From an uncultured Anaerolineaceae bacterium (GTDB taxonomy: Bacteria > Chloroflexota > Anaerolineae > Anaerolineales > UBA11579), in contig CAZUTS010000002.1 in NCBI GenBank assembly GCA_964623375.1, positions 126,081 through 190,080 on the forward strand: a stretch of 64,000 bases of DNA, written 5' to 3'. Below the pieces are notes generated by a model, which saw only the letters and a program-made list of their open reading frames with translations, had not been told where the DNA came from and ran no database searches. The position numbers and the translations under genes were made by a program. Shown here one piece after another: positions 1-64,000 of this stretch. Positions within the stretch are counted from its first letter, which is position 1. Every line of letters starts with the position of its first letter.

Positions 1-24
1 GGGCGAAGCATGCTTCGCCCTTGA

Positions 25-130
25 GTGTCATTATGAGCGGCAGCGTTGGCGAAGCGACGCAATGCTTGTCATTGCGAGGAGTAGTGCCGCTAAGCGGGGC
101 CGCTTGCGGCAAACGGACGAAGCAATCTGC
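25..130. repeat. Two adjacent copies of the dispersed 'GTCATTGCGAG...GAAGCAATC' REP/MITE-like element (family A)
   Basis: 25-65 gtgtcattatgagcgg...gaagcgacgcaatgc. 66-130 ttgtcattgcgaggagtagtgccgc...aaacggacgaagcaatctgc, which is the reverse complement of near-identical copies at 10006-10056 and 35337-35388. Confidence 0.8.
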
Positions 131-219
131 TCTTGGCAACCATTAGCGGCGTACGCTGCTCCGCAGCGTAGCATGCCTCGCAGATTGAACTCCTGCGAAT
201 TAGAAGAATAGCAAGCCGA

Positions 220-600
220 CTAGCGCAGGACCTTGGTTATGTACTTAACGCCAGCCAAACCTGCAAAATCTGCATCCTGGGTCCATATCACTGCGTTGTT
301 AGCATAGCCGCTGGCGTAGATGATGCTGTCTGCCATCGGGAGCTTGAGTTCCAGCGAAAACTTGGCTGCCAGTAAGGCCAGCTCTGCATCCAGCTCAACG
401 ACCAAGCCCTCGTGCATGATGGACACAGCTTGCAGCGCTGCGCCTTCTCCACGCTGATGATGAATGCGCTTAAAGACCTCGTAAAGGCATACGCTTGGCA
501 CAATTAACTGGCTGGCTTTCTTGATGGGTGCGGCGAAGAAAGCCGCGTTGGGGCCATCGGCAAGATACTCTAGCCACCCTGATGAATCGATGAGGTTCAT
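220..600 (-). CDS. vapC: PIN-domain ribonuclease toxin (VapC family)
   Basis: 126 aa. N-terminal 'LIDSSGWLEY', C-terminal 'IWTQDADF' acidic PIN-type residues. 4-nt overlap with the upstream AbrB-type antitoxin ORF. Confidence 0.8.
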   Translation of the reverse strand: MNLIDSSGWLEYLADGPNAAFFAAPIKKASQLIVPSVCLYEVFKRIHHQRGEGAALQAVSIMHEGLVVELDAELALLAAKFSLELKLPMADSIIYASGYANNAVIWTQDADFAGLAGVKYITKVLR

Positions 601-803
601 TCGCGGTCTGGCTCGCGCTCTACATCTGTATCAATCCCCTTATACAGCCCGCGCGCTTCGGCAATGCCAATTTGAGGAATGAGCTCGATACGATCCCCAT
701 ATTGAATTACGCGTACTGTCTGCCCGGGCTTGATGCCCAGTGATTTGCGAATGGCCTTGGGAATGACGATTTGGAACTTGGGGGATACTTTTACACTTGT
801 CAT
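597..803 (-). CDS. vapB: AbrB/SpoVT-type antitoxin (VapB family)
   Basis: 68 aa. 'VSPKFQIVIPKAIRKSLGIKPGQTVRV' is a typical SpoVT/AbrB looped-hinge-helix motif. Overlaps vapC. AGGAG RBS upstream. Confidence 0.8.
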   Translation of the reverse strand: MTSVKVSPKFQIVIPKAIRKSLGIKPGQTVRVIQYGDRIELIPQIGIAEARGLYKGIDTDVEREPDRE

Positions 804-826
804 ACGTTTCTCCTATCGATGAGAAA

Positions 827-843
827 ATCGTATGACGATTATA
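827..843 (-). promoter_or_regulatory. Candidate vapBC promoter -10 (TATAAT, 838-843 on minus) overlapped by palindrome ATCGT-ATG-ACGAT (827-839)
   Basis: Perfect 5-3-5 inverted repeat overlapping a TATAAT hexamer about 35 nt upstream of the vapB ATG. This is the typical autoregulated TA operator layout. Confidence 0.45.
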
Positions 844-850
844 GCTTACT

Positions 851-2047
851 CTAGGCCAACTGCCCGTTGTCAATCTCCCAGCGGGCTGCGTTCTCTAGAA
901 ACTCTGGCGTGAATAAATTGAAGTCGGTGGTGGTGAGCAGCACCTGGTCGCTGTTGGCTTTGAGGCGCTCGAGCAGATCGGCGCGGCGGCTCTCATCCAG
1001 CTCGGCCAACACTTCGTCCAGCAGCAGCACCGGGCGCTGGCCGCTGCGAGCGTGCATCCATTCCAGCTCGGCCAGCTTCAGGGTCAGCAGGGCGGTGCGC
1101 ACCTGGCCGCGGCTGCCGTAGCTGCCCAGGTCGATGCCGTTACCCAGGAAGCGCAGCTCATCGCGGTGCGGGCCGAGGCTGGTGGTGCCGCGCGCCAGAT
1201 CCTCACGGCGCGCTTTTTGCAGCGCGGTCAGGTAGCCCGTCTCGATCTTCTCAGCGGAGATACCGCTACGGTCGGTGGGGGCATCCAGCAGCATGCGCTG
1301 GCCTGCCGGGGCGGGCAGCGGGTCGTAGCTGGGTTGGTAGCTCAGACGCAGCACCTCGGCGCCGCGGGTGAGGTCGTGATGCAGGCGGGCGGCGGCTTGC
1401 TCCAGTTCTTGGATGGCGCGGAAGCGGCCGGCTAGCACCTGTGCCCCGCGGGCGGCCAGGCGCTGGTCCCAGAAATCGAGCTGGCTGTGGTCGCCACCGT
1501 TTTCGTTGAGCTGGCGCAGCAGAGCATTGCGCTGGGTGAGCACGCTCTCGTACTCGCTGAGGTTCTCGCTATATTGCGTTTGCACCTGCGCCAGCGCCAG
1601 GTCCAGGTAGCGGCGGCGGTGGCGCGGCGTGCCGTCTACGATCTGCAGCATCTGCGGCAGGAACAGCACCGCCTGGAACTGGCCGATGACCTCGTTGCTC
1701 TTCTTTTTGGCGCCATCCAGCAACACTTCCTTGCGGCTGCGCTCAACGCCGTTGCGCGTCTGCTCTTTGATGACGCGAATCTCAAGCTGATGCTCGCGTC
1801 TGTTGCGCTCGTAGGTGGCTTGCAGACGCGCAACGGCCAGCGGATTGCGCGCTTCGATGAAATTGATCAGTTGGCGGTCTGTATCGGCGTGAAAAGAGTT
1901 GAGCGTGGCCAGGAAGTAGATAGCTTCCAGCAGGCTGGTTTTGCCCTGGGCGTTGCGGCCGACGATAAGCACCGCCTGCGGCGGCACTTGCACGTCCAGG
2001 CGCGCAAAGTTGCGAAAATGAGTGAGCGAGAGACGCTTGAGCTGCAT
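851..2047 (-). CDS. recF: DNA replication and repair protein RecF
   Basis: 398 aa. 'LSLTHFRNF...GRNAQGKTSLLEAIYFLA' Walker A, 'PVLLLDEVLAELD' Walker B and signature region. Confidence 0.9.
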   Translation of the reverse strand: MQLKRLSLTHFRNFARLDVQVPPQAVLIVGRNAQGKTSLLEAIYFLATLNSFHADTDRQLINFIEARNPLAVARLQATYERNRREHQLEIRVIKEQTRNGVERSRKEVLLDGAKKKSNEVIGQFQAVLFLPQMLQIVDGTPRHRRRYLDLALAQVQTQYSENLSEYESVLTQRNALLRQLNENGGDHSQLDFWDQRLAARGAQVLAGRFRAIQELEQAAARLHHDLTRGAEVLRLSYQPSYDPLPAPAGQRMLLDAPTDRSGISAEKIETGYLTALQKARREDLARGTTSLGPHRDELRFLGNGIDLGSYGSRGQVRTALLTLKLAELEWMHARSGQRPVLLLDEVLAELDESRRADLLERLKANSDQVLLTTTDFNLFTPEFLENAARWEIDNGQLA

Positions 2048-2059
2048 GCGGCCGTGGCC

Positions 2060-2590
2060 TCAGGCAGCTGAGTTTTCAGCTTGGGGGTCTTCGGGTTCGA
2101 TCGTGTAGACCTTCTCAGCGCGCTCGGTGAACAGTACCCCGTTGAGGTGGTCAATCTCGTGCTGGAAGATGCGTGCCAGCCAGCCCTCGGCCTTGATCTT
2201 GAGTGGCTCACCGTTGCGGTCCTGCGCTACCACCGTGACCGCCAGGGCGCGCTCAACCTCAGCGAGGATGCCGGGGAACGAGAGGCAGCCTTCGGTGCCC
2301 ATCTCTTTCTCGCGGCTCATGCGGCTGATCTCGGGGTTGATGAGGGTGAAGAGCTGCTTTTCAACGGTCTCTTCTTCCTCTTCGCTCTCGGCCTCGCCGT
2401 ATTCGATGACCACAATACGCAGCGGCACGTTGACTTGTGGCGCGGCCAGGCCAACGCCGGGCGCCTTGCGCATGGTCTCGATCATGTTGTCGATCAGGGT
2501 CTGGGTCTCGGCGTCAATACGCTCTACGCGCTGTGCCTTCTGCTCCAGAATGTTGTTAGGGTATTTGATGATGTCTAGTGTTGTTGCCAT
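2060..2590 (-). CDS. def: Peptide deformylase
   Basis: 176 aa with 'GVGLAAPQV', 'EGCLSFPG', 'HEIDHLNG' motifs. Acidic insert 'EAESEEEEETVEK'. Confidence 0.95.
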   Translation of the reverse strand: MATTLDIIKYPNNILEQKAQRVERIDAETQTLIDNMIETMRKAPGVGLAAPQVNVPLRIVVIEYGEAESEEEEETVEKQLFTLINPEISRMSREKEMGTEGCLSFPGILAEVERALAVTVVAQDRNGEPLKIKAEGWLARIFQHEIDHLNGVLFTERAEKVYTIEPEDPQAENSAA

Positions 2591-2605
2591 GTGATGTCCA
2601 AAAAT

Positions 2606-4273
2606 CTATTCTACCGCTTCGTCACCTTCGCCGTTCAGGCGCAGGCCGCGCGTGCGTTCTTCTTCGTAGACTTTGAGCCACTCGGCCATGCGGCTGCGTT
2701 CATCCAGATCGCGCTGCTTCTGCATCTTGAGCTTGAAGGCCTCGATGCGCGCGAAGATGTCTTGCTGCACCTGGGCCGGGTCGTGCACGCCGTCAAAATC
2801 TAGCCAGCTGTCGCCTACGTTGATGCGCACAACGCCAAAGTTGAAGATTAGCCCCAGCAGGCCAATACGGTGATTTTCTAAACTGAGCACGTTGGCCAGC
2901 GGCGCGGTCTTAGTGATGAGGCTGCCTAGCGGCTTCTTTTCGGAGTCCATCAGGCTCTCCGGCGTGAGCATATAGATATCGTTCTGCCAGTCCACATAGT
3001 GGTAGACGATGAAGCCCACCGGCACCAGCAGCGCGCCCAGCATGATCAGCCAGCCTGTGCCGCTGCTGGGCAGGCCGTTGTATACGTATTCCACCGCCCA
3101 CAGCACGCCGGCAAAAGCCAGCACGGGATAAATGAGCGTGCCGAACAGTTTGGCCCAGTGCTTGTGATAGATGATCTTGTCGCCATCGATGGTGCGCGTG
3201 GGGAACATCCACAAGCGCTCTGTGCGGCTGGGCGCCTGGTACACCGAGGCGGTGGGGCGGGCGGGGGCGCGGTTGTGCGGCGCGGTGCCTAGGCTCTCGC
3301 GCACGGCCTGGCGGATGCCATCATGGCGGCTGACGCGGGCGCCGCGCCGTTGGCGCAGCACGTATTCCTCGACCAGAAACTTGGTGGTGAGCGGGTCGCC
3401 CACTTTGGGCATGGAGACGGTGCTGGTAAAGGTCTGGATCATCACATCGCCAAAGCCAAGAATGCGCCCCAGCAGAGTGGTGTGCGTGTTGACGGATTGC
3501 ACCGTCTCCAGCGGGGCCTCCACGCGGCTGGCGGAGCGCAGCAGCTTTTGCTCCAGCCACACCACGCGCTGGTCGGTCAGCACATAGAAATCATTGGTCC
3601 AATCCAAGTATTCCCAGGCGGCCCAGCCGCCGGCACCCAGCAGCAGGCCGAAGGCGGCCAGCAGCCACGGGATCGGGTTGGCAGCGTCCAGGCCGAAGAG
3701 CAGGCACAACAGGCTGACGATGGCCAGCAGCATGGCGCGCGCCAGGCGCAGCCACAGGGCGGCAGGGTGCTTGCGCATCACGAATTGGATCGATTCATCA
3801 CGCCCCAGCCATTCAAACTCGCTCTCGGGTTTGAGGCTGCGCCCCGCCGCCAGCGTGAGCATGCGCTCCGCCAGGGTGGGGAAGGCTTGCAGCATGCGCT
3901 CCAGGTCGCGGCGTGGCAGGTAGAGCAGACGCGTGCTGTGCAGGGCTTTGACGCGGGAGACTGCACTGCCATCCAGTTGCAGGCTGCGGGCGCCAAATAC
4001 ATCGCCGTTTTGCAGGCCGGAGGCCACAACTTGGTCATGCTCGTTCACCAATTCGCAGCGCATGTGCCCGTTGAGCACAATGTAGAGGTTCTCCGCCAGC
4101 TCGCCCTGCTCGTACAGATCCTGGCCGCGGCCGAGTTGATATTCAATGAAGCGGGCAGCCAGGTGCTCTGTATCCGCTTCGCTCAGGTCTCGAAAGAGGG
4201 CCAGTTCCTTTAATAGCGCCACACGTTCGGCCAGCGTGGCCGGTGGGCTGGCAGTGGCGTTTTCTGCAGGCAT
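2606..4273 (-). CDS. Membrane protein with an N-terminal cyclic-nucleotide-binding (CAP_ED-like) domain and two bPH_2/YdbS-YdbT-like (DUF304) modules
   Basis: 555 aa. N-terminal 'LFRDLSEADTEHLA...GDVFGARSL' is cNMP-binding-like. Two repeats of a TM hairpin plus 'DWTNDFYVLTDQRVV' / 'DWQNDIYMLTPESL', typical of bPH_2. Confidence 0.6.
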   Translation of the reverse strand: MPAENATASPPATLAERVALLKELALFRDLSEADTEHLAARFIEYQLGRGQDLYEQGELAENLYIVLNGHMRCELVNEHDQVVASGLQNGDVFGARSLQLDGSAVSRVKALHSTRLLYLPRRDLERMLQAFPTLAERMLTLAAGRSLKPESEFEWLGRDESIQFVMRKHPAALWLRLARAMLLAIVSLLCLLFGLDAANPIPWLLAAFGLLLGAGGWAAWEYLDWTNDFYVLTDQRVVWLEQKLLRSASRVEAPLETVQSVNTHTTLLGRILGFGDVMIQTFTSTVSMPKVGDPLTTKFLVEEYVLRQRRGARVSRHDGIRQAVRESLGTAPHNRAPARPTASVYQAPSRTERLWMFPTRTIDGDKIIYHKHWAKLFGTLIYPVLAFAGVLWAVEYVYNGLPSSGTGWLIMLGALLVPVGFIVYHYVDWQNDIYMLTPESLMDSEKKPLGSLITKTAPLANVLSLENHRIGLLGLIFNFGVVRINVGDSWLDFDGVHDPAQVQQDIFARIEAFKLKMQKQRDLDERSRMAEWLKVYEEERTRGLRLNGEGDEAVE

Positions 4274-4279
4274 GGGGGC

Positions 4280-4285
4280 ATTTTA
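4280..4285 (-). promoter_or_regulatory. -10 box TAAAAT 6 nt upstream of the ATG (4273); leaderless-type promoter
   Basis: Minus strand reads gcTAAAATgcccccATG. Confidence 0.4.
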
Positions 4286-4354
4286 GCATGCGCAGAATTT
4301 GGGCGCATTTGGGTGGCGTGCGGAGAAAAGACGGCGGCGGTTGCGCGGGTGAGT

Positions 4355-4363
4355 GTTAGAATT
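4355..4363 (+). promoter_or_regulatory. Extended -10 (TGtTAGAAT) for the PGM/PMM gene
   Basis: gagTGTTAGAATtt about 41 nt upstream of ATG 4405. 'gaggt' SD-like sequence before the ATG. Confidence 0.4.
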
Positions 4364-4404
4364 TTTGTATCCCCTAGACACATACATCGACGAGGTTCAC
4401 ACAA

Positions 4405-5850
4405 ATGCCCATTCACTTCGGTACAGACGGCTGGCGCGCCGTAATCTCCGATACTTTCACCTTTGCCAACCTGCGTATGGTGGCCCAGGCCATTGCTGAT
4501 GCCATGCGCGCCGACCTGCAAAATGGGAACGGCGCCCAGTCGCCGCTGGTAGTGGTGGGCTTTGATACGCGCTTTCTGTCGGACCGTTTCGCTGGCGATG
4601 TGGCCCGCGTGCTGGCCGCTAACGGATTCAACGTGCTGCTCTCGATGGCGGATGCACCGACCCCGGCCATCTCCTACGCCGTGCGTGAGCACAAGGCCAT
4701 CGGCGGGGTGATGATCACCGCCTCGCACAACCCGCCGCGCTACAACGGCGTCAAGCTCAAGGCCGCTTATGGCGGCTCGGCCCCGCATGAGCTGTGCCAC
4801 CGCGTGGAGATTTACCTGAACGATAACGAAGCGCGCGGCCGCGGCGCCTCGGTAATGGACTTCAAGCAGGCCATCGAGCAAGGCCTGATCACGCGCTTTG
4901 ACCCCATGCCTGCCTACAAGGCGCATTTGGCCACCTTGATTGACTTTGACATCATTCGCAAGCACCCGCAAAAGGTAGTGGTCGATTCGATGTTTGGCTC
5001 CGGCCGTGGCCATATCGCCGCCATGTTGCGCGAGGCTGGCTGCGATGTCGTGGAGATCCGTGGTGACATGAACCCTGGCTTCGGCGGCGTGCACCCTGAG
5101 CCGATCATGCCGCATCTGCAGGCGCTGGCGGATGCCATCGCTGGGCTCCCCGGCTATTTTGGCGTGGCCACGGATGGCGATGCCGACCGCGTGGGGGCGA
5201 TGGACGAAGACGGCGTCTTCGTTGACCCGCACAAGATCATGTCGCTGGCGCTGCGCCACCTGGTGGAGGCACGCGGGCACAAGGGCAAGGTCATCCGCAC
5301 TGTATCCACCACGCGCATGATCGACCGCCTGGCCGCCAAGTACGGCTTGCAGGTGGAGGAGACCCCGGTGGGCTTCAACCACATTGCCGACCATATGCTG
5401 GCGGGCGATGTGCTCATCGGCGGGGAAGAGTCAGGCGGTATCTCGTTCACCGGCCACATCCCCGAAGGGGATGGTGTTCTCATGGGCCTACTGGTGGTGG
5501 AGATGGTGGCGCGCTCCGGCAGCAGCTTGCGTGCCCTGGTGGCCGATCTGCTGGCCAGCGTTGGCCCGGCGCACTACGCCCGCAAGGATCTGCGCTTGAG
5601 CCGCCCGGTAGAGAAGAAGACCATGACCGCCAAGCTCACCGAAGAAGCCCCTGAGTCGATTGGCGGGGAAAAGGTGCTGGAAGTGGTCAGCCGTGATGGC
5701 AGTAAATACATTATGGCGGATGACTCATGGCTGCTCATCCGCCCGTCTGGCACGGAGCCGGTGCTGCGTGTGTATGCCGAAGGACGCACGCCAGAGATGG
5801 TCACGGCGCTGATGGCCTACGGCGAGCAGGTGGCCGCCAGCGTGTCGTAG
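4405..5850 (+). CDS. Phosphoglucomutase/phosphomannomutase family protein
   Basis: 481 aa. Active-site 'TASHNPPRYNGVK', metal loop 'ATDGDADR', 'GGEESGG'. Confidence 0.9.
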   Translation: MPIHFGTDGWRAVISDTFTFANLRMVAQAIADAMRADLQNGNGAQSPLVVVGFDTRFLSDRFAGDVARVLAANGFNVLLSMADAPTPAISYAVREHKAIGGVMITASHNPPRYNGVKLKAAYGGSAPHELCHRVEIYLNDNEARGRGASVMDFKQAIEQGLITRFDPMPAYKAHLATLIDFDIIRKHPQKVVVDSMFGSGRGHIAAMLREAGCDVVEIRGDMNPGFGGVHPEPIMPHLQALADAIAGLPGYFGVATDGDADRVGAMDEDGVFVDPHKIMSLALRHLVEARGHKGKVIRTVSTTRMIDRLAAKYGLQVEETPVGFNHIADHMLAGDVLIGGEESGGISFTGHIPEGDGVLMGLLVVEMVARSGSSLRALVADLLASVGPAHYARKDLRLSRPVEKKTMTAKLTEEAPESIGGEKVLEVVSRDGSKYIMADDSWLLIRPSGTEPVLRVYAEGRTPEMVTALMAYGEQVAASVS

Positions 5851-5885
5851 TGGCGTAGGTAGTGAGCAGTGATACGTAATCAGTA

Positions 5886-5913
5886 AAGGGCGAGGTACTC
5901 CTCGCCCTTTTTA
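5886..5913 (+). terminator. Rho-independent terminator
   Basis: gggcgagg-tact-cctcgccc followed by ttttt, 36 nt after the PGM stop. Confidence 0.75.
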
Positions 5914-5957
5914 TGGTTACTGGTTGCATTGCCATTTGCTGCAAGCCATTTGGCTCT

Positions 5958-6000
5958 CTGTCATTCCGAACGAGGCCGCAGGCCGAGGAGGAATCCGTGA
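5958..6000. repeat. Dispersed 'CTGTCATTCCGA(A/G)CG...GAGGAATCC' element (family B)
   Basis: ctgtcattccgaacgaggccgcaggccgaggaggaatccgtga. Related copies at 32028-32068, 32110-32140 (inverted), 35401-35432 and 36782-36822. Confidence 0.8.
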
Positions 6001-6045
6001 AGGCAGCGTTGCCTATGCATTTGTCTGTCTAGTACAGTGCCAAAG

Positions 6046-6744
6046 TTATGCCAATAACTGAGTCAGATCAAACACTGGCCCATTGGCACAAGCCAACTGC
6101 GCGCGGCGGGCGGTGGCAAAGCTGCACACCCCGCACTGCGCCAGCCCGCCGCACGGCATCGGCGGCGTGATCAGTGCTTGCCCGCTCAGCGTCTTGGGCA
6201 CGCGTTCTTTGAAGCCCAGCAGACCGGGTAGGTCTTCGGCCAGCGCTGGCGGCAGATCCAGCGCTATAAAGTCGGCCCAGGCCAGCGCGGCGGGCAGCGC
6301 CGCCAGCGGTTGCACTTCAATATGGCTGGGCAACTCCCCAAGAGGTTCATCGCAGAATACGGCCACCTCAGCAGCGGACTCGGCCAGCGGCAGCAGGCGG
6401 GTGGCGTTGCGCCTCCAGGCGGCCAAGGCCAGACGCCGCATGTGTGGCGGCAGGCTGAAGCCGCGCCCCAGCGGGCCGCACGCCAACAGCGGCTGCCCCA
6501 GCTGCCAGGCTGGCGGCAGCGCGCCAGCTACGTTAAGCTCTGCAACATTTCCGTTGAGGGTAACAGGCTGCCAGCCAGCGGCGAACAGCTGGCTGGCGAT
6601 CACGGTCTGGCTGTCGGCGGGGTCATGCACTTGTAAGTACTGGCCGGGCCGCGGCAGGGCGGCCAGCGGCAACTGCAGGCGCGCCGCGGCGTTCTGATAC
6701 GGTTCTAACAAGAGGGCGGAAAGGCGCACCGTATAATGACTCAT
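6046..6744 (-). CDS. PyrK-like ferredoxin-reductase-type protein with a C-terminal Cys cluster
   Basis: 232 aa. C-terminal 'MPCGGLAQCGVCSF...ACANGPVF' resembles the PyrK 2Fe-2S motif (CGxGxCxxC...C.dGPVF). The N-terminal FAD motif is not evident. Confidence 0.4.
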   Translation of the reverse strand: MSHYTVRLSALLLEPYQNAAARLQLPLAALPRPGQYLQVHDPADSQTVIASQLFAAGWQPVTLNGNVAELNVAGALPPAWQLGQPLLACGPLGRGFSLPPHMRRLALAAWRRNATRLLPLAESAAEVAVFCDEPLGELPSHIEVQPLAALPAALAWADFIALDLPPALAEDLPGLLGFKERVPKTLSGQALITPPMPCGGLAQCGVCSFATARRAQLACANGPVFDLTQLLA

Positions 6745-6837
6745 AGCTAACTATTGGCATGCTACCATGCCCAATCGCTCGCAACACCTGGGCGCGGTCT
6801 GCCGTTTTAGAGACAACAGTACTCTTGAGGAGGAGTA

Positions 6838-7860
6838 ATGGAACTTGTAAATATTCTTGCCTTCCTATCCGTAGTGGCCTGGATCGTGGTCATTGGCGTG
6901 GTCACCCTGGTGGTGGTGCGCTCGATCCGCACCCGCACAGGCGCTAAAGGCATCGCCAGCAGCGGTCTGATGATTGCCGTCTCCGTCATTGCCGCGGTGC
7001 TCATCAGCACGCTGGCAGCGGGCCTGGTCTTCATTCAGCCCAGTGAGCGCGGTGTGGTCATCAGTGCTACGCAGGGCGGTATTCGTGATGAGGCTTTGCA
7101 GCCCGGTTTGCACTGGGTCGTGCCGTTTGCTGAGAACGTCATCCCCTATACCATCTCGCGCCAGACCTACACCATGTCTGTAGTCCCTGAGGAAAGTGAT
7201 GTCTTCCGTGATGATGCTGTTGAATCACGCACCTCGGATGGGCAGATCGTGCATGTAGATGCCTCAGTGATCTTCTCCATCAAGCCAGAAGAGGTCGTCA
7301 ATGTGCATATTCGTTGGCAGAACCGCTACATCAACGGCATGGTGCGCCCCATCGCGCGTGGCATCATTCGGGACGCGGTGGCACAGTTTGGCATCGAGCA
7401 GGTCTATAGCACGCATCGTCTGGAGCTAACCGAGATGATCTCGGCTGAGCTGCAGCGCCGTTTTGAAATGAACGGTTTGGAGCTGGCAGATTTCGTGGTG
7501 CGTAACATCGCCTTCTCGGCTGAGTATGCTGACTCGGTGGAGCAGAAGCAAATCGCTGAGCAGCAGGCGCAGCAGGCCGCCTTTGTGGTGGAACAGCGCC
7601 GCCAGGAAGCCGAGCAGGCTCGCCAGGTGGCAGAGGGTGTTGCCGATGCGGCCGTCATCCGTGCTCAGGGTGAGGCGGAAGCGCGCCTGATCCAGGCGGA
7701 GGCTGAGGCCGAAGCGCTGCGCATGCTGGCCGAGGCGATTGCCCAGAACCCGGACATTTTGACCCTGGAGTACATCCAGAAGCTGGCGCCGAATATCCAG
7801 GTGATGTTGGTGCCAACGGATAATCCCTTCCTTCTGCCCTTGCCGAGCACCAACCCCTAA
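6838..7860 (+). CDS. SPFH/Band 7 (prohibitin/HflC-like) membrane protein
   Basis: 340 aa. N-terminal TM, 'ERGVVISATQGG...LQPGLHWVVPF' SPFH core, Ala/Glu/Gln-rich coiled coil. GAGGAGG RBS. Confidence 0.85.
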   Translation: MELVNILAFLSVVAWIVVIGVVTLVVVRSIRTRTGAKGIASSGLMIAVSVIAAVLISTLAAGLVFIQPSERGVVISATQGGIRDEALQPGLHWVVPFAENVIPYTISRQTYTMSVVPEESDVFRDDAVESRTSDGQIVHVDASVIFSIKPEEVVNVHIRWQNRYINGMVRPIARGIIRDAVAQFGIEQVYSTHRLELTEMISAELQRRFEMNGLELADFVVRNIAFSAEYADSVEQKQIAEQQAQQAAFVVEQRRQEAEQARQVAEGVADAAVIRAQGEAEARLIQAEAEAEALRMLAEAIAQNPDILTLEYIQKLAPNIQVMLVPTDNPFLLPLPSTNP

Positions 7861-7883
7861 GCGGGTAGCTCATAACAACCAAA

Positions 7884-7908
7884 GGCCAGCCGCGAGGCTG
7901 GCCTTTTT
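7884..7908 (+). terminator. Rho-independent terminator
   Basis: ggccagcc-gcga-ggctggcc followed by ttttt. Confidence 0.75.
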
Positions 7909-7922
7909 GTTGGCTGAATATC

Positions 7923-7938
7923 TATGATATAAATCATA
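7923..7938. promoter_or_regulatory. Fur-box-like palindrome TATGAT-ATAA-ATCATA in the A/T-rich ferritin upstream region
   Basis: Perfect 6-4-6 inverted repeat within the A/T-rich stretch 7915-8000. Resembles the core of the GATAATGATAATCATTATC Fur consensus. Confidence 0.35.
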
Positions 7939-8030
7939 ATAAATATAAGGAGATTTTGAATTTAGTTGGTTTTAATTATCAACTAGGTTGAAAATATGGT
8001 AGACTGATGGCCACACGAAAAGGAGCAAAA

Positions 8031-8546
8031 ATGTTAATTAGCAAAACGCTTGAAAAAGCGATCAATGAACAAGTAGGGCGTGAATTTGGCGCCGCAATGC
8101 AGTACGTCAACATCGCTTCCTACTTCACGGCCGAGAACATGCTCATGTTCGGCAAGCTGTTCTTCGAGCAGGCTGCCGAAGAGAATGCCCACGCCATGAA
8201 GTTTGTGCGCTACGTCTTGGATGCGGGCGGCACCATCGGTGTGCCGGCCATCCCTCAGGCGCGCGCTGATTTCAAAACCCCCGAGGATGCTGTGGGAGCG
8301 GCCCTGCAATGGGAAGAAGAAGTCACGCGCCAGATCAACGCCCTGATGGATATTGCCGTCACGGAGAAAGACTACATCGCCCAGGAATTCCTGGGCTGGT
8401 TCGTCAACGAACAGCTGGAGGAAGTCTCCAAGATGAGCACTATTCTCAGCGTGATCGAGCGTTCGAATGGCAACCTGCTGTTGGCCGAACAATACGTGCA
8501 GAGCACGCTGGCGGATATCGAATCCGTTGAAGGCGGAGCGAAGTAA
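8031..8546 (+). CDS. Ferritin (non-heme, Ftn-type)
   Basis: ATG 8031 preceded by AAAGGAG. 'LEKAINEQVGREFGAAMQYVNIASYF...EENAHAMKF...ALQWEEEVT' ferroxidase-centre pattern. Confidence 0.9.
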   Translation: MLISKTLEKAINEQVGREFGAAMQYVNIASYFTAENMLMFGKLFFEQAAEENAHAMKFVRYVLDAGGTIGVPAIPQARADFKTPEDAVGAALQWEEEVTRQINALMDIAVTEKDYIAQEFLGWFVNEQLEEVSKMSTILSVIERSNGNLLLAEQYVQSTLADIESVEGGAK

Positions 8547-8577
8547 CGCAATCTGGAATGCAAGTTGTATAATGCAA

Positions 8578-8602
8578 CTGTTAGCTGTTAGCTGTTAGCT
8601 AG
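8578..8602. repeat. Short tandem heptamer (gctgtta)x3
   Basis: ctgttagctgttagctgttagctag. Similar low-complexity 'agct/gatt' strings occur in other intergenic regions (22920-23010, 35200-35290, 35500-35530, 36730-36940). Confidence 0.6.
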
Positions 8603-8610
8603 TTTAGACA

Positions 8611-8636
8611 ACTGAATACTCTTCGGTGGCAGGTGC
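8611..8636 (+). repeat. Partial duplicate of the 5' end (P1/P2 5' strands) of the downstream FMN riboswitch
   Basis: actgaatactcttcggtggcaggtg (8611-) versus actaaatactcttcggggcagggtg (8698-). Followed by hairpins 8640-8657 and 8653-8679, not by the rest of an aptamer. Confidence 0.6.
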
Positions 8637-8702
8637 GCAGCTTCGCTGTGCGGGCGTTTCGAAAAATCACGAAACGCCATGCTGCCGGGTTTATACAACT
8701 AA

Positions 8703-8892
8703 ATACTCTTCGGGGCAGGGTGATTACGCATCGATAGCCAAAGCGGTGGAGTTTGCGTAGCAAACTCCATTAGCAGCGGCGCCAGCCGCTGCGTAAAATT
8801 CCCGATCGGTGGTACAGCCCACGAGCGCTCCATGAGCGCAGGATCCGGTGAAACTCCGGGGCCGACGGTATAGTCCGGATGAAAGAAGACGC
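8703..8892 (+). promoter_or_regulatory. FMN riboswitch (RFN element) with a 73-nt insertion in L2
   Basis: Matches the RFN consensus blocks: ctcttcggggcagggtga[..]aattcccgatcggtggtacagcccacgagcg ... ggatccggtgaaactccggggccgacggtatagtccggatgaaagaag. Confidence 0.88.
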
Positions 8893-8970
8893 GGAGTTCG
8901 AAGACTCCGCAAGGCAAGTGGCCTGCTTTTACGCAAGCTGCTGGCCTGCGCATTGTGCGTAGCTCTTTCT

Positions 8971-9006
8971 ATGCCCCAAAAGCATTTGCTTTTGGGGCAT
9001 TTTGTT
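8971..9006 (+). terminator. Intrinsic terminator 1 of the riboswitch expression platform
   Basis: atgccccaaaagca-tt-tgcttttggggcat (14-bp perfect stem) followed by tttgtt. Confidence 0.75.
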
Positions 9007-9046
9007 GGAGCGCGTGCCACGTGCTGTTTGTGCTATGCACAATCCA

Positions 9047-9082
9047 CAGCCCCGATGGATTCTATCGGGGCTGTTTTGTTTT
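9047..9082 (+). terminator. Intrinsic terminator 2 (tandem)
   Basis: cagccccgat-ggattct-atcggggctg followed by ttttgtttt, 20 nt before ATG 9103. Confidence 0.7.
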
Positions 9083-9102
9083 GCGAGAGGTTGCAAGTAC
9101 GT

Positions 9103-9909
9103 ATGAAACGTAGTCGAGATCACAAGGGGATGCATGCTGGGTTACTGGCTCTGCTGACGGCTGCTGTGGCCTTGCTGGCCTGGGAGCTGGTGGTGCGTGT
9201 TTCCCAGCTGCCCGCCTTCATTTTGCCCGGCCCGGGTATCGTGTGGGCGCGGCTGCTGACTGCACTGGCCGATGGCAGCCTACTGCGCCACTTGTGGGTC
9301 ACTCTGCAAGAGGTGCTGCTCGGTCTGGCTCTCGGCACGCTAGTGGCCAGCCTGCTGGGATACTGGTTGGCGCGCTCGCCGCGCTGGGAACGTTTGCTGG
9401 CCCCATTCGTGGTGGCCAGCCAATCGGTGCCTATCGTGGCGCTGGCGCCGCTGCTGGTGATCTGGTTCGGGCCCGGTTTGCTCTCCAAGACGCTCATCTG
9501 CGCACTCATCGTTTTCTTCCCTATCCTTATCAACACCATCATTGGCCTCAAGAGCGTGCCGCAGGACTTGCGTGACCTGATGCGCTCCTTGCAGGCCAGC
9601 CGTGCGCAGACCCTGTGCCTGCTCGAGCTGCCCGCCGCGCTGCCCGTGCTGCTGGGCGGGCTGCGTATCGGCGCTACGCTCTCGGTCATTGGCGCGGTGG
9701 TGGGCGAGCTGGTGGGCGCTGACCGCGGCCTGGGCTTCCTCATCAACGTCGGCCGCGGCCAGTACGACACGGCGCTCGTCTTTGTGGCCGTGTTCGCTTT
9801 AGTTGCTATGGCTTTGCTGCTGTACGGCTTGGTTGTGCTGGCGGAGCGCCGCTGGTTATGGTGGCAACAAAAATCCAATTCACTCTCATTATTTTCTGGA
9901 GAACAATGA
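9103..9909 (+). CDS. ABC transporter permease, NitT/TauT (BPD_transp_1) family; candidate riboflavin importer permease (RibX-like)
   Basis: In-frame ATG at 9103, downstream of the terminators; the track ORF start at 8848 would run through the riboswitch. Multi-TM. Downstream of the FMN riboswitch. Confidence 0.75.
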   Translation: MKRSRDHKGMHAGLLALLTAAVALLAWELVVRVSQLPAFILPGPGIVWARLLTALADGSLLRHLWVTLQEVLLGLALGTLVASLLGYWLARSPRWERLLAPFVVASQSVPIVALAPLLVIWFGPGLLSKTLICALIVFFPILINTIIGLKSVPQDLRDLMRSLQASRAQTLCLLELPAALPVLLGGLRIGATLSVIGAVVGELVGADRGLGFLINVGRGQYDTALVFVAVFALVAMALLLYGLVVLAERRWLWWQQKSNSLSLFSGEQ

Positions 9910-11045
9910 AAAACTCTGATTCACTCACTGTCTTTGCGAGCCGCTTTACGGCGAAGCAATCCCCAATTGGGATTGCAAGACAGGCTTGGGGATTATGCAA
10001 TCTAAGATTGCTTCGTCCGTTTGCCGCAAGCGGCAATACTCCTCGCAATGACAAAGCTCCTAGACGCGCTACCCGTGTGACTTTAACCCTGATCGCGGCT
10101 AGCTTGCTGTTGGCCGCCTGTGGCGCAACGGCTGCACCAGCGGGGCCGGTGGAAACTATCCGCCTGCCGATGGGATACATTCCCAACGTACAGTACGCAC
10201 CGTTCTATGTTGCCGTTGAGCGCGGGTACTTTGCCGAGGCAGGCTACGCCATTGAGTTTGACTACAGCTTCGAAACAGATGGCGTGGCTTTAGTGGGCGC
10301 GGGCCAGCTACCCTTTGCGGTCGTCTCCGGCGAGCAGGTACTGCTCGGCCGTGCGGCAGGTTTGCCCATCGTCTATGTGGGCGCGTGGTACCAGGAGTTT
10401 CCGGTGGCTGTGGTGGCGATGGCGGACAGTGGCATCAGCGCCCCACAGGATCTCAAAGGCGCGCGCATTGGCCTGCCCGGCCTGTTCGGCGCTACCTACA
10501 TCGGCCTGCGTGCGCTGTTGAGCCAGCGCAGCATTCTCGAAGCCGATGTGCAGCTCGATTCGATTGGCTTCAATCAAGTGCAGGCGCTGGCCGCCGGGCA
10601 AGAAGATGCCGTGGTGGGCTACGTCAACAATGAGCCTATCCAGCTAGAGGCCCAAGGCTACGACGTCACCGTGCTGCACGTGGCCGATTATGTGGACCTG
10701 GCTGCCAATGGCATCCTCACCAACGAGAGCATGCTGGCTGAGCAGCCTGAGCGCGTGCGCGGCTTTGTGCGTGCCTTCCTGCGCGGCCTGGCCGACACCA
10801 TTGCTGACCCTGAGGCCGCGTACCAGATCTCCACAAAATACGTAGAAGGGCTGGCCGCGCTGGACAAAGACACCCAGATGGCCGTGCTGACCCTATCCAT
10901 TGAATCGTGGCAGGCCGAGCCGCTGGGTTACTCCAGCCCGCAAGCCTGGGAGAACATGCACGCCGTGTTGCTGGAGATGGGCATGCTGACCCAGCCGCTG
11001 GATGTGAGCGCCGCCTTCACCAACGAGTACCTGCCGGCTGACTAA
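9906..11045 (+). CDS. ABC substrate-binding lipoprotein, NMT1/THI5/ThiY-like; candidate riboflavin-binding RibY-like
   Basis: ATGA overlap with the permease stop and GGAG RBS. Lipobox 'LLLAAC'. 'GYIPNVQYAPFYVAVERGYF' is typical of NMT1/ThiY-type SBPs. Confidence 0.7.
   Translation: MKNSDSLTVFASRFTAKQSPIGIARQAWGLCNLRLLRPFAASGNTPRNDKAPRRATRVTLTLIAASLLLAACGATAAPAGPVETIRLPMGYIPNVQYAPFYVAVERGYFAEAGYAIEFDYSFETDGVALVGAGQLPFAVVSGEQVLLGRAAGLPIVYVGAWYQEFPVAVVAMADSGISAPQDLKGARIGLPGLFGATYIGLRALLSQRSILEADVQLDSIGFNQVQALAAGQEDAVVGYVNNEPIQLEAQGYDVTVLHVADYVDLAANGILTNESMLAEQPERVRGFVRAFLRGLADTIADPEAAYQISTKYVEGLAALDKDTQMAVLTLSIESWQAEPLGYSSPQAWENMHAVLLEMGMLTQPLDVSAAFTNEYLPAD
9928..10056. repeat. Composite family-A repeat (unit, spacer, inverted unit) lying in frame inside the 5' end of the SBP gene
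   Basis: ctgtctttgcgagccgctttacggcgaagcaatcccc ... gattgcttcgtccgtttgccgcaagcggcaatactcctcgcaatgacaaag. Same architecture as 35295-35388. Confidence 0.8.
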
Positions 11046-11806
11046 TGCCTGCTGCCAAGACCGCTCCCTTGCTTTCGGTAGAGAAGCTCTCGGCCAGCTT
11101 TGCTGACCGCACGGGCCAGCTCTCCGTGCTGCGCAACGTGACTTTCAGCGTGCCGCGCGGCCAGTTCCTGTGCGTGCTCGGCCCGTCTGGCTCGGGCAAG
11201 AGCACGCTGCTGCGCCTCTTGGCGGGCTTGTTGCCCGCCAACCGCGGCCGCATTCACTTCGCTGGCCAGCCTGTGGACGGCGCACAGGCTGGGGTGGGGC
11301 TAGTGTTCCAGGACGCCAACCTGATGCCCTGGCGCACCGCGCTCGATAACGTGGCCCTACCGCTGGAGCTGCGCAATGACCCTGATGCGATCGACCGTGC
11401 CTGGGACATGCTGCAGCTCGTCGGCTTGCAGGGTTTTGAGCAGGCGCTGCCCAGCCAACTTTCCGGCGGTATGGCGCAACGCGTGGCGATTGGCCGCGCC
11501 TTGGTGCAAGACCCGCAGCTGCTGCTGCTGGACGAGCCGTTTGGCTCGTTGGATGCGCTCACGCGCGAGAAGATGGGCGAGGAGCTGCTGCGCATCTGGG
11601 AGCTGGAGCACAAGACGGTGGTGATGGTCACGCATGACATCAACGAGGCGCTCTACCTTGCGGACCGCGTGCTGGTGCTCGGCAAGCGCCCGGCCAGCAT
11701 CAAGCTGGATATGCCTGTCAGCCTGGCGCGCCCGCGCCGCCCCGAGCTGCGCTATTCGCCCGCCTTTGGGCGCATGGCGGCGCAATTACGCGCAGCCATC
11801 GAATAG
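11045..11806 (+). CDS. ABC transporter ATP-binding protein (NitT/TauT family)
   Basis: 253 aa. 'GPSGSGKSTLL', 'LSGGMAQRVAIGRAL', 'LLLLDEPFGSLD'. TAATG overlap with the SBP stop. Confidence 0.9.
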   Translation: MPAAKTAPLLSVEKLSASFADRTGQLSVLRNVTFSVPRGQFLCVLGPSGSGKSTLLRLLAGLLPANRGRIHFAGQPVDGAQAGVGLVFQDANLMPWRTALDNVALPLELRNDPDAIDRAWDMLQLVGLQGFEQALPSQLSGGMAQRVAIGRALVQDPQLLLLDEPFGSLDALTREKMGEELLRIWELEHKTVVMVTHDINEALYLADRVLVLGKRPASIKLDMPVSLARPRRPELRYSPAFGRMAAQLRAAIE

Positions 11807-11843
11807 CAGGCGGTATAATCTCTCTGAAAGTGAGAGATTGCAC

Positions 11844-12368
11844 ATGAGCAGCACAAGTCTTGCACAGCCTCTACCCACCGGTCTCGGCAACAAGAAGTTC
11901 ATCATCGGTGGTGTGCTCATCCTGGCCGCGGTGGTTTATCTGATTATTAGCTCTACCGCTGCAGGCGCTCAATTCTTCTTCACAATTGACGAACTTAACG
12001 AGCGCGGCAGCGAAGCTGTGGGCAAACCCGCCCGCGTGGCTGGCGCCGTGCTGGGTGACACGATTGAGTACGACCCTGAAACGCTCACCCTGACCTTCAC
12101 CATGGTGCACATGCCCGCCGATACCCGCCTCATCAACGATGACGGCGGCTTGGCCAAGGCGCTGTACGAAGCCGTGAACGACCCCACGCGTGCCCGCTTG
12201 CAGGTGCAGTATGTGGGCGTCAAGCCTGATTTGCTGGCCCATGAGGTGGAAGCCATTGTGGCGGGCAAACTGGGCGAGGATGGCATGTTCTACGCCGACG
12301 AGAACGGTTTGCTGCTGCGCTGCCCCACGCGCTATGAAGAGGCTTTGCCTGCCCAGGCCGGCGAATAG
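11844..12368 (+). CDS. ccmE: Cytochrome c maturation heme chaperone CcmE, CxxxY variant
   Basis: 174 aa from ATG 11844. N-terminal TM. 'VQYVGVKPDLL...IVAGKL' aligns to E. coli '[23 protein letters not shown]'. 'LLRCPTRY' sits in place of 'LAKHDENY'. Confidence 0.8.
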   Translation: MSSTSLAQPLPTGLGNKKFIIGGVLILAAVVYLIISSTAAGAQFFFTIDELNERGSEAVGKPARVAGAVLGDTIEYDPETLTLTFTMVHMPADTRLINDDGGLAKALYEAVNDPTRARLQVQYVGVKPDLLAHEVEAIVAGKLGEDGMFYADENGLLLRCPTRYEEALPAQAGE

Positions 12369-12389
12369 CCTTCTCAACCCCAACGTACA

Positions 12390-14501
12390 ATGATTGCAGA
12401 TCTTGGTTTCTTTGCGCTGCTGGTGGCTTTCCTGCTGGCGCTGTATGCCTGCGTGGCTGCTGCCGTAGGGCACTGGCGTAAGCAGCAACGCTGGGTTAGC
12501 AGTGCGCGTGCTGCCGCCATGCTCGGTTTCCCGCTGCTCACCGTAGCGTGTGCCAGCTTGGTCTATTCGCTGGTCACTCTTGATTTCCACTTGCAGTACG
12601 TCACCCAGGTGAGCAGCCACAGCATGCCGCTCTACCTGCGTGCTACCGCGTTGTGGGGTGGGCAGGCCGGCTCGCTGCTCTTCTGGTCCTGGCTGATGGC
12701 CGCCTTCACCTTTGCCGTCATGCTGCGTGAATGGCGGCGTGATCGTGACCTGCAGCCGTGGGTCATCATCGTCACCTCCGCCACGTTGGCCTTCTTCCTG
12801 ACGCTCATCCTCTTCTTTGAGAATCCCTTCCTGCGCTACTGGCAGGGCATCACTGGCACGGTGTGGACGGCGATGTGGCAGCCCGCAGGCGCCCAGGCGT
12901 ACATCCCCATGGACGGCAACGGCCTCAATCCGCTGCTACGCCACCCGGGCATGATCATTCACCCGCCCATGCTGTATATCGGCTTTGTGGCCTTTGTGGT
13001 GCCGTTCGCTTTCGCCATCGCTGCCCTGGTCACCGGGCGCAGCGATGACCGCTGGATCCGTGTCACGCGCCGCTGGACGCTGATCGCCTGGCTGTTCCTC
13101 TCGCTCGGCCTGATCCTGGGCAGCCGCTGGGCCTACGATGTGCTGGGCTGGGGCGGCTACTGGGGCTGGGACCCGGTGGAGATCGCTGCGTTCATGCCCT
13201 GGCTCACCGGCACGGCCTTTTTGCATTCGGTGATGATCCAGGAGAAGCGCGGCATGTTCAAGCACTGGAACATGCTGCTCATCATCTTGACCTATTGTCT
13301 GGTCATCTTCGGCACCTTCCTCACACGTTCGGGGGTGCTGTCGTCTGTGCACGCCTTTGCGCAAAGCGCCATCGGGCCGATGTTCTTTGGCTTCATAGCG
13401 CTCACTTTCATCATTTCGCTGGCGCTGCTCAATAAGCGCTGGGGCACGTTGAGATCCGAAGTGGAGATGACCTCGCTGCTCTCACGCGAGTCGCTCTTCC
13501 TTATAAATAATCTGCTCTTCATGGGCATTCTGCTGATCTGCTTCTGGGGCGTAGTTTTCCCTATCGTGAGCGAAGCCAGCGGCGGCATTGGCCGCGCCAT
13601 CCCCGCCCTGGCGCACATTTTTACCGGGCAGCGCGCCACGGTTGGCCCCATCTTCTATGAGAGCGCCACCGGCCCGCTGTGGGCGGCCTTGCTGCTGCTG
13701 ATGGGCGTGGCCCCCTTGGCCGCCTGGCGCGCCTCCACGGCGCGCACGCTGGGGCGCGCCATCTGGAAGCCCTTCATCGTCTCGCTGGTGGTGCTGGCTG
13801 GCATGCTGCTGGGCGGCATGCGCAACGCGCTGGGCTTGCTCTCGCTGTGGATCTGTGCGTTTGTGCTGCTGGTGACCGTCTACGAGTTCTGGCGCGGCGC
13901 GCAAGCTCGCGTGAACCGTGGCGAGACCCCCTTACAGGCTTTCTGGCGCCTGATTGGCCGCAACCGCCGCCGCTATGGCGGCTATATCATTCACCTCGGC
14001 GTAATCCTTATCGCGGTGGGCATTATTGGTATTGAGCTCTTCCAGCAAGAGACGCAGGGCAGCCTGGCTGTGGGCGAGCGCATGCACCTGGGCAGCTACA
14101 GCGTGGAGTACGAATCACTAGCGGAGTTTGAAACGCCGGATGGCCGTTTGGTGGACCGCGCCGTGGTCAACGTCTACAAAGACGGGGCGTACCTGACCCA
14201 GCTCTACCCACGGCGTGACTTCTATTACGAATCACAGCAAGCCATGACCATTCCCGGCTTGCGCAGCACCGTTGAGAACGATGTGTACATCCTGCTGGTG
14301 GATTGGGAAGTGGTGAGCGCCAGCAGCGCCACCTTCAAAGTGTATGTCAATCCGCTGGTGAATTGGATCTGGTACGGCGGCTTTGTCTTCATCTTCGGCA
14401 CGCTGGTCGCTTCGTGGCCGGATGCCGAGCTGCGCCCGGCGCGCCAACGCGTGCGCGCCAGCAGCAACGCGAGGCGGGCTAGCAATGTGGAGCGCGCATG
14501 A
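12390..14501 (+). CDS. ccmF: Cytochrome c-type biogenesis protein CcmF (heme lyase)
   Basis: 703 aa polytopic. WWD motif 'WGGYWGWDPVE'. Confidence 0.9.
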   Translation: MIADLGFFALLVAFLLALYACVAAAVGHWRKQQRWVSSARAAAMLGFPLLTVACASLVYSLVTLDFHLQYVTQVSSHSMPLYLRATALWGGQAGSLLFWSWLMAAFTFAVMLREWRRDRDLQPWVIIVTSATLAFFLTLILFFENPFLRYWQGITGTVWTAMWQPAGAQAYIPMDGNGLNPLLRHPGMIIHPPMLYIGFVAFVVPFAFAIAALVTGRSDDRWIRVTRRWTLIAWLFLSLGLILGSRWAYDVLGWGGYWGWDPVEIAAFMPWLTGTAFLHSVMIQEKRGMFKHWNMLLIILTYCLVIFGTFLTRSGVLSSVHAFAQSAIGPMFFGFIALTFIISLALLNKRWGTLRSEVEMTSLLSRESLFLINNLLFMGILLICFWGVVFPIVSEASGGIGRAIPALAHIFTGQRATVGPIFYESATGPLWAALLLLMGVAPLAAWRASTARTLGRAIWKPFIVSLVVLAGMLLGGMRNALGLLSLWICAFVLLVTVYEFWRGAQARVNRGETPLQAFWRLIGRNRRRYGGYIIHLGVILIAVGIIGIELFQQETQGSLAVGERMHLGSYSVEYESLAEFETPDGRLVDRAVVNVYKDGAYLTQLYPRRDFYYESQQAMTIPGLRSTVENDVYILLVDWEVVSASSATFKVYVNPLVNWIWYGGFVFIFGTLVASWPDAELRPARQRVRASSNARRASNVERA

Positions 14502-14971
14502 AGCGGCTCGGCCTCTTGTTTGCGTTGAGCCTGCTGTTGGCCGCCTGTGCTGGCAGCCCGGCGGCAATTCAGTCTGCGCAGCAGGGTAGTGCTCCAAGCG
14601 CAGATCGGGTCAATGCGGTTGCCAAGAACCTGTACTGCCCGGTGTGCGCCAACGTGCCGCTGGATGTGTGCGGCACGGCGGCCTGTGTCCAGTGGCGCGG
14701 CCAGATCGCTGAGCTGCTTGCCGAAGGCTACAGCGAGCAGCAAGTCTATGACTATTTTGCCGCCCAGTACGGCCAGGGCGTGCTGGCGCTGCCGCCGGCG
14801 CGTGGCCTGAACTGGCTGGTCTATCTCATTCCCCCGCTGGGTATTGGCGTGGCCGCACTCTTCCTTGGGCGCAACCTCAAACGCTGGAAGCAGCCTGCGG
14901 CCACCAGCCAGACGAAGCTCGATGATGACTATGCGCGCAAGCTTGAAGAAGAGCTCGAGGCGCGCCGGTAA
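14498..14971 (+). CDS. ccmH: Cytochrome c biogenesis protein CcmH/NrfF family
   Basis: 157 aa. Signal peptide 'LLLAAC', 'LYCPVCANVPLDVC' (CxxC). 'QIAELLAEGYSEQQVYDYFAAQYG' aligns to the E. coli CcmH N-domain. C-terminal TM. Confidence 0.8.
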   Translation: MKRLGLLFALSLLLAACAGSPAAIQSAQQGSAPSADRVNAVAKNLYCPVCANVPLDVCGTAACVQWRGQIAELLAEGYSEQQVYDYFAAQYGQGVLALPPARGLNWLVYLIPPLGIGVAALFLGRNLKRWKQPAATSQTKLDDDYARKLEEELEARR

Positions 14972-14976
14972 CGGTA

Positions 14977-15522
14977 ATGACTGAAAACAAGAAACCTGTA
15001 TCCATTGTAGGGCGCGTGCTGGCCTGGGGTCTGCTGTTGGCCTTGCTAACCCTGGTGGCCATCCAACTGCGCAGCTCGCTGCAAGGTATCCTGACGCGCG
15101 GTGAGCAGGCGCCGGCCTTCACGCTCACCACCTTTGACGGCCAGACTGTGCGCAGCGAGGATTTGCTCGGCAAAGTCGTGCTGCTCAATATCTGGGCCTC
15201 GTGGTGTGCGCCCTGTATCGAAGAAGCTGCTCATCTGGAGCAGGCCTGGCAGCATTATAAGGACCGCGGCGATGTGGTCTTCCTCGGTTTGGCCTATGTG
15301 GACACTGAAAAAGAATCGCTGGCCTTTATTGAGGAGCACAATATCACCTACCTGAACGGGCCAGACCTCGGCACTACCATTTACACCGCTTTCCGGGCGC
15401 GTGGTGTGCCGGAGACCTTTGTCATCAACAAATATGGTGAGATTGCCTCGGTCAAGATCGGGCCATATCTCTCTGTTGAAGAAATCACCACGGTCATTGA
15501 CCGTTTGCTTGAGCTTGAATAA
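14977..15522 (+). CDS. Thiol:disulfide oxidoreductase, TlpA/ResA/CcmG (DsbE) family
   Basis: 181 aa. N-terminal TM, 'WASWCAPC' thioredoxin motif, 'GVPETFVI'. Confidence 0.85.
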   Translation: MTENKKPVSIVGRVLAWGLLLALLTLVAIQLRSSLQGILTRGEQAPAFTLTTFDGQTVRSEDLLGKVVLLNIWASWCAPCIEEAAHLEQAWQHYKDRGDVVFLGLAYVDTEKESLAFIEEHNITYLNGPDLGTTIYTAFRARGVPETFVINKYGEIASVKIGPYLSVEEITTVIDRLLELE

Positions 15523-15917
15523 TGGATCTCGGTTCACTACTCCTGTTTGTCGCGCTGCTGGTCATTTGCGCGCTGTACGTCGCCCGCCCGCTGCTCTCTG
15601 AGGCTGATGAGGACATCAGCCCTGAACTAGCCAACCTGCAGGCTGAGCACGCCCGTGTGCTGGAAGCCTTGCTGGAGCTGGATGCGGACTGGGAACTGGG
15701 CAAAGTGCCTGAGGAGATCTACCACCCCCAGCGCCAGCAACTGCTGGCCGAGGGTGCGGCCGTTTTGCGTGCCCTTGAAAAAGTGGATGTGGATACAGTG
15801 CCTGCCGCCAGCCAGCCGGCGGATGCCGATGAGCTCGAAGCCATGATCGCCAGCTACCGCAAACAGGCCAAGAAGACTTCCAAGCCAGCGCCCAAGAAGG
15901 GCGGGCGCAAGAAGTGA
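15522..15917 (+). CDS. Small membrane protein, CcmI/CycH N-terminal-like, with a polybasic tail
   Basis: 131 aa. N-terminal TM, then 'LDADWELGKVPEEIYHPQRQQL' (CcmI-like juxtamembrane helix). C-terminal 'KQAKKTSKPAPKKGGRKK'. Confidence 0.45.
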   Translation: MDLGSLLLFVALLVICALYVARPLLSEADEDISPELANLQAEHARVLEALLELDADWELGKVPEEIYHPQRQQLLAEGAAVLRALEKVDVDTVPAASQPADADELEAMIASYRKQAKKTSKPAPKKGGRKK

Positions 15918-17617
15918 GCCGCCGCATAGCAATATTGCTCCTGCTGGCGTTGGCGCTCAGCGCTTGCGAATTCTCGCTGGCCGGGGATGTAACCCCACCG
16001 CCGGATGCCATCATCAGCGGTGCGGAGAGCACGCCCGTGCCGGTGGAGTATCCGCCGGCGCCCGCAGACCCGATCGCTGGCGCTTTACTGTACGCGCAGA
16101 GCTGTGCGCCGTGCCACGGCGATAACGGCCGCGGCGATGGCCCCCAGGCCAACATGCTGCCTGTGCAGCCTGTGCCGATTGGCGTGAGTGAGCGCGCTGA
16201 TGCCGCCACGCCGGCCAACTGGTATCTGGCGATCACCCAGGGCAACCTGGATAACTTTATGCCCCCGTTTGTCAACCAACTCAGCTTGCAGCAGCGCTGG
16301 GATGTGCTCGCCTATGTCTATTCGCTCAGCCAGGATTCGTTGGCGGCCGAAGGCGGCGAGCAACTCTATACTGAGTACCAGGCGGCTGTGCAGGCCGCAC
16401 TGCCGCTGGCCGATATTCGCCAGATGGCCGGCTACAGCCGCAATGACATCCTGGCCGCCGTCGAGCCGGCTGTGCCCAGCCTGTCTTCGGCACAGCTGCT
16501 GGCGCTGACCTCGTACCTGCAAGCTATTTCGCTCGGTACACCGCCGCAACAGGCTCCCTCTGCTGAGGAGGAGAGCGCCCTCGGCAGCTTCCGTGGCCAG
16601 GTGGAAGACGGCACGGATGGCGAGCTGGCGGCCGGTTTGCAGGCGACCTTGTTTGGCTATGATGGCCAGACGCTGGCCTACACGGATGCAGTGAGCGTGG
16701 GCGCAAACGGCCGCTTCGCCTTTGATGCTGTGCCGCTGGGCGAAGGGCGCACTTTCTTTGCCTCGGTGGATTACTTGGGGCTGAGCTACTTCTCTGAATT
16801 TCTCGCCGATGGGCAAACCGAGTTTGAACATCCCATCACGGTCTACGAAACCACGCAGGACACCAGTCAGTTGGCCGTGGAGCGGCTGACCCTGATCCTG
16901 GAATTCGACACGCCCGGCTTTGTGCGCGTGGTGCAACAGTACCTGGTCTCCAATATCGGCACGCATGCTGTCACCCCGAATGCGGATGGCACACCGGTGC
17001 TGCTGTTCGACCTGCCGAGTGAAGCTACGGAGCTGGCCTTCAACGAGGGCCTCTTCGGCGAGCGTTACCTGCCCAGCGAGGGCGGCTTTGGTGACCTGCG
17101 TGCCATCCTGCCCGGCATGCAGAGCTACCAGTTGCTCTATGCCTACCAGATGCCCTATACGCGCAGCCTTGAGCTGCCGCTGAGTTTCAACATGCCAGCC
17201 CGCTCGGTAGTGGTGCTGGTGCAAGACAGTGATGTCACTTTGCACAACACAGACTTCAGCGAGATCGGCTCGCAAGAGATTGACGGCACCACCTACACTG
17301 CCTACCTTTCCAACCAGCCTTATTCTGTGGATGAGCAGCCCGAGTTGCAGCTGCGCGGCCGCAACCCGGCGGGCGGCGGCGGCTTGCAGGCCGTGCTGGC
17401 CAGCGACAATGTGGTCATCGGCCTGGCGGCGCTCACCGTGGCGGTAGGCTTGCTGTGGCTGTGGCTGCGCCGCATGCAGGCCGGGCCGGACCAGTTGCTG
17501 GCGCAGATCACGCGCCTGGATGAACGCTTTGCCCGCGGCGACATGGCCGAGAATGCGTACAAGCGCCAGCGTGCTGCCCTCAAGGCCCAACTGCGCCGCA
17601 GTGTAAAAGGTAAATGA
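15914..17617 (+). CDS. Membrane-tethered mono-heme c-type cytochrome lipoprotein with a beta-rich middle domain
   Basis: 567 aa. Lipobox 'LALSAC', heme motif 'CAPCHG', C-terminal TM 'VVIGLAALTVAVGLLWLWL' followed by 'LDERFARGDMAENAYKRQRAAL'. Confidence 0.7.
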   Translation: MSRRIAILLLLALALSACEFSLAGDVTPPPDAIISGAESTPVPVEYPPAPADPIAGALLYAQSCAPCHGDNGRGDGPQANMLPVQPVPIGVSERADAATPANWYLAITQGNLDNFMPPFVNQLSLQQRWDVLAYVYSLSQDSLAAEGGEQLYTEYQAAVQAALPLADIRQMAGYSRNDILAAVEPAVPSLSSAQLLALTSYLQAISLGTPPQQAPSAEEESALGSFRGQVEDGTDGELAAGLQATLFGYDGQTLAYTDAVSVGANGRFAFDAVPLGEGRTFFASVDYLGLSYFSEFLADGQTEFEHPITVYETTQDTSQLAVERLTLILEFDTPGFVRVVQQYLVSNIGTHAVTPNADGTPVLLFDLPSEATELAFNEGLFGERYLPSEGGFGDLRAILPGMQSYQLLYAYQMPYTRSLELPLSFNMPARSVVVLVQDSDVTLHNTDFSEIGSQEIDGTTYTAYLSNQPYSVDEQPELQLRGRNPAGGGGLQAVLASDNVVIGLAALTVAVGLLWLWLRRMQAGPDQLLAQITRLDERFARGDMAENAYKRQRAALKAQLRRSVKGK

Positions 17618-18318
17618 TCCAGGTCAAGAATCTCAGCAAGCGTTTTGGTTACCGTATGGCGCTGCACGGAGTAGATCTGCACGTACGCCGTGGGGAAGTG
17701 GTGGCCCTGCTCGGCCCCAATGGGGCGGGCAAGAGCACGCTGCTGCGCATTCTGGCCGGGCTGGCACAACCCACCGCCGGCCGCGTGCAGGTGGACGGCT
17801 GCCTGCTGCCACAGCAGGCGGCGGCCGCCCGCGCCCAGCTCGGTTACCTGGGCCACCAACCGCTTTTATATGATGACCTGACCGCTGACCAAAACCTGGA
17901 TTTCTTTGCACGCCTCTATAACGTACCCGCACCTGCAGAGCGCATTACTGAACTGCTGGAACTGGTAGCGCTGGACCACCGCCGCCGTGAAGCCGTGCGC
18001 GGCTTCTCACGCGGCATGCAGCAGCGCCTGGCGCTGGCGCGTGCGCTGTTGCACCGCCCACGCGTGCTGCTGCTGGATGAGCCGCACAGCGCTCTGGATC
18101 TGCAGACCGCTGATCTGCTGGATGAGGTTCTGCGCGCCGAAGCGCGTGCTGGCGCCAGCATCCTCATCGCCAGCCATGACCTGGGGCGGGTAGGTGGCCT
18201 GGTGCAGCGCGCTGAGCTGCTGGCCGATGGCCGCATCGCCGCCACCCTGCCTAAGGCCAAGCTGGGCGGCAAGCTGCCCGCGCATTATGAGAGGGCGCTC
18301 GAGGCTGCCAATGGCTAG
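17614..18318 (+). CDS. ccmA: Heme exporter ATP-binding protein CcmA
   Basis: 234 aa. 'GPNGAGKSTLL', 'FSRGMQQRLALARAL', 'LLLDEPHSALD'. Position directly upstream of ccmB/ccmC. Confidence 0.8.
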   Translation: MIQVKNLSKRFGYRMALHGVDLHVRRGEVVALLGPNGAGKSTLLRILAGLAQPTAGRVQVDGCLLPQQAAAARAQLGYLGHQPLLYDDLTADQNLDFFARLYNVPAPAERITELLELVALDHRRREAVRGFSRGMQQRLALARALLHRPRVLLLDEPHSALDLQTADLLDEVLRAEARAGASILIASHDLGRVGGLVQRAELLADGRIAATLPKAKLGGKLPAHYERALEAANG

Positions 18319-18985
18319 CTTCGTCTCCGCCGTCTGGGCCATCCTGCGCAAAGACCTGGCCGCCGAATGGCGCAGCCGCCAACTGGTCACCGCCATGCTG
18401 GTCTTTGTGGTGCTGGTCATCTTCATCTTTGCTTTCACGCTGGATATTGACACGCTCACCCGCCGCCAGATCGCCGCCGGCGTGCTGTGGACCACCTTTG
18501 CCTTCGCCGGCACCCTGGGGCTCAACCGCACCCTGGCCAGCGAGGGCGAGCGCGGCTCGCTGGATGGCCTGTTGCTGGCCCCGGTGGAGCGCAGCGCCAT
18601 CTACTTTGGCAAAACCCTGGCGAACTTATTTTTCATGCTGGTTGTGGAAATTTTCACGCTGCCGCTTTATGCTGTTTTCTACGATATGAACCTGGCACAG
18701 CCCGGCCTGTGGTTGGTGCTACTGCTGGGTTCGTGGTGCTTTTGCAGCGTGGGCACACTGTTGGCGGCCATGGCTGCCCAAGCCCGCAGCCGTGAACTGC
18801 TGCTGCCGGTGCTATTGTTCCCGCTGGTGCTGCCCGTGCTGGTATCCGCAGTGCGTGCCAGCAGCGCCTTTCTTAACGGCCTGGGTTTGGAGTACGCTCT
18901 GCCCAGCCTGAACATTTTGATCGCGTACGGCATCATCATGCCCGCCCTGGGCTTTATGGTTTTTGATTTCATTGTGGAGGAGTAG
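18311..18985 (+). CDS. ccmB: Heme exporter protein CcmB
   Basis: Start ATG 18311 (8-nt overlap with ccmA). 6-TM protein. 'SEGERGSLDGLLLAP' resembles the CcmB signature. Confidence 0.8.
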   Translation: MASFVSAVWAILRKDLAAEWRSRQLVTAMLVFVVLVIFIFAFTLDIDTLTRRQIAAGVLWTTFAFAGTLGLNRTLASEGERGSLDGLLLAPVERSAIYFGKTLANLFFMLVVEIFTLPLYAVFYDMNLAQPGLWLVLLLGSWCFCSVGTLLAAMAAQARSRELLLPVLLFPLVLPVLVSAVRASSAFLNGLGLEYALPSLNILIAYGIIMPALGFMVFDFIVEE

Positions 18986-18991
18986 TTTTAC

Positions 18992-19708
18992 ATGGCATCA
19001 ACTTCGTTAGACCGCAAGCCGCGCGCCTTGCATGCGCTGGACATTGTGTCCGCCCTGCTGATGGCGGCCACTATTTACATGGTGCTCTTCTATGCGCCTA
19101 CCGAGCGCGTGATGGGGCAGGTGCAACGCCTGTTTTACCTCCACGTGGCCAGCGCCTGGGTCAGTATGGCTGTGCTGATCCTCGCTGCTATTCTCGGCAT
19201 CGTGTATCTCGTTCGCCCGCAGAACAAGATCGATATCTGGGCCGTGGCCTGCATTGAGCTCGGCCTGGTGTACGCTTTCATCTGCGTCACCACCGGTGCC
19301 ATCTGGGCGCGCCCGGCCTGGAACACGTGGTGGACCTGGGATCCGCGTGTGGTGACCTTCACCATCCTCATTCTGGTCTACCTGGCTTATATGCTGCTGC
19401 GCCAGGGCATTGAAGACCCGCAGCGCCGTGCTCGCTTCGGCGCCATCTACGCCATCATGGCTTCGGTGACCGTGCCGCTGACCTATTTCTCGATCCGCAT
19501 TTGGCGCACCCTGCACCCGGTGGTGATCGGCAGTGGCGATCCCAGCGCACAGGGCACCTTTGACATGACGCGCCCCATGCTGCACACCCTGCTGTTCAGT
19601 CTGCTGGCTTTCAGCATTTTCGGCTTCACCTTGCTGTGGCACCGTGTGCGCCTGGGCTGGCTGGCCGATAGGGTAGAGCAACTGCGCATGAAGGCCCTGG
19701 GCCGCTAG
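18992..19708 (+). CDS. ccmC: Heme exporter protein CcmC
   Basis: 238 aa. WWD motif 'WARPAWNTWWTWDPRV'. Confidence 0.85.
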   Translation: MASTSLDRKPRALHALDIVSALLMAATIYMVLFYAPTERVMGQVQRLFYLHVASAWVSMAVLILAAILGIVYLVRPQNKIDIWAVACIELGLVYAFICVTTGAIWARPAWNTWWTWDPRVVTFTILILVYLAYMLLRQGIEDPQRRARFGAIYAIMASVTVPLTYFSIRIWRTLHPVVIGSGDPSAQGTFDMTRPMLHTLLFSLLAFSIFGFTLLWHRVRLGWLADRVEQLRMKALGR

Positions 19709-19717
19709 GAGAGAGAC

Positions 19718-19999
19718 ATGCCCATTGAAACCACCAACTACATGCTGCTCGGCTTTGCCGTAGCTTTCATCACTATTGGATTACATCTGGTGAGCTTCCC
19801 GCTGCGCACGCGCAACCTCAAGGCCGATCTGCAAGCGTTGGAGACCGTACCCAAGGCCAGCGCCAAAGCGACTGGCAAGAAGGTAGCTGCCAAGAAGGCC
19901 GCGCCCAAAAAGACGGCGAAGAAGGCTGCGAAGAAAGTAGCTAAGAAGACGGCCAAGAAAACTGCCAAGAAAACTGCTAAGAGGACAGCCCGCCGTTAG
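19718..19999 (+). CDS. CcmD-like single-TM protein with a long Lys/Ala-rich (AKKT)n tail
   Basis: 93 aa. TM 'YMLLGFAVAFITIGLHLVSF' immediately after ccmC. Tail 'KKVAAKKAAPKKTAKKAAKKVAKKTAKKTAKKTAKRTARR' is encoded by 12-nt tandem repeats. Confidence 0.5.
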   Translation: MPIETTNYMLLGFAVAFITIGLHLVSFPLRTRNLKADLQALETVPKASAKATGKKVAAKKAAPKKTAKKAAKKVAKKTAKKTAKKTAKRTARR

Positions 20000-20075
20000 G
20001 CCGACACCACTAGGCGCACACCCCTGGGTGTAGCTTAGTGGCGTATGCTGCCTACCATAGGTAGCAGTACAGTAC

Positions 20076-20116
20076 ACGGGTGGGGCATTCACGCAGTGAG
20101 TGCTCCACCCGTTTTG
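20076..20116 (+). terminator. Terminator hairpin after the ccm cluster
   Basis: acgggtgg...ccacccgt outer stem with inner gcattcac/gtgagtgc pairing, followed by tttt. Confidence 0.55.
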
Positions 20117-20127
20117 CATTTCTACGC

Positions 20128-20133
20128 TAGAAT
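20128..20133 (+). promoter_or_regulatory. -10 box TAGAAT 6 nt upstream of ATG 20140; leaderless-type
   Basis: cgcTAGAATgcaaaaATG. Confidence 0.4.
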
Positions 20134-20139
20134 GCAAAA

Positions 20140-21471
20140 ATGCCCACAACTAAGAAAGCCTCCGCCACCAAAGCAGCGCCCGCCAGCCGTTGGTCTTCCA
20201 CCACCAAGTTGGTGGTGGGTCTTAGCCTGGTCGCCATGTTGGCCGCCATCCTGGTGCGCTTCAACTACTTGATCGGCCCGTTGCTGCTGGCTTTCATCAT
20301 TTCATACCTGCTGCATCCCTTGGTAACCAGGCTGTCTGAAGCCACGCGCTTGAAGTGGCGTGCGGCGGTCAGCCTTATCTTCGTCTTGTTCCTGGGGGCC
20401 GTGGTGTGGCTCTCCATCCTGGGCGGCTCGGCCGCGGTGGAGCAGATCGGTGCACTGATCACGGCCGGGCAGGAGCTGGTGACCGGCCTGCCCGAATTTG
20501 CCAGCCAGTTGGCTGAGCAGACCATCCATATTGGCCCGTTCAATATTCAGTTTGCTGATATAGAGCGCCTGCTGGAAGAAGAGTTCAGTCTTGACTTCGT
20601 TGCCCTCGGGCAGCAGCTGCTGTCTGCGCTGCAGCCGCTGCTGGGGCAGGCCGGCAGCCTGCTGGGTCGCCTGGCCACCGGTGCGCTCAGCACGCTGGGC
20701 TGGGCTGCCTTCATCTTCATCATCTCGTATTTCCTGTTGGTCGATTCGGAGAGCTTTCCCTCCTTCTTCGCCCAGATCGCCAGCACCGGCTATGACGCCG
20801 ATGTGCGCCGTATCGGGCGTGAGCTCTCGCGCATTTGGGATACCTTCTTGCGCGGCCAATTGGTCATCATCTCCCTTGTGGTAGTGAGCTATTTCATTCT
20901 GATGACAGTGCTGGGTGTGCACAATGCCATTGGTCTGGCTTTCCTGACTGGCCTAGCCAAGTTTGTTCCCTATGTCGGCCCGGTGGTGGCAGGCGGCACC
21001 GCTGCCTTGGTGGCGTACTTTCAGCAGGGCGGTAATTATCTGGGTATTGAGCCGTTTACCTACTCGGCCATTGTGGTGATTGGCACCTTGGTGTTGGACC
21101 AGGTCTTCGATAACCTGGTCAGCCCGCGCATCTTTGGCAAATCCCTGGGCGTGCACCCCGCCGCCGTGCTGGTGGCGGCCCTGGTGGCCACCAGCCTGCT
21201 CGGCTTTGTGGGGCTGCTGATGGCAGCCCCCGTGCTGGCCAGCTTGCAGATGTTGCTGCGCTTTGCCATCCGCAAGATGCTGGATCTCAACCCCTGGCCT
21301 GAGCGTGAAGTTCGGCAGTTAGAGCCGGTGGGGGCAGGGTTGGCACAACGCTTGCAAGGTCAATGGCAGGTATTGCGCACGCGTCTGCAGCAGTGGTACA
21401 AGGCATGGCGCAAGCGCAACACTACGCGCACCGCTGCGCGTAGTACGCCTGCCAAACGCAAGCAGAAGTAG
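20140..21471 (+). CDS. AI-2E family transporter (PerM/UPF0118)
   Basis: 443 aa polytopic. 'LAKFVPYVGPVVAG' is a typical AI-2E motif. Basic N- and C-termini. Confidence 0.8.
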   Translation: MPTTKKASATKAAPASRWSSTTKLVVGLSLVAMLAAILVRFNYLIGPLLLAFIISYLLHPLVTRLSEATRLKWRAAVSLIFVLFLGAVVWLSILGGSAAVEQIGALITAGQELVTGLPEFASQLAEQTIHIGPFNIQFADIERLLEEEFSLDFVALGQQLLSALQPLLGQAGSLLGRLATGALSTLGWAAFIFIISYFLLVDSESFPSFFAQIASTGYDADVRRIGRELSRIWDTFLRGQLVIISLVVVSYFILMTVLGVHNAIGLAFLTGLAKFVPYVGPVVAGGTAALVAYFQQGGNYLGIEPFTYSAIVVIGTLVLDQVFDNLVSPRIFGKSLGVHPAAVLVAALVATSLLGFVGLLMAAPVLASLQMLLRFAIRKMLDLNPWPEREVRQLEPVGAGLAQRLQGQWQVLRTRLQQWYKAWRKRNTTRTAARSTPAKRKQK

Positions 21472-21489
21472 CTTGTAAAAAACTTGGCC

Positions 21490-21517
21490 GCAAGATTCTT
21501 ACTAGCAAGAATCTTGC
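21490..21517 (+). terminator. Perfect 11-bp hairpin after the AI-2E gene (terminator or operator)
   Basis: gcaagattctt-actagc-aagaatcttgc. The downstream T-tract is weak (tagtttgg). Confidence 0.35.
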
Positions 21518-21550
21518 TAGTTTGGCGTATACTTTAATGCCCTTTTTGGG

Positions 21551-22918
21551 GTGTATTTTTTGATGTCTATGGTCAAAACTGCCATTGTTCTCACCCCCAG
21601 CCCCGGCTTTGGCGAAATGGTACGCCAACTGCTTGCGGACGCACAGGATGTGCGCCCGCAAGTTTTGGCGTCTCCCGATGCCGCCCTCAAAGCGGCCACA
21701 AATGGCTTGGATCTCCTGGTGCTGGACACTGATTTTGCAGACATGGACATTGCCGCCTACCTGGCCAGCGTGCAGCAAGCCGCACCGCAGGCCAAAACCA
21801 TCTTGATCCTGTCTGAAGACACTCCCGCCGATGGCTGGGAGCAGGCTGGCGCCAGCGCGGTGCTGCCGCAGCCTTTTTACCTGCCTGACTTGGCCGCGGC
21901 GATTGAAGTCTTATATGGCCCGCTGCACGTGCGTGAAGAGGCTGCCACGGCGCGCTTCGGTAGCGCTGCCGTAGCAGTACGCCCGGCGCAGGCGCCAAGC
22001 CGTGCCGCCCCGGCATGGCTTGCTGATACGGCGCTCTCGGTGCAGCATTTGGCGCAACTTTCGATGGAGTCGGCTTCGCAGGCGGCGCTGATCACGCGTG
22101 GCTCGCAGGTGTGGGCCTATGCTGGCGAGCTGCCCCAGGCGGCCGCCAACGAATTGGCGGCCGCCGTGTCCAACGGCGGTGAAGCCGCTGCAGACGTGGC
22201 GCGCTTCGTGCGCCTAGAAGCTACTGGCGCCGATTACATGCTATATGCCACCCCGCTGGGCAGCGATTACAAGCTGGCCGTGGTATTTGATACGCAAGTG
22301 CCGTTCAGCAAGATGCGCACGCAGGTAGACAAGATGGCTACGGCGATGAGCGCGGTAACGGCGAAGAGCGCGGTGGTTGAGGTGCAGGCCGTGACCGCTG
22401 CCAACGCCCCAGCCGCTAAGACACCAAGCATGCCCGCTGCCGACTTTGCTGGCGAGCCTGCCATGCCGCCTTCAAACGCACCACCGCGCGTGCGCTGGCT
22501 GCCCGCCAGCGAGGCAAGTGCCGCTGGCGGCCAGACGCTGCTGAGCTATGCCTATGTGCTGGCGCCGCGCCTGCCGGAGCACCGTTTGGAAGGTGACCTG
22601 GCCGAGAAGCTGGCCGCCTGGCTGCCGCAGCTGTGCGTGGCCTTCGCCTGGCGGCTGGAGCATCTCAGCATTCAGCCGGGCTTCATCCAATGGATGGTGA
22701 GCCTGCCAGCGGAGACGGCGCCTGAGCGCGTGGTGCATATGCTGGAAACGCACCTCTCCGAGCGCGTCTTCGAAGAGTTCACCCGCCTCAAGCGAGACAA
22801 TCCCTCAGGCCAATTCTTTGCACCAGGATTCCTGATTATGAATGGCGGCTTGCCCACGGATGCGCAGGTGACGGATTTCATCAAGCACACGCGCACTCGC
22901 CAGGGTATTCCAACATAG
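21551..22918 (+). CDS. Three-module protein: degenerate receiver (REC)-like, Roadblock/LC7 (MglB)-like, and catalytically inactivated IS200/Y1-transposase-like C-terminal domain
   Basis: 455 aa. aa 8-125 have a REC pattern ('LDLLVLDTDFADMD', 'ILILSED', 'PQPF'). aa 165-265 'ALITRGSQVWAYAGELP...DYMLYATPLGSDYKLAVVFD'. aa 328-452 align colinearly to IS608 TnpA, but HUH becomes 'FIQW' and the catalytic Tyr becomes Phe ('TDFIKH'). Confidence 0.5.
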   Translation: MYFLMSMVKTAIVLTPSPGFGEMVRQLLADAQDVRPQVLASPDAALKAATNGLDLLVLDTDFADMDIAAYLASVQQAAPQAKTILILSEDTPADGWEQAGASAVLPQPFYLPDLAAAIEVLYGPLHVREEAATARFGSAAVAVRPAQAPSRAAPAWLADTALSVQHLAQLSMESASQAALITRGSQVWAYAGELPQAAANELAAAVSNGGEAAADVARFVRLEATGADYMLYATPLGSDYKLAVVFDTQVPFSKMRTQVDKMATAMSAVTAKSAVVEVQAVTAANAPAAKTPSMPAADFAGEPAMPPSNAPPRVRWLPASEASAAGGQTLLSYAYVLAPRLPEHRLEGDLAEKLAAWLPQLCVAFAWRLEHLSIQPGFIQWMVSLPAETAPERVVHMLETHLSERVFEEFTRLKRDNPSGQFFAPGFLIMNGGLPTDAQVTDFIKHTRTRQGIPT

Positions 22919-23024
22919 TGAGCTGTGAGCAGGGAACAGTGAATAGTGAGCAGTCGCTAAGTTTTGCTGATTCCTGATTACTGTTCACTCCTCACTCCTC
23001 ACTAGTTACTCGCCTCTCCCCTAG

Positions 23025-23030
23025 TACAAT
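23025..23030 (+). promoter_or_regulatory. -10 box TACAAT 6 nt upstream of the polA ATG; leaderless-type
   Basis: ctagTACAATctttgcATG. Confidence 0.4.
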
Positions 23031-23036
23031 CTTTGC

Positions 23037-25832
23037 ATGCCCCAAACGCTCTATCTCATCGATGGCCATGCTTTGGCCTACCGCACCTACTTCGCGCTCA
23101 CCAGTGCCGGGGCGGGCAGCAGCCGCTGGACCACCAGCTCTGGCGAGCCCACCGCTGGCGTGTTCGGCTTCACCTCCGTATTGCTGCGCATCCTCGAGCA
23201 GGAGCGGCCGGAGTACATGGCGGTGGCCTTCGATGTCGGCAAGACTTTTCGTGATAAGCGCTACCCTGAATACAAAGCCACCCGCGAGAAAATGCCGGAT
23301 GACTTGCGCGTCCAAATGGAGCGCATCCGCGAGATGGTGGATGCTTTCAACTTTCCGCGCCTGGAGATGGAAGGCTTCGAAGCCGACGACGTGATCGGCA
23401 GCATTGCCAAGAAGGCCGCCAGCGAAGGGGTGGGGGTCAAAATCATCACGGGCGATAAGGATTTGCTGCAACTGGTAGACAAGCGCATTATCGTCAGCCT
23501 GCCGGGCAAGCAGCTTGCCGACGGCAAAGATTATGGCCCACAAGAGGTATTCGAGTTTCTGGGGGTGATGCCGGAGCAGGTAGTGGACTTCAAAGCCATG
23601 ATTGGCGATAAGTCTGACAATATTCCCGGCGTCTCCGGCATTGGTGAGAAGACCGCCGCTGGCCTGCTGGCCGAGTACAAGACGCTGGATAATATCTACG
23701 CCAACTTAGACAAGCTCAAACCGGCCCAGCGTCAAAAATTCGAAGATGGCCGCGAGAAAGCCTACCTGAGCTACGAGCTGGCGCGCATCGTCACGGATAT
23801 GGATATTGATTTCCACATTCAACAGGCGCGCACAGACCGCATCAAAGCCCAAGACGTGCAAGAGCTCTTCCGCCAGTTGGAGTTCCGCTCGTTGATGAAG
23901 CGCCTCACCACCGTGCTGGAGCTGGGCAACATGCCCCAGGACACCAAGCTCGGCCAACTGGGCATGTTCCCTGAGGACAATCCTGCGCCGCGTGGCCCGG
24001 CGGTGGATATTGACGTTGAAGTGGTGGATACACCCGAAAAGCTGGCCAGCCTAGCCAAAACGTTGGCAGATGCGCCACGCATTGCCTTTGATACCGAGAC
24101 CAGCAGCACCGATCACATGCAATGTGACCTGGTGGGCATTTCGCTGGCGGTGGAGGAGGGTAAGGGCTACTACATTCCCATCGGGCACGAACCGATGCTC
24201 GGCCGCCAACTGTCCATCGAGGAGGTGGTGGCAGCGTTGCGCGGCCCGCTGACTGACCCCAAGATCCCCAAGCTGGGTCATAACCTCAGCTTTGACTACG
24301 TCATCCTGGCGCGCCACGGCCTCAAAGTGCACCCGCTGAGCATGGACAGCATGATCGCCGAGTGGGTGGCTGACAGCGGCTCGCGCAACCTCGGTCTCAA
24401 GGGGTTGGTATGGGTGCGCCTCAACAACGAGATGACCGAGATCCAAGACCTGCTGGGCAAAGGCCGCAAGCAGATTACCATGGCGCAAGTGCCCATCGAG
24501 CAGGCCGCCGCCTATGCCGCTGCCGATTCGGAAGTGGTGCTGCGTCTGGAGCCTGTGCTCGCCGAGCGTATTCAGCAGGTGAAGGGCGAGCGTGTCTTCG
24601 CCGAGCTGGAGATGCCGCTGGTGCGCGTGCTCTCAGACATGGAAATGACCGGCATCATGCTGGATACAGCCTTCCTGGCCGAGATGGGCGCCGAGCTCAA
24701 CAAGGAGCTGGAGCGCATCGGCACTGAGGTCTATCAACAGGTGGGCGAGGAGTTCAATCTCAGCTCGCCGCAGCAGCTGGCGCACATGCTCTTTGACCGC
24801 CTCAAGCTGCCGCCGCCGGCTGGCGTGCGTAAGACCGCCAGCGGCGCCTACTCCACCTCGGCAGACATCCTTGAGGCGATGAGCGAGCAGCACCCGATCG
24901 TGGACCTCATCCTCAGCCATCGTGAGTATTCCAAGCTCAAGACCACCTATGTGGACGCGCTGCCGCTGGAAGTCAACCCGGCTACCAACCGCGTGCATAC
25001 CTCGTACAACCAGGCCGGCACGGTGACGGGGCGCATTGCCTCCAGCGAGCCCAATCTGCAAAACATTCCCATTCGCACGGAACTCGGCCGCCGCGTGCGC
25101 CGCGCTTTCATTGCCGCCCCCGGCCACAAGCTGCTGGGCGTGGACTATTCGCAGGTGGAGTTGCGCATCGTGGCGCACATCGCGCAAGACGAGGCCATGC
25201 TCAACGCCTTCCGCAACAACGAAGATATTCACATCACCACGGCTGCCGCTATCCTAGGCATTCAGCCCGGCCAGGTAACAGGTGAGCAGCGCCGCAACGC
25301 CAAGGCGGTGAACTTCGGCCTGATCTATGGCATGAGTCCCTTTGGGCTGACGCGCAGCACCGATCTCACGCTGGCCGAAGCTGAGAACTTCGTCAAAGCG
25401 TATTTTGAGAAGTTCCCCGGTGTGCGTGCCTATATTGACAATACGAAGAAGAAAGCTGCCGAGCTGGGCTACATCGAAACGCTGCTCGGCCGCCGCCGCC
25501 TGTTCCAGGGGCTGAAAGATGGCACCAATTATGTGCTCAAGAGCCGTCTCGAGCGCGAGGCGATCAACAGCCCCATCCAGGGCACTGCGGCCGATATCAT
25601 GAAGCTGGCCATGCTGCGCGTGGATGCGGCGCTGGCCGCATCCACGCTCGGCGCGCGCATGCTGCTGCAGGTGCATGATGAGCTGGTGCTGGAAGTGCCT
25701 GAGGCTGAGCTGGCCGAGACGGCGGCACTGGTGGGGCGCGAGATGAGCAACGCCTACGAACTCAGCGTGCCGTTGCAAACCGAAGTCAAGGTGGGCAAAA
25801 ACTGGGGGCAGATGGAGCTGTTGGCTGGGTAA
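23037..25832 (+). CDS. polA: DNA polymerase I
   Basis: 931 aa. 5'-nuclease N-terminus, 3'-5' exo 'IAFDTETSS', pol motifs 'DYSQVELRIVAH', 'RRNAKAVNFGLIYG', 'LQVHDELVLE'. Confidence 0.97.
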   Translation: MPQTLYLIDGHALAYRTYFALTSAGAGSSRWTTSSGEPTAGVFGFTSVLLRILEQERPEYMAVAFDVGKTFRDKRYPEYKATREKMPDDLRVQMERIREMVDAFNFPRLEMEGFEADDVIGSIAKKAASEGVGVKIITGDKDLLQLVDKRIIVSLPGKQLADGKDYGPQEVFEFLGVMPEQVVDFKAMIGDKSDNIPGVSGIGEKTAAGLLAEYKTLDNIYANLDKLKPAQRQKFEDGREKAYLSYELARIVTDMDIDFHIQQARTDRIKAQDVQELFRQLEFRSLMKRLTTVLELGNMPQDTKLGQLGMFPEDNPAPRGPAVDIDVEVVDTPEKLASLAKTLADAPRIAFDTETSSTDHMQCDLVGISLAVEEGKGYYIPIGHEPMLGRQLSIEEVVAALRGPLTDPKIPKLGHNLSFDYVILARHGLKVHPLSMDSMIAEWVADSGSRNLGLKGLVWVRLNNEMTEIQDLLGKGRKQITMAQVPIEQAAAYAAADSEVVLRLEPVLAERIQQVKGERVFAELEMPLVRVLSDMEMTGIMLDTAFLAEMGAELNKELERIGTEVYQQVGEEFNLSSPQQLAHMLFDRLKLPPPAGVRKTASGAYSTSADILEAMSEQHPIVDLILSHREYSKLKTTYVDALPLEVNPATNRVHTSYNQAGTVTGRIASSEPNLQNIPIRTELGRRVRRAFIAAPGHKLLGVDYSQVELRIVAHIAQDEAMLNAFRNNEDIHITTAAAILGIQPGQVTGEQRRNAKAVNFGLIYGMSPFGLTRSTDLTLAEAENFVKAYFEKFPGVRAYIDNTKKKAAELGYIETLLGRRRLFQGLKDGTNYVLKSRLEREAINSPIQGTAADIMKLAMLRVDAALAASTLGARMLLQVHDELVLEVPEAELAETAALVGREMSNAYELSVPLQTEVKVGKNWGQMELLAG

Positions 25833-27443
25833 TTACTGGCGCAGGAACACCAGGCCGAAATCATCTTCATAGATCAGCTGGTACCGGCTGAAGTCATCCA
25901 GAAGGGCGGCACGGTAGAAGCGGTGCATCGGCTCCAGGCGTTCGGGGTCAGGTGCGCTAGCCAGATAGTCTGCATCTCCGTAGGCTTCCACATTCTCGCG
26001 TTCCAGCAGCAGCACATCAGGCTGCTCAGAGTTGAGCATATCGTGGCTGCCCAGATCCCAATCCATGAACACGGACATATCGTCTTCGGCTGGAAAGTAC
26101 ACCTTCCAGTCACGGTAGATGTGTAGCGGTGAGGTTTGCTCGGCCAGCAGCGGCTGCACGCTGTGGTAGAAACGCAGGCTGGGCGAAGTCTGCTCGCGCT
26201 GCAGGTTGTGCAGGTAGTGTCCCCCGCTGCTGACAGCAAACTGGCTGGCCTGCCAGGCCAGGAAGGCCACCAGCGCCCACTGCAGCACGACGCGGGCTTT
26301 GCCCGGCCCCGGGCGCAGGTCTTGCCAGCGCTCCGGCAGCACGAAGACCAGCGCCGTCATGGCGGGCAGCATGATCGGCAGCCAGTAGTGGATGCGCCAT
26401 GACGAAGCATTGAGCATCACGACCAGGTTGGGCAGCAGCCAGGCGGTGAGCAGCGCGGCGTGCAGGAGCGGTTCGCCGCCTTTGCGCCAGCCGATCACTA
26501 GGGCCACACCGAGCAGGGCGAGAAATAACGGGCTGCCGAAGTTTGTGGTTAGCCAGCTGGGCAGGCGGCCATTCTGCAAAAAGCCACTCGGCCCCATCAA
26601 GATGCCCTGGCTGGTCTGTTCAAATTGCAGGCGCTGGTTGGCAATCAAATCGGCGCGCTGCGGAAATAGCAGCAGCGGATTGGTGATCACGAAGGTGACT
26701 AGCATCAGCGCCACAAAGCCGGCTGCATAACCTGCAAAGCGTGCCGGGGTCAGCGCTTTACGTGCTAGCCCCAGCAAAAGATAGAGGGGAATGGCGAAGA
26801 CGAAGAAGCCGCCTACATACTTGATACCCAAGCCAATACCAGCCGCGACCGCACTGAGCCAAAAATAGCGGCCAAAGCGCAGCCGGTCTACACGCAGGCA
26901 GAAGAACACCAGCGCCATGAACAGCAAGCCCAGCCCATCGGCGTGCCACCATAAGCTATTGCCGGTGAGGCCTGGCAATAGCAGCATCAGTACAAACAGA
27001 AGGATGGTTTTAAAGCTGGATTTAAACTCAGTGGCGGCGTAGGTGAGCAGCCACACGCTGAGTAGATTAGGCAGCACATTGATGAGCTGGCGCAGCACCA
27101 CAACGATGGTGCTGGTGTGTTCAGCCCATCCGCTGCCCAGCAACAAGCGCAGCGGCAGCAGTACCAGCGCTGAGAAGAAGTAAAACGGATAGCCGTAGAA
27201 GTAGTGCTGATAGACCACAAACTCGCGCAGGCTGTCACGCCAGTTGTCATTGCCGCTGGCCATACGCACAGCGTGCTCGTATTGGGCAAACTCATCCACC
27301 TCAAAGATGGCGAGCATCTCAGGCGTTTGTGCGCCGGTTAGGTTGGGAAAAATAAATAGGACAAAATACAGCAAGCTGCAGACGAGCAGTAGCCATATCG
27401 TACGAAAGTGCCTTGGCTGCGTATTAGACGAACTTTTTTTCAT
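25833..27443 (-). CDS. GT-C fold membrane glycosyltransferase (family 39/ArnT/PMT-like)
   Basis: 536 aa, about 12 TM. First-loop acidic motif 'FEVDEFAQYEH'. Large C-terminal soluble domain. Its stop abuts the polA stop. Confidence 0.6.
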   Translation of the reverse strand: MKKSSSNTQPRHFRTIWLLLVCSLLYFVLFIFPNLTGAQTPEMLAIFEVDEFAQYEHAVRMASGNDNWRDSLREFVVYQHYFYGYPFYFFSALVLLPLRLLLGSGWAEHTSTIVVVLRQLINVLPNLLSVWLLTYAATEFKSSFKTILLFVLMLLLPGLTGNSLWWHADGLGLLFMALVFFCLRVDRLRFGRYFWLSAVAAGIGLGIKYVGGFFVFAIPLYLLLGLARKALTPARFAGYAAGFVALMLVTFVITNPLLLFPQRADLIANQRLQFEQTSQGILMGPSGFLQNGRLPSWLTTNFGSPLFLALLGVALVIGWRKGGEPLLHAALLTAWLLPNLVVMLNASSWRIHYWLPIMLPAMTALVFVLPERWQDLRPGPGKARVVLQWALVAFLAWQASQFAVSSGGHYLHNLQREQTSPSLRFYHSVQPLLAEQTSPLHIYRDWKVYFPAEDDMSVFMDWDLGSHDMLNSEQPDVLLLERENVEAYGDADYLASAPDPERLEPMHRFYRAALLDDFSRYQLIYEDDFGLVFLRQ

Positions 27444-27535
27444 AGCATTCCGTGCCGCACAGTACGTGGCAGCGGTGGAAAAATGCTAGAAAATTCTATC
27501 CCCCGAGATTTTTAGTTGTAGCGACAAAAGTACTG

Positions 27536-28315
27536 TTATTCGTCTGCGCGGTTGTAAAGCAGCAGCCAGGCGCCCCAGGCGGGGTCGCCGGCCTCAGTGA
27601 TGCAGGCGGCAGGCTGTAGGCCCGCCAGCGTTTCCGTGCCGGCGATGGAGAGAATGTAGGTCTCGCCGGGGGTCATTTCATATTCCGTATAGCCGGGGCC
27701 AAAATCTGGCCGTGCGCCGGTGAAGAACTCATTGCTGCTTTCGCCATCGTGCATGGCCAGGCGCACGCCGGCCTGGGCCTGGCCGCTCTCATCGAAGATG
27801 AATAGCTTGACCAGCGGCGGAGCCTCACTGCTTTCACACAACAGCTCGCGGCTGGAGAGGGTGTAGCTTCCGCCTTCTTCCTGAGCCGCAAAGGGTGTGG
27901 GGGCGGCATTGGCATTTTCAGGATTCGGCGTGTTCACCGCCACCGAGGTGGATTGTGCGCTGGCCTGGAACGCTTCGAGGTCACGCGCCAGGCTGGCCAG
28001 CGCACGCGCCTCGCGCTGCGTGGCGCTATTGCCCAGCGCCAGCTGGGCTTGGGCGCTGAGGGCACGCGCCGGGTCGGCATCGCCCAGTTGCGCCAGGCGC
28101 GCTTGGGCGCGGTTGATGTCGCCGCTGGAGGCATAGGCCAGGGCGATCATCAGACGGTATTGGTCCTGATGCTCATCGGCAAGATGGCTGGGGCCAACGC
28201 TGCTGACCTGCAGCGGGAAAATGATGAAAGAGAGCAGGCAGCCAAAGAGCAAGCCGAGCACCAGCCCGGTGATGAGATACAGCGGTGGCCGCTTGGAAGA
28301 TTCTTTGGTCATCAT
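27536..28315 (-). CDS. Single-TM protein with a TPR-like helix pair and a C-terminal beta domain (hypothetical)
   Basis: 259 aa. TM 'LYLITGLVLGLLFGCLLSFIIF'. 'MIALAYASSGDINRAQARLAQL' is paralogous to the upstream 120-aa ORF. Confidence 0.5.
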   Translation of the reverse strand: MMTKESSKRPPLYLITGLVLGLLFGCLLSFIIFPLQVSSVGPSHLADEHQDQYRLMIALAYASSGDINRAQARLAQLGDADPARALSAQAQLALGNSATQREARALASLARDLEAFQASAQSTSVAVNTPNPENANAAPTPFAAQEEGGSYTLSSRELLCESSEAPPLVKLFIFDESGQAQAGVRLAMHDGESSNEFFTGARPDFGPGYTEYEMTPGETYILSIAGTETLAGLQPAACITEAGDPAWGAWLLLYNRADE

Positions 28316-28674
28316 GGTGTGGGTGTGTGCGAGAGGCTGGGCACTTGCTCACGCAGCGCGCTGGCGAGTGCGGCCAGTAGATTGAGATCGGCTTCGGAGT
28401 AGTTGTGCTCCTGGCCGAACTCCATCGCTGTCACCAGCGGGGCGAGCACATTGCCGGGGTTGAGGTACTCAAGATGCTCGATGGCGCGGTCGAGATTGCC
28501 GTCGGCAGCGTAGGCTTCAGCGGCCATCAGGGCATAGTCTGCGGCGTAGTCCTCGCGCAGCAGACTGGGGGCAGCATCAGTCGCCGACAACGGGCGCAGC
28601 TCCCAGCCGAGGTAGAGGCTGGCCATGAGGCCGAGCAGGATGGTGAGGCCGAAGATGGCGTAACGGGTGACCAT
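28312..28674 (-). CDS. Single-TM TPR-like protein (hypothetical), short paralogue of the downstream gene
   Basis: 120 aa. 'LMAAEAYAADGNLDRAIEHLEYL'. ATGA overlap with the next gene. Confidence 0.5.
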   Translation of the reverse strand: MVTRYAIFGLTILLGLMASLYLGWELRPLSATDAAPSLLREDYAADYALMAAEAYAADGNLDRAIEHLEYLNPGNVLAPLVTAMEFGQEHNYSEADLNLLAALASALREQVPSLSHTPTP

Positions 28675-28769
28675 AGCTTTTGATATGCAAGAATGCGGCC
28701 AACTTACCTAGCCACCCTGGAAGTGTAGCCATTTTTGCAGCACTGGCAGCGATAAAAGAGCGCCGGATT

Positions 28770-29201
28770 CTAGAACAACCTGGTGATGACATCACCCAGG
28801 ATAAATAGCAGCGTGCCTGACAGCAGCCACAGAACACCTGGCTTCCAGGCGGCCAGCATCATGCGCAGGATGGTGCCCTGCAAGGCGCGGCGCTCTGCGC
28901 TGCTTGAGCGGGTCTGGCGCAGCTGCTGCATGCGCAGCCACTCCGGCTTGGTCTGCAGCCGGGCCGTTTCCTGCAGAAAGCGCCAGCCACCCCAGAACAG
29001 CACTCCCGTGGCGCACAGAATGATGGGGATGCCGATTAGGTTGCTGACGAAGGCCGCCCACTGCTCGGTGCGTAACAAAGGCAACAGCGTCTCAAAAAAA
29101 ACTGAAAGAATGACGCTGCTAACGAGGCCAATCGCAATCAGGATCAGCAGTGTATTCAAAGTAAAAAATCGTCTCACTATGCCAGCTTGTTTTTCACCCA
29201 A
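28770..29201 (-). CDS. Hypothetical 4-TM membrane protein
   Basis: 143 aa. Hydrophobic segments. Overlaps the alaS 3' end by 25 nt. Start uncertain. Confidence 0.45.
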   Translation of the reverse strand: MGEKQAGIVRRFFTLNTLLILIAIGLVSSVILSVFFETLLPLLRTEQWAAFVSNLIGIPIILCATGVLFWGGWRFLQETARLQTKPEWLRMQQLRQTRSSSAERRALQGTILRMMLAAWKPGVLWLLSGTLLFILGDVITRLF

Positions 29202-31903
29202 TTGCCAGCTACGGCCAGCGCTTCGTCGAGCTTGCCGTTATCGGTGCCGCCACCCTGGGCCAGCTCGGGCTTGCCGCCGCCACGGCCATCCAGCACGGCG
29301 GCGGCTTGCTTGGCCAGCTCGCCAGCCTGCAAACCGCGGGCCACCAAGTCTTTGGTGACGGCGGCGATGAGCGTGACGCTGCCATCCACCACGGCGGCCA
29401 GCAGGGCAACGCCGCTGGCGTGCTGCTGGCGGAACTTGTCGGCCAGAGAGCGCAATGCGTCTGCGTCAGCGTCGGGGACAGCAGCGGCCAGCACGGGCAC
29501 GCCGGAAACTTGGGGAACGTTGCTGAGCAGGTCGCCCAGGCTCTCTTGTGCCTGGGCGCGGCGCTGGGCGGCCAGCTCCTTGGTGAGCTGGTTGAGCTCG
29601 CTCTGCAGGGCGGCGGTCTTGGCCGGCACTTCGTCTGGCGTGGTCTTGAGGGCGCGGGCTGCCTCTTGCAACGCAGCGTTGCGCGCCTTGGCCAAGGCGT
29701 AGGCCTCGCGGCCGGTCACCGCCTCAATGCGGCGGATGCCGGCCGCGGCGCTGCCTTCGCTCACGATGAGGAACAAGCCAATGTCGCCGGTGTGCTCAAC
29801 GTGCGTGCCACCGCACAACTCATACGAGAACGGCGCGTCTTCATTGCCGATGGCAATCGTGCGCACTTTCTCGCCGTACTTCTCGCCGAACAGGGCGGTT
29901 GCGCCTTCTTGTTTGGCTTGCTCCAGCGATTTGGTCTCTTTCTCGAGTTCGTAGTTGTCCAGCACCCAGGCATTGACCTGGTCTTCGATGTTAGAGAGCG
30001 CGTCTTTGCTGACGGCTTCGGGATTGTTGAAGTCGAAGCGCAGACGGTCGGGCGCCACCAGCGAACCTGCCTGACGCGCATGCTCACCGACGACTTGATG
30101 CAGTGCAGCGTGCAGCAGGTGCGTGGCGGTGTGGTTGCGCATGATGTCCTGACGGCGGCGGGCATCCACGCGGGCGATGACTTTGTCGCCAACCTTGGGG
30201 GTGCCGCTCACTACTTCGCCAATATGCACGATGGCGCCAGCCGCCGGCTGCTGCATCTCGGTGATACGAATGCCCCAGCTGCCGTCTGCGGCCTGAATGA
30301 CGCCAGTGTCGCTCACCTGGCCGCCGGCGGCAATGTAGAACGGCGTTTCCGGCAGGATGACGGCAACGATGTCACCTTCGGCGGCTTGCTGCTGCGGCTG
30401 GCCGTCCTTCACCAAGGCTAGCACTTCACCCTTGGTATCCAGTTCGTCGAGATCTTCGTAAGGGTCGTACTTCACGCCCTTGTCGCTCAGTTTCTTCTCG
30501 GCCTGCAATTGCTGCACCACGGCGGCAAAGGCTTCCGCCTGCTCGCCGCCCAGCGCGCCCATGGCCTGGCCCGCACCGGAGGCGGTGCGGTGCTGCTCCA
30601 TGGCGGCGTGGAAGCCAGCCTCGTCTACGGCGAAGTTGCGCTCACGCGCCACGTCACGGGTGAGCTCCAGCGGCAAACCGTAGGTCGCGTACAGGTCAAA
30701 GGCCTGCGCGCCATCTAGCGTGCCGCCAGCGGGCAGGCTGGCGAACAGTGCATCTAATTTCGCCATGCCGCTTTCGACGGTGCGCTGGAACTGCTCCTCT
30801 TCACGCGTCAGACCATCCAGGATGGCTTTGCGGTTCTTGACCAGCTCTGGGTAAGCCTCGCCATAATGCTCGATGATGGCTTCGGCCACCTGGGCCATGA
30901 ACGGCTCAGTGAGGCCAAGCTTGGTGCCGAAGCGGGCGGCGCGGCGGATGATCATGCGGGCCACATAGTTGCGGCCCACGTTGCCGGGCACCACGCCTTC
31001 GGCGATGAGGAAGGTGGCGGCGCGCGCATGGTCGGCGATCACGCGGTAGGGCGTAAAGTTGGCGTCACGCTCGGCATCGCTCTGCCCGGCCAGTTGCTGC
31101 ACCTTGGCAATGAGCGGCGTGAACAGATCCGTGCGGTAGTTGCCCTGCACCTTCTGCAGCACAGAGACGATGCGCTCTAGCCCCATACCGGTATCGACGT
31201 GCTTAGCGGGGAGCGGCTTGAGCTCTTTGGGGCCAGTGCGGTTGTACTGAATGAAAACTAAGTTCCAGATCTCTACAAAGCGCGGGCTATCCAGCGCCAA
31301 TTCGCCATCGGCGTTCTTTTGGATCTCGCCATACTCCGGCCCGAAGTCGTAATAGATCTCGCTGTTGGGGCCGCAGGGGCCGGTATCGGCCATCTCCCAG
31401 AAGTTGTCTTTGCGCCCGTAGTACACAAGGTGCTCAGGCACGAAGCCGGGCTGAGCCAGCCAGTTGTCGGCGGCCTCTTTGTCGGTCTCGATCTCGCCCT
31501 GGTCATCCTTGAATACGGATGCGTACAGGCGGTCTGCTGGCAAGCCCCATGTCTGGGTCAGCAGTTCCCAGGCCCAGGCGATGGCCTCTTTTTTGTAATA
31601 GTCGCCAAAGGACCAGTTGCCCAGCATCTCAAAAAAGGTGTGATGCGTGTCATCCGTGCCAACATCTTCAAGATCGTTGTGTTTACCCGCCACGCGCAGA
31701 CACTTCTGCGAGTCCACGGCGCGTGAGTAGTCACGCTTGTCCGTGCCGAGGAACACGTCTTTGAATTGCACCATGCCGGAGTTGGTGAACAACAAGGTGG
31801 CGTCGCCACCCGGCACCAGCGAGGAGGAAGGTACCTCGGTGTGGCCGCGGTTAACGAAGAAGTTCAGGTAATCCTGGCGGATTTGGTTGGCAGTTTTCGA
31901 CAT
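29177..31903 (-). CDS. alaS: Alanine--tRNA ligase
   Basis: 908 aa. 'IRQDYLNFFVNRGH', 'FTNSGM', 'HHTFFEMLGNWSFGDYYK', editing 'HTATHLLH', 'CGGTHV', C-terminal DHHA1. Confidence 0.97.
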   Translation of the reverse strand: MSKTANQIRQDYLNFFVNRGHTEVPSSSLVPGGDATLLFTNSGMVQFKDVFLGTDKRDYSRAVDSQKCLRVAGKHNDLEDVGTDDTHHTFFEMLGNWSFGDYYKKEAIAWAWELLTQTWGLPADRLYASVFKDDQGEIETDKEAADNWLAQPGFVPEHLVYYGRKDNFWEMADTGPCGPNSEIYYDFGPEYGEIQKNADGELALDSPRFVEIWNLVFIQYNRTGPKELKPLPAKHVDTGMGLERIVSVLQKVQGNYRTDLFTPLIAKVQQLAGQSDAERDANFTPYRVIADHARAATFLIAEGVVPGNVGRNYVARMIIRRAARFGTKLGLTEPFMAQVAEAIIEHYGEAYPELVKNRKAILDGLTREEEQFQRTVESGMAKLDALFASLPAGGTLDGAQAFDLYATYGLPLELTRDVARERNFAVDEAGFHAAMEQHRTASGAGQAMGALGGEQAEAFAAVVQQLQAEKKLSDKGVKYDPYEDLDELDTKGEVLALVKDGQPQQQAAEGDIVAVILPETPFYIAAGGQVSDTGVIQAADGSWGIRITEMQQPAAGAIVHIGEVVSGTPKVGDKVIARVDARRRQDIMRNHTATHLLHAALHQVVGEHARQAGSLVAPDRLRFDFNNPEAVSKDALSNIEDQVNAWVLDNYELEKETKSLEQAKQEGATALFGEKYGEKVRTIAIGNEDAPFSYELCGGTHVEHTGDIGLFLIVSEGSAAAGIRRIEAVTGREAYALAKARNAALQEAARALKTTPDEVPAKTAALQSELNQLTKELAAQRRAQAQESLGDLLSNVPQVSGVPVLAAAVPDADADALRSLADKFRQQHASGVALLAAVVDGSVTLIAAVTKDLVARGLQAGELAKQAAAVLDGRGGGKPELAQGGGTDNGKLDEALAVAGNWVKNKLA

Positions 31904-31911
31904 AGACGCAA

Positions 31912-31917
31912 ATTATA
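31912..31917 (-). promoter_or_regulatory. -10 box TATAAT 8 nt upstream of the alaS ATG
   Basis: Minus strand: cgTATAATttgcgtctATG. Confidence 0.35.
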
Positions 31918-31941
31918 CGCAATGACAGGGCGGAGAAGGCT

Positions 31942-31968
31942 AACCACAAGGACACAAAGAGCACGAAG
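31942..31968. repeat. 'AACCACAAAGNCACAAAG' element, single arm
   Basis: aaccacaaggacacaaagagcacgaag. Related to the arms at 39197-39240 and 47408-47480. Confidence 0.6.
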
Positions 31969-32027
31969 AAAACTCTTTTCTGTTAGTTGGCTGGTCGATA
32001 CTAGGGCTACCCCTGATGCAAGGCTAC

Positions 32028-32140
32028 CTGTCATTCCGAACGAGCGGCGAAGCCGTGAGGAGGAATCCTTTAGGCCACTCCTAACACCAGCTTGACTCTG
32101 AATGACTTAAAGGATTTCCCACTTCGTTCGGAATGACAGG
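32028..32140. repeat. Inverted pair of family-B elements forming a long hairpin
   Basis: cctgtcattccgaacga (32028-) and tcgttcggaatgacagg (-32140) are perfectly complementary 17-mers flanking about 75 nt. Confidence 0.8.
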
Positions 32141-32303
32141 GATTTGGAAATTGGGGTGGTGTTGCATCCTGGCGCCCCTCACCCGTCGAATTTGCATCAG
32201 GACTGGTTGCTGCCTCCCCTCCCCCTTGGGGAGAGGGAAACTCCCGCAGAGAGTTGGAGTTAGAGGTCAGCGTTTGCAGCCTATAATTACTTGGGGAGTC
32301 CAT

Positions 32304-33497
32304 ATGAAACGTGTACTCAATCTAGTTATCGTCTTATTGCTAGCAGCCTGTACAACGCCTGCAAGCCAGACTGCCACCGCGACGATGGCAGCCACGACCA
32401 CCGAAACACAGTTGCCAACGGAAACACCCACGCCAGATCCTACTCCAACCGTGGATTTGCAAACTTTGCCCATGAGCGAGGTAGCGCGACTGCTAACTGA
32501 AGGACAAATCAGCTATCCAGCGCACTGGAACAACGAGCAGCGCAAAGAGTTTGGTATTGCCATGGCGGAATACGTCAACAATGAAGTGGCAGGGGACAAA
32601 GTGTATGTAGATATGTACTTTCCCGAGATTGGAGATACTAAAATTGCTTTCACCACAGATTACGGCGGCTTTTGGCGATCGAGCCATAACACTCCAGAAG
32701 ACAAACTGGACCTAACAGGCGAAAACTTACCACCCATGTTTGTGGCTGGGTATACAAATACAGAAGGCCAAGAGATATTTATCAATGAACAGGGGCAAGA
32801 AGTAATTGTGCCAAAAATCAACTTCCCCGGTCTTGGAGAAATATCTATCACTGAGCTTTATGCCATGGGTATAAATAATCTAAAAAACTATGCTATTGAC
32901 ACTATGCTGGGTGCGGATGGCATGAATGACTACGCTAAGCAGGTAATTGAAGGGAGGAGAAACACACAATTCGCCCTCCCGGTGGTGCTGTATAAAAATG
33001 CAGCTCAAAACAATACTATTTATGCTCATCAGGGGCCCGGGTTACTGGGTGATGAAAATCAAATTCCAGAGGCAAATGCCGCTTTCATGTCCTCTAGGAC
33101 TAACAATGTTCTGATGCCAATACTAGAACCTCGTTCTCAACAACTTATGGGTTGGGTAAGCGTCCAACAGGGTTTGCGCTTTATTGGTATGGATTCTTTC
33201 ACTTTTCAGTCCGGCGAGAATCCAAGATTCTTTTTTTCTGCTGACAAAGCAGACCCCAATACCTTCGGATACGACACTAGCGACTCTGTTGCCCTAACTA
33301 TGATGGGGAAAACCATGGCTGATACCTATAGCACTGGTAACGTGACTTATTTCCTGGAGCGATCTGAGTATATTGGTAGTGCCGCAGAAATCCAACAGAT
33401 AATAAATGCAAAAAGCGTGCCAGAAATCATGAAAATCCTTTATGGTCTGAGACTCTTTGTTTCTTATCCTACTGGATATCTCTACCCCGTTCAGTGA
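32304..33497 (+). CDS. Lipoprotein of unknown function (A/T-richer than its surroundings)
   Basis: ATG 32304 with GGGGAG RBS and TATAAT at 32282. 'MKRVLNLVIVLLLAAC' lipobox, Thr/Pro-rich linker. No motif recognised. Confidence 0.7.
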   Translation: MKRVLNLVIVLLLAACTTPASQTATATMAATTTETQLPTETPTPDPTPTVDLQTLPMSEVARLLTEGQISYPAHWNNEQRKEFGIAMAEYVNNEVAGDKVYVDMYFPEIGDTKIAFTTDYGGFWRSSHNTPEDKLDLTGENLPPMFVAGYTNTEGQEIFINEQGQEVIVPKINFPGLGEISITELYAMGINNLKNYAIDTMLGADGMNDYAKQVIEGRRNTQFALPVVLYKNAAQNNTIYAHQGPGLLGDENQIPEANAAFMSSRTNNVLMPILEPRSQQLMGWVSVQQGLRFIGMDSFTFQSGENPRFFFSADKADPNTFGYDTSDSVALTMMGKTMADTYSTGNVTYFLERSEYIGSAAEIQQIINAKSVPEIMKILYGLRLFVSYPTGYLYPVQ

Positions 33498-33557
33498 TTC
33501 TCCGTGTTGGTTTTACTAAGTGCTGATTTACTTCTGTTCTTTGTGGTGAAACTCACA

Positions 33558-34154
33558 CTACGACAAAAACTCCAACAGAGCCGCCTGCTCCGTATGCGTT
33601 AGCTCGTGGCCGCCGGGGTGGGCGAAGGTGTCCACATCGGCGCCGCCGGCGCGCAGCACGGCGGCCACGTTGATGGCCTCAGCAGCGGGGATCAGTGGGT
33701 CGCGCTCGCCATAGGTCACCAAGAAGCGCTTGCTCATCAAATTGAGCTGCGGCGGGTCAAAGGGCAACATGCTGTGCAGCAGAGCCGCATTGGTGATGAC
33801 AGCAGGGTGGCGCAGCAGGGTAGCCAGAATCATGTTGGCGCCGTTGGAGTAGCCCACGAAAGTGGCCGACTTGGCGTCAGTATCATGCTCGGTGTACCAG
33901 CGAGCGAGGAAGGTGGCCAGCTTATCGGTCTCGACCTCGATGCTGGCCTGGTCGAACACGCCCATGGCCAGGCGGGCGAAGAAGCGCGGCATGCCGCCTT
34001 CGGAGATGTTGCCGCGCAGGCCCACGATGTTGTAGCTCTCGCTGACCGGCTCCACCAGCGGGATAAGGTCGTGCTCATCGCCGCCGGTGCCGTGCAGCAG
34101 GAACAGCGTACGCGCCTGGCCGCGGTCCTGGTGAGTGTAGATGAACTCGCTCAT
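33558..34154 (-). CDS. Phospholipase/carboxylesterase family alpha/beta hydrolase (MhqD-like)
   Basis: 198 aa. 'LFLLHGTGGDEHDL', nucleophile elbow 'VGYSNGANM', C-terminal 'GGHELT'. Confidence 0.8.
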   Translation of the reverse strand: MSEFIYTHQDRGQARTLFLLHGTGGDEHDLIPLVEPVSESYNIVGLRGNISEGGMPRFFARLAMGVFDQASIEVETDKLATFLARWYTEHDTDAKSATFVGYSNGANMILATLLRHPAVITNAALLHSMLPFDPPQLNLMSKRFLVTYGERDPLIPAAEAINVAAVLRAGGADVDTFAHPGGHELTHTEQAALLEFLS

Positions 34155-34166
34155 GCTGGCGATGCG

Positions 34167-35117
34167 CTAAGGCAACGGGCGCACGGTGACGGGGGCCAGG
34201 CCGGCTTCGATCTGTGCACGATGTTCTTCGAGGAAGGGCGGCAGCGAGAGTGCTTCGCCTAACGTTGCCAAATCTTCGTCAGCCGTGAAGCCCGGCCCCA
34301 TCGTGGCCAGTTCGAACAGGATGCCGGCGGGCGTGCGGAAATAGATGGACTTGAAATAGAAGCGGTCGATCATCTTGGTGGGGTGCAGTCCCATGCCAGC
34401 GATGCTCTGGCGCACAGCCTGCTGGGCGGCCTCATCGGACACCGAGAAAGCGATGTGGTGCACGGTACCAGAGGCGTTGAAGCCGGCCGGTTTGCTGGGG
34501 TCTTCTTCGAGCTCCACGAATTCGGCGCGTTGCAGGCCGGGCAGATGGTAGCGGGTCAGGTTGCCTTCGCTGCTCTCGACCGCGTAGCCGAAGGCGGCCA
34601 GGATGGGCTCCACAAGTTGCTTGTCGTGTACGCTGAGCAGGGCGGAGTGGAACTGGCGGATGGCGTGCTCGGCGTTGATGTCTGGTGTGGTCCACAAGTC
34701 TTTGTCGTCAAAGTTGGCGGGATCCACTTCCACCAGCTCGAGGCGCTGGTCGTCGTAATCGTAGAAGACGATGCGCTGCCAGCCGAGCTGGGTGATGATG
34801 CCCTCGTGCTTGACGCCCAGCGTGTCGAAGCGCTCCTTCCAGAACGGCAGCGCGCCCGTGGGCACGGCCAGGCTGATGTTGGTGACCAATCCGTTGCCGC
34901 GGCTGCCGGGGGAGGCCGGCAGGAATGTGAAGAAGGTGAGGTCCATGCCGGGGCCACCCTCGCGGTCACCGAAGAACAGGTGATAGGCGCTGACATCGTC
35001 TTGATTGACGGTCTTCTTAACCAGGCGCAGGCCGAGGATTTGCGTATAGAAATCGACCAGGCGCTGCGGGTCAGAGCCGATGGCGGTGATGTGGTGAATA
35101 CCGAGGGTCGGGGTCAT
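34167..35117 (-). CDS. Ring-cleaving dioxygenase, VOC/glyoxalase superfamily (MhqA/E/O-like)
   Basis: 316 aa. Two VOC repeats: 'GIHHITAIGSDPQRLVDFYTQILGLRLVKKTVN' and 'GTVHHIAFSV...YFRTPAGILFELAT'. Confidence 0.8.
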   Translation of the reverse strand: MTPTLGIHHITAIGSDPQRLVDFYTQILGLRLVKKTVNQDDVSAYHLFFGDREGGPGMDLTFFTFLPASPGSRGNGLVTNISLAVPTGALPFWKERFDTLGVKHEGIITQLGWQRIVFYDYDDQRLELVEVDPANFDDKDLWTTPDINAEHAIRQFHSALLSVHDKQLVEPILAAFGYAVESSEGNLTRYHLPGLQRAEFVELEEDPSKPAGFNASGTVHHIAFSVSDEAAQQAVRQSIAGMGLHPTKMIDRFYFKSIYFRTPAGILFELATMGPGFTADEDLATLGEALSLPPFLEEHRAQIEAGLAPVTVRPLP

Positions 35118-35294
35118 GGGTACTCGCTTTCGTGTGCGGAATACTGACTAGATGGGTGCTGCGGGCGTGCTCTTACATCAGAGCTATGGTAGCAGATAGC
35201 GGTTGGCTACTAGCTATTAGCTTTCGGTATTCAGTGGTCAGCGTTAGCTTTTACAGCCGTAGGCTATAAGCCATAAGCGGTAAGCAAATTCGGT

Positions 35295-35432
35295 CTGTCA
35301 TTGCGAGCCGGCGAAGCAATCTCCAAGCCGATACTGGGATTGCTTCGTCCGTTTGCCGCACAGCGGCAATACTCCTCGCAATGACAAGTTGCCTGTACCT
35401 GTGTCATTCCGAGCGCAGCGAGGAATCCGTGC
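35295..35432. repeat. Cluster of a family-A composite (unit + inverted unit) and a family-B unit
   Basis: ctgtcattgcgagccggcgaagcaatctcc ... gggattgcttcgtccgtttgccgcacagcggcaatactcctcgcaatgacaag ... gtgtcattccgagcgcagcgaggaatccgtgc. Confidence 0.85.
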
Positions 35433-35530
35433 AAGGCTGATTTGTTTTACTCCAAATATGGGGTAAGACAATCCTCGCTATGAAGGATTATTGTTGCTGC
35501 AACCAGTTGCTGACTGCTGACTGCTGATTG

Positions 35531-36190
35531 CTAAAAAGTGACGCCCTCAAGCTTGAGCAAACTCAACTTGCGGGCATCGCGCATCTTGCCGCCGTAGCCG
35601 CCCAGCGTACCGTCGGAGGCCACTACACGATGGCAGGGCACCACAATGGGGATGGGGTTATGGCGCAAGGCTTGACCGACGGCGCGCACGGCCTTGGGGT
35701 TGCCGATACTGTTGGCAATTTGCATGTAGGTGCGCACTTGGCCGCGCGGCACGCGGCGCGTCTCTTGCAGCACGCGCTGCTGGAACGGTGTGAGATGACT
35801 GAGGTCTACGGGCAGGTCCACTGCTTGTGAATCGCCAAGCAGGTACAGGCGCACCTGCTCCGCGGCAGCGGCCACCGGCTCGGCAGAGCGAATGGCGGTG
35901 CCGCCCAGCTTGTGCAAGTAAGCGCGCAGGCTGTCCTCGCTGCTCTCGTACTCGATGGCCAGTAAGCCGTGCTCGCCGACGGCGATCCACAGCGGGCCGA
36001 GCGGCGTGTCTTGCACCAGGTCGTAGAACATGGGTGTGCCAGCCTGGGCGGCCAGCGTTTGGCGTACGGCGGCCTGCGCCTGTTTGATGGTAGCCGCACT
36101 TGGCCCGGTGGCATAGGCCGCGTCAAGGGCGTGTTCCAGAGAGGTGCTGGCAGGGGCGTTGTACTCTAGCCAGTTATTGTCTTTAGCCAT
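35531..36190 (-). CDS. ogt: Methylated-DNA--protein-cysteine methyltransferase (Ogt/Ada C-domain) with an extended N-terminus
   Basis: ATG 36190 (8-nt overlap with the sigma gene stop). 'PCHRVV' active site, 'TPFQQRVLQETRRVPRGQVRTY'. Confidence 0.85.
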   Translation of the reverse strand: MAKDNNWLEYNAPASTSLEHALDAAYATGPSAATIKQAQAAVRQTLAAQAGTPMFYDLVQDTPLGPLWIAVGEHGLLAIEYESSEDSLRAYLHKLGGTAIRSAEPVAAAAEQVRLYLLGDSQAVDLPVDLSHLTPFQQRVLQETRRVPRGQVRTYMQIANSIGNPKAVRAVGQALRHNPIPIVVPCHRVVASDGTLGGYGGKMRDARKLSLLKLEGVTF

Positions 36191-36698
36191 AATCTTCCTC
36201 GCTAAATTGTGCGCGCAGCTTCTTGAGCGCCTGGTAGACGTGGGCGCGGGCGGCCTGCTCGCTGCAGCCCAGCGCCGCGGCCACTTCGGCATACTCCAGA
36301 CCCTGATACTTGCGCAGCAGCAGAGCGGCTTGCTGCTGGCGCGGTAAGCGGCCCACAGCGGCTTTCACCGCCTCGGCGTTCAGGCGCTGCAACACCTGGG
36401 TTTCGACGCGCGCTTCGCCGGGGGCGTGCTCTTCGTGCAGCTCGGCCTGGCGGCCGGCTTGGCGCCCGTTGCGCTGCTGGCGGGTGCGCGCCGCATTGGT
36501 GGCAATTTTGTACAGCCAGGCGCGCAGGTTATCTGGCTCGGTGCGCGGGTAGGCCTTGTAGGCGCGCAAGTAACTATCCTGCAGGCAGTCTTCCGCCTCG
36601 GCCTCGTCGCCCAGCAGGCGCCACAGGTAGCCGAACAGTTCACCGCCGTAGGCATCTACTAAGGTTTCAAAGTCAGGTTTGGTGGCCACCAGCATCAC
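36183..36698 (-). CDS. ECF-type RNA polymerase sigma-70 family factor
   Basis: 171 aa. Region 2 'AEDCLQDSYLRAYKAY', region 4 'LLRKYQGLEYAEVAAALGCSEQAARAHVYQALKKLR'. Confidence 0.85.
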   Translation of the reverse strand: MMLVATKPDFETLVDAYGGELFGYLWRLLGDEAEAEDCLQDSYLRAYKAYPRTEPDNLRAWLYKIATNAARTRQQRNGRQAGRQAELHEEHAPGEARVETQVLQRLNAEAVKAAVGRLPRQQQAALLLRKYQGLEYAEVAAALGCSEQAARAHVYQALKKLRAQFSEEDYG

Positions 36699-36781
36699 TC
36701 TCTATAACCATCATAGCGGGGAAATGTGAAACAGTTGACAGCTTACAGTCGACAGCTAACAGCCAAAAAACTCCTTATGTA

Positions 36782-36822
36782 CTGTCATTCCGAGCCTGAG
36801 CGAAGCGAATGGCGAGGAATTT
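36782..36822. repeat. Family-B element
   Basis: ctgtcattccgagcctgagcgaagcgaatggcgaggaattt. Confidence 0.7.
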
Positions 36823-36932
36823 ACAAGAGGCGGTGTTTGTTTCAGGATGTATCTGCCTGCAGCAGCCTAAAGCTTACAGCTTAAGGCTTAGAGCTGATTG
36901 CTGACCGCTGATGGCTGAACGCTGCTCCCCGC

Positions 36933-36938
36933 TATAAT
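36933..36938 (+). promoter_or_regulatory. -10 box TATAAT 6 nt upstream of ATG 36945; leaderless-type
   Basis: ccgcTATAATtcgcccATG. Confidence 0.45.
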
Positions 36939-36944
36939 TCGCCC

Positions 36945-38513
36945 ATGACCCGCCGCTACCTCACCTTCGCCGTATTTGCCTCTGGGCTCACCACCCTGGG
37001 TGTGGAGCTGACTGCCTCACGCTTGCTCGGTAACGTGTTTGGCACCAGCAACCTGGTGTGGGCCAGCATCATTGGCCTCATCCTTATTTATCTAACGCTC
37101 GGCTACTTCATCGGTGGCCGTTGGGCCGATCGCTCGCCGCACTTTGAGACCTTCTATAAGATCCAGCTGTGGGCGGGCTTCACCGCCGGCATCGTGCCGC
37201 TGGTGGCGCGCCCGGTGCTGCGCGCCGCCGCGGATGCCTTCGATCAGCTGCAGGTCGGCGTGCTGGCTGGCTCACTGGTGTCTGTGCTGATCCTGTTTAT
37301 CGTGCCCATCACGCTGATGGGCACGGCGTCTCCCTTCGCAATTCGCCTTGCCATCACAGACCAGAAAGAAGCTGGGCAGACCTCTGGCCGTATCTACGCC
37401 TTCTCCACGCTGGGCTCAGTCATCGGCACCTTTTTGCCAGTGCTGGTTCTCATTCCCGTATTCGGCAGCACGGCCACTATCCTCATCTTTAGCTTCGTAC
37501 TGATGGCAGTCGGCCTGGTGGGGCTGGGGCTTTCGGTCAGCTGGCGCACCGCCGCCCGCTGGCTGGCGCTGCCAGCCGTGCTGGCTGTGCTGGCGGCGGT
37601 GTGGGCGCAGGGCAACCTCAAAGCCACCACCGGCCAGATCTACGAAGACGAGACGGCGTACAACTACATCCAGGTGCTCGAGTTCAACGGTGTGCGTTAC
37701 CTGCGCCTGAACGAGGGCCAGGGTGTGCATTCCATCTATCATCCCGAGGTGCTTGATTTCCATGGGCCGTGGGAGCAGTTCCTGGTTGGCCCGTTCTTCA
37801 ACCCTGACTACGCGCCCGAAGATATCTCCGCCATAGCCATCATCGGACTGGCGGCAGGCACCAGCGCCCGCGGCGCCACGGCCGTGCTGGGCGAGGGTGT
37901 ACCGATGGATGGCTACGAGATCGATCCTGACATCATCGCCGTGGGGCGCGAATACTTTGGCATGACCATGCCTAATCTCAACGCCGTGGCCGTAGACGGC
38001 CGCTGGGGGCTGGAGCACAGCGAGCGAATATACTCACTGATCGAGATTGATGCCTATCGCCCGCCCTACATTCCGCCGCATCTCACCACGGTAGAGTTCT
38101 TCACCCTGTGTCGTGAACGACTGACCGAAGACGGTGTGCTGGCTATCAATGTCGGCCGTGCTCCCAATGACCGCCGCCTCATTGAAGCTCTGGTAGCCAC
38201 GCTCTCAGAAGTTTTTCCCAGCGTGCACGTGATGGATATTCCTGATACGTTCAATTCGCTGGTTTACGCTACCGTGCAGCCCACCAGCTTTGCGAACCTG
38301 GAATCCAATTTTGCGGCTTTGGCAAAATTGGATTCCCCCGAAGGGGGTACTCATCCACTGCTGCTGGCTGCCATGCAGCGCACGCTGGAGCATCGCCGTG
38401 AGACACCCAGCGGCGGCCAGGTGCTCACTGATGACCGCTCGCCCATCGAGTGGATCATCAACAGCATGGTGCTGCGCTTTGTCCTCTCCGGTGAAGTCGA
38501 GAGCCTGCAATGA
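36945..38513 (+). CDS. Membrane-fused spermidine/spermine synthase-like protein
   Basis: 522 aa. About 7 N-terminal TM segments, then the aminopropyltransferase-like 'YNYIQVLE...LRLNEGQGVHS...IIGLAAGT...YEIDP'. Confidence 0.65.
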   Translation: MTRRYLTFAVFASGLTTLGVELTASRLLGNVFGTSNLVWASIIGLILIYLTLGYFIGGRWADRSPHFETFYKIQLWAGFTAGIVPLVARPVLRAAADAFDQLQVGVLAGSLVSVLILFIVPITLMGTASPFAIRLAITDQKEAGQTSGRIYAFSTLGSVIGTFLPVLVLIPVFGSTATILIFSFVLMAVGLVGLGLSVSWRTAARWLALPAVLAVLAAVWAQGNLKATTGQIYEDETAYNYIQVLEFNGVRYLRLNEGQGVHSIYHPEVLDFHGPWEQFLVGPFFNPDYAPEDISAIAIIGLAAGTSARGATAVLGEGVPMDGYEIDPDIIAVGREYFGMTMPNLNAVAVDGRWGLEHSERIYSLIEIDAYRPPYIPPHLTTVEFFTLCRERLTEDGVLAINVGRAPNDRRLIEALVATLSEVFPSVHVMDIPDTFNSLVYATVQPTSFANLESNFAALAKLDSPEGGTHPLLLAAMQRTLEHRRETPSGGQVLTDDRSPIEWIINSMVLRFVLSGEVESLQ

Positions 38514-39175
38514 AGCAACTCATTCGCATCCCGGTCCCGATTCTGGTGCCGCTGGCGATCGTGCTGACTGCCACGCGCCTCTTGCTCACTCCGCTATTCG
38601 TCAACATCGAATATCACATGCCCGGCTTCCCCGAGGATAGCTATGGCATGACGCAGGCCGAGCGCCTGCAGTATGCGCCGCTGGCGCTGGACTACTTGAT
38701 GAACGATGAGGACATCAGCTTCCTGGGTGACCAGACCTTTGAAGACGGCACACCGCTGTATAACGAACGAGAGCTCAGCCACATGTACGATGTGAAAGTG
38801 CTCACCCAGCAAGCGCTCAAGGTTTGGGTGGGTGTGCTGCTGGCGCTGGCCGCGCTAGGCGTCCTCGCCTGGCGTCAGGGCTTGGTGGCCGAGTTTCGCG
38901 CCGCGCTGGGGCAGGGTGGTGCCTTTACCGTGGGCCTGATCCTGGCGCTGCTCGTGCTGATCGCCCTGAGCTTTGACTGGCTCTTTACTGAATTTCATGG
39001 CGTCTTCTTTGAAGGCGATACCTGGCTGTTCCTGTTCTCAGATACGCTCATTCGTCTGTTTCCGATGCGCTTCTGGCAAGATGTGTTCTTTGCGCTGGGT
39101 GGTCTTTCGTTGCTGGGTGGGTTGGGGTTGTGGAGAGGGTTGCGTCCACAGCTGAAGAAAAATAAACACAGATAA
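38510..39175 (+). CDS. TIGR01906/DUF1461 family integral membrane protein (Lit-like)
   Basis: 221 aa. 4-nt overlap with the upstream gene. 'FTEFHGVFFEGDTWLFLFSDTLIRLFPMRFWQD' matches my recollection of the DUF1461 core. Confidence 0.45.
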   Translation: MKQLIRIPVPILVPLAIVLTATRLLLTPLFVNIEYHMPGFPEDSYGMTQAERLQYAPLALDYLMNDEDISFLGDQTFEDGTPLYNERELSHMYDVKVLTQQALKVWVGVLLALAALGVLAWRQGLVAEFRAALGQGGAFTVGLILALLVLIALSFDWLFTEFHGVFFEGDTWLFLFSDTLIRLFPMRFWQDVFFALGGLSLLGGLGLWRGLRPQLKKNKHR

Positions 39176-39196
39176 AATCAAAACTAACCAAAGACA

Positions 39197-39240
39197 CAAA
39201 GGGCACAAAGAAAAACATAAGCATTTCTTTGTGCCCTTTG
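39197..39240. terminator. Bidirectional terminator-like hairpin built from the 'CACAAAG' element
   Basis: caaagggcacaaagaaa-(10 nt)-tttctttgtgccctttg, a perfect 17-bp stem between convergent genes. Confidence 0.6.
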
Positions 39241-39259
39241 TTGTTAAACTTTTTAAGTT

Positions 39260-39763
39260 CTAAATCACAAAATACTCAGACAGCACCATGCCAAGTAGAG
39301 AGAGTGTCATCAGTATCGTTGCGATGGCGCTGTTGCGCGCCATCCCTTCCTGCAGCGCGGCTATGCGTGCTTGTAATTCGGGTTTTGGGCCATCCGCCAT
39401 CTCGGCGGCAGTGGCCTGGATCTGCTTAACATAGCGCCCCGTGCGCCCGCCGACATAGCCCGCCAGAATACCGAGCAAGCCGCCCAGCGTCAAAGCTAGC
39501 CCTGTGCCGGTGTTGAGCGGCGCAAGGCCGTGAAAGAGCAGCCCGTACAACAGCAAGCCAGACAGCAGGGTGAGCCCGCCGGCCATGCCCAGCCGCTTGG
39601 ACATTTTGCCCTTCTCGGCCATGATGCGCATAAAAGTTTGGCCATCCGCGCCCAGTGCGTGCACGGTGGGGGTAACAAAGAGCGCCATGGTGTAGCTGGC
39701 GCCGACCCACAGCACGCCGGCAAAGATATGGATGATGCGTAGGATGATTAATGCCCAGGCCAT
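39260..39763 (-). CDS. Hypothetical 4-TM membrane protein
   Basis: 167 aa. GAGGAG RBS. No motif recognised. Confidence 0.55.
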   Translation of the reverse strand: MAWALIILRIIHIFAGVLWVGASYTMALFVTPTVHALGADGQTFMRIMAEKGKMSKRLGMAGGLTLLSGLLLYGLLFHGLAPLNTGTGLALTLGGLLGILAGYVGGRTGRYVKQIQATAAEMADGPKPELQARIAALQEGMARNSAIATILMTLSLLGMVLSEYFVI

Positions 39764-39784
39764 CGCTCTCTCCTCTTTAGCTAG

Positions 39785-40996
39785 TTACGCGCCGAACTTT
39801 TCCAGGCGGCCGGCGTGCGCTAGCGCCAGTGCCATCAGCTCGGTGGCCGGAATGGTGCCTAGGCCGCCGTGCGTGCAGGCGCGCTCGCCGAAGCGAGTCT
39901 GCTCATCAGGCAGGTCGCGTTCCGGTGCCCAGAACAGCAAAGGCACCGGGTGCCAGGAGTGGCTGCGCATCTTCACCGGTGTGCTATGGTCACCGGTGAC
40001 CATGAGCACATCCGGTTTCAGCGCCAGTAGTTGTGGCAGCGCCTGGTCTACACTCTCGATCACCTTGACCTTGCCGTCAAAGTTGCCATCCTCACCCATG
40101 CTGTCGGTCTTCTTGATGTGGATGAACAGGAAGTCGTACTCATCCCACACCTTGGCGGCCGCGGCGAACTCATCGGCGGGGGTTTCGCCATCGAACAGGA
40201 TGGTCTGCATGCCCACCAGTTTCGAAACGCCGCGGTACATCGGATATACGGCCACGCAGGCAGCTTTGAGGCCATAGGCATCCTGGTAGCTGGGTAGCTG
40301 CGGGTCGCCACCGAAGCCGCGCAGGGTCATGCCGTTGGCCTTGGGCTGTGCTGCCAGCACCTTGTGCGCCTCAGCGATCCATTGGTTGAACAGCTCGGCC
40401 GTTTTGGCGGAGCGGTCATCGCGCGCCACGGCGGGCAGCGGCTTCACGCCGGTGGCCTGCGGGTCGGTATCATCGATCTCGCCGTGCAAATCTTCACCGT
40501 GCATCACCAAGGCAAAGCGATATTCCTTGACGTGGCGCACGTCCATGCGCACGCCGGGAATCTGGATCTTTTGCAGCTGCTCTACGATGGGGGCGGCCTC
40601 CTCGGAGGCGATACGCCCGGCGCGCCGGTCACTGATGTTGCCGTCCGCATCCAGCGTGCAGAAGTTGCCACGCGCGGCGATAGCGCCGGTGGGGACATCC
40701 AGCCCCACGCCCAGCGACTCCATCACGCCGCGGCCCACGGGGTAGTACAGCGGGTCGTAGCCGAACAGGGCCAGATGCGCCGGGCCGGAGCCGGGGGTGA
40801 TGCCGTGGCGCACCGGGATGGTGCGGCCCAGCGTGCCCTCGGCGGCCAGGCGGTCCAGGTTGGGGGTCTGCGCTGCCTCTAGCGTGGTCGGGCCGCCGGG
40901 TACTAACGGCAGGCCGCCAAGGCCATCCAGCACTAGCAGCACGATCTTGCTGTTGGATCCTTTGATCAGTAAGTCAGGCACGTAGTCATAGGGCAT
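39785..40996 (-). CDS. apgM: Cofactor-independent phosphoglycerate mutase, archaeal-type (ApgM, alkaline-phosphatase superfamily)
   Basis: 403 aa. 'VLLVLDGLGG', 'FLFIHIKKTDSMGEDG', 'LMVTGDHSTP'. Confidence 0.75.
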   Translation of the reverse strand: MPYDYVPDLLIKGSNSKIVLLVLDGLGGLPLVPGGPTTLEAAQTPNLDRLAAEGTLGRTIPVRHGITPGSGPAHLALFGYDPLYYPVGRGVMESLGVGLDVPTGAIAARGNFCTLDADGNISDRRAGRIASEEAAPIVEQLQKIQIPGVRMDVRHVKEYRFALVMHGEDLHGEIDDTDPQATGVKPLPAVARDDRSAKTAELFNQWIAEAHKVLAAQPKANGMTLRGFGGDPQLPSYQDAYGLKAACVAVYPMYRGVSKLVGMQTILFDGETPADEFAAAAKVWDEYDFLFIHIKKTDSMGEDGNFDGKVKVIESVDQALPQLLALKPDVLMVTGDHSTPVKMRSHSWHPVPLLFWAPERDLPDEQTRFGERACTHGGLGTIPATELMALALAHAGRLEKFGA

Positions 40997-41009
40997 GGGG
41001 AAGTCCTTT

Positions 41010-41057
41010 ACAAAACAAAAACGGTGTAAGGTGCCTATTCGGACACCTTACACCGTT
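41010..41057 (-). terminator. Rho-independent terminator (minus strand)
   Basis: aacggtgtaaggtg-(10 nt)-caccttacaccgtt, followed on the minus strand by tttttgttttg. Confidence 0.8.
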
Positions 41058-41076
41058 ATATATCACAAAGCGACCA

Positions 41077-42174
41077 CTAGCGGATGGCCTGCTCGCTGTC
41101 CTTATCAAACAGGTGCAGGTTGCTGGTGTTGAACACCACCTGGGCCTTGTCACCCACCTTGTATTCCGAGCGGGGATCGACACGCGCCACAAAGTCAGCA
41201 TTGCCAGCCTTGAGGTAGGCCACGATCTCGTTACCCATCAGCTCAACGATATCCACCTTGGCTTCCACCTTGGCCGGGGTGATGTCCGCCGGGGTGAACT
41301 TGCTGTTGTGGATGTCTTCGGGGCGAATGCCCAGGGTCACTGCTTTGCCCGCATAGGCCTCGGCGGCTTTGTTGTCCTTGGGTACGTCCACCTGGAAGCT
41401 GCCTGCATCGGCCACCAGCTTGCTGCCGTCTTTCACCAGCTTGGCGTCGAAGAAGTTCATCGCCGGGGAGCCAATGAAGCCCGCAACAAACTTGTTGGCG
41501 GGGCGCTCGTACAGGTTGTGGGGAGTATCGATCTGCTGCAGCACACCGTGGTTCATCACGGCGATGCGCGTGGCCATGGTCATGGCCTCCACCTGGTCAT
41601 GCGTTACATAAATGAAGGTGGTCTTGAGGTCCTGGTGCAGCTTGCTGATCTGGGCGCGCGTTTGCACGCGCAGCTTGGCATCCAGGTTCGAGAGCGGCTC
41701 GTCCAGCAGGAAGACGTTGGGCTCGCGCACGATGGCGCGGCCTACAGCCACACGCTGGCGCTGGCCGCCGGAGAGCTGGCGCGGCTTGCGCTGCAACAGC
41801 TCCTCAATGCCCAGGATGGCGGCGGCATTGTCCACGCGGCGCTTGATCTCAGCCTTGTCCATCTTACGGAGGCGCAGACCAAAGGCCATGTTCTCAAAGA
41901 CCGACATGTGCGGATACAGCGCATAAGATTGGAACACCATGGCAATATCGCGGTCTTTGGGCGCCAAGTCATTGACAACACGGTCACCAATGCGGATCTC
42001 GCCGCCACTGATCTCCTCCAAGCCTGCCAAAAGGCGCAGGGCGGTGGATTTACCGCAGCCCGAAGGGCCTACCAAAACAAGAAATTCTTTGTCCTCTACG
42101 TGAATATTCAAGTCGTTTACGGCGAGGACGTCTCCGAAACGCTTTGTGACATGGTCATACGTTACGCTGGCCAT
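41077..42174 (-). CDS. Sugar ABC transporter ATP-binding protein (MalK/UgpC/MsmX-like, orphan)
   Basis: ATG 42174 with GGAGG 8 nt upstream. 'GPSGCGKST', 'LSGGQRQRVAVGRAI', 'FLLDEPLSNLD', C-terminal TOBE-like domain. Confidence 0.9.
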   Translation of the reverse strand: MASVTYDHVTKRFGDVLAVNDLNIHVEDKEFLVLVGPSGCGKSTALRLLAGLEEISGGEIRIGDRVVNDLAPKDRDIAMVFQSYALYPHMSVFENMAFGLRLRKMDKAEIKRRVDNAAAILGIEELLQRKPRQLSGGQRQRVAVGRAIVREPNVFLLDEPLSNLDAKLRVQTRAQISKLHQDLKTTFIYVTHDQVEAMTMATRIAVMNHGVLQQIDTPHNLYERPANKFVAGFIGSPAMNFFDAKLVKDGSKLVADAGSFQVDVPKDNKAAEAYAGKAVTLGIRPEDIHNSKFTPADITPAKVEAKVDIVELMGNEIVAYLKAGNADFVARVDPRSEYKVGDKAQVVFNTSNLHLFDKDSEQAIR

Positions 42175-42287
42175 AGTCTGAACCTCCAATTCTCAAAAGT
42201 ATAGTGATTAGATTATAAGACCAATCCCTAATCCCAATAAATCGATTAATCGATTGGCTTTGATTATTGGATTGCCCTTTTGACGGT

Positions 42288-42293
42288 TAGAAT
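42288..42293 (+). promoter_or_regulatory. -10 box TAGAAT 7 nt upstream of mutS ATG 42301; leaderless-type
   Basis: ggtTAGAATttcgcccATG. Confidence 0.4.
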
Positions 42294-42300
42294 TTCGCCC

Positions 42301-44877
42301 ATGAGCAACGAGCCTTCGCTCAATGAGGCCCTTACCCCCGTACGCCAGCAATATCTGGATATCAAGCGCCAGCATCCCGGGGCTATTTTGTTCTTCCGCC
42401 TGGGCGACTTTTACGAAACCTTTGACGAAGATGCCGAGCTGGTGGCCAAAGAGCTGGATATTGTGCTCACCTCGCGCAATGTGGCCAAAGGGGCGCGTGT
42501 GCCCATGGCGGGTGTGCCGCACCACGCTGCTGAGAGCTACCTGGCGCGCCTGATCGAGCGCGGCCACCATGTGGCCATTTGTGAGCAGGTGGGCACCGAG
42601 CCCATTAAGGGGCTGATGCCGCGCGAAGTAGTGCGCATCGTCACCCCTGGCACCGTGGTGGAGCCCGGCCTGCTGCCCGGCGATGCTAACAATTACCTGG
42701 CCGCCGCTCTGGTGCACGAGGGGCGCGCTGGCCTGGCCTATGCCGACCTCACCACCGGTGAGTTTGCTGCCACGGAGTTGGACGCCGCCGCCCTGCGCGC
42801 AGAGCTCGGCCGCCTGGCGCCGGCCGAGACGGTGCATATTGACAAAGAACTCGATCTGCTAGGGCTGCCGGGGCACGGCAGCGCCTGGCCAGCCTATCGT
42901 TTCGAGCCCGCCCGCGCCAGGGATGCGCTGCTCACCCACTTCAAGACCAGCACGCTGCAGAGCTATGGCTTGGACAGTCGCCCGTTGGCGGCGCGTGCCG
43001 CCGGGGCGCTGTTGCAATATGTGCAAGAGACCCAGCCCACCAGCCTGGCGCTGCTGAATAGCTTGCGCGCCTATACGCTGGATGAGTTCATGAACTTGGA
43101 TGCTTCCGCGCGGCGAAATCTGGAGCTCACCGAGACGCTGCGCGGCGAGCAAGCCGGCTCGCTGCTGGGCACGCTCGACCGCGCCGTCACGCCGATGGGG
43201 CGCCGCTTGCTGCGCCAATGGGTGGGCAAGCCGCTGCTGGAGTTGGACGCCATTCACGCCCGCCAGGAGGGTGTGGCCTGGCTGCATGGCGACGGCATGC
43301 GCCGCGCTGAGCTGCGTAGCGCGCTCAAACCGCTAGGTGACCTGGAGCGCATGGTCAACCGCGTGCTGGGCGGCACTGCCCAGCCGCGTGACCTGGCCGC
43401 CATGCGCAGCACGCTGGAGGCGTTGCCAGCCGTACTCAAGCTCGCCTTGGATCTCAAATCTCCAGTTGCCAATCTCTTGGTCGGTTTATTAGACTGTGCT
43501 GCTGAGCTCAAACTCCTGCAATCCGCCATCGCCGACGAACCACCTGCTGTGCTTGGACATATGGGCGTGATCCGCGCCGGATATTCCAGCGAGCTTGACG
43601 AGTTGATGGCGGCAACCAGCCATGCGCGCGAATGGATCGCCAATTTGGAAGCGGCCGAACGTGATCGTACTGGCATCAAGTCGCTCAAGGTGGGCTACAA
43701 CCGAGTGCACGGCTATTACATTGAGGTCACCAAAGCCAAGGACGATGGCAACTTGCCCGCCGAGTACATTCGCAAGCAGACGCTGGTGAATGCCGAGCGC
43801 TACATCACGCCCGAGATGAAAGAGGTGGAGACGCAGGTGCTCAATGCCGAGGAACGCATCTTGGCGGTCGAGACGCGCGTGTTCAAGGAGCTGTGCGCGC
43901 AGCTGGCCGCCAGCGCCGAGCTGCTGCTGGCCTGCGCCCGTGCGCTGGCCACGCTGGATGTGCTCGCCGCGCTGGCCGAAGTGGCCGCGCTGATGGGCTA
44001 TGTACGCCCCAGCGTGAAAGACGATGGCTCGCTAAACATCATCGCTGGCCGCCACCCTGTCGTCGAGCGCTGGCTGCCCGCCCAAGAGCGCTTTGTGCCC
44101 AACGACACCGTGTTTGAGGATGGTGAGTGTGTGCGCCTGATCACTGGCCCCAACATGAGCGGTAAGTCTACGTATCTGCGCCAGGTGGCGCTGATCGTGC
44201 TGCTGGCGCAGATGGGAAGCTTTGTGCCCGCCGAGAGCGCAAGCATTGGCCTGGTGGATCGCATCTTTACGCGCATCGGCGCGCAGGATGAGTTGCATGC
44301 CGGCCACTCCACCTTCATGGTTGAGATGGTGGAGACGGCCAGCATCCTCAACCATGCCACCTCGCGAAGTTTGCTGATCCTGGATGAAATCGGCCGCGGC
44401 ACCAGCACCTATGACGGCCTCTCGATCGCCTGGTCGGTGATCGAATACATTCACAACGAGCCGCGCCTCAAAGCCCGCACCCTGTTCGCCACGCATTATC
44501 ACGAGCTTACCGCGCTGGCTGATAGTCTGCCCGGCGTGCGCAATTACAACGTTGCGGTCAGCGAAGCCGATGGCAACGTAGTGTTCTTGCACAAGATCGT
44601 GCCCGGCGGGGCTGACCGCTCGTACGGCATCCACGTCGGCCAGCTGGCCGGGTTGCCGCGTCCTGTGCTATCGCGGGCGCAGGAGATATTGGCCGAACTC
44701 GAGACCAATGGGCAGCAGCCCGCAGCTGGCGGGCTAGCGGCCCGCGAGCACCAGGCGCCGCTTTTTGCATTGGAACACCCCCTGGCTGAGGAGCTCAGGA
44801 AACTAGACCTGGACGGCTTGTCGCCGATCGAGGCGCTGAACAAGCTCGCTGAATGGAAGCGTAAGTTCAGTAAGTAG
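42301..44877 (+). CDS. mutS: DNA mismatch repair protein MutS
   Basis: 'TPVRQQYLDIKRQHPGAILFFRLGDFYETF', 'ITGPNMSGKSTYLRQ', 'DEIGRGTSTYDG'. Confidence 0.97.
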   Translation: MSNEPSLNEALTPVRQQYLDIKRQHPGAILFFRLGDFYETFDEDAELVAKELDIVLTSRNVAKGARVPMAGVPHHAAESYLARLIERGHHVAICEQVGTEPIKGLMPREVVRIVTPGTVVEPGLLPGDANNYLAAALVHEGRAGLAYADLTTGEFAATELDAAALRAELGRLAPAETVHIDKELDLLGLPGHGSAWPAYRFEPARARDALLTHFKTSTLQSYGLDSRPLAARAAGALLQYVQETQPTSLALLNSLRAYTLDEFMNLDASARRNLELTETLRGEQAGSLLGTLDRAVTPMGRRLLRQWVGKPLLELDAIHARQEGVAWLHGDGMRRAELRSALKPLGDLERMVNRVLGGTAQPRDLAAMRSTLEALPAVLKLALDLKSPVANLLVGLLDCAAELKLLQSAIADEPPAVLGHMGVIRAGYSSELDELMAATSHAREWIANLEAAERDRTGIKSLKVGYNRVHGYYIEVTKAKDDGNLPAEYIRKQTLVNAERYITPEMKEVETQVLNAEERILAVETRVFKELCAQLAASAELLLACARALATLDVLAALAEVAALMGYVRPSVKDDGSLNIIAGRHPVVERWLPAQERFVPNDTVFEDGECVRLITGPNMSGKSTYLRQVALIVLLAQMGSFVPAESASIGLVDRIFTRIGAQDELHAGHSTFMVEMVETASILNHATSRSLLILDEIGRGTSTYDGLSIAWSVIEYIHNEPRLKARTLFATHYHELTALADSLPGVRNYNVAVSEADGNVVFLHKIVPGGADRSYGIHVGQLAGLPRPVLSRAQEILAELETNGQQPAAGGLAAREHQAPLFALEHPLAEELRKLDLDGLSPIEALNKLAEWKRKFSK

Positions 44878-44898
44878 CTTTATTGTCTGGGGTTGAGG

Positions 44899-45639
44899 CT
44901 ATTCGTCGATCTGGAACTCAAAGACCCAGGGGCCGCGAACACCGTTCAGGTCTAGAAAGAATTCACTATCCATAAGTGCCTGTGCTTCACGTTCGTTCAT
45001 CGAGCTGGGCCAGGCAACTATCTTTAGCCCTGAACTGACCCCGCCGCCTTCATGTTCTTGTAGAAAGCAATCCGCCTCGAGCTCGGCGTGATGCCTAGCC
45101 AGCAGCGTATTGACCCGCGCCAGATACGCCGGGTCACATATCTCCGACTCATACGGCTCGGCTATCAGGGCGCCGATGTGCACGGTAATAGCTTGGTCGG
45201 TTGGCAATATCTCCAGCGGGCGCACAAGGTCACAGCGCACGCCGCCGCCATCGTTCTGGTCAGCCTCCATGCGCTCTTCGCCAAGTGTGATCACATTTTG
45301 CTGCCCATCCACAGCAGGCAGACGAAGTTCGATCAGCACCATTTCCACAGCCTGTGAATTTTGCAAGCCTGCGGTGATCTCAACATTCGAGATCATCCAG
45401 CTACGTGCATCCGGGATTTCGTAGCACACGTCTAGCGCGATGCGGCCATTCTCCAGGCGAAAATCGCTGGCCTCAATTCGGATACCGTTCACATCCTGGA
45501 CTTGTTGCTCCGGGTCGTGGGATAGAGGCTCAAGTTGGTTGTTGGGCGTAGGAGGCTGCGGCGCTTGCTGTTGGGGTGCGGGAGTGCAGGCGGCAATGAT
45601 GAAGCAAGCTGCTATCAGGAAGATGGCTAGCTTTTTCAT
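44899..45639 (-). CDS. Lipoprotein, hypothetical
   Basis: 246 aa. 'MKKLAIFLIAACFIIAAC' lipobox. No motif recognised. Confidence 0.6.
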   Translation of the reverse strand: MKKLAIFLIAACFIIAACTPAPQQQAPQPPTPNNQLEPLSHDPEQQVQDVNGIRIEASDFRLENGRIALDVCYEIPDARSWMISNVEITAGLQNSQAVEMVLIELRLPAVDGQQNVITLGEERMEADQNDGGGVRCDLVRPLEILPTDQAITVHIGALIAEPYESEICDPAYLARVNTLLARHHAELEADCFLQEHEGGGVSSGLKIVAWPSSMNEREAQALMDSEFFLDLNGVRGPWVFEFQIDE

Positions 45640-45645
45640 AGACCG

Positions 45646-45651
45646 ATTCTA
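45646..45651 (-). promoter_or_regulatory. -10 box TAGAAT 6 nt upstream of ATG 45639; leaderless-type
   Basis: Minus strand: gaTAGAATcggtctATG. Confidence 0.4.
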
Positions 45652-45660
45652 TCGTCTGGA

Positions 45661-46395
45661 TTATGGAATGTGCTTAGCCCACACCCCCGTAAACTCAGGC
45701 ACGCGTTGCCAGCCATTGGCACGCACGCGCTCGGCCATCTCTTCGCCAAAGAAGAAGGTGCACAGTTCAACGGCGCGCTCCACGCTGCCAAAATCGTAGT
45801 CGGTGGCCACGGTGGTACGCACGAAGCCATGCTCGTTTTCCAGCCAGGCGTAGTAGGCTGCCAGCCCAGCGTGCGGCGGGGCGGGCTGCAGCACGCCAGT
45901 GCCCAGCGTTTCCATAATGATCAACGTGCCGCCGGGTTTGACCGTGCGTTGCATTTCGGCGATGGCGCGGCCAGCGTGCTGCTGCCAGGCATCGGGATAC
46001 CAACCCACCAGGTGCCCGAAGGCCCAGCCGGCCGTGACCACATCGGCCCAGCCGCTGGCGAAGGGGGTCTGGCGGCCGTCGGCTTGCACGAGGGGCCAGC
46101 TGGCTTGGGGATTGCTTCGCTCGCTAGCGCTCGCTCGCAAAGACGCGTCTTCCATTTGCTTCTTTTGCTCACGCAGCATAGCCATGTGCAGATCAGAGGC
46201 CACGATGTGGCAATCCAGCCCGCGCAGCAGCAACGGGATGCGCCCGCTGCCACTGCCAAGGTCGAGCAGACGTGCACCAGCCAGCGGGGTGATGGCTTGC
46301 AAGGCGGGCAGCAAATTACCGTCGGTGTCCTCGGCGGCGATCAGCGCATGGTAGGCGGCGGCTTTGTTGGTATAGACGTTGCGGAAGTGATCCAT
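45661..46395 (-). CDS. Class I SAM-dependent methyltransferase
   Basis: 244 aa. Motif I 'RLLDLGSGSGR', 'VKPGGTLII'. Contains an in-frame repeat-derived insert. Confidence 0.8.
   Translation of the reverse strand: MDHFRNVYTNKAAAYHALIAAEDTDGNLLPALQAITPLAGARLLDLGSGSGRIPLLLRGLDCHIVASDLHMAMLREQKKQMEDASLRASASERSNPQASWPLVQADGRQTPFASGWADVVTAGWAFGHLVGWYPDAWQQHAGRAIAEMQRTVKPGGTLIIMETLGTGVLQPAPPHAGLAAYYAWLENEHGFVRTTVATDYDFGSVERAVELCTFFFGEEMAERVRANGWQRVPEFTGVWAKHIP
46107..46144. repeat. Family-A-like repeat in frame inside the methyltransferase CDS
   Basis: ggggattgcttcgctcgctagcgctcgctcgcaaagac. Its reverse complement gtctttgcgagcgagcgctagcgagcgaagcaatcccc matches the gtcattgcgag...gaagcaatc pattern. 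Encodes 'SLRASASERSNPQ'. Confidence 0.65.
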
Positions 46396-46420
46396 TTGTT
46401 TAGTCCAGTAAATGCTTCAA

Positions 46421-46465
46421 GGAGATTGGAGATTGGAAATTTTACAAACCAATCTCCAGTCTCTA
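46421..46465. repeat. 'GGAGATTGG / CCAATCTCC' hairpin element
   Basis: ggagattggagattgg-aaattttacaaa-ccaatctccagtctc. The 15-mer ccaatctccagtctc recurs inside the CDS at 49613-49627. Confidence 0.65.
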
Positions 46466-46469
46466 CTCC

Positions 46470-47348
46470 CTATCCTGCAATGATTTCCTTCAAATACGCT
46501 ATATGCTCTGGCGTAGTGCCGCAGCAGCCGCCGATGAGCGTGGCGCCGTCCGCCAGCCATTGGCGGGCGAACTCGGCATAGCCTTCGGGCTGCTCGGCCG
46601 CGGTGGGGTCCCAGTTCACGTAGTCCTCGGTCTCGCTGGGGTTGGCATAGGCGCTGATGGGTAAGCTGGTGGCGGCGCGCAACTCGTGCAGCGCGTTGTG
46701 CAAATAGGGCGCAGCCGTACAATTGATGCCAATGAAGGCTGGGCCGTGCGGTTCGATGGCGCGGGCCGCATCGGCGATGCTCTCGCCCGAGAACAGGCGG
46801 CCGTCCAGCTTGCAGATAAAGCTCACGCCAAAGGGTAGGCCAGTAGCCTTGGCGGCTTCGGCGGCAGCTTCAGTCTCAGCAATGTCCTTCATCGTCTCGA
46901 GCAGGAGTAAATCCACGCCGGCGGCTGCCAGCGTGCGGGCGATCTCGCCGTGCTCGCGCAGGTAGACCTCGCGCGGCAACGGCGCCATCGTATAGCTATC
47001 CTCCAGCGGGGCAATGCCGCCGGCCACATAGGCGGGTTTACCGCTGGCACGCACCGCCGCCTGGGCGATGGCGACCGCCAGCGTGGTCAGGCGGGCGGCT
47101 TCATCGCCCAGGCCGACCTGCTCAAGATTACGGCGATGCGTACGGAAGGTGTTGGTGATGATAACTTCGGCGCCCGCATCGAGATAGTCACGGTGCACCT
47201 GCTCTACTAGCTTGGGCGACTCGAGCAGCGCCAGCGCGCTCCAGATGGAGGTGCTGGTGTCGATGCCGCGGTGCTGCAATTCGGTGCCGGTTGCGCCGTC
47301 TAAGAGGATGGGGCGGGGGTCAGCCAGACGTTGTAGAAAGCGATTCAT
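46470..47348 (-). CDS. Homocysteine S-methyltransferase (MmuM/YbgG family)
   Basis: 292 aa. 'LLDGATGTEL', 'INCTAAP', 'GGCCGTTPEHI' Zn-binding Cys motifs. Confidence 0.85.
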   Translation of the reverse strand: MNRFLQRLADPRPILLDGATGTELQHRGIDTSTSIWSALALLESPKLVEQVHRDYLDAGAEVIITNTFRTHRRNLEQVGLGDEAARLTTLAVAIAQAAVRASGKPAYVAGGIAPLEDSYTMAPLPREVYLREHGEIARTLAAAGVDLLLLETMKDIAETEAAAEAAKATGLPFGVSFICKLDGRLFSGESIADAARAIEPHGPAFIGINCTAAPYLHNALHELRAATSLPISAYANPSETEDYVNWDPTAAEQPEGYAEFARQWLADGATLIGGCCGTTPEHIAYLKEIIAG

Positions 47349-47354
47349 GGGTGA

Positions 47355-47360
47355 ATTTTA
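47355..47360 (-). promoter_or_regulatory. -10 box TAAAAT 6 nt upstream of ATG 47348; leaderless-type
   Basis: Minus strand: gtTAAAATtcacccATG. Confidence 0.4.
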
Positions 47361-47407
47361 ACCACAGATAAACACGGATGCACGCAGAAAGACCAAGGCA
47401 AAACCAT

Positions 47408-47480
47408 AACCACAAAGGCACAAAGAGCACAAAGTTGCTTTCCCTCGATTCTTCTTTGTGTCCTTTGTGTCTTTGTGGTT
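47408..47480. repeat. Long imperfect hairpin of the 'AACCACAAAGNCACAAAG' element in a divergent promoter region
   Basis: aaccacaaaggcacaaagagcacaaag ... ctttgtgtcctttgtgtctttgtggtt (24/27 complementary). Confidence 0.75.
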
Positions 47481-47485
47481 GCTTT

Positions 47486-47491
47486 TATAAT
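47486..47491 (+). promoter_or_regulatory. -10 box TATAAT 6 nt upstream of ATG 47498 (3 nt upstream of ATG 47495)
   Basis: gcttTATAATctcATGATGctt. Confidence 0.45.
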
Positions 47492-47497
47492 CTCATG

Positions 47498-47617
47498 ATG
47501 CTTAAACGCCTACTCTCCCGCGAGAATCTCTACGCGGTACTGCTCTGCCTGATTGTGATTGCGTTGCTGATCGTCACCAGTGACAGCGCCCCGCTGTGGA
47601 TCTATCAAGGCTTTTAG
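47498..47617 (+). CDS. DltX-like micro-protein (39 aa, single TM, C-terminal WIYQGF)
   Basis: MLKRLLSRENLYAVLLCLIVIALLIVTSDSAPLWIYQGF*. The stop lies 1 nt before a TTG in the MBOAT frame. The upstream part of track ORF 47378-47617 is the hairpin repeat. Confidence 0.6.
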   Translation: MLKRLLSRENLYAVLLCLIVIALLIVTSDSAPLWIYQGF

Positions 47618-49016
47618 TTTGACACTCCATCAGATCCTGCTCTTTGCAGTTATAGGCCTCTTGGCTGGCCGAACCTATGCCCGTATCAGCCGCGCCTGGC
47701 TGTTGTTCGCTGCCTCGGCGCTGGCGGTTTTCTGGCTGCAGCCCGCCGCACTGGTGCGCGGCTTTGATTTCTGGCTGCCCGCCGCCAGCCTAAGTTTGGC
47801 GGCCATCGTCTGGGGGCTCACCTTGCCAGCCGGTGCCAGCTTCACGCGTGAAGACAAGCTGGCCGCGGGCGGACTCGCCCTCGGTGGCCTGCTGCTGGCG
47901 GCCACGCGCTATCTGCCCACACCGCTGCTCACCGCCAGCCGCCCACCGCAGTTGGAGCTGGTGTTGGCACTCGCAGTCGTGCTGGGCGTGCTGGCTTGGC
48001 TGGCTGCCCGTTTGGGCCGCGGCCGTGCTGCCGTCCTGGGCGCTGCTACGCTGGCCGTGTTGGCCGCGCTGGTCGCCCTCAAGGCTGAGCCGCTGGCGCA
48101 CAGCCTGAACGCGGCACTGCGCAGCCTCAGCGGGCAGGATGCTGCGTTGGCCACCGCCTTTGACCTAAACTGGCTGGGTTTCTCGTATATCGCCTTTCGG
48201 TTGGTACATGCGCTGCGTGACCGTGCCGCCGGACGCCTGGGGCAGTATGGCCTGCGTGACTTTGTCACTTACATTACCTTCTTCCCCGCACTCACTGCTG
48301 GCCCGATTGAGCGCGTGGAGCGTTTCGTGCCGCAAGTGCAGGCCAGCTTTCTGCTCGGAGCGGCCGAGCTGTATGCCGCAGGCCAGCGCTTGGTAACCGG
48401 CCTGTTCATGAAATTTGTGCTGGCCGATGCGCTGGCCTACTTTGCCCTCAATCCGGCGCTGGGCGCGCAGACCACCTCCACGTTATGGATGTGGGTGCTG
48501 CTGCTTGCATATGCCTGGCGCATCTTCTTCGATTTTGCGGGCTACACCCACATTGCCATCGGCCTGGGTCTGTTATTTGGCGTGCGTCTGCCAGAGAACT
48601 TTGCCCGCCCCTACAGCCAGCCCAATCTCACCGCCTTCTGGAACAGTTGGCACATCACGCTGGCGCAGTGGTTCCGTGCTTACTTCTTCAACCCGCTCAC
48701 GCGCTTTCTGCGCACGCACCAATGGCCCGTATGGGCTGTGGTGCTGGTGGGGCAGGTGAGCACGATGGCGCTCATCGGCTTGTGGCACGGCGTCACATGG
48801 AACTTTCTCATCTGGGGCCTGTGGCACGGCATCGGCTTGTTCGCCCACAGCCAGTTCGCCGCTGCCCGCAAAGGCGCAGCGGCGCCCGCCCGCTGGCAGC
48901 ACGCGCTATCAGTGCTGGCAACTTTCATCTATGTAGCCCTGGGCTGGGTGTGGTTCGTACTGCCGCAGCCAGCGCAGGCCTTGCACGTGCTGCGTGTGCT
49001 GTTTGGACTGAGCTAA
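47580..49016 (+). CDS. MBOAT family membrane O-acyltransferase (DltB/AlgI-like)
   Basis: 'FPALTAGPIERVERF', 'FFDFAGYTHIAIGLGLLFGVRLPENFARPYSQPNLTAFWNSWHITLAQWFRAYFFNPL', 'GLWHG'. Start ambiguous: GTG 47580 (overlapping) or TTG 47619. Confidence 0.85.
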   Translation: MTAPRCGSIKAFSLTLHQILLFAVIGLLAGRTYARISRAWLLFAASALAVFWLQPAALVRGFDFWLPAASLSLAAIVWGLTLPAGASFTREDKLAAGGLALGGLLLAATRYLPTPLLTASRPPQLELVLALAVVLGVLAWLAARLGRGRAAVLGAATLAVLAALVALKAEPLAHSLNAALRSLSGQDAALATAFDLNWLGFSYIAFRLVHALRDRAAGRLGQYGLRDFVTYITFFPALTAGPIERVERFVPQVQASFLLGAAELYAAGQRLVTGLFMKFVLADALAYFALNPALGAQTTSTLWMWVLLLAYAWRIFFDFAGYTHIAIGLGLLFGVRLPENFARPYSQPNLTAFWNSWHITLAQWFRAYFFNPLTRFLRTHQWPVWAVVLVGQVSTMALIGLWHGVTWNFLIWGLWHGIGLFAHSQFAAARKGAAAPARWQHALSVLATFIYVALGWVWFVLPQPAQALHVLRVLFGLS

Positions 49017-49019
49017 ACA

Positions 49020-50150
49020 ATGGAAACGCAACCCATCTCCCCTTTACGCTTATTGGCTAAGGCCGCTCTTCTTTTCCTTGGCCTGAATATGCTGTTTGCC
49101 GCCATCCATCCGATGCCCGCGCTCGGTGGGCTGAGCCTGTACAACCGCGTGCTGCCCGGGCGCCAACGTTTGCCGTATGGCGACGATCCACAGCGCTCGT
49201 ACAACCTGAACCTGTATAGCGTCGAGGCCATGTTTGCCAGCCATGTGCTGGCTGGCACGCCCAAGGCAGCGGATGAGTACCGCGTCTTTGTCATCGGCGA
49301 TTCGTCGGTATGGGGCTTCCTGCTTGAGAACAAAGATACGTTAGCAGCGCAGCTCAACGCCGCCAACTTGCACAGTGCCGATGGCCGCCGCGTGGTCTTC
49401 TACAACCTCGGCCATCCGACGATCTCGCTGACCAAGGACCTGACGATCTTGGACGCGGCGATGCAATACCAGCCTGACCTTATCCTGTGGCCGACCACGC
49501 TCGAGGCCTTCCCGTGGGAGAAGCAGCTCGCCTCACCGCTGGTGCAGAACAATCCCCAGCGCATTTCCACGTTGGTTACTAATTACCAATTACCAATCAG
49601 TGTGTCTCAATCTCCAATCTCCAGTCTCGACTCTTTGGTTTCCAAACTCTTCTTTATCTCCCAGCGTCGTAATCTAGCCGACCTGCTGCGCTTGCAGCTC
49701 TACGGCTTCGCCTGGGCTGCCACCGGCATTGATGTCTACATTCCTGAGGAATACGAGCGCCACGCAATAGACCTTGAAGCCAGCGAGACCTACGGCAGCC
49801 TGCAGCCGCCGCTGCTGGCCAGCCAGCTGGCCTTCGATGTGCTGGCGGCCGGGGTGGCGCGCGCTGGCGATGTGCCCGTGCTGATCATCAACGAGCCCAT
49901 CTTCGTCAGTGATGGCGCCAACAGCAACATGCGCTACAACTCCTTCTATCCCCGCTGGGCCTACGATGGCTACCGCAGCCTGCTGGCCACCGAGGCCGAG
50001 GCGCAGGGCTGGCACTACGCTGACCTGTGGCAGGCCGCCGCCAACGATGAGTTCACCAATACGCCAATTCACCTGACCCCGCAGGGTACACTTCAACTAA
50101 CTTATGAACTCCTCAAGACGCTCTCTACCCAGTTTGACCTCACTCCCTAA
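49020..50150 (+). CDS. N-terminally anchored SGNH/GDSL-like protein (DltD/AlgJ-X functional analogue)
   Basis: 376 aa. TM 'LLAKAALLFLGLNMLFAAI', block I 'RVFVIGDSSVWG', C-terminal 'TNTPIHLTPQG' (block V-like). Confidence 0.6.
   Translation: METQPISPLRLLAKAALLFLGLNMLFAAIHPMPALGGLSLYNRVLPGRQRLPYGDDPQRSYNLNLYSVEAMFASHVLAGTPKAADEYRVFVIGDSSVWGFLLENKDTLAAQLNAANLHSADGRRVVFYNLGHPTISLTKDLTILDAAMQYQPDLILWPTTLEAFPWEKQLASPLVQNNPQRISTLVTNYQLPISVSQSPISSLDSLVSKLFFISQRRNLADLLRLQLYGFAWAATGIDVYIPEEYERHAIDLEASETYGSLQPPLLASQLAFDVLAAGVARAGDVPVLIINEPIFVSDGANSNMRYNSFYPRWAYDGYRSLLATEAEAQGWHYADLWQAAANDEFTNTPIHLTPQGTLQLTYELLKTLSTQFDLTP
49574..49633. repeat. Intergenic-type low-complexity repeat in frame inside the SGNH CDS
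   Basis: ggttactaattaccaattaccaatcagtgtgtctcaatctccaatctccagtctcgactc. Encodes 'LVTNYQLPISVSQSPISSLDS'. Shares ccaatctccagtctc with 46449-46463. Confidence 0.6.
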
Positions 50151-51396
50151 GCTGCTCTTCCTCACATGGCTCCTCGCCGCATGCTCCGGCGGCGGAGCGG
50201 CTGGCTCACCAGCCTCCGCTGTGGAAACCTACTTGCAGGCACTCGTCTCAGTTGATGAAGTTGGTGCGATCAACGCATCCTGCTCCGCTTGGGAGGCGCA
50301 AGCGCGCCTTGAAGCGGCTGCCTACCAGGGTGTGCAGACCCAGCTTGAGAATCTGGAGTGCAGTCTGCTGGAGCAGGACGGCGACTCGGCCCTGGTGAGT
50401 TGCACTGGCCAGGTGCGCTACAGCTATGCGGGCGGCGAGGACCAGCTGGATGAGCTTGGCGGCCGCGTCTTCAGCGCCGTGGTGGATGGCGGCGAGTGGA
50501 AGATGTGCGGCCTGGCCAGCAATTCGCAGCTGGCCGAGGCGCAGGCCACCGCCACCGTACAGCCCCCCGAGCCGGCCACCAGCACGCCCGCCGCGTCCAC
50601 GCCGCCAGCCGCCCTTGGCTACACCGCCACGCCAGACACGCGCCCGCTGCCCCCCGATTGGCGCAGTTGGCCCATCATCCCGGAACCAAGCGAGTGGCTG
50701 GGGCAGGTGTATGCCGCGGGCTTGGCGCAAGGCAGTAACCCACAGCACTTCTCCGTAGCCGGAGACTGCCAGAACATTCCCGAAGCTTTCATGGGCGTCT
50801 ACGACATCCCCGAGCGCTTTTCTTTCCCCACCAATCAACAGTACCTGCTGGAGACGGTGAGCCACTTTACCGGCTCCTTCAACCGTGATGGCTTGGCGGT
50901 GGATGGCGGCTACAACTTCCCCGCCATCTTCACCCCGCTGCGTGCTGACCCGGCCGAGTGCGAGAACGGTGAAGATCCGCTGGCCTGCGAGATCCGCACC
51001 TGGCAGCCCTCCTTCATCTTCATCTCAATGGAATTTGTCTACGAGGGCCGCACCGCTGAGAACTATGAGCAGTACCTGCGTCAGGCGGTGGATTATGCGC
51101 TGCAGCACAACGTCATTCCAATTCTGCTCACCAAGGCGGATAACGTTGAGGGCGGCCATGCCATCAACGAGGCAACCGCACGCGTGGCCTACGAGTACGA
51201 TATCCCGCTAGTCAACTGGTGGCGTGCGGCTCAACCGCTGCCCAATCACGGTCTGGATCTTGACCGTGACAAGGGTTTGCGGCCGCCTGACTTTCACATC
51301 ACCTACGAAGCCTGGAGCGTGCGCTCCTACGTTGGCCTCAAGACCCTCGATACCCTGCGCCAGTCGCTGATAGACTGGGGTGTGGAGACACCATGA
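50104..51396 (+). CDS. Lipoprotein with N-terminal NTF2/DUF4878-like module, Pro/Thr linker and C-terminal SGNH-like module (GDC in the block I position)
   Basis: 430 aa. 'LLAACSGG' lipobox. 'FSVAGDCQNIPEAF', 'LLTKADNVEGG', 'PPDFHIT'. 47-nt overlap with the upstream gene. Confidence 0.45.
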   Translation: MNSSRRSLPSLTSLPKLLFLTWLLAACSGGGAAGSPASAVETYLQALVSVDEVGAINASCSAWEAQARLEAAAYQGVQTQLENLECSLLEQDGDSALVSCTGQVRYSYAGGEDQLDELGGRVFSAVVDGGEWKMCGLASNSQLAEAQATATVQPPEPATSTPAASTPPAALGYTATPDTRPLPPDWRSWPIIPEPSEWLGQVYAAGLAQGSNPQHFSVAGDCQNIPEAFMGVYDIPERFSFPTNQQYLLETVSHFTGSFNRDGLAVDGGYNFPAIFTPLRADPAECENGEDPLACEIRTWQPSFIFISMEFVYEGRTAENYEQYLRQAVDYALQHNVIPILLTKADNVEGGHAINEATARVAYEYDIPLVNWWRAAQPLPNHGLDLDRDKGLRPPDFHITYEAWSVRSYVGLKTLDTLRQSLIDWGVETP

Positions 51397-51650
51397 CCGA
51401 TAAAAACGAAATCATTTCCAAGCTGAATGCCTACATCGTCACCGAGCTGCTTAAGCGCCCGGACAAGACGATTGGCGCTGACGACGCGCTCATCTCCGGC
51501 GGTCTGATCGACTCGTTCTCGCTGGTCGATCTGGCCCTCTTCGTTGAGCAGAGCTGGGGCGCGCGTATTGACGACACTGAGCTCAATACCGAAACGTTTG
51601 ATTCGCTGGGCCAATTGGCCGATTTGATTGCAGCGCGTGCAAACTCGTGA
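51393..51650 (+). CDS. Acyl/peptidyl carrier protein (DltC/ACP-like)
   Basis: 85 aa. 'GGLIDSFSLVDLALFVE' phosphopantetheine attachment Ser. ATGA overlap with the upstream gene. Confidence 0.8.
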   Translation: MTDKNEIISKLNAYIVTELLKRPDKTIGADDALISGGLIDSFSLVDLALFVEQSWGARIDDTELNTETFDSLGQLADLIAARANS

Positions 51651-51716
51651 CTAGCCGACAAACAGACTAGATGACGTCTGCTAGTCGCTTGGTCAGTTAG
51701 TCGTACCCAGCTCAAG

Positions 51717-53375
51717 ATGTCTACCCTTGCATCCACCCTCATCGCCCGTGCCACCGAGGCGCCCCAGCAGCCCGCGCTCACCTTCGTTGAGCGCGGCGGC
51801 GAGCACACCATCAGCCGCGGCGAATTCTTGCAGGCCGCGCAGGCCTACAGCAGCCGCCTGGCCGCCGCTGGCCTGGGGGCGGGCGACCTCGTCATTTTGG
51901 TGCTGCAGCACTCGCTGGATCTGGTCTATGCCTTCTGGGGCGCCAGCTTGCTGGGCGCGGTGCCTTCTATCTTTCCATTTTTGACCGAGAAGCTCGACCC
52001 TGACTTGTACCGCCAGCGCGTCAAGACGCTGGTTGAACATTCGGACGCCAGAGCCATCATCACTTACCCCGAAAACGCCGAGCCGCTTTTGGAGCTGCTT
52101 AGCGAGTTGCCGGTTCAAATTCTGGTCACGGGCGCAACGGCTGCTGACTTCAAACTTCCTGCTTCTGAAATCTCACTTCGAAGTGAGGGCCTTGCTCCTG
52201 AAGCCATTGCCCTTCTTCAACACAGTAGCGGCAGCACCGGCCTGCAAAAGGGTGTGGCCCTTTCGCACCGCGCCGTGCTGCGCCAGGTGCAAGCCTACGG
52301 CAAGGCGATTGCGCTCAACCCACGCACAGATGTCGTCGTCAGCTGGCTACCGCTGTATCACGACATGGGTCTGATCGCTGGCTTTGTTATGCCGGTGCTC
52401 ACCGGCACGCACCTCGTGCTCATGTCGCCGTTTGAGTGGGTGCGCCAGCCCACCAGCCTGCTGGAGGCCATCGGCCGCCACCGCGGCACGCTGTGCTGGC
52501 TGCCCAATTTTGCTTATAAGCTGATCGCCCGCAGCGTGCGCCCCGGCGCTGAGTTTGACTTGTCTTCGTGGCGCGCCGTGATCAACTGCTCTGAGCCGGT
52601 ATACGATGAGAGCCACCAGGTTTTCGTGGAGAAGCTGGCTCCCTTTGGCTTCTCGGCGGATGCGCTGGCCGTCAGCTATGCCATGGCGGAGAACACCTTC
52701 GCCGTCACACAGACTGCCGTGGGCAAGCCGCCCACGGTAGACGTGGTGGAGATTGCCGCGCTGCAAGAACGCGGCGAAGCCATCCCCGCCGCGGAGGGCA
52801 AGCGCGTGGTGAGCTGCGGTGCGCCGATCGAGAGCGTTGAGCTGGCCATCTTCGATGCGGAACGCAAACCGCTGCCCGAACGCAGGGTGGGGGAGATTGG
52901 TCTGCGCAGCGAATTCATGCTCAGCGGCTACTACAAGCGGCCCGAGCTCAGCGAGCAGGCCATCACCGCCGATGGCTGGTACCTCACCGGCGACATGGGC
53001 TACCTGGCGGATGGCGAGCTCTACATCAGCGGGCGCAAGAAAGACCTGCTCATCGTGGGTGGCAAGAACATCTACCCGCAAGACCTCGAGGATATTGCCA
53101 ACCGCACCACAGGCGTCTACCCCGGCCGCGCCGTGGCCTTCGGCGTGCTGGACGAGCGCCTGGGCTCTGAGAAAGTCATCATCCTCTGCGAGCTGCAGGA
53201 GAGTGCTGACCCGGCGGCCGCCGAGCAGGAGCTGCGTGCCAAAGTGGTGCAAGAAACCGAAGTGACTGTGGGCGACTTGCGCTTTGTGCCGCGCGGCTGG
53301 ATCTTGAAGACCTCCAGTGGCAAGCACGCCCGCACCGACACCCGCGAGAAGTACCTGCGCGAGTTTACAGGCTAA
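51717..53375 (+). CDS. Adenylate-forming enzyme, fatty-acyl-AMP ligase (FAAL)-like
   Basis: 552 aa. 'LQHSSGSTGLQKGVALSH', 'WLPLYHDMGLI', 'YAMAENTFAV', 'GWYLTGDMGY', 'ISGRKKDLLIVGGKNIYPQDLE'. Confidence 0.8.
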   Translation: MSTLASTLIARATEAPQQPALTFVERGGEHTISRGEFLQAAQAYSSRLAAAGLGAGDLVILVLQHSLDLVYAFWGASLLGAVPSIFPFLTEKLDPDLYRQRVKTLVEHSDARAIITYPENAEPLLELLSELPVQILVTGATAADFKLPASEISLRSEGLAPEAIALLQHSSGSTGLQKGVALSHRAVLRQVQAYGKAIALNPRTDVVVSWLPLYHDMGLIAGFVMPVLTGTHLVLMSPFEWVRQPTSLLEAIGRHRGTLCWLPNFAYKLIARSVRPGAEFDLSSWRAVINCSEPVYDESHQVFVEKLAPFGFSADALAVSYAMAENTFAVTQTAVGKPPTVDVVEIAALQERGEAIPAAEGKRVVSCGAPIESVELAIFDAERKPLPERRVGEIGLRSEFMLSGYYKRPELSEQAITADGWYLTGDMGYLADGELYISGRKKDLLIVGGKNIYPQDLEDIANRTTGVYPGRAVAFGVLDERLGSEKVIILCELQESADPAAAEQELRAKVVQETEVTVGDLRFVPRGWILKTSSGKHARTDTREKYLREFTG

Positions 53376-53387
53376 GAAGCAAGACAA

Positions 53388-53420
53388 CAAAAAAAGACCG
53401 GCTATGCCGGTCTTTTTTTA
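53388..53420. terminator. Bidirectional rho-independent terminator
   Basis: aaaaaaagaccggc-tat-gccggtcttttttt between the convergent ligase and ftsH genes. Confidence 0.85.
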
Positions 53421-53433
53421 TCTTCTGCTTGCA

Positions 53434-55317
53434 CTACTTGGCGCTGCGGCCGTTGGCTCCCACGAACACCGGCGTGCCGCCGATGCGCTTGGGCGCCTTG
53501 GGCATCAGCTTCTCGAACTCTTCGCGGGAGATGGATTCAACTTCCACCAGCTTCTCCGCGATCTTCTTGAGCTCTTTGCGATACTTGGTCAAGATCTTCT
53601 TGGCCTGAGCATAGGCACCGTTGACCAACTTCAGCACTTCACGGTCAATCTCTTCGGCAATCGCCTCAGAGTAGTCCTTCTGCTCAGAGATCTCACGGCC
53701 CAGGAACACCAGCTCTTCCTTCTGGCCATACACGCGCGTACCCAGTTTCTCGCTCATACCCAGGCGCATCACCATCTGACGGGCGATCTGGGTCACGCGC
53801 TGGATATCGCTGGATGCGCCGGAGGTGATGTCGTCAAAGATCAGCTCTTCGGCGGCGCGGCCACCCAGGGCTACGGTCATCGCGTCGTTGAACTTGTTGC
53901 GGCTCCACATCTCGCGGTCTTCTTCCGGCAGGGCCAGCATGTAGCCGCCAGCCGCGCCACGCGGGATGATGGTCACCTTGTGCACAGGGTCGGCATTGGG
54001 CAGCACATGGCTGAGCACAGCGTGGCCAGCCTCGTGGTAGGCCACGATCAGCTTCTCTTCAGGGCTGATGATCTTGCTGCGGCGCTCAGGGCCGCCCAAC
54101 ATCACGCGCTCCACGGCCTCTTCCAGCTCTTCCTGCCCGATGGTCTTCTTGTTGCGGCGGGCAGACAGGATGGCGGCTTCGTTCACCATGTTTTCCAGGT
54201 CAGCACCTACGAAGCCCGGGGTGGCACGCGCCAGTGTGATCAGTTTGACTTCCTTGGCCAGCGGCTTGCCGCGTACATGCACCTTGAGGATAGCTTCGCG
54301 TCCGGTGACATCGGGCGGATCCATCGTTACGCGGCGGTCAAAGCGGCCGGGGCGCAACAGGGCCGGGTCCAGAATGTCGGGGCGGTTGGTGGCGGCGATC
54401 ATGATGATGTTGGTGTCGGTATCGAAACCGTCCATCTCCACCAGCATTTGGTTCAGGGTCTGCTCACGTTCATCGTGGCTGCCACCCAGGCCCGCGCCAC
54501 GTTGGCGGCCCACGGCGTCAATTTCGTCGATGAAGATGATGCACGGGGAGTGGCGCTTGGCCTGGTCAAACAGGTCACGCACGCGGCTGGCGCCCACGCC
54601 CACAAACATTTCAACGAACTCAGAGCCAGAGATGGAAAAGAACGGCACGCCTGCTTCACCAGAGACGGCTTTGGCCATCAGGGTTTTACCGGTGCCGGGT
54701 TGGCCCACCAGCAGCACACCTTTGGGGATGCGCGCGCCGAGGGCGATGAACTTCTCAGGCTCTTTGAGGAACTCAACAATTTCCTGCAGGTCTACCTTGG
54801 CTTCGTCTGCACCGGCCACGTCACTGAAGGTGACGGTGGGGTTCTCACCAGAGAACATGCGGGCGCGTGACTTGCCAAAGGACATGGCAGCGTTGTTGCT
54901 GCCCTGCGCCTGGCGCATCACAAACCAGAAGATCAGACCTACGAAGATGAGGGGGCCGAGGTAGGTCAGCACCGTCAGGATGCCGAGCCAGGCGCTGGGC
55001 GGGCGCACCTCGAGCTCGAGGCTTTGCGCGCTCAGTTCCTCGGCAGTCACACCAAGGTCCAGCAGCTGCTGTACGGTGGTCTGGCCGGGCTCACGCAGCG
55101 CGGTGCGCTCCGTGCCGTCTTTGTAGACCAGGCGCAGAGTTTCATCATCGGTGACCAGGCGGGTTACTTGCCCAGCCTTGATGTCTGCGGCGACTTGGTT
55201 GAGGGTAAGGGTCTCCTGTGCGCCGGTCTGCTGCTGCAGGCTGAACACCAGAAAGAAGGCTAGTGCAGCCAGGAACAGGATATAGATAAGGGATACTCGC
55301 GTGCGAGGGCTATTCAA
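53434..55317 (-). CDS. ftsH: ATP-dependent zinc metalloprotease FtsH
   Basis: 627 aa. '[13 protein letters not shown]', '[12 protein letters not shown]', 'HEAGHAV'. TTG start with GGAGG 8 nt upstream. Confidence 0.95.
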
Positions 55318-55485
55318 GCGGGGCCTCCGGAAGGTAGAACAATCGCGGGATTATACCAACCTCGCCCCCTCTTATATGCCCTGCGCTTACTTCTTATACA
55401 TCTCTTACGTGCCGGCCGGGGTGACAGCTTGCTGGAAAATTTGCCACAGATGAACGCAGATAGACGCCGATAACTGCAAAAACCA

Positions 55486-55513
55486 GATTGCTTCGCTTCG
55501 CTCGCAATGACGG
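55486..55513. repeat. Family-A element, single unit
   Basis: gattgcttcgcttcgctcgcaatgacggg. Confidence 0.7.
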
Positions 55514-55520
55514 GATGGGC

Positions 55521-55562
55521 AAAATAAAAACACGCTGCCGAAAGGCAGCGTGTTTTTATTTT
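55521..55562 (-). terminator. Rho-independent terminator downstream of fabH (A/T tracts on both sides)
   Basis: aaaaacacgctgcc-gaaa-ggcagcgtgttttt. Confidence 0.8.
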
Positions 55563-55585
55563 GCGAGGTCTGGGGCGTGCGGGAA

Positions 55586-56689
55586 TCAGCCCTTGCGGCC
55601 CCACAAGAGCCCTTCGATGCGCCGCCAGATGCGGCGCATCAGCGAGCGCAGCCAGGCGAAGCGTGTGTAGCGGTGAATGCGGATAGGCTCGGCCTCGGCA
55701 AACGGCCCAGACCATTGCAGGGCCAGTGAGCCCCAGGTCAGCCCGGCACCAAAGCCCACCAAGACGGTATTGTCGCCCTTGTTCAGAAGGCCTTCTTCCA
55801 CGGCTTCGCACACCGCAATGGGGATGGAGGCGGTGGAGGTGTTGCCGTAACGGTCAATGTTGACCATGAAGCGTTCCATGGGCAGCTTCAAGCCGCGGGC
55901 GGCGGCTTGAATGATGCGGAAGTTGGCCTGGTGCGGCACGATGAGCGAAACATCCTCAACGTTCAGGTTGGCCTTGTCCATGGCTTCTTTGGAGGCGGCT
56001 GCCATCACGCGGGTGGCAAAGCGAAAGACTTCATTGCCGTTCATGTGAATGAAGTGCAGGCCAGCATCGATCGTGGCTTGCGAGGCTGGCTTGGCGCTGC
56101 CGCCAGCCGGGATGGTGAGCAAGCCACCGCCGGAGCCGTCTGAGCGCAGCACGGAGGAGAGCACGCCACCCGGTTGGTCAGAGGCTTGCAGCACAAAAGC
56201 GCCAGCGCCGTCACCAAACAAGATACAGGTGGTGCGGTCGTTCCAGTCCACCAGGCGCGAGAGTGTCTCTGAGCCGATCACCAGGGCGTTCTTGATGGCG
56301 CCACTGCGAATCGATTGCGAAGCCATGCTGACTGCGTATATGAAGCCAGTGCACGCCGCGGAGAGGTCAAAGGCGCCAGCGCGGTCCGCACCGATGCGGT
56401 CCTGCACCAGGCTGGCGGTGGAGGGGAACAAGTGCTCCGGCGAGGAGGTGGACACGATGATGAGGTCAAGCTCGTTCGGCGGCAGCTTGGCCACGCGCAG
56501 GGCGTTGATGGCGGCTTCAGCGGCCAGTGAGGCCGTGGTCTGGCCCTTGGCGGCGATGCGGCGCTCACGGATGCCGGTGCGCTCACGGATCCACGCGTCA
56601 TTTGTTTCCACGATTTTGGCCAGATCGTCATTGGTCATGACTTTCTCTGGCACGCTCATGCCCCAGCCGGTGACGTGTGCGTAAGGCAT
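55586..56689 (-). CDS. fabH: 3-oxoacyl-ACP synthase III (FabH) with a ~41-aa basic/aromatic C-terminal extension
   Basis: 367 aa. 'TNDAWIRERTGIRERR', 'SAACTGF', 'PHQANFRI', 'GNTSTASIP', 'GFGAGLTWG'. Then the extra 'SGPFAEAEPIRIHRYTRFAWLRSLMRRIWRRIEGLLWGRKG'. Confidence 0.9.
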   Translation of the reverse strand: MPYAHVTGWGMSVPEKVMTNDDLAKIVETNDAWIRERTGIRERRIAAKGQTTASLAAEAAINALRVAKLPPNELDLIIVSTSSPEHLFPSTASLVQDRIGADRAGAFDLSAACTGFIYAVSMASQSIRSGAIKNALVIGSETLSRLVDWNDRTTCILFGDGAGAFVLQASDQPGGVLSSVLRSDGSGGGLLTIPAGGSAKPASQATIDAGLHFIHMNGNEVFRFATRVMAAASKEAMDKANLNVEDVSLIVPHQANFRIIQAAARGLKLPMERFMVNIDRYGNTSTASIPIAVCEAVEEGLLNKGDNTVLVGFGAGLTWGSLALQWSGPFAEAEPIRIHRYTRFAWLRSLMRRIWRRIEGLLWGRKG

Positions 56690-57945
56690 TATGCAGCTGC
56701 TTTCAAGTCCTGCGCTGCGCCCAGGATGATGGTGGCGTTGTGGCCGCCAAAGCCAAACGAGTTAGACATGACCGTGTGCATCTCTTTCTGCGCTGCCTTG
56801 TTGGGAGTGTAGTTGAGGTCACACTCCGGGTCAGGCACTTCATAGTTAATCGTGGGTGGCACTATGCTATCGCGCATGGCCATCAATGAAAACACGGCTT
56901 CCAAGGCGCCGCCGGCGCCCATCAGGTGGCCGGTCATCGATTTAGTGGAGGAGATGGCTACATCGTAGGCGCGCTCGCCAAACACAGCTTTGATGGCTGC
57001 CGTCTCACTCTTGTCGTTCAGCGGGGTGCTGGTGCCGTGGGCGTTGATGTAATCGATCTGCGCGGGCTGCATGCTGGCTTGTTCCAGGGCCATGCGCATA
57101 CAGTCGGCCGCGCCGCGCCCATTCTCAGACGGGGCGGAGATGTGGAAGGCATCGTTGGTGCTGCCGTAGCCCAGCACTTCGCCGAGGATATTGGCACCGC
57201 GTGCCTGGGCGTGCTCAAGCGACTCGAGCACCAGCACCGCCGCGCCTTCGCCCATCACGAAGCCGTCGCGTTCTTTGTCGAAGGGGCGTGAAGCATGCAA
57301 GGGGTCGTGGTTACGCGTGCTCAAGGCGGTCATGTTACCCAAGCCGGCCACCGAGGGTTGCACGATGGCAGCTTCGGAGCCGCCGGCCAGCATTACGTCA
57401 GCCTGGCCGCGGCGGATCACCTCGGCGGCCTCGCCAACAGCGTTGGTGCCGGTGGCGCAGGCCGTCACGACGGCGAAGTTAGGGCCTTGAATTTGCAGGT
57501 GGATGGCGATCATGCCACCCACGGTATCGGCCAGCATCATCGGCACCATGAAGGGACTAACGCGGTCTGGGCCTTTTTCGACCAGGGTCTTGATCTGCTC
57601 ATACAGCGTATGAGCCCCGCCGATGCCGGTGCCCACAATGGCGCCGATGCGCAGGCGGTTGCTGTCATTGATCTCCAGCTTGGCATCGGCCACGGCCTGA
57701 ATGGCGGCAGCCAGCCCGAGCTGGCTGTAGCGGTCCATACGGCGCGCCTCACGCGTGCCGTACAGCGCCGCGCCGTCAAAACCCTTCACCTCGCAGGCGA
57801 TTTGGGTCTTATAGCCAGTGGGGTCGTAGTGCGTAATGCGGCCAGCGCCAGACACACCCGCCACGGCGTTTTGCCATGAGGTGGAGATGTCATTACCAAG
57901 CGGGCTTAGGCAGCCTAAGCCGGTGATTACGATGCGTTTTTTCAT
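56689..57945 (-). CDS. fabF: 3-oxoacyl-ACP synthase II (FabF)
   Basis: 418 aa. 'VVTACATG', 'INAHGTSTPLND', 'KSMTGHLMGAGG', 'NSFGFGGHN'. Confidence 0.95.
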   Translation of the reverse strand: MKKRIVITGLGCLSPLGNDISTSWQNAVAGVSGAGRITHYDPTGYKTQIACEVKGFDGAALYGTREARRMDRYSQLGLAAAIQAVADAKLEINDSNRLRIGAIVGTGIGGAHTLYEQIKTLVEKGPDRVSPFMVPMMLADTVGGMIAIHLQIQGPNFAVVTACATGTNAVGEAAEVIRRGQADVMLAGGSEAAIVQPSVAGLGNMTALSTRNHDPLHASRPFDKERDGFVMGEGAAVLVLESLEHAQARGANILGEVLGYGSTNDAFHISAPSENGRGAADCMRMALEQASMQPAQIDYINAHGTSTPLNDKSETAAIKAVFGERAYDVAISSTKSMTGHLMGAGGALEAVFSLMAMRDSIVPPTINYEVPDPECDLNYTPNKAAQKEMHTVMSNSFGFGGHNATIILGAAQDLKAAA

Positions 57946-58040
57946 TTGTATAAACCCTTTGTTGGAGCTTTAAGTTTATAACCCAACCCTATAGGCAGGG
58001 ATACGCAGCAGTTTGGCGCGTTGTGGGATTTTGTGCAGCT

Positions 58041-58931
58041 CTACGCTTTGGCTGAACTACCTTTTGGCTTCAACTGCACCAGGGCTGTGCCTACCGCGGC
58101 CAACAACAGGCCGATGCCTTGGATGGGCGTGATACGCTCTCCCAGGAAGACCCAGGCCAGAATGGCAATTTGGATCAGCATGGTGTTATTGATCACGCCC
58201 GATTCGGCTGCGGGCAGAATACGCTGGGTTTGATTCCATAGAATGAAGGCGAAGGCCGTATTGACTGCCGCCAACCAAAAAATGATGAGCACTTCACGCC
58301 CGCTGAGGCTCGGCCACGGCTCATAAACAAATGCCAGTGCCAGCAGAACCGCCGCACCCACGCCGATGCTCAGCGCTGTGACAGTGAGTGCGCTAAGTTT
58401 GGTCTTGCGGTTGAAGGCACGCCCTTGGATAGCACCAACTGAGGTGGCCAGCACGCCCAGCGCGCCAATACCCAGCCCTAGCGGTGGCGCTGCCTCGAGC
58501 CGGCCAAAGTATATGAAGGCGCCAATGATTGAGACGGCAACGCCCATCCATTGCAAGCCGCGCAGCCGCTCGCCGAGGAACAGTACACCCAGGAACGCGA
58601 TCACTGGCGTGCTCATGCTCAACATTAGGCTCAGAGTGGGGGCGGGCAGGTGGGCCAGCGCCAGGAACTGCGCGCCTTGCGTGATGGTGATCATCACCAG
58701 GCCCAGCAGCACCAACGCCAGCACATCATTGCGCTGTAGGCTAGCCAGCTGGCGGCGGCCGCTGGGCCGCAGCAGCCAGGGCAGCAGGATCAGCGCAGCC
58801 AGCCCGTAGCGCAGGCCGGCAAACAGCAGCGGCGGAATTTCGCCCAAGCCGAATTTGATCAACACCCATGAGGTTGACCACAGGAAGGTAACGAGGAGCG
58901 CTTGCCAGATAGCTTTGGTATGGTTAGTCAT
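58041..58931 (-). CDS. EamA/DMT superfamily transporter
   Basis: 296 aa, 10 TM, two EamA-like halves. Confidence 0.75.
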   Translation of the reverse strand: MTNHTKAIWQALLVTFLWSTSWVLIKFGLGEIPPLLFAGLRYGLAALILLPWLLRPSGRRQLASLQRNDVLALVLLGLVMITITQGAQFLALAHLPAPTLSLMLSMSTPVIAFLGVLFLGERLRGLQWMGVAVSIIGAFIYFGRLEAAPPLGLGIGALGVLATSVGAIQGRAFNRKTKLSALTVTALSIGVGAAVLLALAFVYEPWPSLSGREVLIIFWLAAVNTAFAFILWNQTQRILPAAESGVINNTMLIQIAILAWVFLGERITPIQGIGLLLAAVGTALVQLKPKGSSAKA

Positions 58932-59065
58932 GGTGAAGAGGTGCGAAGCCGAAAGTCTAACTCAAAGGCAAGTAAGAATGCGGAAGTCGGAATTGTGAAG
59001 TGGCGCTTGGATGCAAAGAAAATTCTCACTGCTTCATTCTAAAATCTAACTTGCTTTTGGCCTTT

Positions 59066-59428
59066 TTATTCCGGCCCGACCACAAAGACTGGAGGCAGCG
59101 GATGGCACTGGCCACAGCCGATGCGCGGCTCTTCTACGCTGGCCTGGCTCAGGCTGCATTCGGCTTTGATCTGCACCGCCGGCTTCATAAAGAAGAGCGG
59201 CTTATGAATGCTCGGTATCAAGGTCTGGTGTTCACAGGCGTTGGCGGCAAGGATGCCGGGCACCGGGCACTCATTGCACAGGCTCGGCTCCCACTGCAGG
59301 CGATACGCATCCAGCAGGCGGCAGCGTTCGACGTTGCGGCCGCGGAAGTAATCGCCGTGAAAGTGCTTGCACTCTTTGCCTGCTGGCGTGATCATGCGAG
59401 GATTATAGCGGGGCAGAAAGCTATCCAC
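59066..59428 (-). CDS. Cys-rich small protein, hypothetical
   Basis: 120 aa (or shorter from 'MITPAGKEC'). 'CKHFHGDY...CRLL...CNECPVPG...CEH...CGQCH'. No family recognised. Confidence 0.4.
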   Translation of the reverse strand: MDSFLPRYNPRMITPAGKECKHFHGDYFRGRNVERCRLLDAYRLQWEPSLCNECPVPGILAANACEHQTLIPSIHKPLFFMKPAVQIKAECSLSQASVEEPRIGCGQCHPLPPVFVVGPE

Positions 59429-59511
59429 AGATGAATACAGATTTTAACTGCGATAAACACAGATAATTGTTATCTGTGTTTATCGGTCTATGCATCTGTG
59501 TATATCTGTGG
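59425..59511. repeat. Nested palindrome of the 'CCACAGAT / AAACACAGATAA' element
   Basis: Inner perfect 16-bp hairpin cgataaacacagataa-ttg-ttatctgtgtttatcg (59451-59485). Outer arms ccacagatgaatacagat / atctgtgtatatctgtgg. Confidence 0.75.
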
Positions 59512-59512
59512 A

Positions 59513-60070
59513 TTAAACGCGGGTGACGTACTCGCCGGTGCGGGTGTCCACACGAATGACATCGCCCTGGTTCACGAAGGCAGGCACCTGAACTTGCAGG
59601 CCGGTCTCGGTGGTCACGGTCTTGTTCACACCGGTGGCGGTATCGCCGCGCACGGCGACTTCGGCCTGGGTCACTTCCAGGTCTACCGCGGTAGGCAGCT
59701 CCACATCCAGCGCCTCGCTGCCGTAGAAGGTCAGCTTCACTTCCATGCCTTCCTTCAAGTACTCGGCAGAGTCACCGAGCACCTCGGAGGGCAGGGCGGG
59801 CTGCTCGTAGGTTTCCTGGTCCATGAAGATGTAGTTGTCGCCGTCTTTGTAGAGGAACTGCACGTTGTGATAGTCCAGACGCACGTCTTGCACGCGCATA
59901 CCGGAGTTCCAGGTCTTTTCAATGTTGGAGCCGGTGCGCAGGTTGCGCGCCTTCACGCGGATGGTGGCGCTGCCGCGGCCGGGTTTGTTGTGGGAGTATT
60001 CAAATACCTTATAGAGCTGGCCGTCTTCTTCAAAGACAACCCCTTTGCGCAGGTCATTTACATCGATCAT
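59513..60070 (-). CDS. efp: Elongation factor P
   Basis: 185 aa. 'DLRKGVVFEEDGQLYKVFEYSHNKPGRGSATIRVKARNLRTG'. AGGAG RBS. Confidence 0.95.
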   Translation of the reverse strand: MIDVNDLRKGVVFEEDGQLYKVFEYSHNKPGRGSATIRVKARNLRTGSNIEKTWNSGMRVQDVRLDYHNVQFLYKDGDNYIFMDQETYEQPALPSEVLGDSAEYLKEGMEVKLTFYGSEALDVELPTAVDLEVTQAEVAVRGDTATGVNKTVTTETGLQVQVPAFVNQGDVIRVDTRTGEYVTRV

Positions 60071-60251
60071 TAATACGCTCCTGTATGTAGACGCTCCCTA
60101 GGGGCGCCAATGAGGCTCACAGGCGCCTACGGGCACATCACCCGCAAAGCGGGCGGCATTATAGCTCAGAATTGGCCATCGCAGATAGTACGTTTGGACA
60201 GGTAGTACAGCGGGGCAAAGATGGTAAACTCTACTTGTTGTAGAGGTAGCT

Positions 60252-60662
60252 GTGGCCGAACAAACCCGCAAAGTGGTGTGTGTTGAAGACGAGCAGGAGA
60301 TGATTGACCTGATTCGGCTTATTTTGAGCCGGAGGGGCTTCGAAGTGCTTGGTGCCAACGGCGGAGTGCGTGGTTTAGAGCTTATTCGTGCCGAAAAGCC
60401 CGATATTGTCCTGCTCGATCTGATGATGCCAGAGATGGACGGTTGGCAGGTTTACCAGCAGCTGAAAGCTGACCCGTCCACCGAGCATATTCCCGTGGTG
60501 GTGGTCACCGCCAAAGCCCAGAATATTGACAAAGTGCTTGGCCTGCACATTGCCAAGGTGGATGATTACATTTCCAAGCCGTTCAGCTTGCAAGAGCTGG
60601 TAGACCGCGTAGAGGCGGTGCTGGCACGCCAGACCCAGGCTCAAGACAGTTCCGCCGTCTAA
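60252..60662 (+). CDS. Single-domain response regulator (CheY-like receiver)
   Basis: 136 aa. 'VVCVEDEQEM', 'DIVLLDLMMPEMDGW', 'VVVVTAK', 'YISKPF'. Confidence 0.85.
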   Translation: MAEQTRKVVCVEDEQEMIDLIRLILSRRGFEVLGANGGVRGLELIRAEKPDIVLLDLMMPEMDGWQVYQQLKADPSTEHIPVVVVTAKAQNIDKVLGLHIAKVDDYISKPFSLQELVDRVEAVLARQTQAQDSSAV

Positions 60663-60688
60663 CTGCTGGCCGCCGGGCGGCCGTTTTC

Positions 60689-61057
60689 ATGCGCCACGTT
60701 GAAATCCAAAACCTCACTTGCCCGCTGGCTGGGCCGCTGCGCGCCGCCGTAGCGGCCAGTTTTGGCGCCAAGCTGCGCGGGCTAATGTTCCGCCGCACGC
60801 TCGCCGTGGGCGAGGGCCTGTTGCTGGCCGAGCCAGCCGAGAGCCGCGCCGGCGCCGGCATCCATATGTTCTTCATGCAGTTTGACTTGTGCGTGGTGTG
60901 GCTGGATCGCGATTTGGTGGTCGTAGACCGCCAAATCGCACAGCGCTGGCGCAGCCTGCTGCTGCCCGCCAAACCCGCCCGCTATGTGTTAGAGTGTTCG
61001 CCGTCTCGCTATGCAGAATTTGAAATTGCTGACCAGATTGCTTTCAAAGACGCCTAG
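60689..61057 (+). CDS. DUF192 (COG1430) family protein
   Basis: 122 aa. 'KLRGLMFRRTL..GEGLLL...MFFMQFDLCVVWLDRDLVVVD' fits my recollection of the DUF192 pattern. Confidence 0.55.
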   Translation: MRHVEIQNLTCPLAGPLRAAVAASFGAKLRGLMFRRTLAVGEGLLLAEPAESRAGAGIHMFFMQFDLCVVWLDRDLVVVDRQIAQRWRSLLLPAKPARYVLECSPSRYAEFEIADQIAFKDA

Positions 61058-62468
61058 ACCGTCTTTGCGAACCAGCGGCAGATTAAAGCCAGCCGTTGTT
61101 GTATTGCTGGCACTGCTATTGCTGGCTTCTGTTGCACAGCCTGCCTATGCCCAACAAGAGGAAGAAGAAGGCTTGCGCTACCCCGTGCAGTCCGGCGACA
61201 CGCTCTCCAGCATTGCCTTGCGCTTCAACACCTCCGTGGACGAGATCGTGCGTGCTAGCAACCTGGCCAACCCCAACAGTCTGAACGTTGGCGATATCCT
61301 CATCATCCCCGGTGTGGATTGGGTGGAAGGCACGCTCTTCTTTCAGAATGTGCCGCTGGGCGAAACCTATCTCAGCCTGAGGCGCCGCTACCTCCTCAGC
61401 GATGAGAGCATGGCGTTACTCAACCAACTCACCAGCCCCGACCAGTTGTATTACAACTTCTCCGCCATGCTTGCCAGCGACCGCGGCGAGCTGACCAATA
61501 GCGGCCGCGCCGCGGTTGGCGCCGGGCAGCCGCTGTGGGAGCTGGCCGCCATCAGCGGCGACAATCCCTGGGCGCTGATGGCCTACAACCAGCTGCCGGG
61601 CGCCTGGGCTGTACCGGGTGATGTGCTCTTTACCCCGGCGCAGCAAAGCGCGGGCCCGGGCGGCTTGCCCAGCGGTGTGCAATCTGTTGAAGTTGAAGGC
61701 ATTGGCTTCGTGCAAGGCCGCACCCTGGTGGTGAACGTGGCCTCAGACGCCGGCACACAACTGGGCGGCGAATTCTTTGGCTTCCCCTTGCACTTCTTTA
61801 ATGAAAGCGAAACTCAGCAGGTGGCGCTGCAGGGTATCCCTCTGTATGCGGAGAGCGGCGTGTTCAACTTCACCCTCGTGGGCACATTGCCCGATGGGGC
61901 AAACTTCTCGCTGACCCAGCCGGTGCGTATCAGCAGCGGCGGCTACGAGAGCGAAAACCTCACCGTGAATGACCCCGCGCTGCTCAACCCTGAATTGTCT
62001 GAGCGCGAATCGGCTGAGGTGTATGCCCTGGTGGCCGAGGCTACGCCAGACAAACGGTGGGCCGGCTACTGGGGCGCGCCGCATCCGTACATCAACGTGA
62101 TCAATTCGGGCTTTGGTATCCACCGCAGTTACAACGGCGGCGAGTATGAGAACTATCACTACGGCGTAGATTTTGGCGGCGGGGTAGGTATCGAGATCTG
62201 GGCACCCGCGCCCGGCACCGTCATCTTCGCCGGGCCGATGGATGTGCGCGGCAACATGACTGTGATCGACCACGGCTGGGGCGTGTACACCGGCTACTTC
62301 CACCAATCACAGATTCTGGTGAACGTGGGTGACCAGGTGCAGACCGGCCAGGTTATTGGCCTGGTGGGCGCAACCGGCCGCATCAGCGGCGCGCACTTGC
62401 ATTGGGAAGTATGGGTGGGGGGTGTAGCGGTGGAGCCGATGGATTGGCTGAACCGGGTGTATCCGTAG
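61011..62468 (+). CDS. Secreted LysM-domain M23 family metallopeptidase
   Basis: 485 aa. Signal peptide. LysM 'YPVQSGDTLSSIALRFNTSVDEIVRASNL...GDILIIP'. M23 'HYGVDFGG...GNMTVIDHGWGVYTGYFHQS...GATGRISGAHLHWEV'. Confidence 0.9.
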   Translation: MQNLKLLTRLLSKTPRPSLRTSGRLKPAVVVLLALLLLASVAQPAYAQQEEEEGLRYPVQSGDTLSSIALRFNTSVDEIVRASNLANPNSLNVGDILIIPGVDWVEGTLFFQNVPLGETYLSLRRRYLLSDESMALLNQLTSPDQLYYNFSAMLASDRGELTNSGRAAVGAGQPLWELAAISGDNPWALMAYNQLPGAWAVPGDVLFTPAQQSAGPGGLPSGVQSVEVEGIGFVQGRTLVVNVASDAGTQLGGEFFGFPLHFFNESETQQVALQGIPLYAESGVFNFTLVGTLPDGANFSLTQPVRISSGGYESENLTVNDPALLNPELSERESAEVYALVAEATPDKRWAGYWGAPHPYINVINSGFGIHRSYNGGEYENYHYGVDFGGGVGIEIWAPAPGTVIFAGPMDVRGNMTVIDHGWGVYTGYFHQSQILVNVGDQVQTGQVIGLVGATGRISGAHLHWEVWVGGVAVEPMDWLNRVYP

Positions 62469-62484
62469 CGTTTTTTAGTGCGCT

Positions 62485-62721
62485 CTATTCTTCAACCGAG
62501 AAAAACTCATCCACCACCGCCTTCGCTGCCTCTTCGTGTTCGTCGGCAACATAGATCTCGATCTCGCCCATGCGGCCCACGAAGGTGCCGTACACCTGGC
62601 CCGCAGCTTCCTTGGAGAGCAGCACCTGCATGCCCTGTGCCTCGAGCATGCCGCGCAGCACTTCGGCTTGGGCCGGGTCGTGCAGAGTGATGAGTTTTAT
62701 GAAGTTAGGTTTGCTAGTCAT
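62485..62721 (-). CDS. DUF2007-like small protein (putative signal-transducing fold)
   Basis: 78 aa. 'LITLHDPAQAEVLRGMLEAQGMQVLL...IEIYVADEHEEAAKAVV'. Confidence 0.5.
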   Translation of the reverse strand: MTSKPNFIKLITLHDPAQAEVLRGMLEAQGMQVLLSKEAAGQVYGTFVGRMGEIEIYVADEHEEAAKAVVDEFFSVEE

Positions 62722-62927
62722 TGGGAGAGTTTAACTCTAAAGGCACGTAAGAATACAGAAGCGAGAATGCAGAACTGAACCTTGTCTTTGGGATGGTCTA
62801 GCCACAAACAGAGTGGAATGCAGTACTGTGAATTCAGAGCTGCCGTAAATGCAACCCAAATCTGCATTCAAAAATCAAAAATCTCACTTGCTTCTTCTGC
62901 CTTACTCCTTCATCCCTCATCCTTTGG

Positions 62928-62933
62928 TATAAT
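62928..62933 (+). promoter_or_regulatory. -10 box TATAAT 16 nt upstream of ATG 62950
   Basis: ttggTATAATtccgccgctgtttctcATG. Confidence 0.35.
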
Positions 62934-62949
62934 TCCGCCGCTGTTTCTC

Positions 62950-64000
62950 ATGCAACGAAGTACAGACCCCATCGACTGGCAAACTTTCTCCATCGAAGAC
63001 GCAGATCTCGAGTTTCTGTCCGCATACCTGCTGGAACACGAGACCCCACTCGGGCCGGAGGCGCTGGCGCAGCACTTGATCGTGCAGCGCATTACCAACC
63101 CGCGCCCGCAAGCCAAAGACGGCGCGGAAGAGAAAGCTTACTTGCCCAAAGACACGTATGCCGTAGGCGACCGTGTTTACTTCCCCGCGCTCAAGAATAT
63201 TGGTGGGCAAGTGGCCGCCGTGCGCCCGGCAGATACGATTGGCAATGCCAGCTTTGACGTAGTGCAGGTCAAGATGGAAGACGGCCGCACGCGTGAATTT
63301 GCCGCCAACTTGGCCGAGCATGTGCTCAACGACCCGCCGAAACAAGAAGCGACTGGCGTGGATCCGCTCACCGAAGCCAAGCAGCACGCCAAAGACATCG
63401 TGCCTGCCATGGTGGAGGCGTTGCAATCCAGCCCCGAATTTGTCTACATTGCTGGCCGCTGGTTCCCCAAGGCCCTCATCGTTGACGTCGACCCCGGCCA
63501 ACTCAACGTGGCCGAGGCTATTTTGGATATGGCCGGCGGCGGCCCGCTGCCTACCAGCCAACTGCTCGGCGAGGTGGAGCTGCCCGACGGGGTGAACCCC
63601 AAGCTCGCCGAGTTCTCGCTCGACCTGGCGCTGCAGAACGACCCGCGCTTCGATGAAGTGGGCTCGACTGGCGAGGTGGCCTGGTTCCTACGCCGCCTCG
63701 AGCCGGAGGCCGTGCAGAAGCTCCCGCTGTTCTTGCAGTATGCGCCAGTTGGCTTTGACCCCAGCCCGCTCAGCGAGGATATGCGTGACCTGGTGCGCTC
63801 GCTGGATGACGAGCTTTCCTTCCATGATCTTCTCGACGACAACGCTCCCGAAGTGGTCGAGGTGTCGCTCATCTTCCCGCATTGGCGCGGTGGCACCCTG
63901 CCGCTGACGCCCAAGATGGCCAAGCTGTTCCCCAGCGCCATCGAATCGCCGCGCGTGCGCTTCACCTTTGTGGACGAGAAAAGCGGCGAGAGCTTCCCGG
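62950..64000 (+). CDS. Hypothetical protein, 3'-truncated by the window edge (not in the supplied ORF track)
   Basis: I translated the frame by hand from ATG 62950 and found 350 sense codons with no stop to position 64000 (MQRSTDPIDWQTFSIEDADLEFLSAYLLEHETPLGPEAL...). Codon usage is GC3-rich like its neighbours. The listed ORFs here (62917-63561 minus, 63444-63965 minus) are antisense or off-frame. Confidence 0.7.
   Translation, partial: MQRSTDPIDWQTFSIEDADLEFLSAYLLEHETPLGPEALAQHLIVQRITNPRPQAKDGAEEKAYLPKDTYAVGDRVYFPALKNIGGQVAAVRPADTIGNASFDVVQVKMEDGRTREFAANLAEHVLNDPPKQEATGVDPLTEAKQHAKDIVPAMVEALQSSPEFVYIAGRWFPKALIVDVDPGQLNVAEAILDMAGGGPLPTSQLLGEVELPDGVNPKLAEFSLDLALQNDPRFDEVGSTGEVAWFLRRLEPEAVQKLPLFLQYAPVGFDPSPLSEDMRDLVRSLDDELSFHDLLDDNAPEVVEVSLIFPHWRGGTLPLTPKMAKLFPSAIESPRVRFTFVDEKSGESFP

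Follow-up and report, generated by a model that had tools for sequence, protein, structure and literature searches.

A gene on the forward strand of the window (i.e., the whole 64-kb stretch of DNA analysed) lies directly upstream of polA (23037–25832, +), which encodes a full-length DNA polymerase I with 5'–3' exonuclease, 3'–5' exonuclease, and family A polymerase domains (Pfam). In the open reading frame list it runs from 21551 to 22918 (+) and encodes 455 amino acids counted from the GTG at 21551, the numbering used for residues throughout. When the upstream regions are aligned for five orthologous loci, ATG 21563 or ATG 21569 emerges as the likely true start; the second ATG is the sole start common to all six close loci, and homologues begin MSMV... 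or M.... A −10-like box, TATACT (21528–21533, +), precedes the start by about 30 nt. It does not vary among the six close loci and, as judged from this conservation, probably serves as the gene's promoter; a consensus promoter scan did not flag it. Further upstream, a palindrome (21490–21517) is unique in the window and, among close loci, occurs only there and in L001. Given this restriction it was rejected as a conserved operator; it probably belongs to the upstream transporter gene as a local terminator-like hairpin.

The encoded protein consists of three folded domains separated by two disordered linkers, all on the forward strand. A receiver-like (REC-like) domain (residues 9–122; 21575–21916) was delineated from a sub-threshold Response_reg match, Foldseek, column counts, and pLDDT, and is followed by linker 1 (residues 123–154; 21917–22012; pLDDT <50 over residues 129–144). 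Next come an MglB-like Roadblock/LC7 domain (residues 155–283; 22013–22399; structure model, Foldseek, profile) and the Ala/Pro-rich linker 2 (residues 284–326; 22400–22528; pLDDT <50), whose length in the family ranges between 39 and 360 aa. A domain of the IS200/IS605 TnpA type (Y1/HUH fold; residues 327–452; 22529–22906; Pfam, profile, Foldseek), predicted to be catalytically dead, closes the protein. The net charge outside the Y1 domain is acidic, the linkers having a median of about −9. The obligate core of the protein is the Roadblock domain plus the exapted TnpA domain; the receiver is present in most members and dispensable in some.

The C-terminal domain is a clear homologue of IS200/IS605 TnpA (e.g., of IS608, ISDra2, and the Sulfolobus protein 2ec2), sharing its fold and its length of about 125 aa. 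A sequence-only reading of this DNA had aligned residues 328–452 colinearly with TnpA by eye, and independent searches bear this out. Pfam Y1_Tnp (PF01797) matches residues 330–445 at 33.5–37.2 bits against a cut-off of 23 (E 5e-8), and the family profile aligns almost gap-free with the solved IS200/IS605 TnpAs at E-values from 4.6e-13 (2ec2; 3e-12 for ISDra2) to 3.6e-6. The same TnpAs are the top PDB matches in Foldseek (TM 0.69–0.83), with 2fyx reaching a TM of 0.83 and an rmsd of 2.3 Å over 122 columns. The domain has an ISDra2-like charge (net about +1 with about 12 K+R, versus net 0 with 12 K+R in genuine ISDra2 TnpA) and retains from TnpA both the Ser that is conserved in the 'KG.S' helix and the strand G.(F/L)W...Y; Quentin et al. 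2018 (PMC6006769) class these transposases as TnpAY1 subclass 1.1.

Unlike in TnpA, the catalytic residues are replaced, as the same reading had seen and as profile alignment to ISDra2 now confirms. F378-I379-Q380 (22682–22690) aligns with the H-u-H motif (H-V-H in ISDra2), F443 (22877–22879) aligns with ISDra2 Tyr132, and the Q of the Y---Q signature is T447. Across the family, HUH has become [YF]-[LIVM]-Q, the Tyr is F or Y, and Y---Q has become [FY]---T-R. Among 179 members, the first His column holds Y in 95, F in 57, and H in 7, and the second holds Q in 117, H in 19, and L in 17; the Tyr column is F in 55, Y in 37, and H in 7 of 100 aligned sequences. The sole member with an HxH motif (P0126) carries Phe at the Tyr position, and HUH and Tyr occur together in no member examined. 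Residues that are new relative to TnpA have meanwhile become invariant, i.e., N417-P-S-G420 (22799–22810), F422, and the R448, Q451, and G452 of an R..QG motif, along with E370 and W381. The C-terminal domain is thus, by prediction from these alignments, a catalytically dead IS200/IS605 TnpA.

This protein belongs to a large family, and the sequence-only description of it as an orphan does not hold: relatives form 801 clusters at 50% identity (E≤1e-10), with the middle domain found family-wide, and 532 relatives in a scan of species-representative genomes share the architecture. The 80 loci retrieved from these 532 relatives come from 80 different assemblies, one locus each. Every taxon-named relative is from the Chloroflexota, mostly from the Anaerolineae; plasmids yielded two weak Y1-only matches, and phages yielded no match to the protein. 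Purifying selection acts on each of the three domains and is strongest in the dead Y1 domain (dN/dS 0.03–0.14, versus 0.10–0.15 for the Roadblock domain and 0.06–0.17 for the receiver), with higher values in linker 1 (0.09–0.40) and linker 2 (0.19–0.47). The Y1 domain is 40–66% identical across the family. These patterns of copy number, distribution, and selection uphold the proposal that the protein is domesticated: it is a vertically inherited, non-mobile host protein of Anaerolineae. We found no publication describing the family or the architecture, in agreement with the sequence-only reading, which knew of no described family of this kind, and Quentin et al. 2018 (PMC6006769) makes no mention of receiver fusions.

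An ordinary IS200/IS605 or RAYT transposase, active or decaying, is what the Pfam Y1_Tnp match and the source annotations ('transposase', 'IS200/IS605 family transposase', 'RayT') would imply. We regard this as extremely improbable, given that the catalytic residues are never found together in the members examined, that each assembly retrieved has one locus, at a fixed position, that selection is purifying, that plasmids and phages are nearly or wholly free of the protein, and that the NCBIfam transpos_IS200 model (NF033573) scores 30.4–34 bits against a cut-off of 55. Unlike a TnpA element, the gene lacks both tnpB and subterminal hairpins, and its product is fused behind two other domains; no tnpB-like cluster or IS ends were found among the conserved neighbours at the 80 loci. 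What the protein shares with RAYT (TnpA-REP) proteins is a Y1 fold and retention by the host in single copy, and the JGI 'RayT' label was assigned via COG. However, RAYTs have intact HUH and Tyr residues, cut REPs, and are located between REPs within a REPtron (PMC8266576; PMC6006769), whereas here the catalytic residues are lost and no REPs flank the gene. The PDB profile matches at E≤1 include IS200-type TnpAs but no E. coli RAYT structure.

The sequence-only reading had also described the surrounding DNA as dense in REP/MITE-like repeats and tied the protein to them. Two MITE-like families do exist in the 64 kb, but with only 3–4 copies each, and no dispersed repeat flanks the gene. Among 81 loci, repeat families A and B were confined to the closest relatives, L004 and L005, while the protein, its Y1 domain above all, is conserved across the group; the repeats are thus lineage-specific, it is unlikely that the family acts specifically on them, and a family-wide role tied to them was rejected. 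The same distribution bears on a defensive variant of the REP-binding idea, in which the dead transposase would protect the genome as a dominant-negative decoy, binding IS200/IS605 ends or REP/MITE-like hairpins and blocking mobilisation. Its retained TnpA fold and DNA-compatible charge would suit such a function, as would the MITE-like hairpin repeats of the window. Yet repeats present at 2 of 81 loci sit poorly with a Y1 domain conserved family-wide, the gene lacks a REPtron-like flanking arrangement, no anti-phage or defence model matches (PADLOC, searched with the protein and with a TPR neighbour described below), and the link to polA would be left unexplained; we consider a decoy improbable. 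The RTasPolA match of polA arises solely from its membership of the family A polymerases, and a defence system was rejected.

The middle domain is the family-defining part of the protein, and the proposal of a Roadblock/MglB fold for it withstands structural comparison. The model has the topology alpha-beta-beta-alpha-beta-beta-beta-alpha (pLDDT 82), and its 29 best PDB matches in Foldseek are all MglB (E 4.5e-5 to 8e-4; TM about 0.55–0.63), followed by Rag, LAMTOR, and Roadblock proteins. The sequence signal is weak: the profile matches MglB among PDB sequences at E 1.5e-3 (the top eight matches all being MglB), the NCBIfam MglB model matches at E 0.0087, far under its cut-off, Pfam Robl_LC7 picks up 1 of 26 members (E 0.14), and no Pfam model covers the domain. 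Invariant positions are W156, W188-A-Y-A-G192 (22112–22126), E201, D215, R218, Y232, and R256. The domain has its fold in common with MglB/Roadblock-LC7 proteins (e.g., MglB of M. xanthus and T. thermophilus, CvnB, and the C-terminal domains of LAMTOR/Rag), including the MglB-typical extra C-terminal helix. Unlike MglB, it is embedded in a multidomain protein, carries its own invariant WAYAG signature, and has no partner GTPase gene nearby.

In a second alternative, the protein would be an MglB-type regulator or scaffold of a small GTPase or other NTPase encoded elsewhere (e.g., in polarity or gliding of these filamentous bacteria); the dead TnpA domain would mediate protein interactions, and its gene would lie beside polA for historical reasons. 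In favour of this, the best-conserved, family-defining domain has the MglB GAPs as its closest structures. A gene for a large TPR scaffold protein, found after polA at 53 of the 80 loci, would fit as well, and Chloroflexi do encode MglA-family GTPases (PMC4316618). Against this, the search for a partner MglA-like GTPase that the sequence-only reading had called for came up empty: no GTPase cluster occurs among the conserved neighbours within about 7–9 kb at the 80 loci, and no open reading frame in the 64-kb window combines P-loop, DxxG, and NKxD motifs, unlike the 421 of 749 MglB homologues that are coupled to an MglA gene (PMC4316618). Such a role would also leave unexplained both the obligatory, most-constrained Y1 domain and a polA adjacency that persists while other neighbours change, and we judge it unlikely. 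The 328 orphan MglB homologues of that survey included none characterised as of 2015 (PMC4316618), and the present family, with an MglB-like domain, no nearby GTPase gene, and a clear genomic context, offers a handle on such proteins.

At the N-terminus, the receiver fold is clear (pLDDT 89–97), with Foldseek TM scores of 0.7–0.86 for receiver matches overall and 0.77–0.86 for Spo0F (0.85), KdpE, and PmrA. Pfam Response_reg scores the window protein at 16.3–19.4 bits (E about 1e-3) against a cut-off of 30.2, which some relatives pass. As the sequence-only reading had noted in calling the domain a pseudo-receiver, the phospho-acceptor Asp59 (21725–21727, in LLVLD at the end of beta-3) is retained, and it is present in 90 of 92 receiver-bearing sequences. 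The position of the Mg2+-binding acidic pair after beta-1 is T15-P16 in the window protein, and none of 121 members has the pair (TP in 79, TS in 14, SP in 10, etc.). Q107 occupies the place of the Lys that ends beta-5 (K in 57, S in 38, and Q in 13 of the 121), and the beta-4 Thr/Ser position is L87 (P in 58% of the family). Relative to a phosphorylatable response regulator, then, the fold and the Asp are present in the window protein, while the acidic pair, the Lys, the Thr/Ser, and a Pfam gathering score are missing. From these columns, the domain is predicted to be of a non-phosphorylatable type, unable to bind Mg2+ as receivers normally do. It resembles atypical or pseudo-receivers (the CpaE/TadZ N-terminal and aspartate-less types) in combining the receiver fold with an incomplete phospho-acceptor pocket, and the CpaE/TadZ-type receivers 4dad and 4dn6 are among its fold matches; in contrast to the aspartate-less receivers, the Asp is kept here and the Lys is kept in about half of the wider family. 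A 'signal-coupled' protein, as had been suggested, is doubtful because no member has the Mg-binding acidic pair, and no histidine kinase cluster occurs among the conserved neighbours at the 80 loci.

The most constant feature of the genomic setting is polA, whose adjacency the sequence-only reading did not mention. It lies directly downstream on the same strand at 61 of the 70 loci whose flank reaches 1.5 kb or more, and adjoins the gene in 65 loci by ORF clustering, with a median gap of 66 nt. The link also occurs in receiver-less members (L025, L029, L030, and L069) and holds whether the start context of polA is of the leaderless or the SD type. The upstream neighbour, by comparison, is conserved in just 27 of the 80 loci. 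This near-constant adjacency suggests that the transposase domain was perhaps recruited for host DNA metabolism.

In the window's clade, the 118-nt spacer before polA contains a long imperfect hairpin that begins at the stop codon (22916–23004, +; MFE −38.1 kcal/mol, z −2.97). Its stem is kept in L001–L005, with compensatory changes at 4 pairs; the hairpin is limited to this clade and is repeated nowhere else in the window. A second −10-like box, TACAAT (23025–23030, +), stands at −12 from the polA ATG and is invariant in six loci, which suggests a leaderless polA transcript in the clade; a TAnnnT box starting at −12 or −13 is found at 23 of the 70 loci. With a strong hairpin after the stop codon and a −10 box of its own for polA, the two genes are perhaps separately expressed in this clade.

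These elements are possible targets under a third alternative, that of a transcriptional or post-transcriptional regulator in which the dead TnpA fold would serve as the nucleic-acid-binding output, specific for a sequence or a structure, controlling polA or a wider regulon, and the receiver and Roadblock domains as the input. The receiver-first layout resembles that of a response regulator, one member is indeed named 'response regulator transcription factor' at NCBI, and the conserved location beside polA would be accommodated. However, the hairpin is confined to the window's clade, while most family members have a gap of 20–60 nt to polA without such an element, and the receiver lacks the acidic pair throughout and is dispensable in some members. 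Regulators of a single neighbour are, moreover, more often divergently transcribed from it, and we know of no Y1 fold that acts as a transcription factor. A regulatory role has, in our estimation, a small chance of being correct.

We are highly confident of the descriptive account taken jointly, i.e., the folds, the dead site, the selection, the non-mobility, and the position beside polA. What these properties amount to is less certain; as the best reading, we infer a dimeric non-catalytic adaptor that would bind structured DNA or a partner protein and work with Pol I. Dimerisation is known from Roadblock domains, TnpA, and many receivers, and the protein would itself form a homodimer. In the former active-site cleft, the dead TnpA domain would recognise a ligand without cutting it, the likeliest ligand being structured single-stranded DNA (hairpin, flap, or gap), since the ancestral enzyme binds such a substrate on the lagging-strand template; that the dead domain binds hairpins or ssDNA is plausible. 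Joint action with DNA polymerase I might consist in marking or handing over substrates during Okazaki-fragment maturation or gap repair, with the Roadblock and pseudo-receiver domains providing platforms for dimerisation, partner binding, or regulation, and the acidic linkers may mask the DNA-binding domain. This specific mechanism—non-catalytic binding of a DNA structure together with Pol I—is put forward tentatively. A history to match, in which a TnpA was captured early in Anaerolineae evolution, decatalysed, and joined to a Roadblock platform, usually with a pseudo-receiver, to become an accessory or regulatory Pol I subunit for lagging-strand hairpins, flaps, or gaps, is possible, though we would call it doubtful.

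Several observations run counter to the adaptor reading. Adjacency to polA is by itself no proof of joint function. The alternation of F and Y in the Tyr column and the variation of the HUH columns fit a merely structural role at these positions. The whole protein is strongly acidic, which is unusual in a DNA-binding protein, and Roadblock domains classically regulate small GTPases, not polymerases. A beta-clamp-binding motif occurs in only 4 of 179 members and was counted as not found.

The known Y1/HUH domestications (i.e., the RAYTs) keep their chemistry, whereas in this protein, spread across a large part of the Chloroflexota, the fold was kept, the chemistry was lost, and the domain became the most constrained of the three. 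With housekeeping Pol I as the constant neighbour, the adaptor hypothesis links a transposase-derived reader of ssDNA structure to lagging-strand or repair synthesis. If true, the protein would set two precedents: a Y1/HUH transposase domain exapted, in non-catalytic form, for core bacterial DNA replication or repair, and a Roadblock protein that partners a polymerase instead of a GTPase. For annotation, hundreds of entries of the family are mislabelled under 'transposase', 'RayT', 'response regulator transcription factor', and similar names, and these inflate mobile-element counts in Chloroflexota MAGs.

The protein encoded by ORF 21551..22918 (+), 455 aa counted from its GTG and with residues numbered from 21551, ends in a domain (residues 327–452) that is homologous to IS200/IS605 TnpA yet is without the HUH motif, the catalytic Tyr or mobility and scores under the NCBIfam cut-off. 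Pfam Y1_Tnp covers residues 330–445 at 33.5 bits in the whole protein and 37.2 bits in the isolated domain (cut-off, 23 bits), and a profile built from 24 family C-termini and run against the sequences of solved structures matched solved IS200/IS605 transposases in nearly gapless alignments (2ec2 from Sulfolobus, E 4.6e-13; ISDra2, ~3e-12; IS608, 3.6e-6). The same transposases are also the best PDB matches of the protein as modeled by AlphaFold (2fyx: TM 0.83, rmsd 2.3 Å over 122 columns; pLDDT >90 in this domain and 81.8 overall). These matches bear out the Y1-transposase fold proposed in an earlier sequence-only reading, as the ISDra2 alignment does its proposal that the HUH histidines were lost and the catalytic Tyr became Phe443: ‘mpDHvHlll’ falls on ‘rpeFlQwsv’, such that H-u-H reads F378-I379-Q380, and ‘iqkYiesq’ on ‘vkeFikqt’, such that Tyr132 reads F443. 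With F443 the sequence resembles the crystallised Y132F mutant of ISDra2 TnpA (2xo6), and the Y1 domain is, like ISDra2 TnpA (net 0, K+R 12), about neutral in charge (family median net +1, K+R ~12).

Among 179 members of the family, the first His position holds Y in 95, F in 57 and H in 7, and the second Q in 117, H in 19 and L in 17; the sole H-L-H member (P0126, 498 aa) carries Phe where the catalytic Tyr would be. In an alignment of 100 sequences, 55 have F in the Tyr column, 37 Y and 7 H, and W381, N417-P-S-G420, F422, R448, Q451 and G452, and likewise E370, W367, S403 and F407, are 97–100% conserved. Measured against five orthologues, dN/dS is 0.03–0.14 in Y1, 0.10–0.15 in the Roadblock domain, 0.06–0.17 in the receiver and 0.19–0.47 in the linkers. 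As judged from these alignments, the active site is dead throughout the family and the domain is nonetheless constrained. Synonymous divergence from L002–L005, four of the closest loci, is also reduced in the Y1 part (22529–22906; pS 0.40–0.45 vs. 0.55–0.70 in the rest of the gene), which may reflect nucleotide-level constraint, e.g., polA regulatory signals or RNA structure.

Automated names of members (‘transposase,’ ‘IS200/IS605 family transposase,’ ‘RayT/response regulator,’ ‘response regulator transcription factor’) would in part have this be a real transposase, a reading to which we give almost no credence and a filing we rejected, as the HUH, the Tyr and mobility are all missing and the NCBIfam cut-off is not reached; members should not be filed as transposases despite these names. 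RAYT was rejected as well: catalytic residues are absent, no REPtron accompanies the gene and no RAYT structure is among the profile matches. A survey of the TnpAY1 superfamily takes the conserved HuH/Y core as defining that family and makes no mention of fusions to receivers (Quentin et al., PMC6006769).

The middle domain, which no Pfam model covers, has the fold of MglB. Similarity to NCBIfam MglB is weak (E 0.0087), as is the PDB match of the family profile (MglB, E 1.5e-3), though its top eight matches are all MglB. Modeled separately (pLDDT 82.1, pTM 0.73; topology alpha-beta-beta-alpha-beta-beta-beta-alpha), the domain has MglB as all 29 of its best PDB matches (E <1e-3), followed by Rag C-terminal, LAMTOR and Roadblock/LC7 domains, in agreement with the Roadblock/MglB assignment made from sequence. 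An MglB-type NTPase regulator, its adjacency to polA being historical, would draw on this fold, and 328 ‘orphan’ MglB homologues have been counted, none then characterised (Wuichet and Søgaard-Andersen, PMC4316618). However, the GTPase coupling of MglB is absent in the family: the partner small GTPase that the sequence-only reading had wished to look for is not among the conserved neighbours of 80 loci, which include no histidine kinase or tnpB either, and no ORF of the window combines P-loop, DxxG and NKxD. We consider such a regulator unlikely. An anti-transposon decoy, which the dead TnpA fold would allow, is more improbable still.

The N-terminal domain is a confident receiver fold (Spo0F, TM 0.85 in a PDB fold search with the model; CpaE-type atypical receivers 4dad and 4dn6 also match) that scores 16–19 bits in Pfam, under threshold. 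Its description as a receiver keeping the Asp while lacking the acidic pair and the Lys holds: 90 of the 92 sequences that include a receiver retain D59, each of the 121 members scored has T-P, T-S or S-P in place of the pair after beta-1, and the Lys position, Q107 here, carries K in 57 of them, S in 38 and Q in 13. Since K is commonest, Lys seems ancestral and lost in the window's clade. With the Mg-binding pair missing from every member, classical phosphotransfer appears unlikely, given what these residues are established to do in receivers of the CheY type. Median net charges are acidic (receiver -7, Roadblock domain -5, linker 2 -9).

The protein is no ‘orphan,’ as first supposed. A word-indexed search returned 99 clusters alike in length and architecture, with identities from 96 and 79% for the two closest down to ~32%. 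An exhaustive HMM search in which only the middle domain served as query returned 801 representatives of 50%-identity clusters at E<=1e-10 (243 at E<=1e-30), and in nearly all of them the Roadblock domain is placed at residues ~130–170 of a 450–620 aa protein. Ten architectural outliers—long forms and forms beginning with the Roadblock domain—all end in Y1_Tnp; on sequence evidence, then, the obligate core consists of Roadblock plus dead Y1. Members can lack the receiver (P0093 and P0095, 375-aa members on 157-kb and 39-kb contigs, begin just before the Roadblock domain), and linker 2 spans 39–360 aa. Literature searches found no description of the three-domain architecture, in line with the sequence-only reading, which knew of no such family. 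That reading's observation is confirmed and strengthened, and its interpretation, a domesticated, signal-coupled hairpin binder, is partly supported. About 30 residues past the Roadblock domain, 59 of 179 members, including P0064–P0097 but not the window protein, carry [IL][LF]x[DN][VI]PxPxP (e.g., LLDDVPPPIP; 0.5 expected in shuffled linkers), which may be a partner-docking peptide.

Relatives are encoded in 532 stretches of species-representative genomes, and our locus analyses rest on 80 of these, from 80 different assemblies; those with a taxon name are all Chloroflexota, mostly Anaerolineales/Anaerolineae. The closest relative is that of an Anaerolineales MAG (L001; 96% protein identity). 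The gene is not mobile: a plasmid search gave only two weak matches (22–24% identity, Y1 part), one an annotated IS200/IS605 tnpA, and a phage search for relatives gave none. It keeps company with full-length polA (23037–25832 in the window; 5'-3' exonuclease, 3'-5' exonuclease and family A polymerase domains). Of the 70 loci with at least 1.5 kb of flank, 61 have polA directly 3' on the same strand, mostly after a gap of 20–160 nt; five more loci have it, again on that strand, 0.8–5.3 kb downstream. ORF clustering finds polA in 65 of 80 loci (median gap 66 nt), and the pairing holds in receiver-less members (L025, L029, L030, L069). The upstream transporter is kept in just 27 of 80 loci and other neighbours in fewer, except a TPR-repeat protein of ~773 aa, encoded on the same strand directly after polA in 53 of 80 (e.g., 14304–16637 of locus L007). 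This points to a unit of three genes across most of the family; neither the window nor its clade has the TPR gene.

Ahead of polA, the window's clade has a 118-nt spacer opened at the gene's stop codon by a long imperfect hairpin of GTGAnCAG-like units (22916–23004 (+); -38.1 kcal/mol, z -2.97) whose stem is retained in L001–L005, the five closest genomes, with compensatory changes at four pairs. An invariant TACAAT follows (23025–23030), at -12 from the polA ATG, and suggests a separate, leaderless polA transcript in this clade. Of 70 loci, 23 have a TAnnnT box beginning at -12 or -13 and 28 have one beginning within -16 to -10; many other loci have gaps of 20–40 nt with SD-like sequences, which look like co-transcription. 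The adjacency survives these differing arrangements, which in our reading would favour a functional link with polA over a shared promoter alone. A protein that binds nucleic acid and regulates polA or other genes would accommodate the adjacency too, and is a doubtful reading in our judgment. We tentatively prefer a homodimeric adaptor working together with Pol I, in which the TnpA-derived domain would bind, without cutting, structured ssDNA of the kind that its ancestor targeted on the lagging-strand template, and the Roadblock domain and pseudo-receiver would provide platforms for dimerisation, partner binding or regulation. The finding, a host protein that derives from a transposase and is non-catalytic, multidomain and linked to polA, lends itself to direct testing.

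The MITE-like hairpin repeats to which the sequence-only reading linked the protein do occur in the window—family A, containing CATTGCGAGGAG, at 65–128, 10005–10054 and 35303–35388, and family B (CACAAAGnnCACAAAG) at 31941–31968, 39183–39241 and 47395–47485, besides a palindrome with 44-nt arms at 59423–59513—but none adjoins the gene. The link itself looks weak: among 81 loci, both families are found in L004 and L005 only and are missing from the other 79, whereas Y1 is 40–66% identical family-wide. If Y1 binds DNA, these lineage-specific repeats are a less likely target than some conserved structure, or than a partner protein.

Aligning the upstream regions of six loci, the window's and five orthologous ones, shows ‘ATGTCTATGGTC’ to be conserved and the second ATG to be the sole start common to all six, so the true start is probably 21563 or 21569. 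The leader (21528–21550 region) holds an invariant TATACT box and a small GCCC-TTTT-GGGG hairpin kept in all six loci. The box lies just downstream of a perfect palindrome (21490–21517; 11-bp arms, GCAAGATTCTT-ACTAGC-AAGAATCTTGC), single-copy in the window (G+C ~61%) and found there and in L001 only, 3' of an AI-2E family transporter gene (20140–21471). Farther upstream on the same strand are a cytochrome c maturation cluster (12390–19708; CcmF, CcmH, thioredoxin-like, c-type cytochrome, CcmB, CcmC-like) and then a 93-aa Lys/Ala-rich protein with an N-terminal hydrophobic segment (19718–19999). Downstream of polA are two ORFs without a Pfam match at E<=0.001, one of 259 aa (27536–28315 (-)) and one of 536 aa (25833–27443 (-)) that is hydrophobic and apparently multi-spanning.
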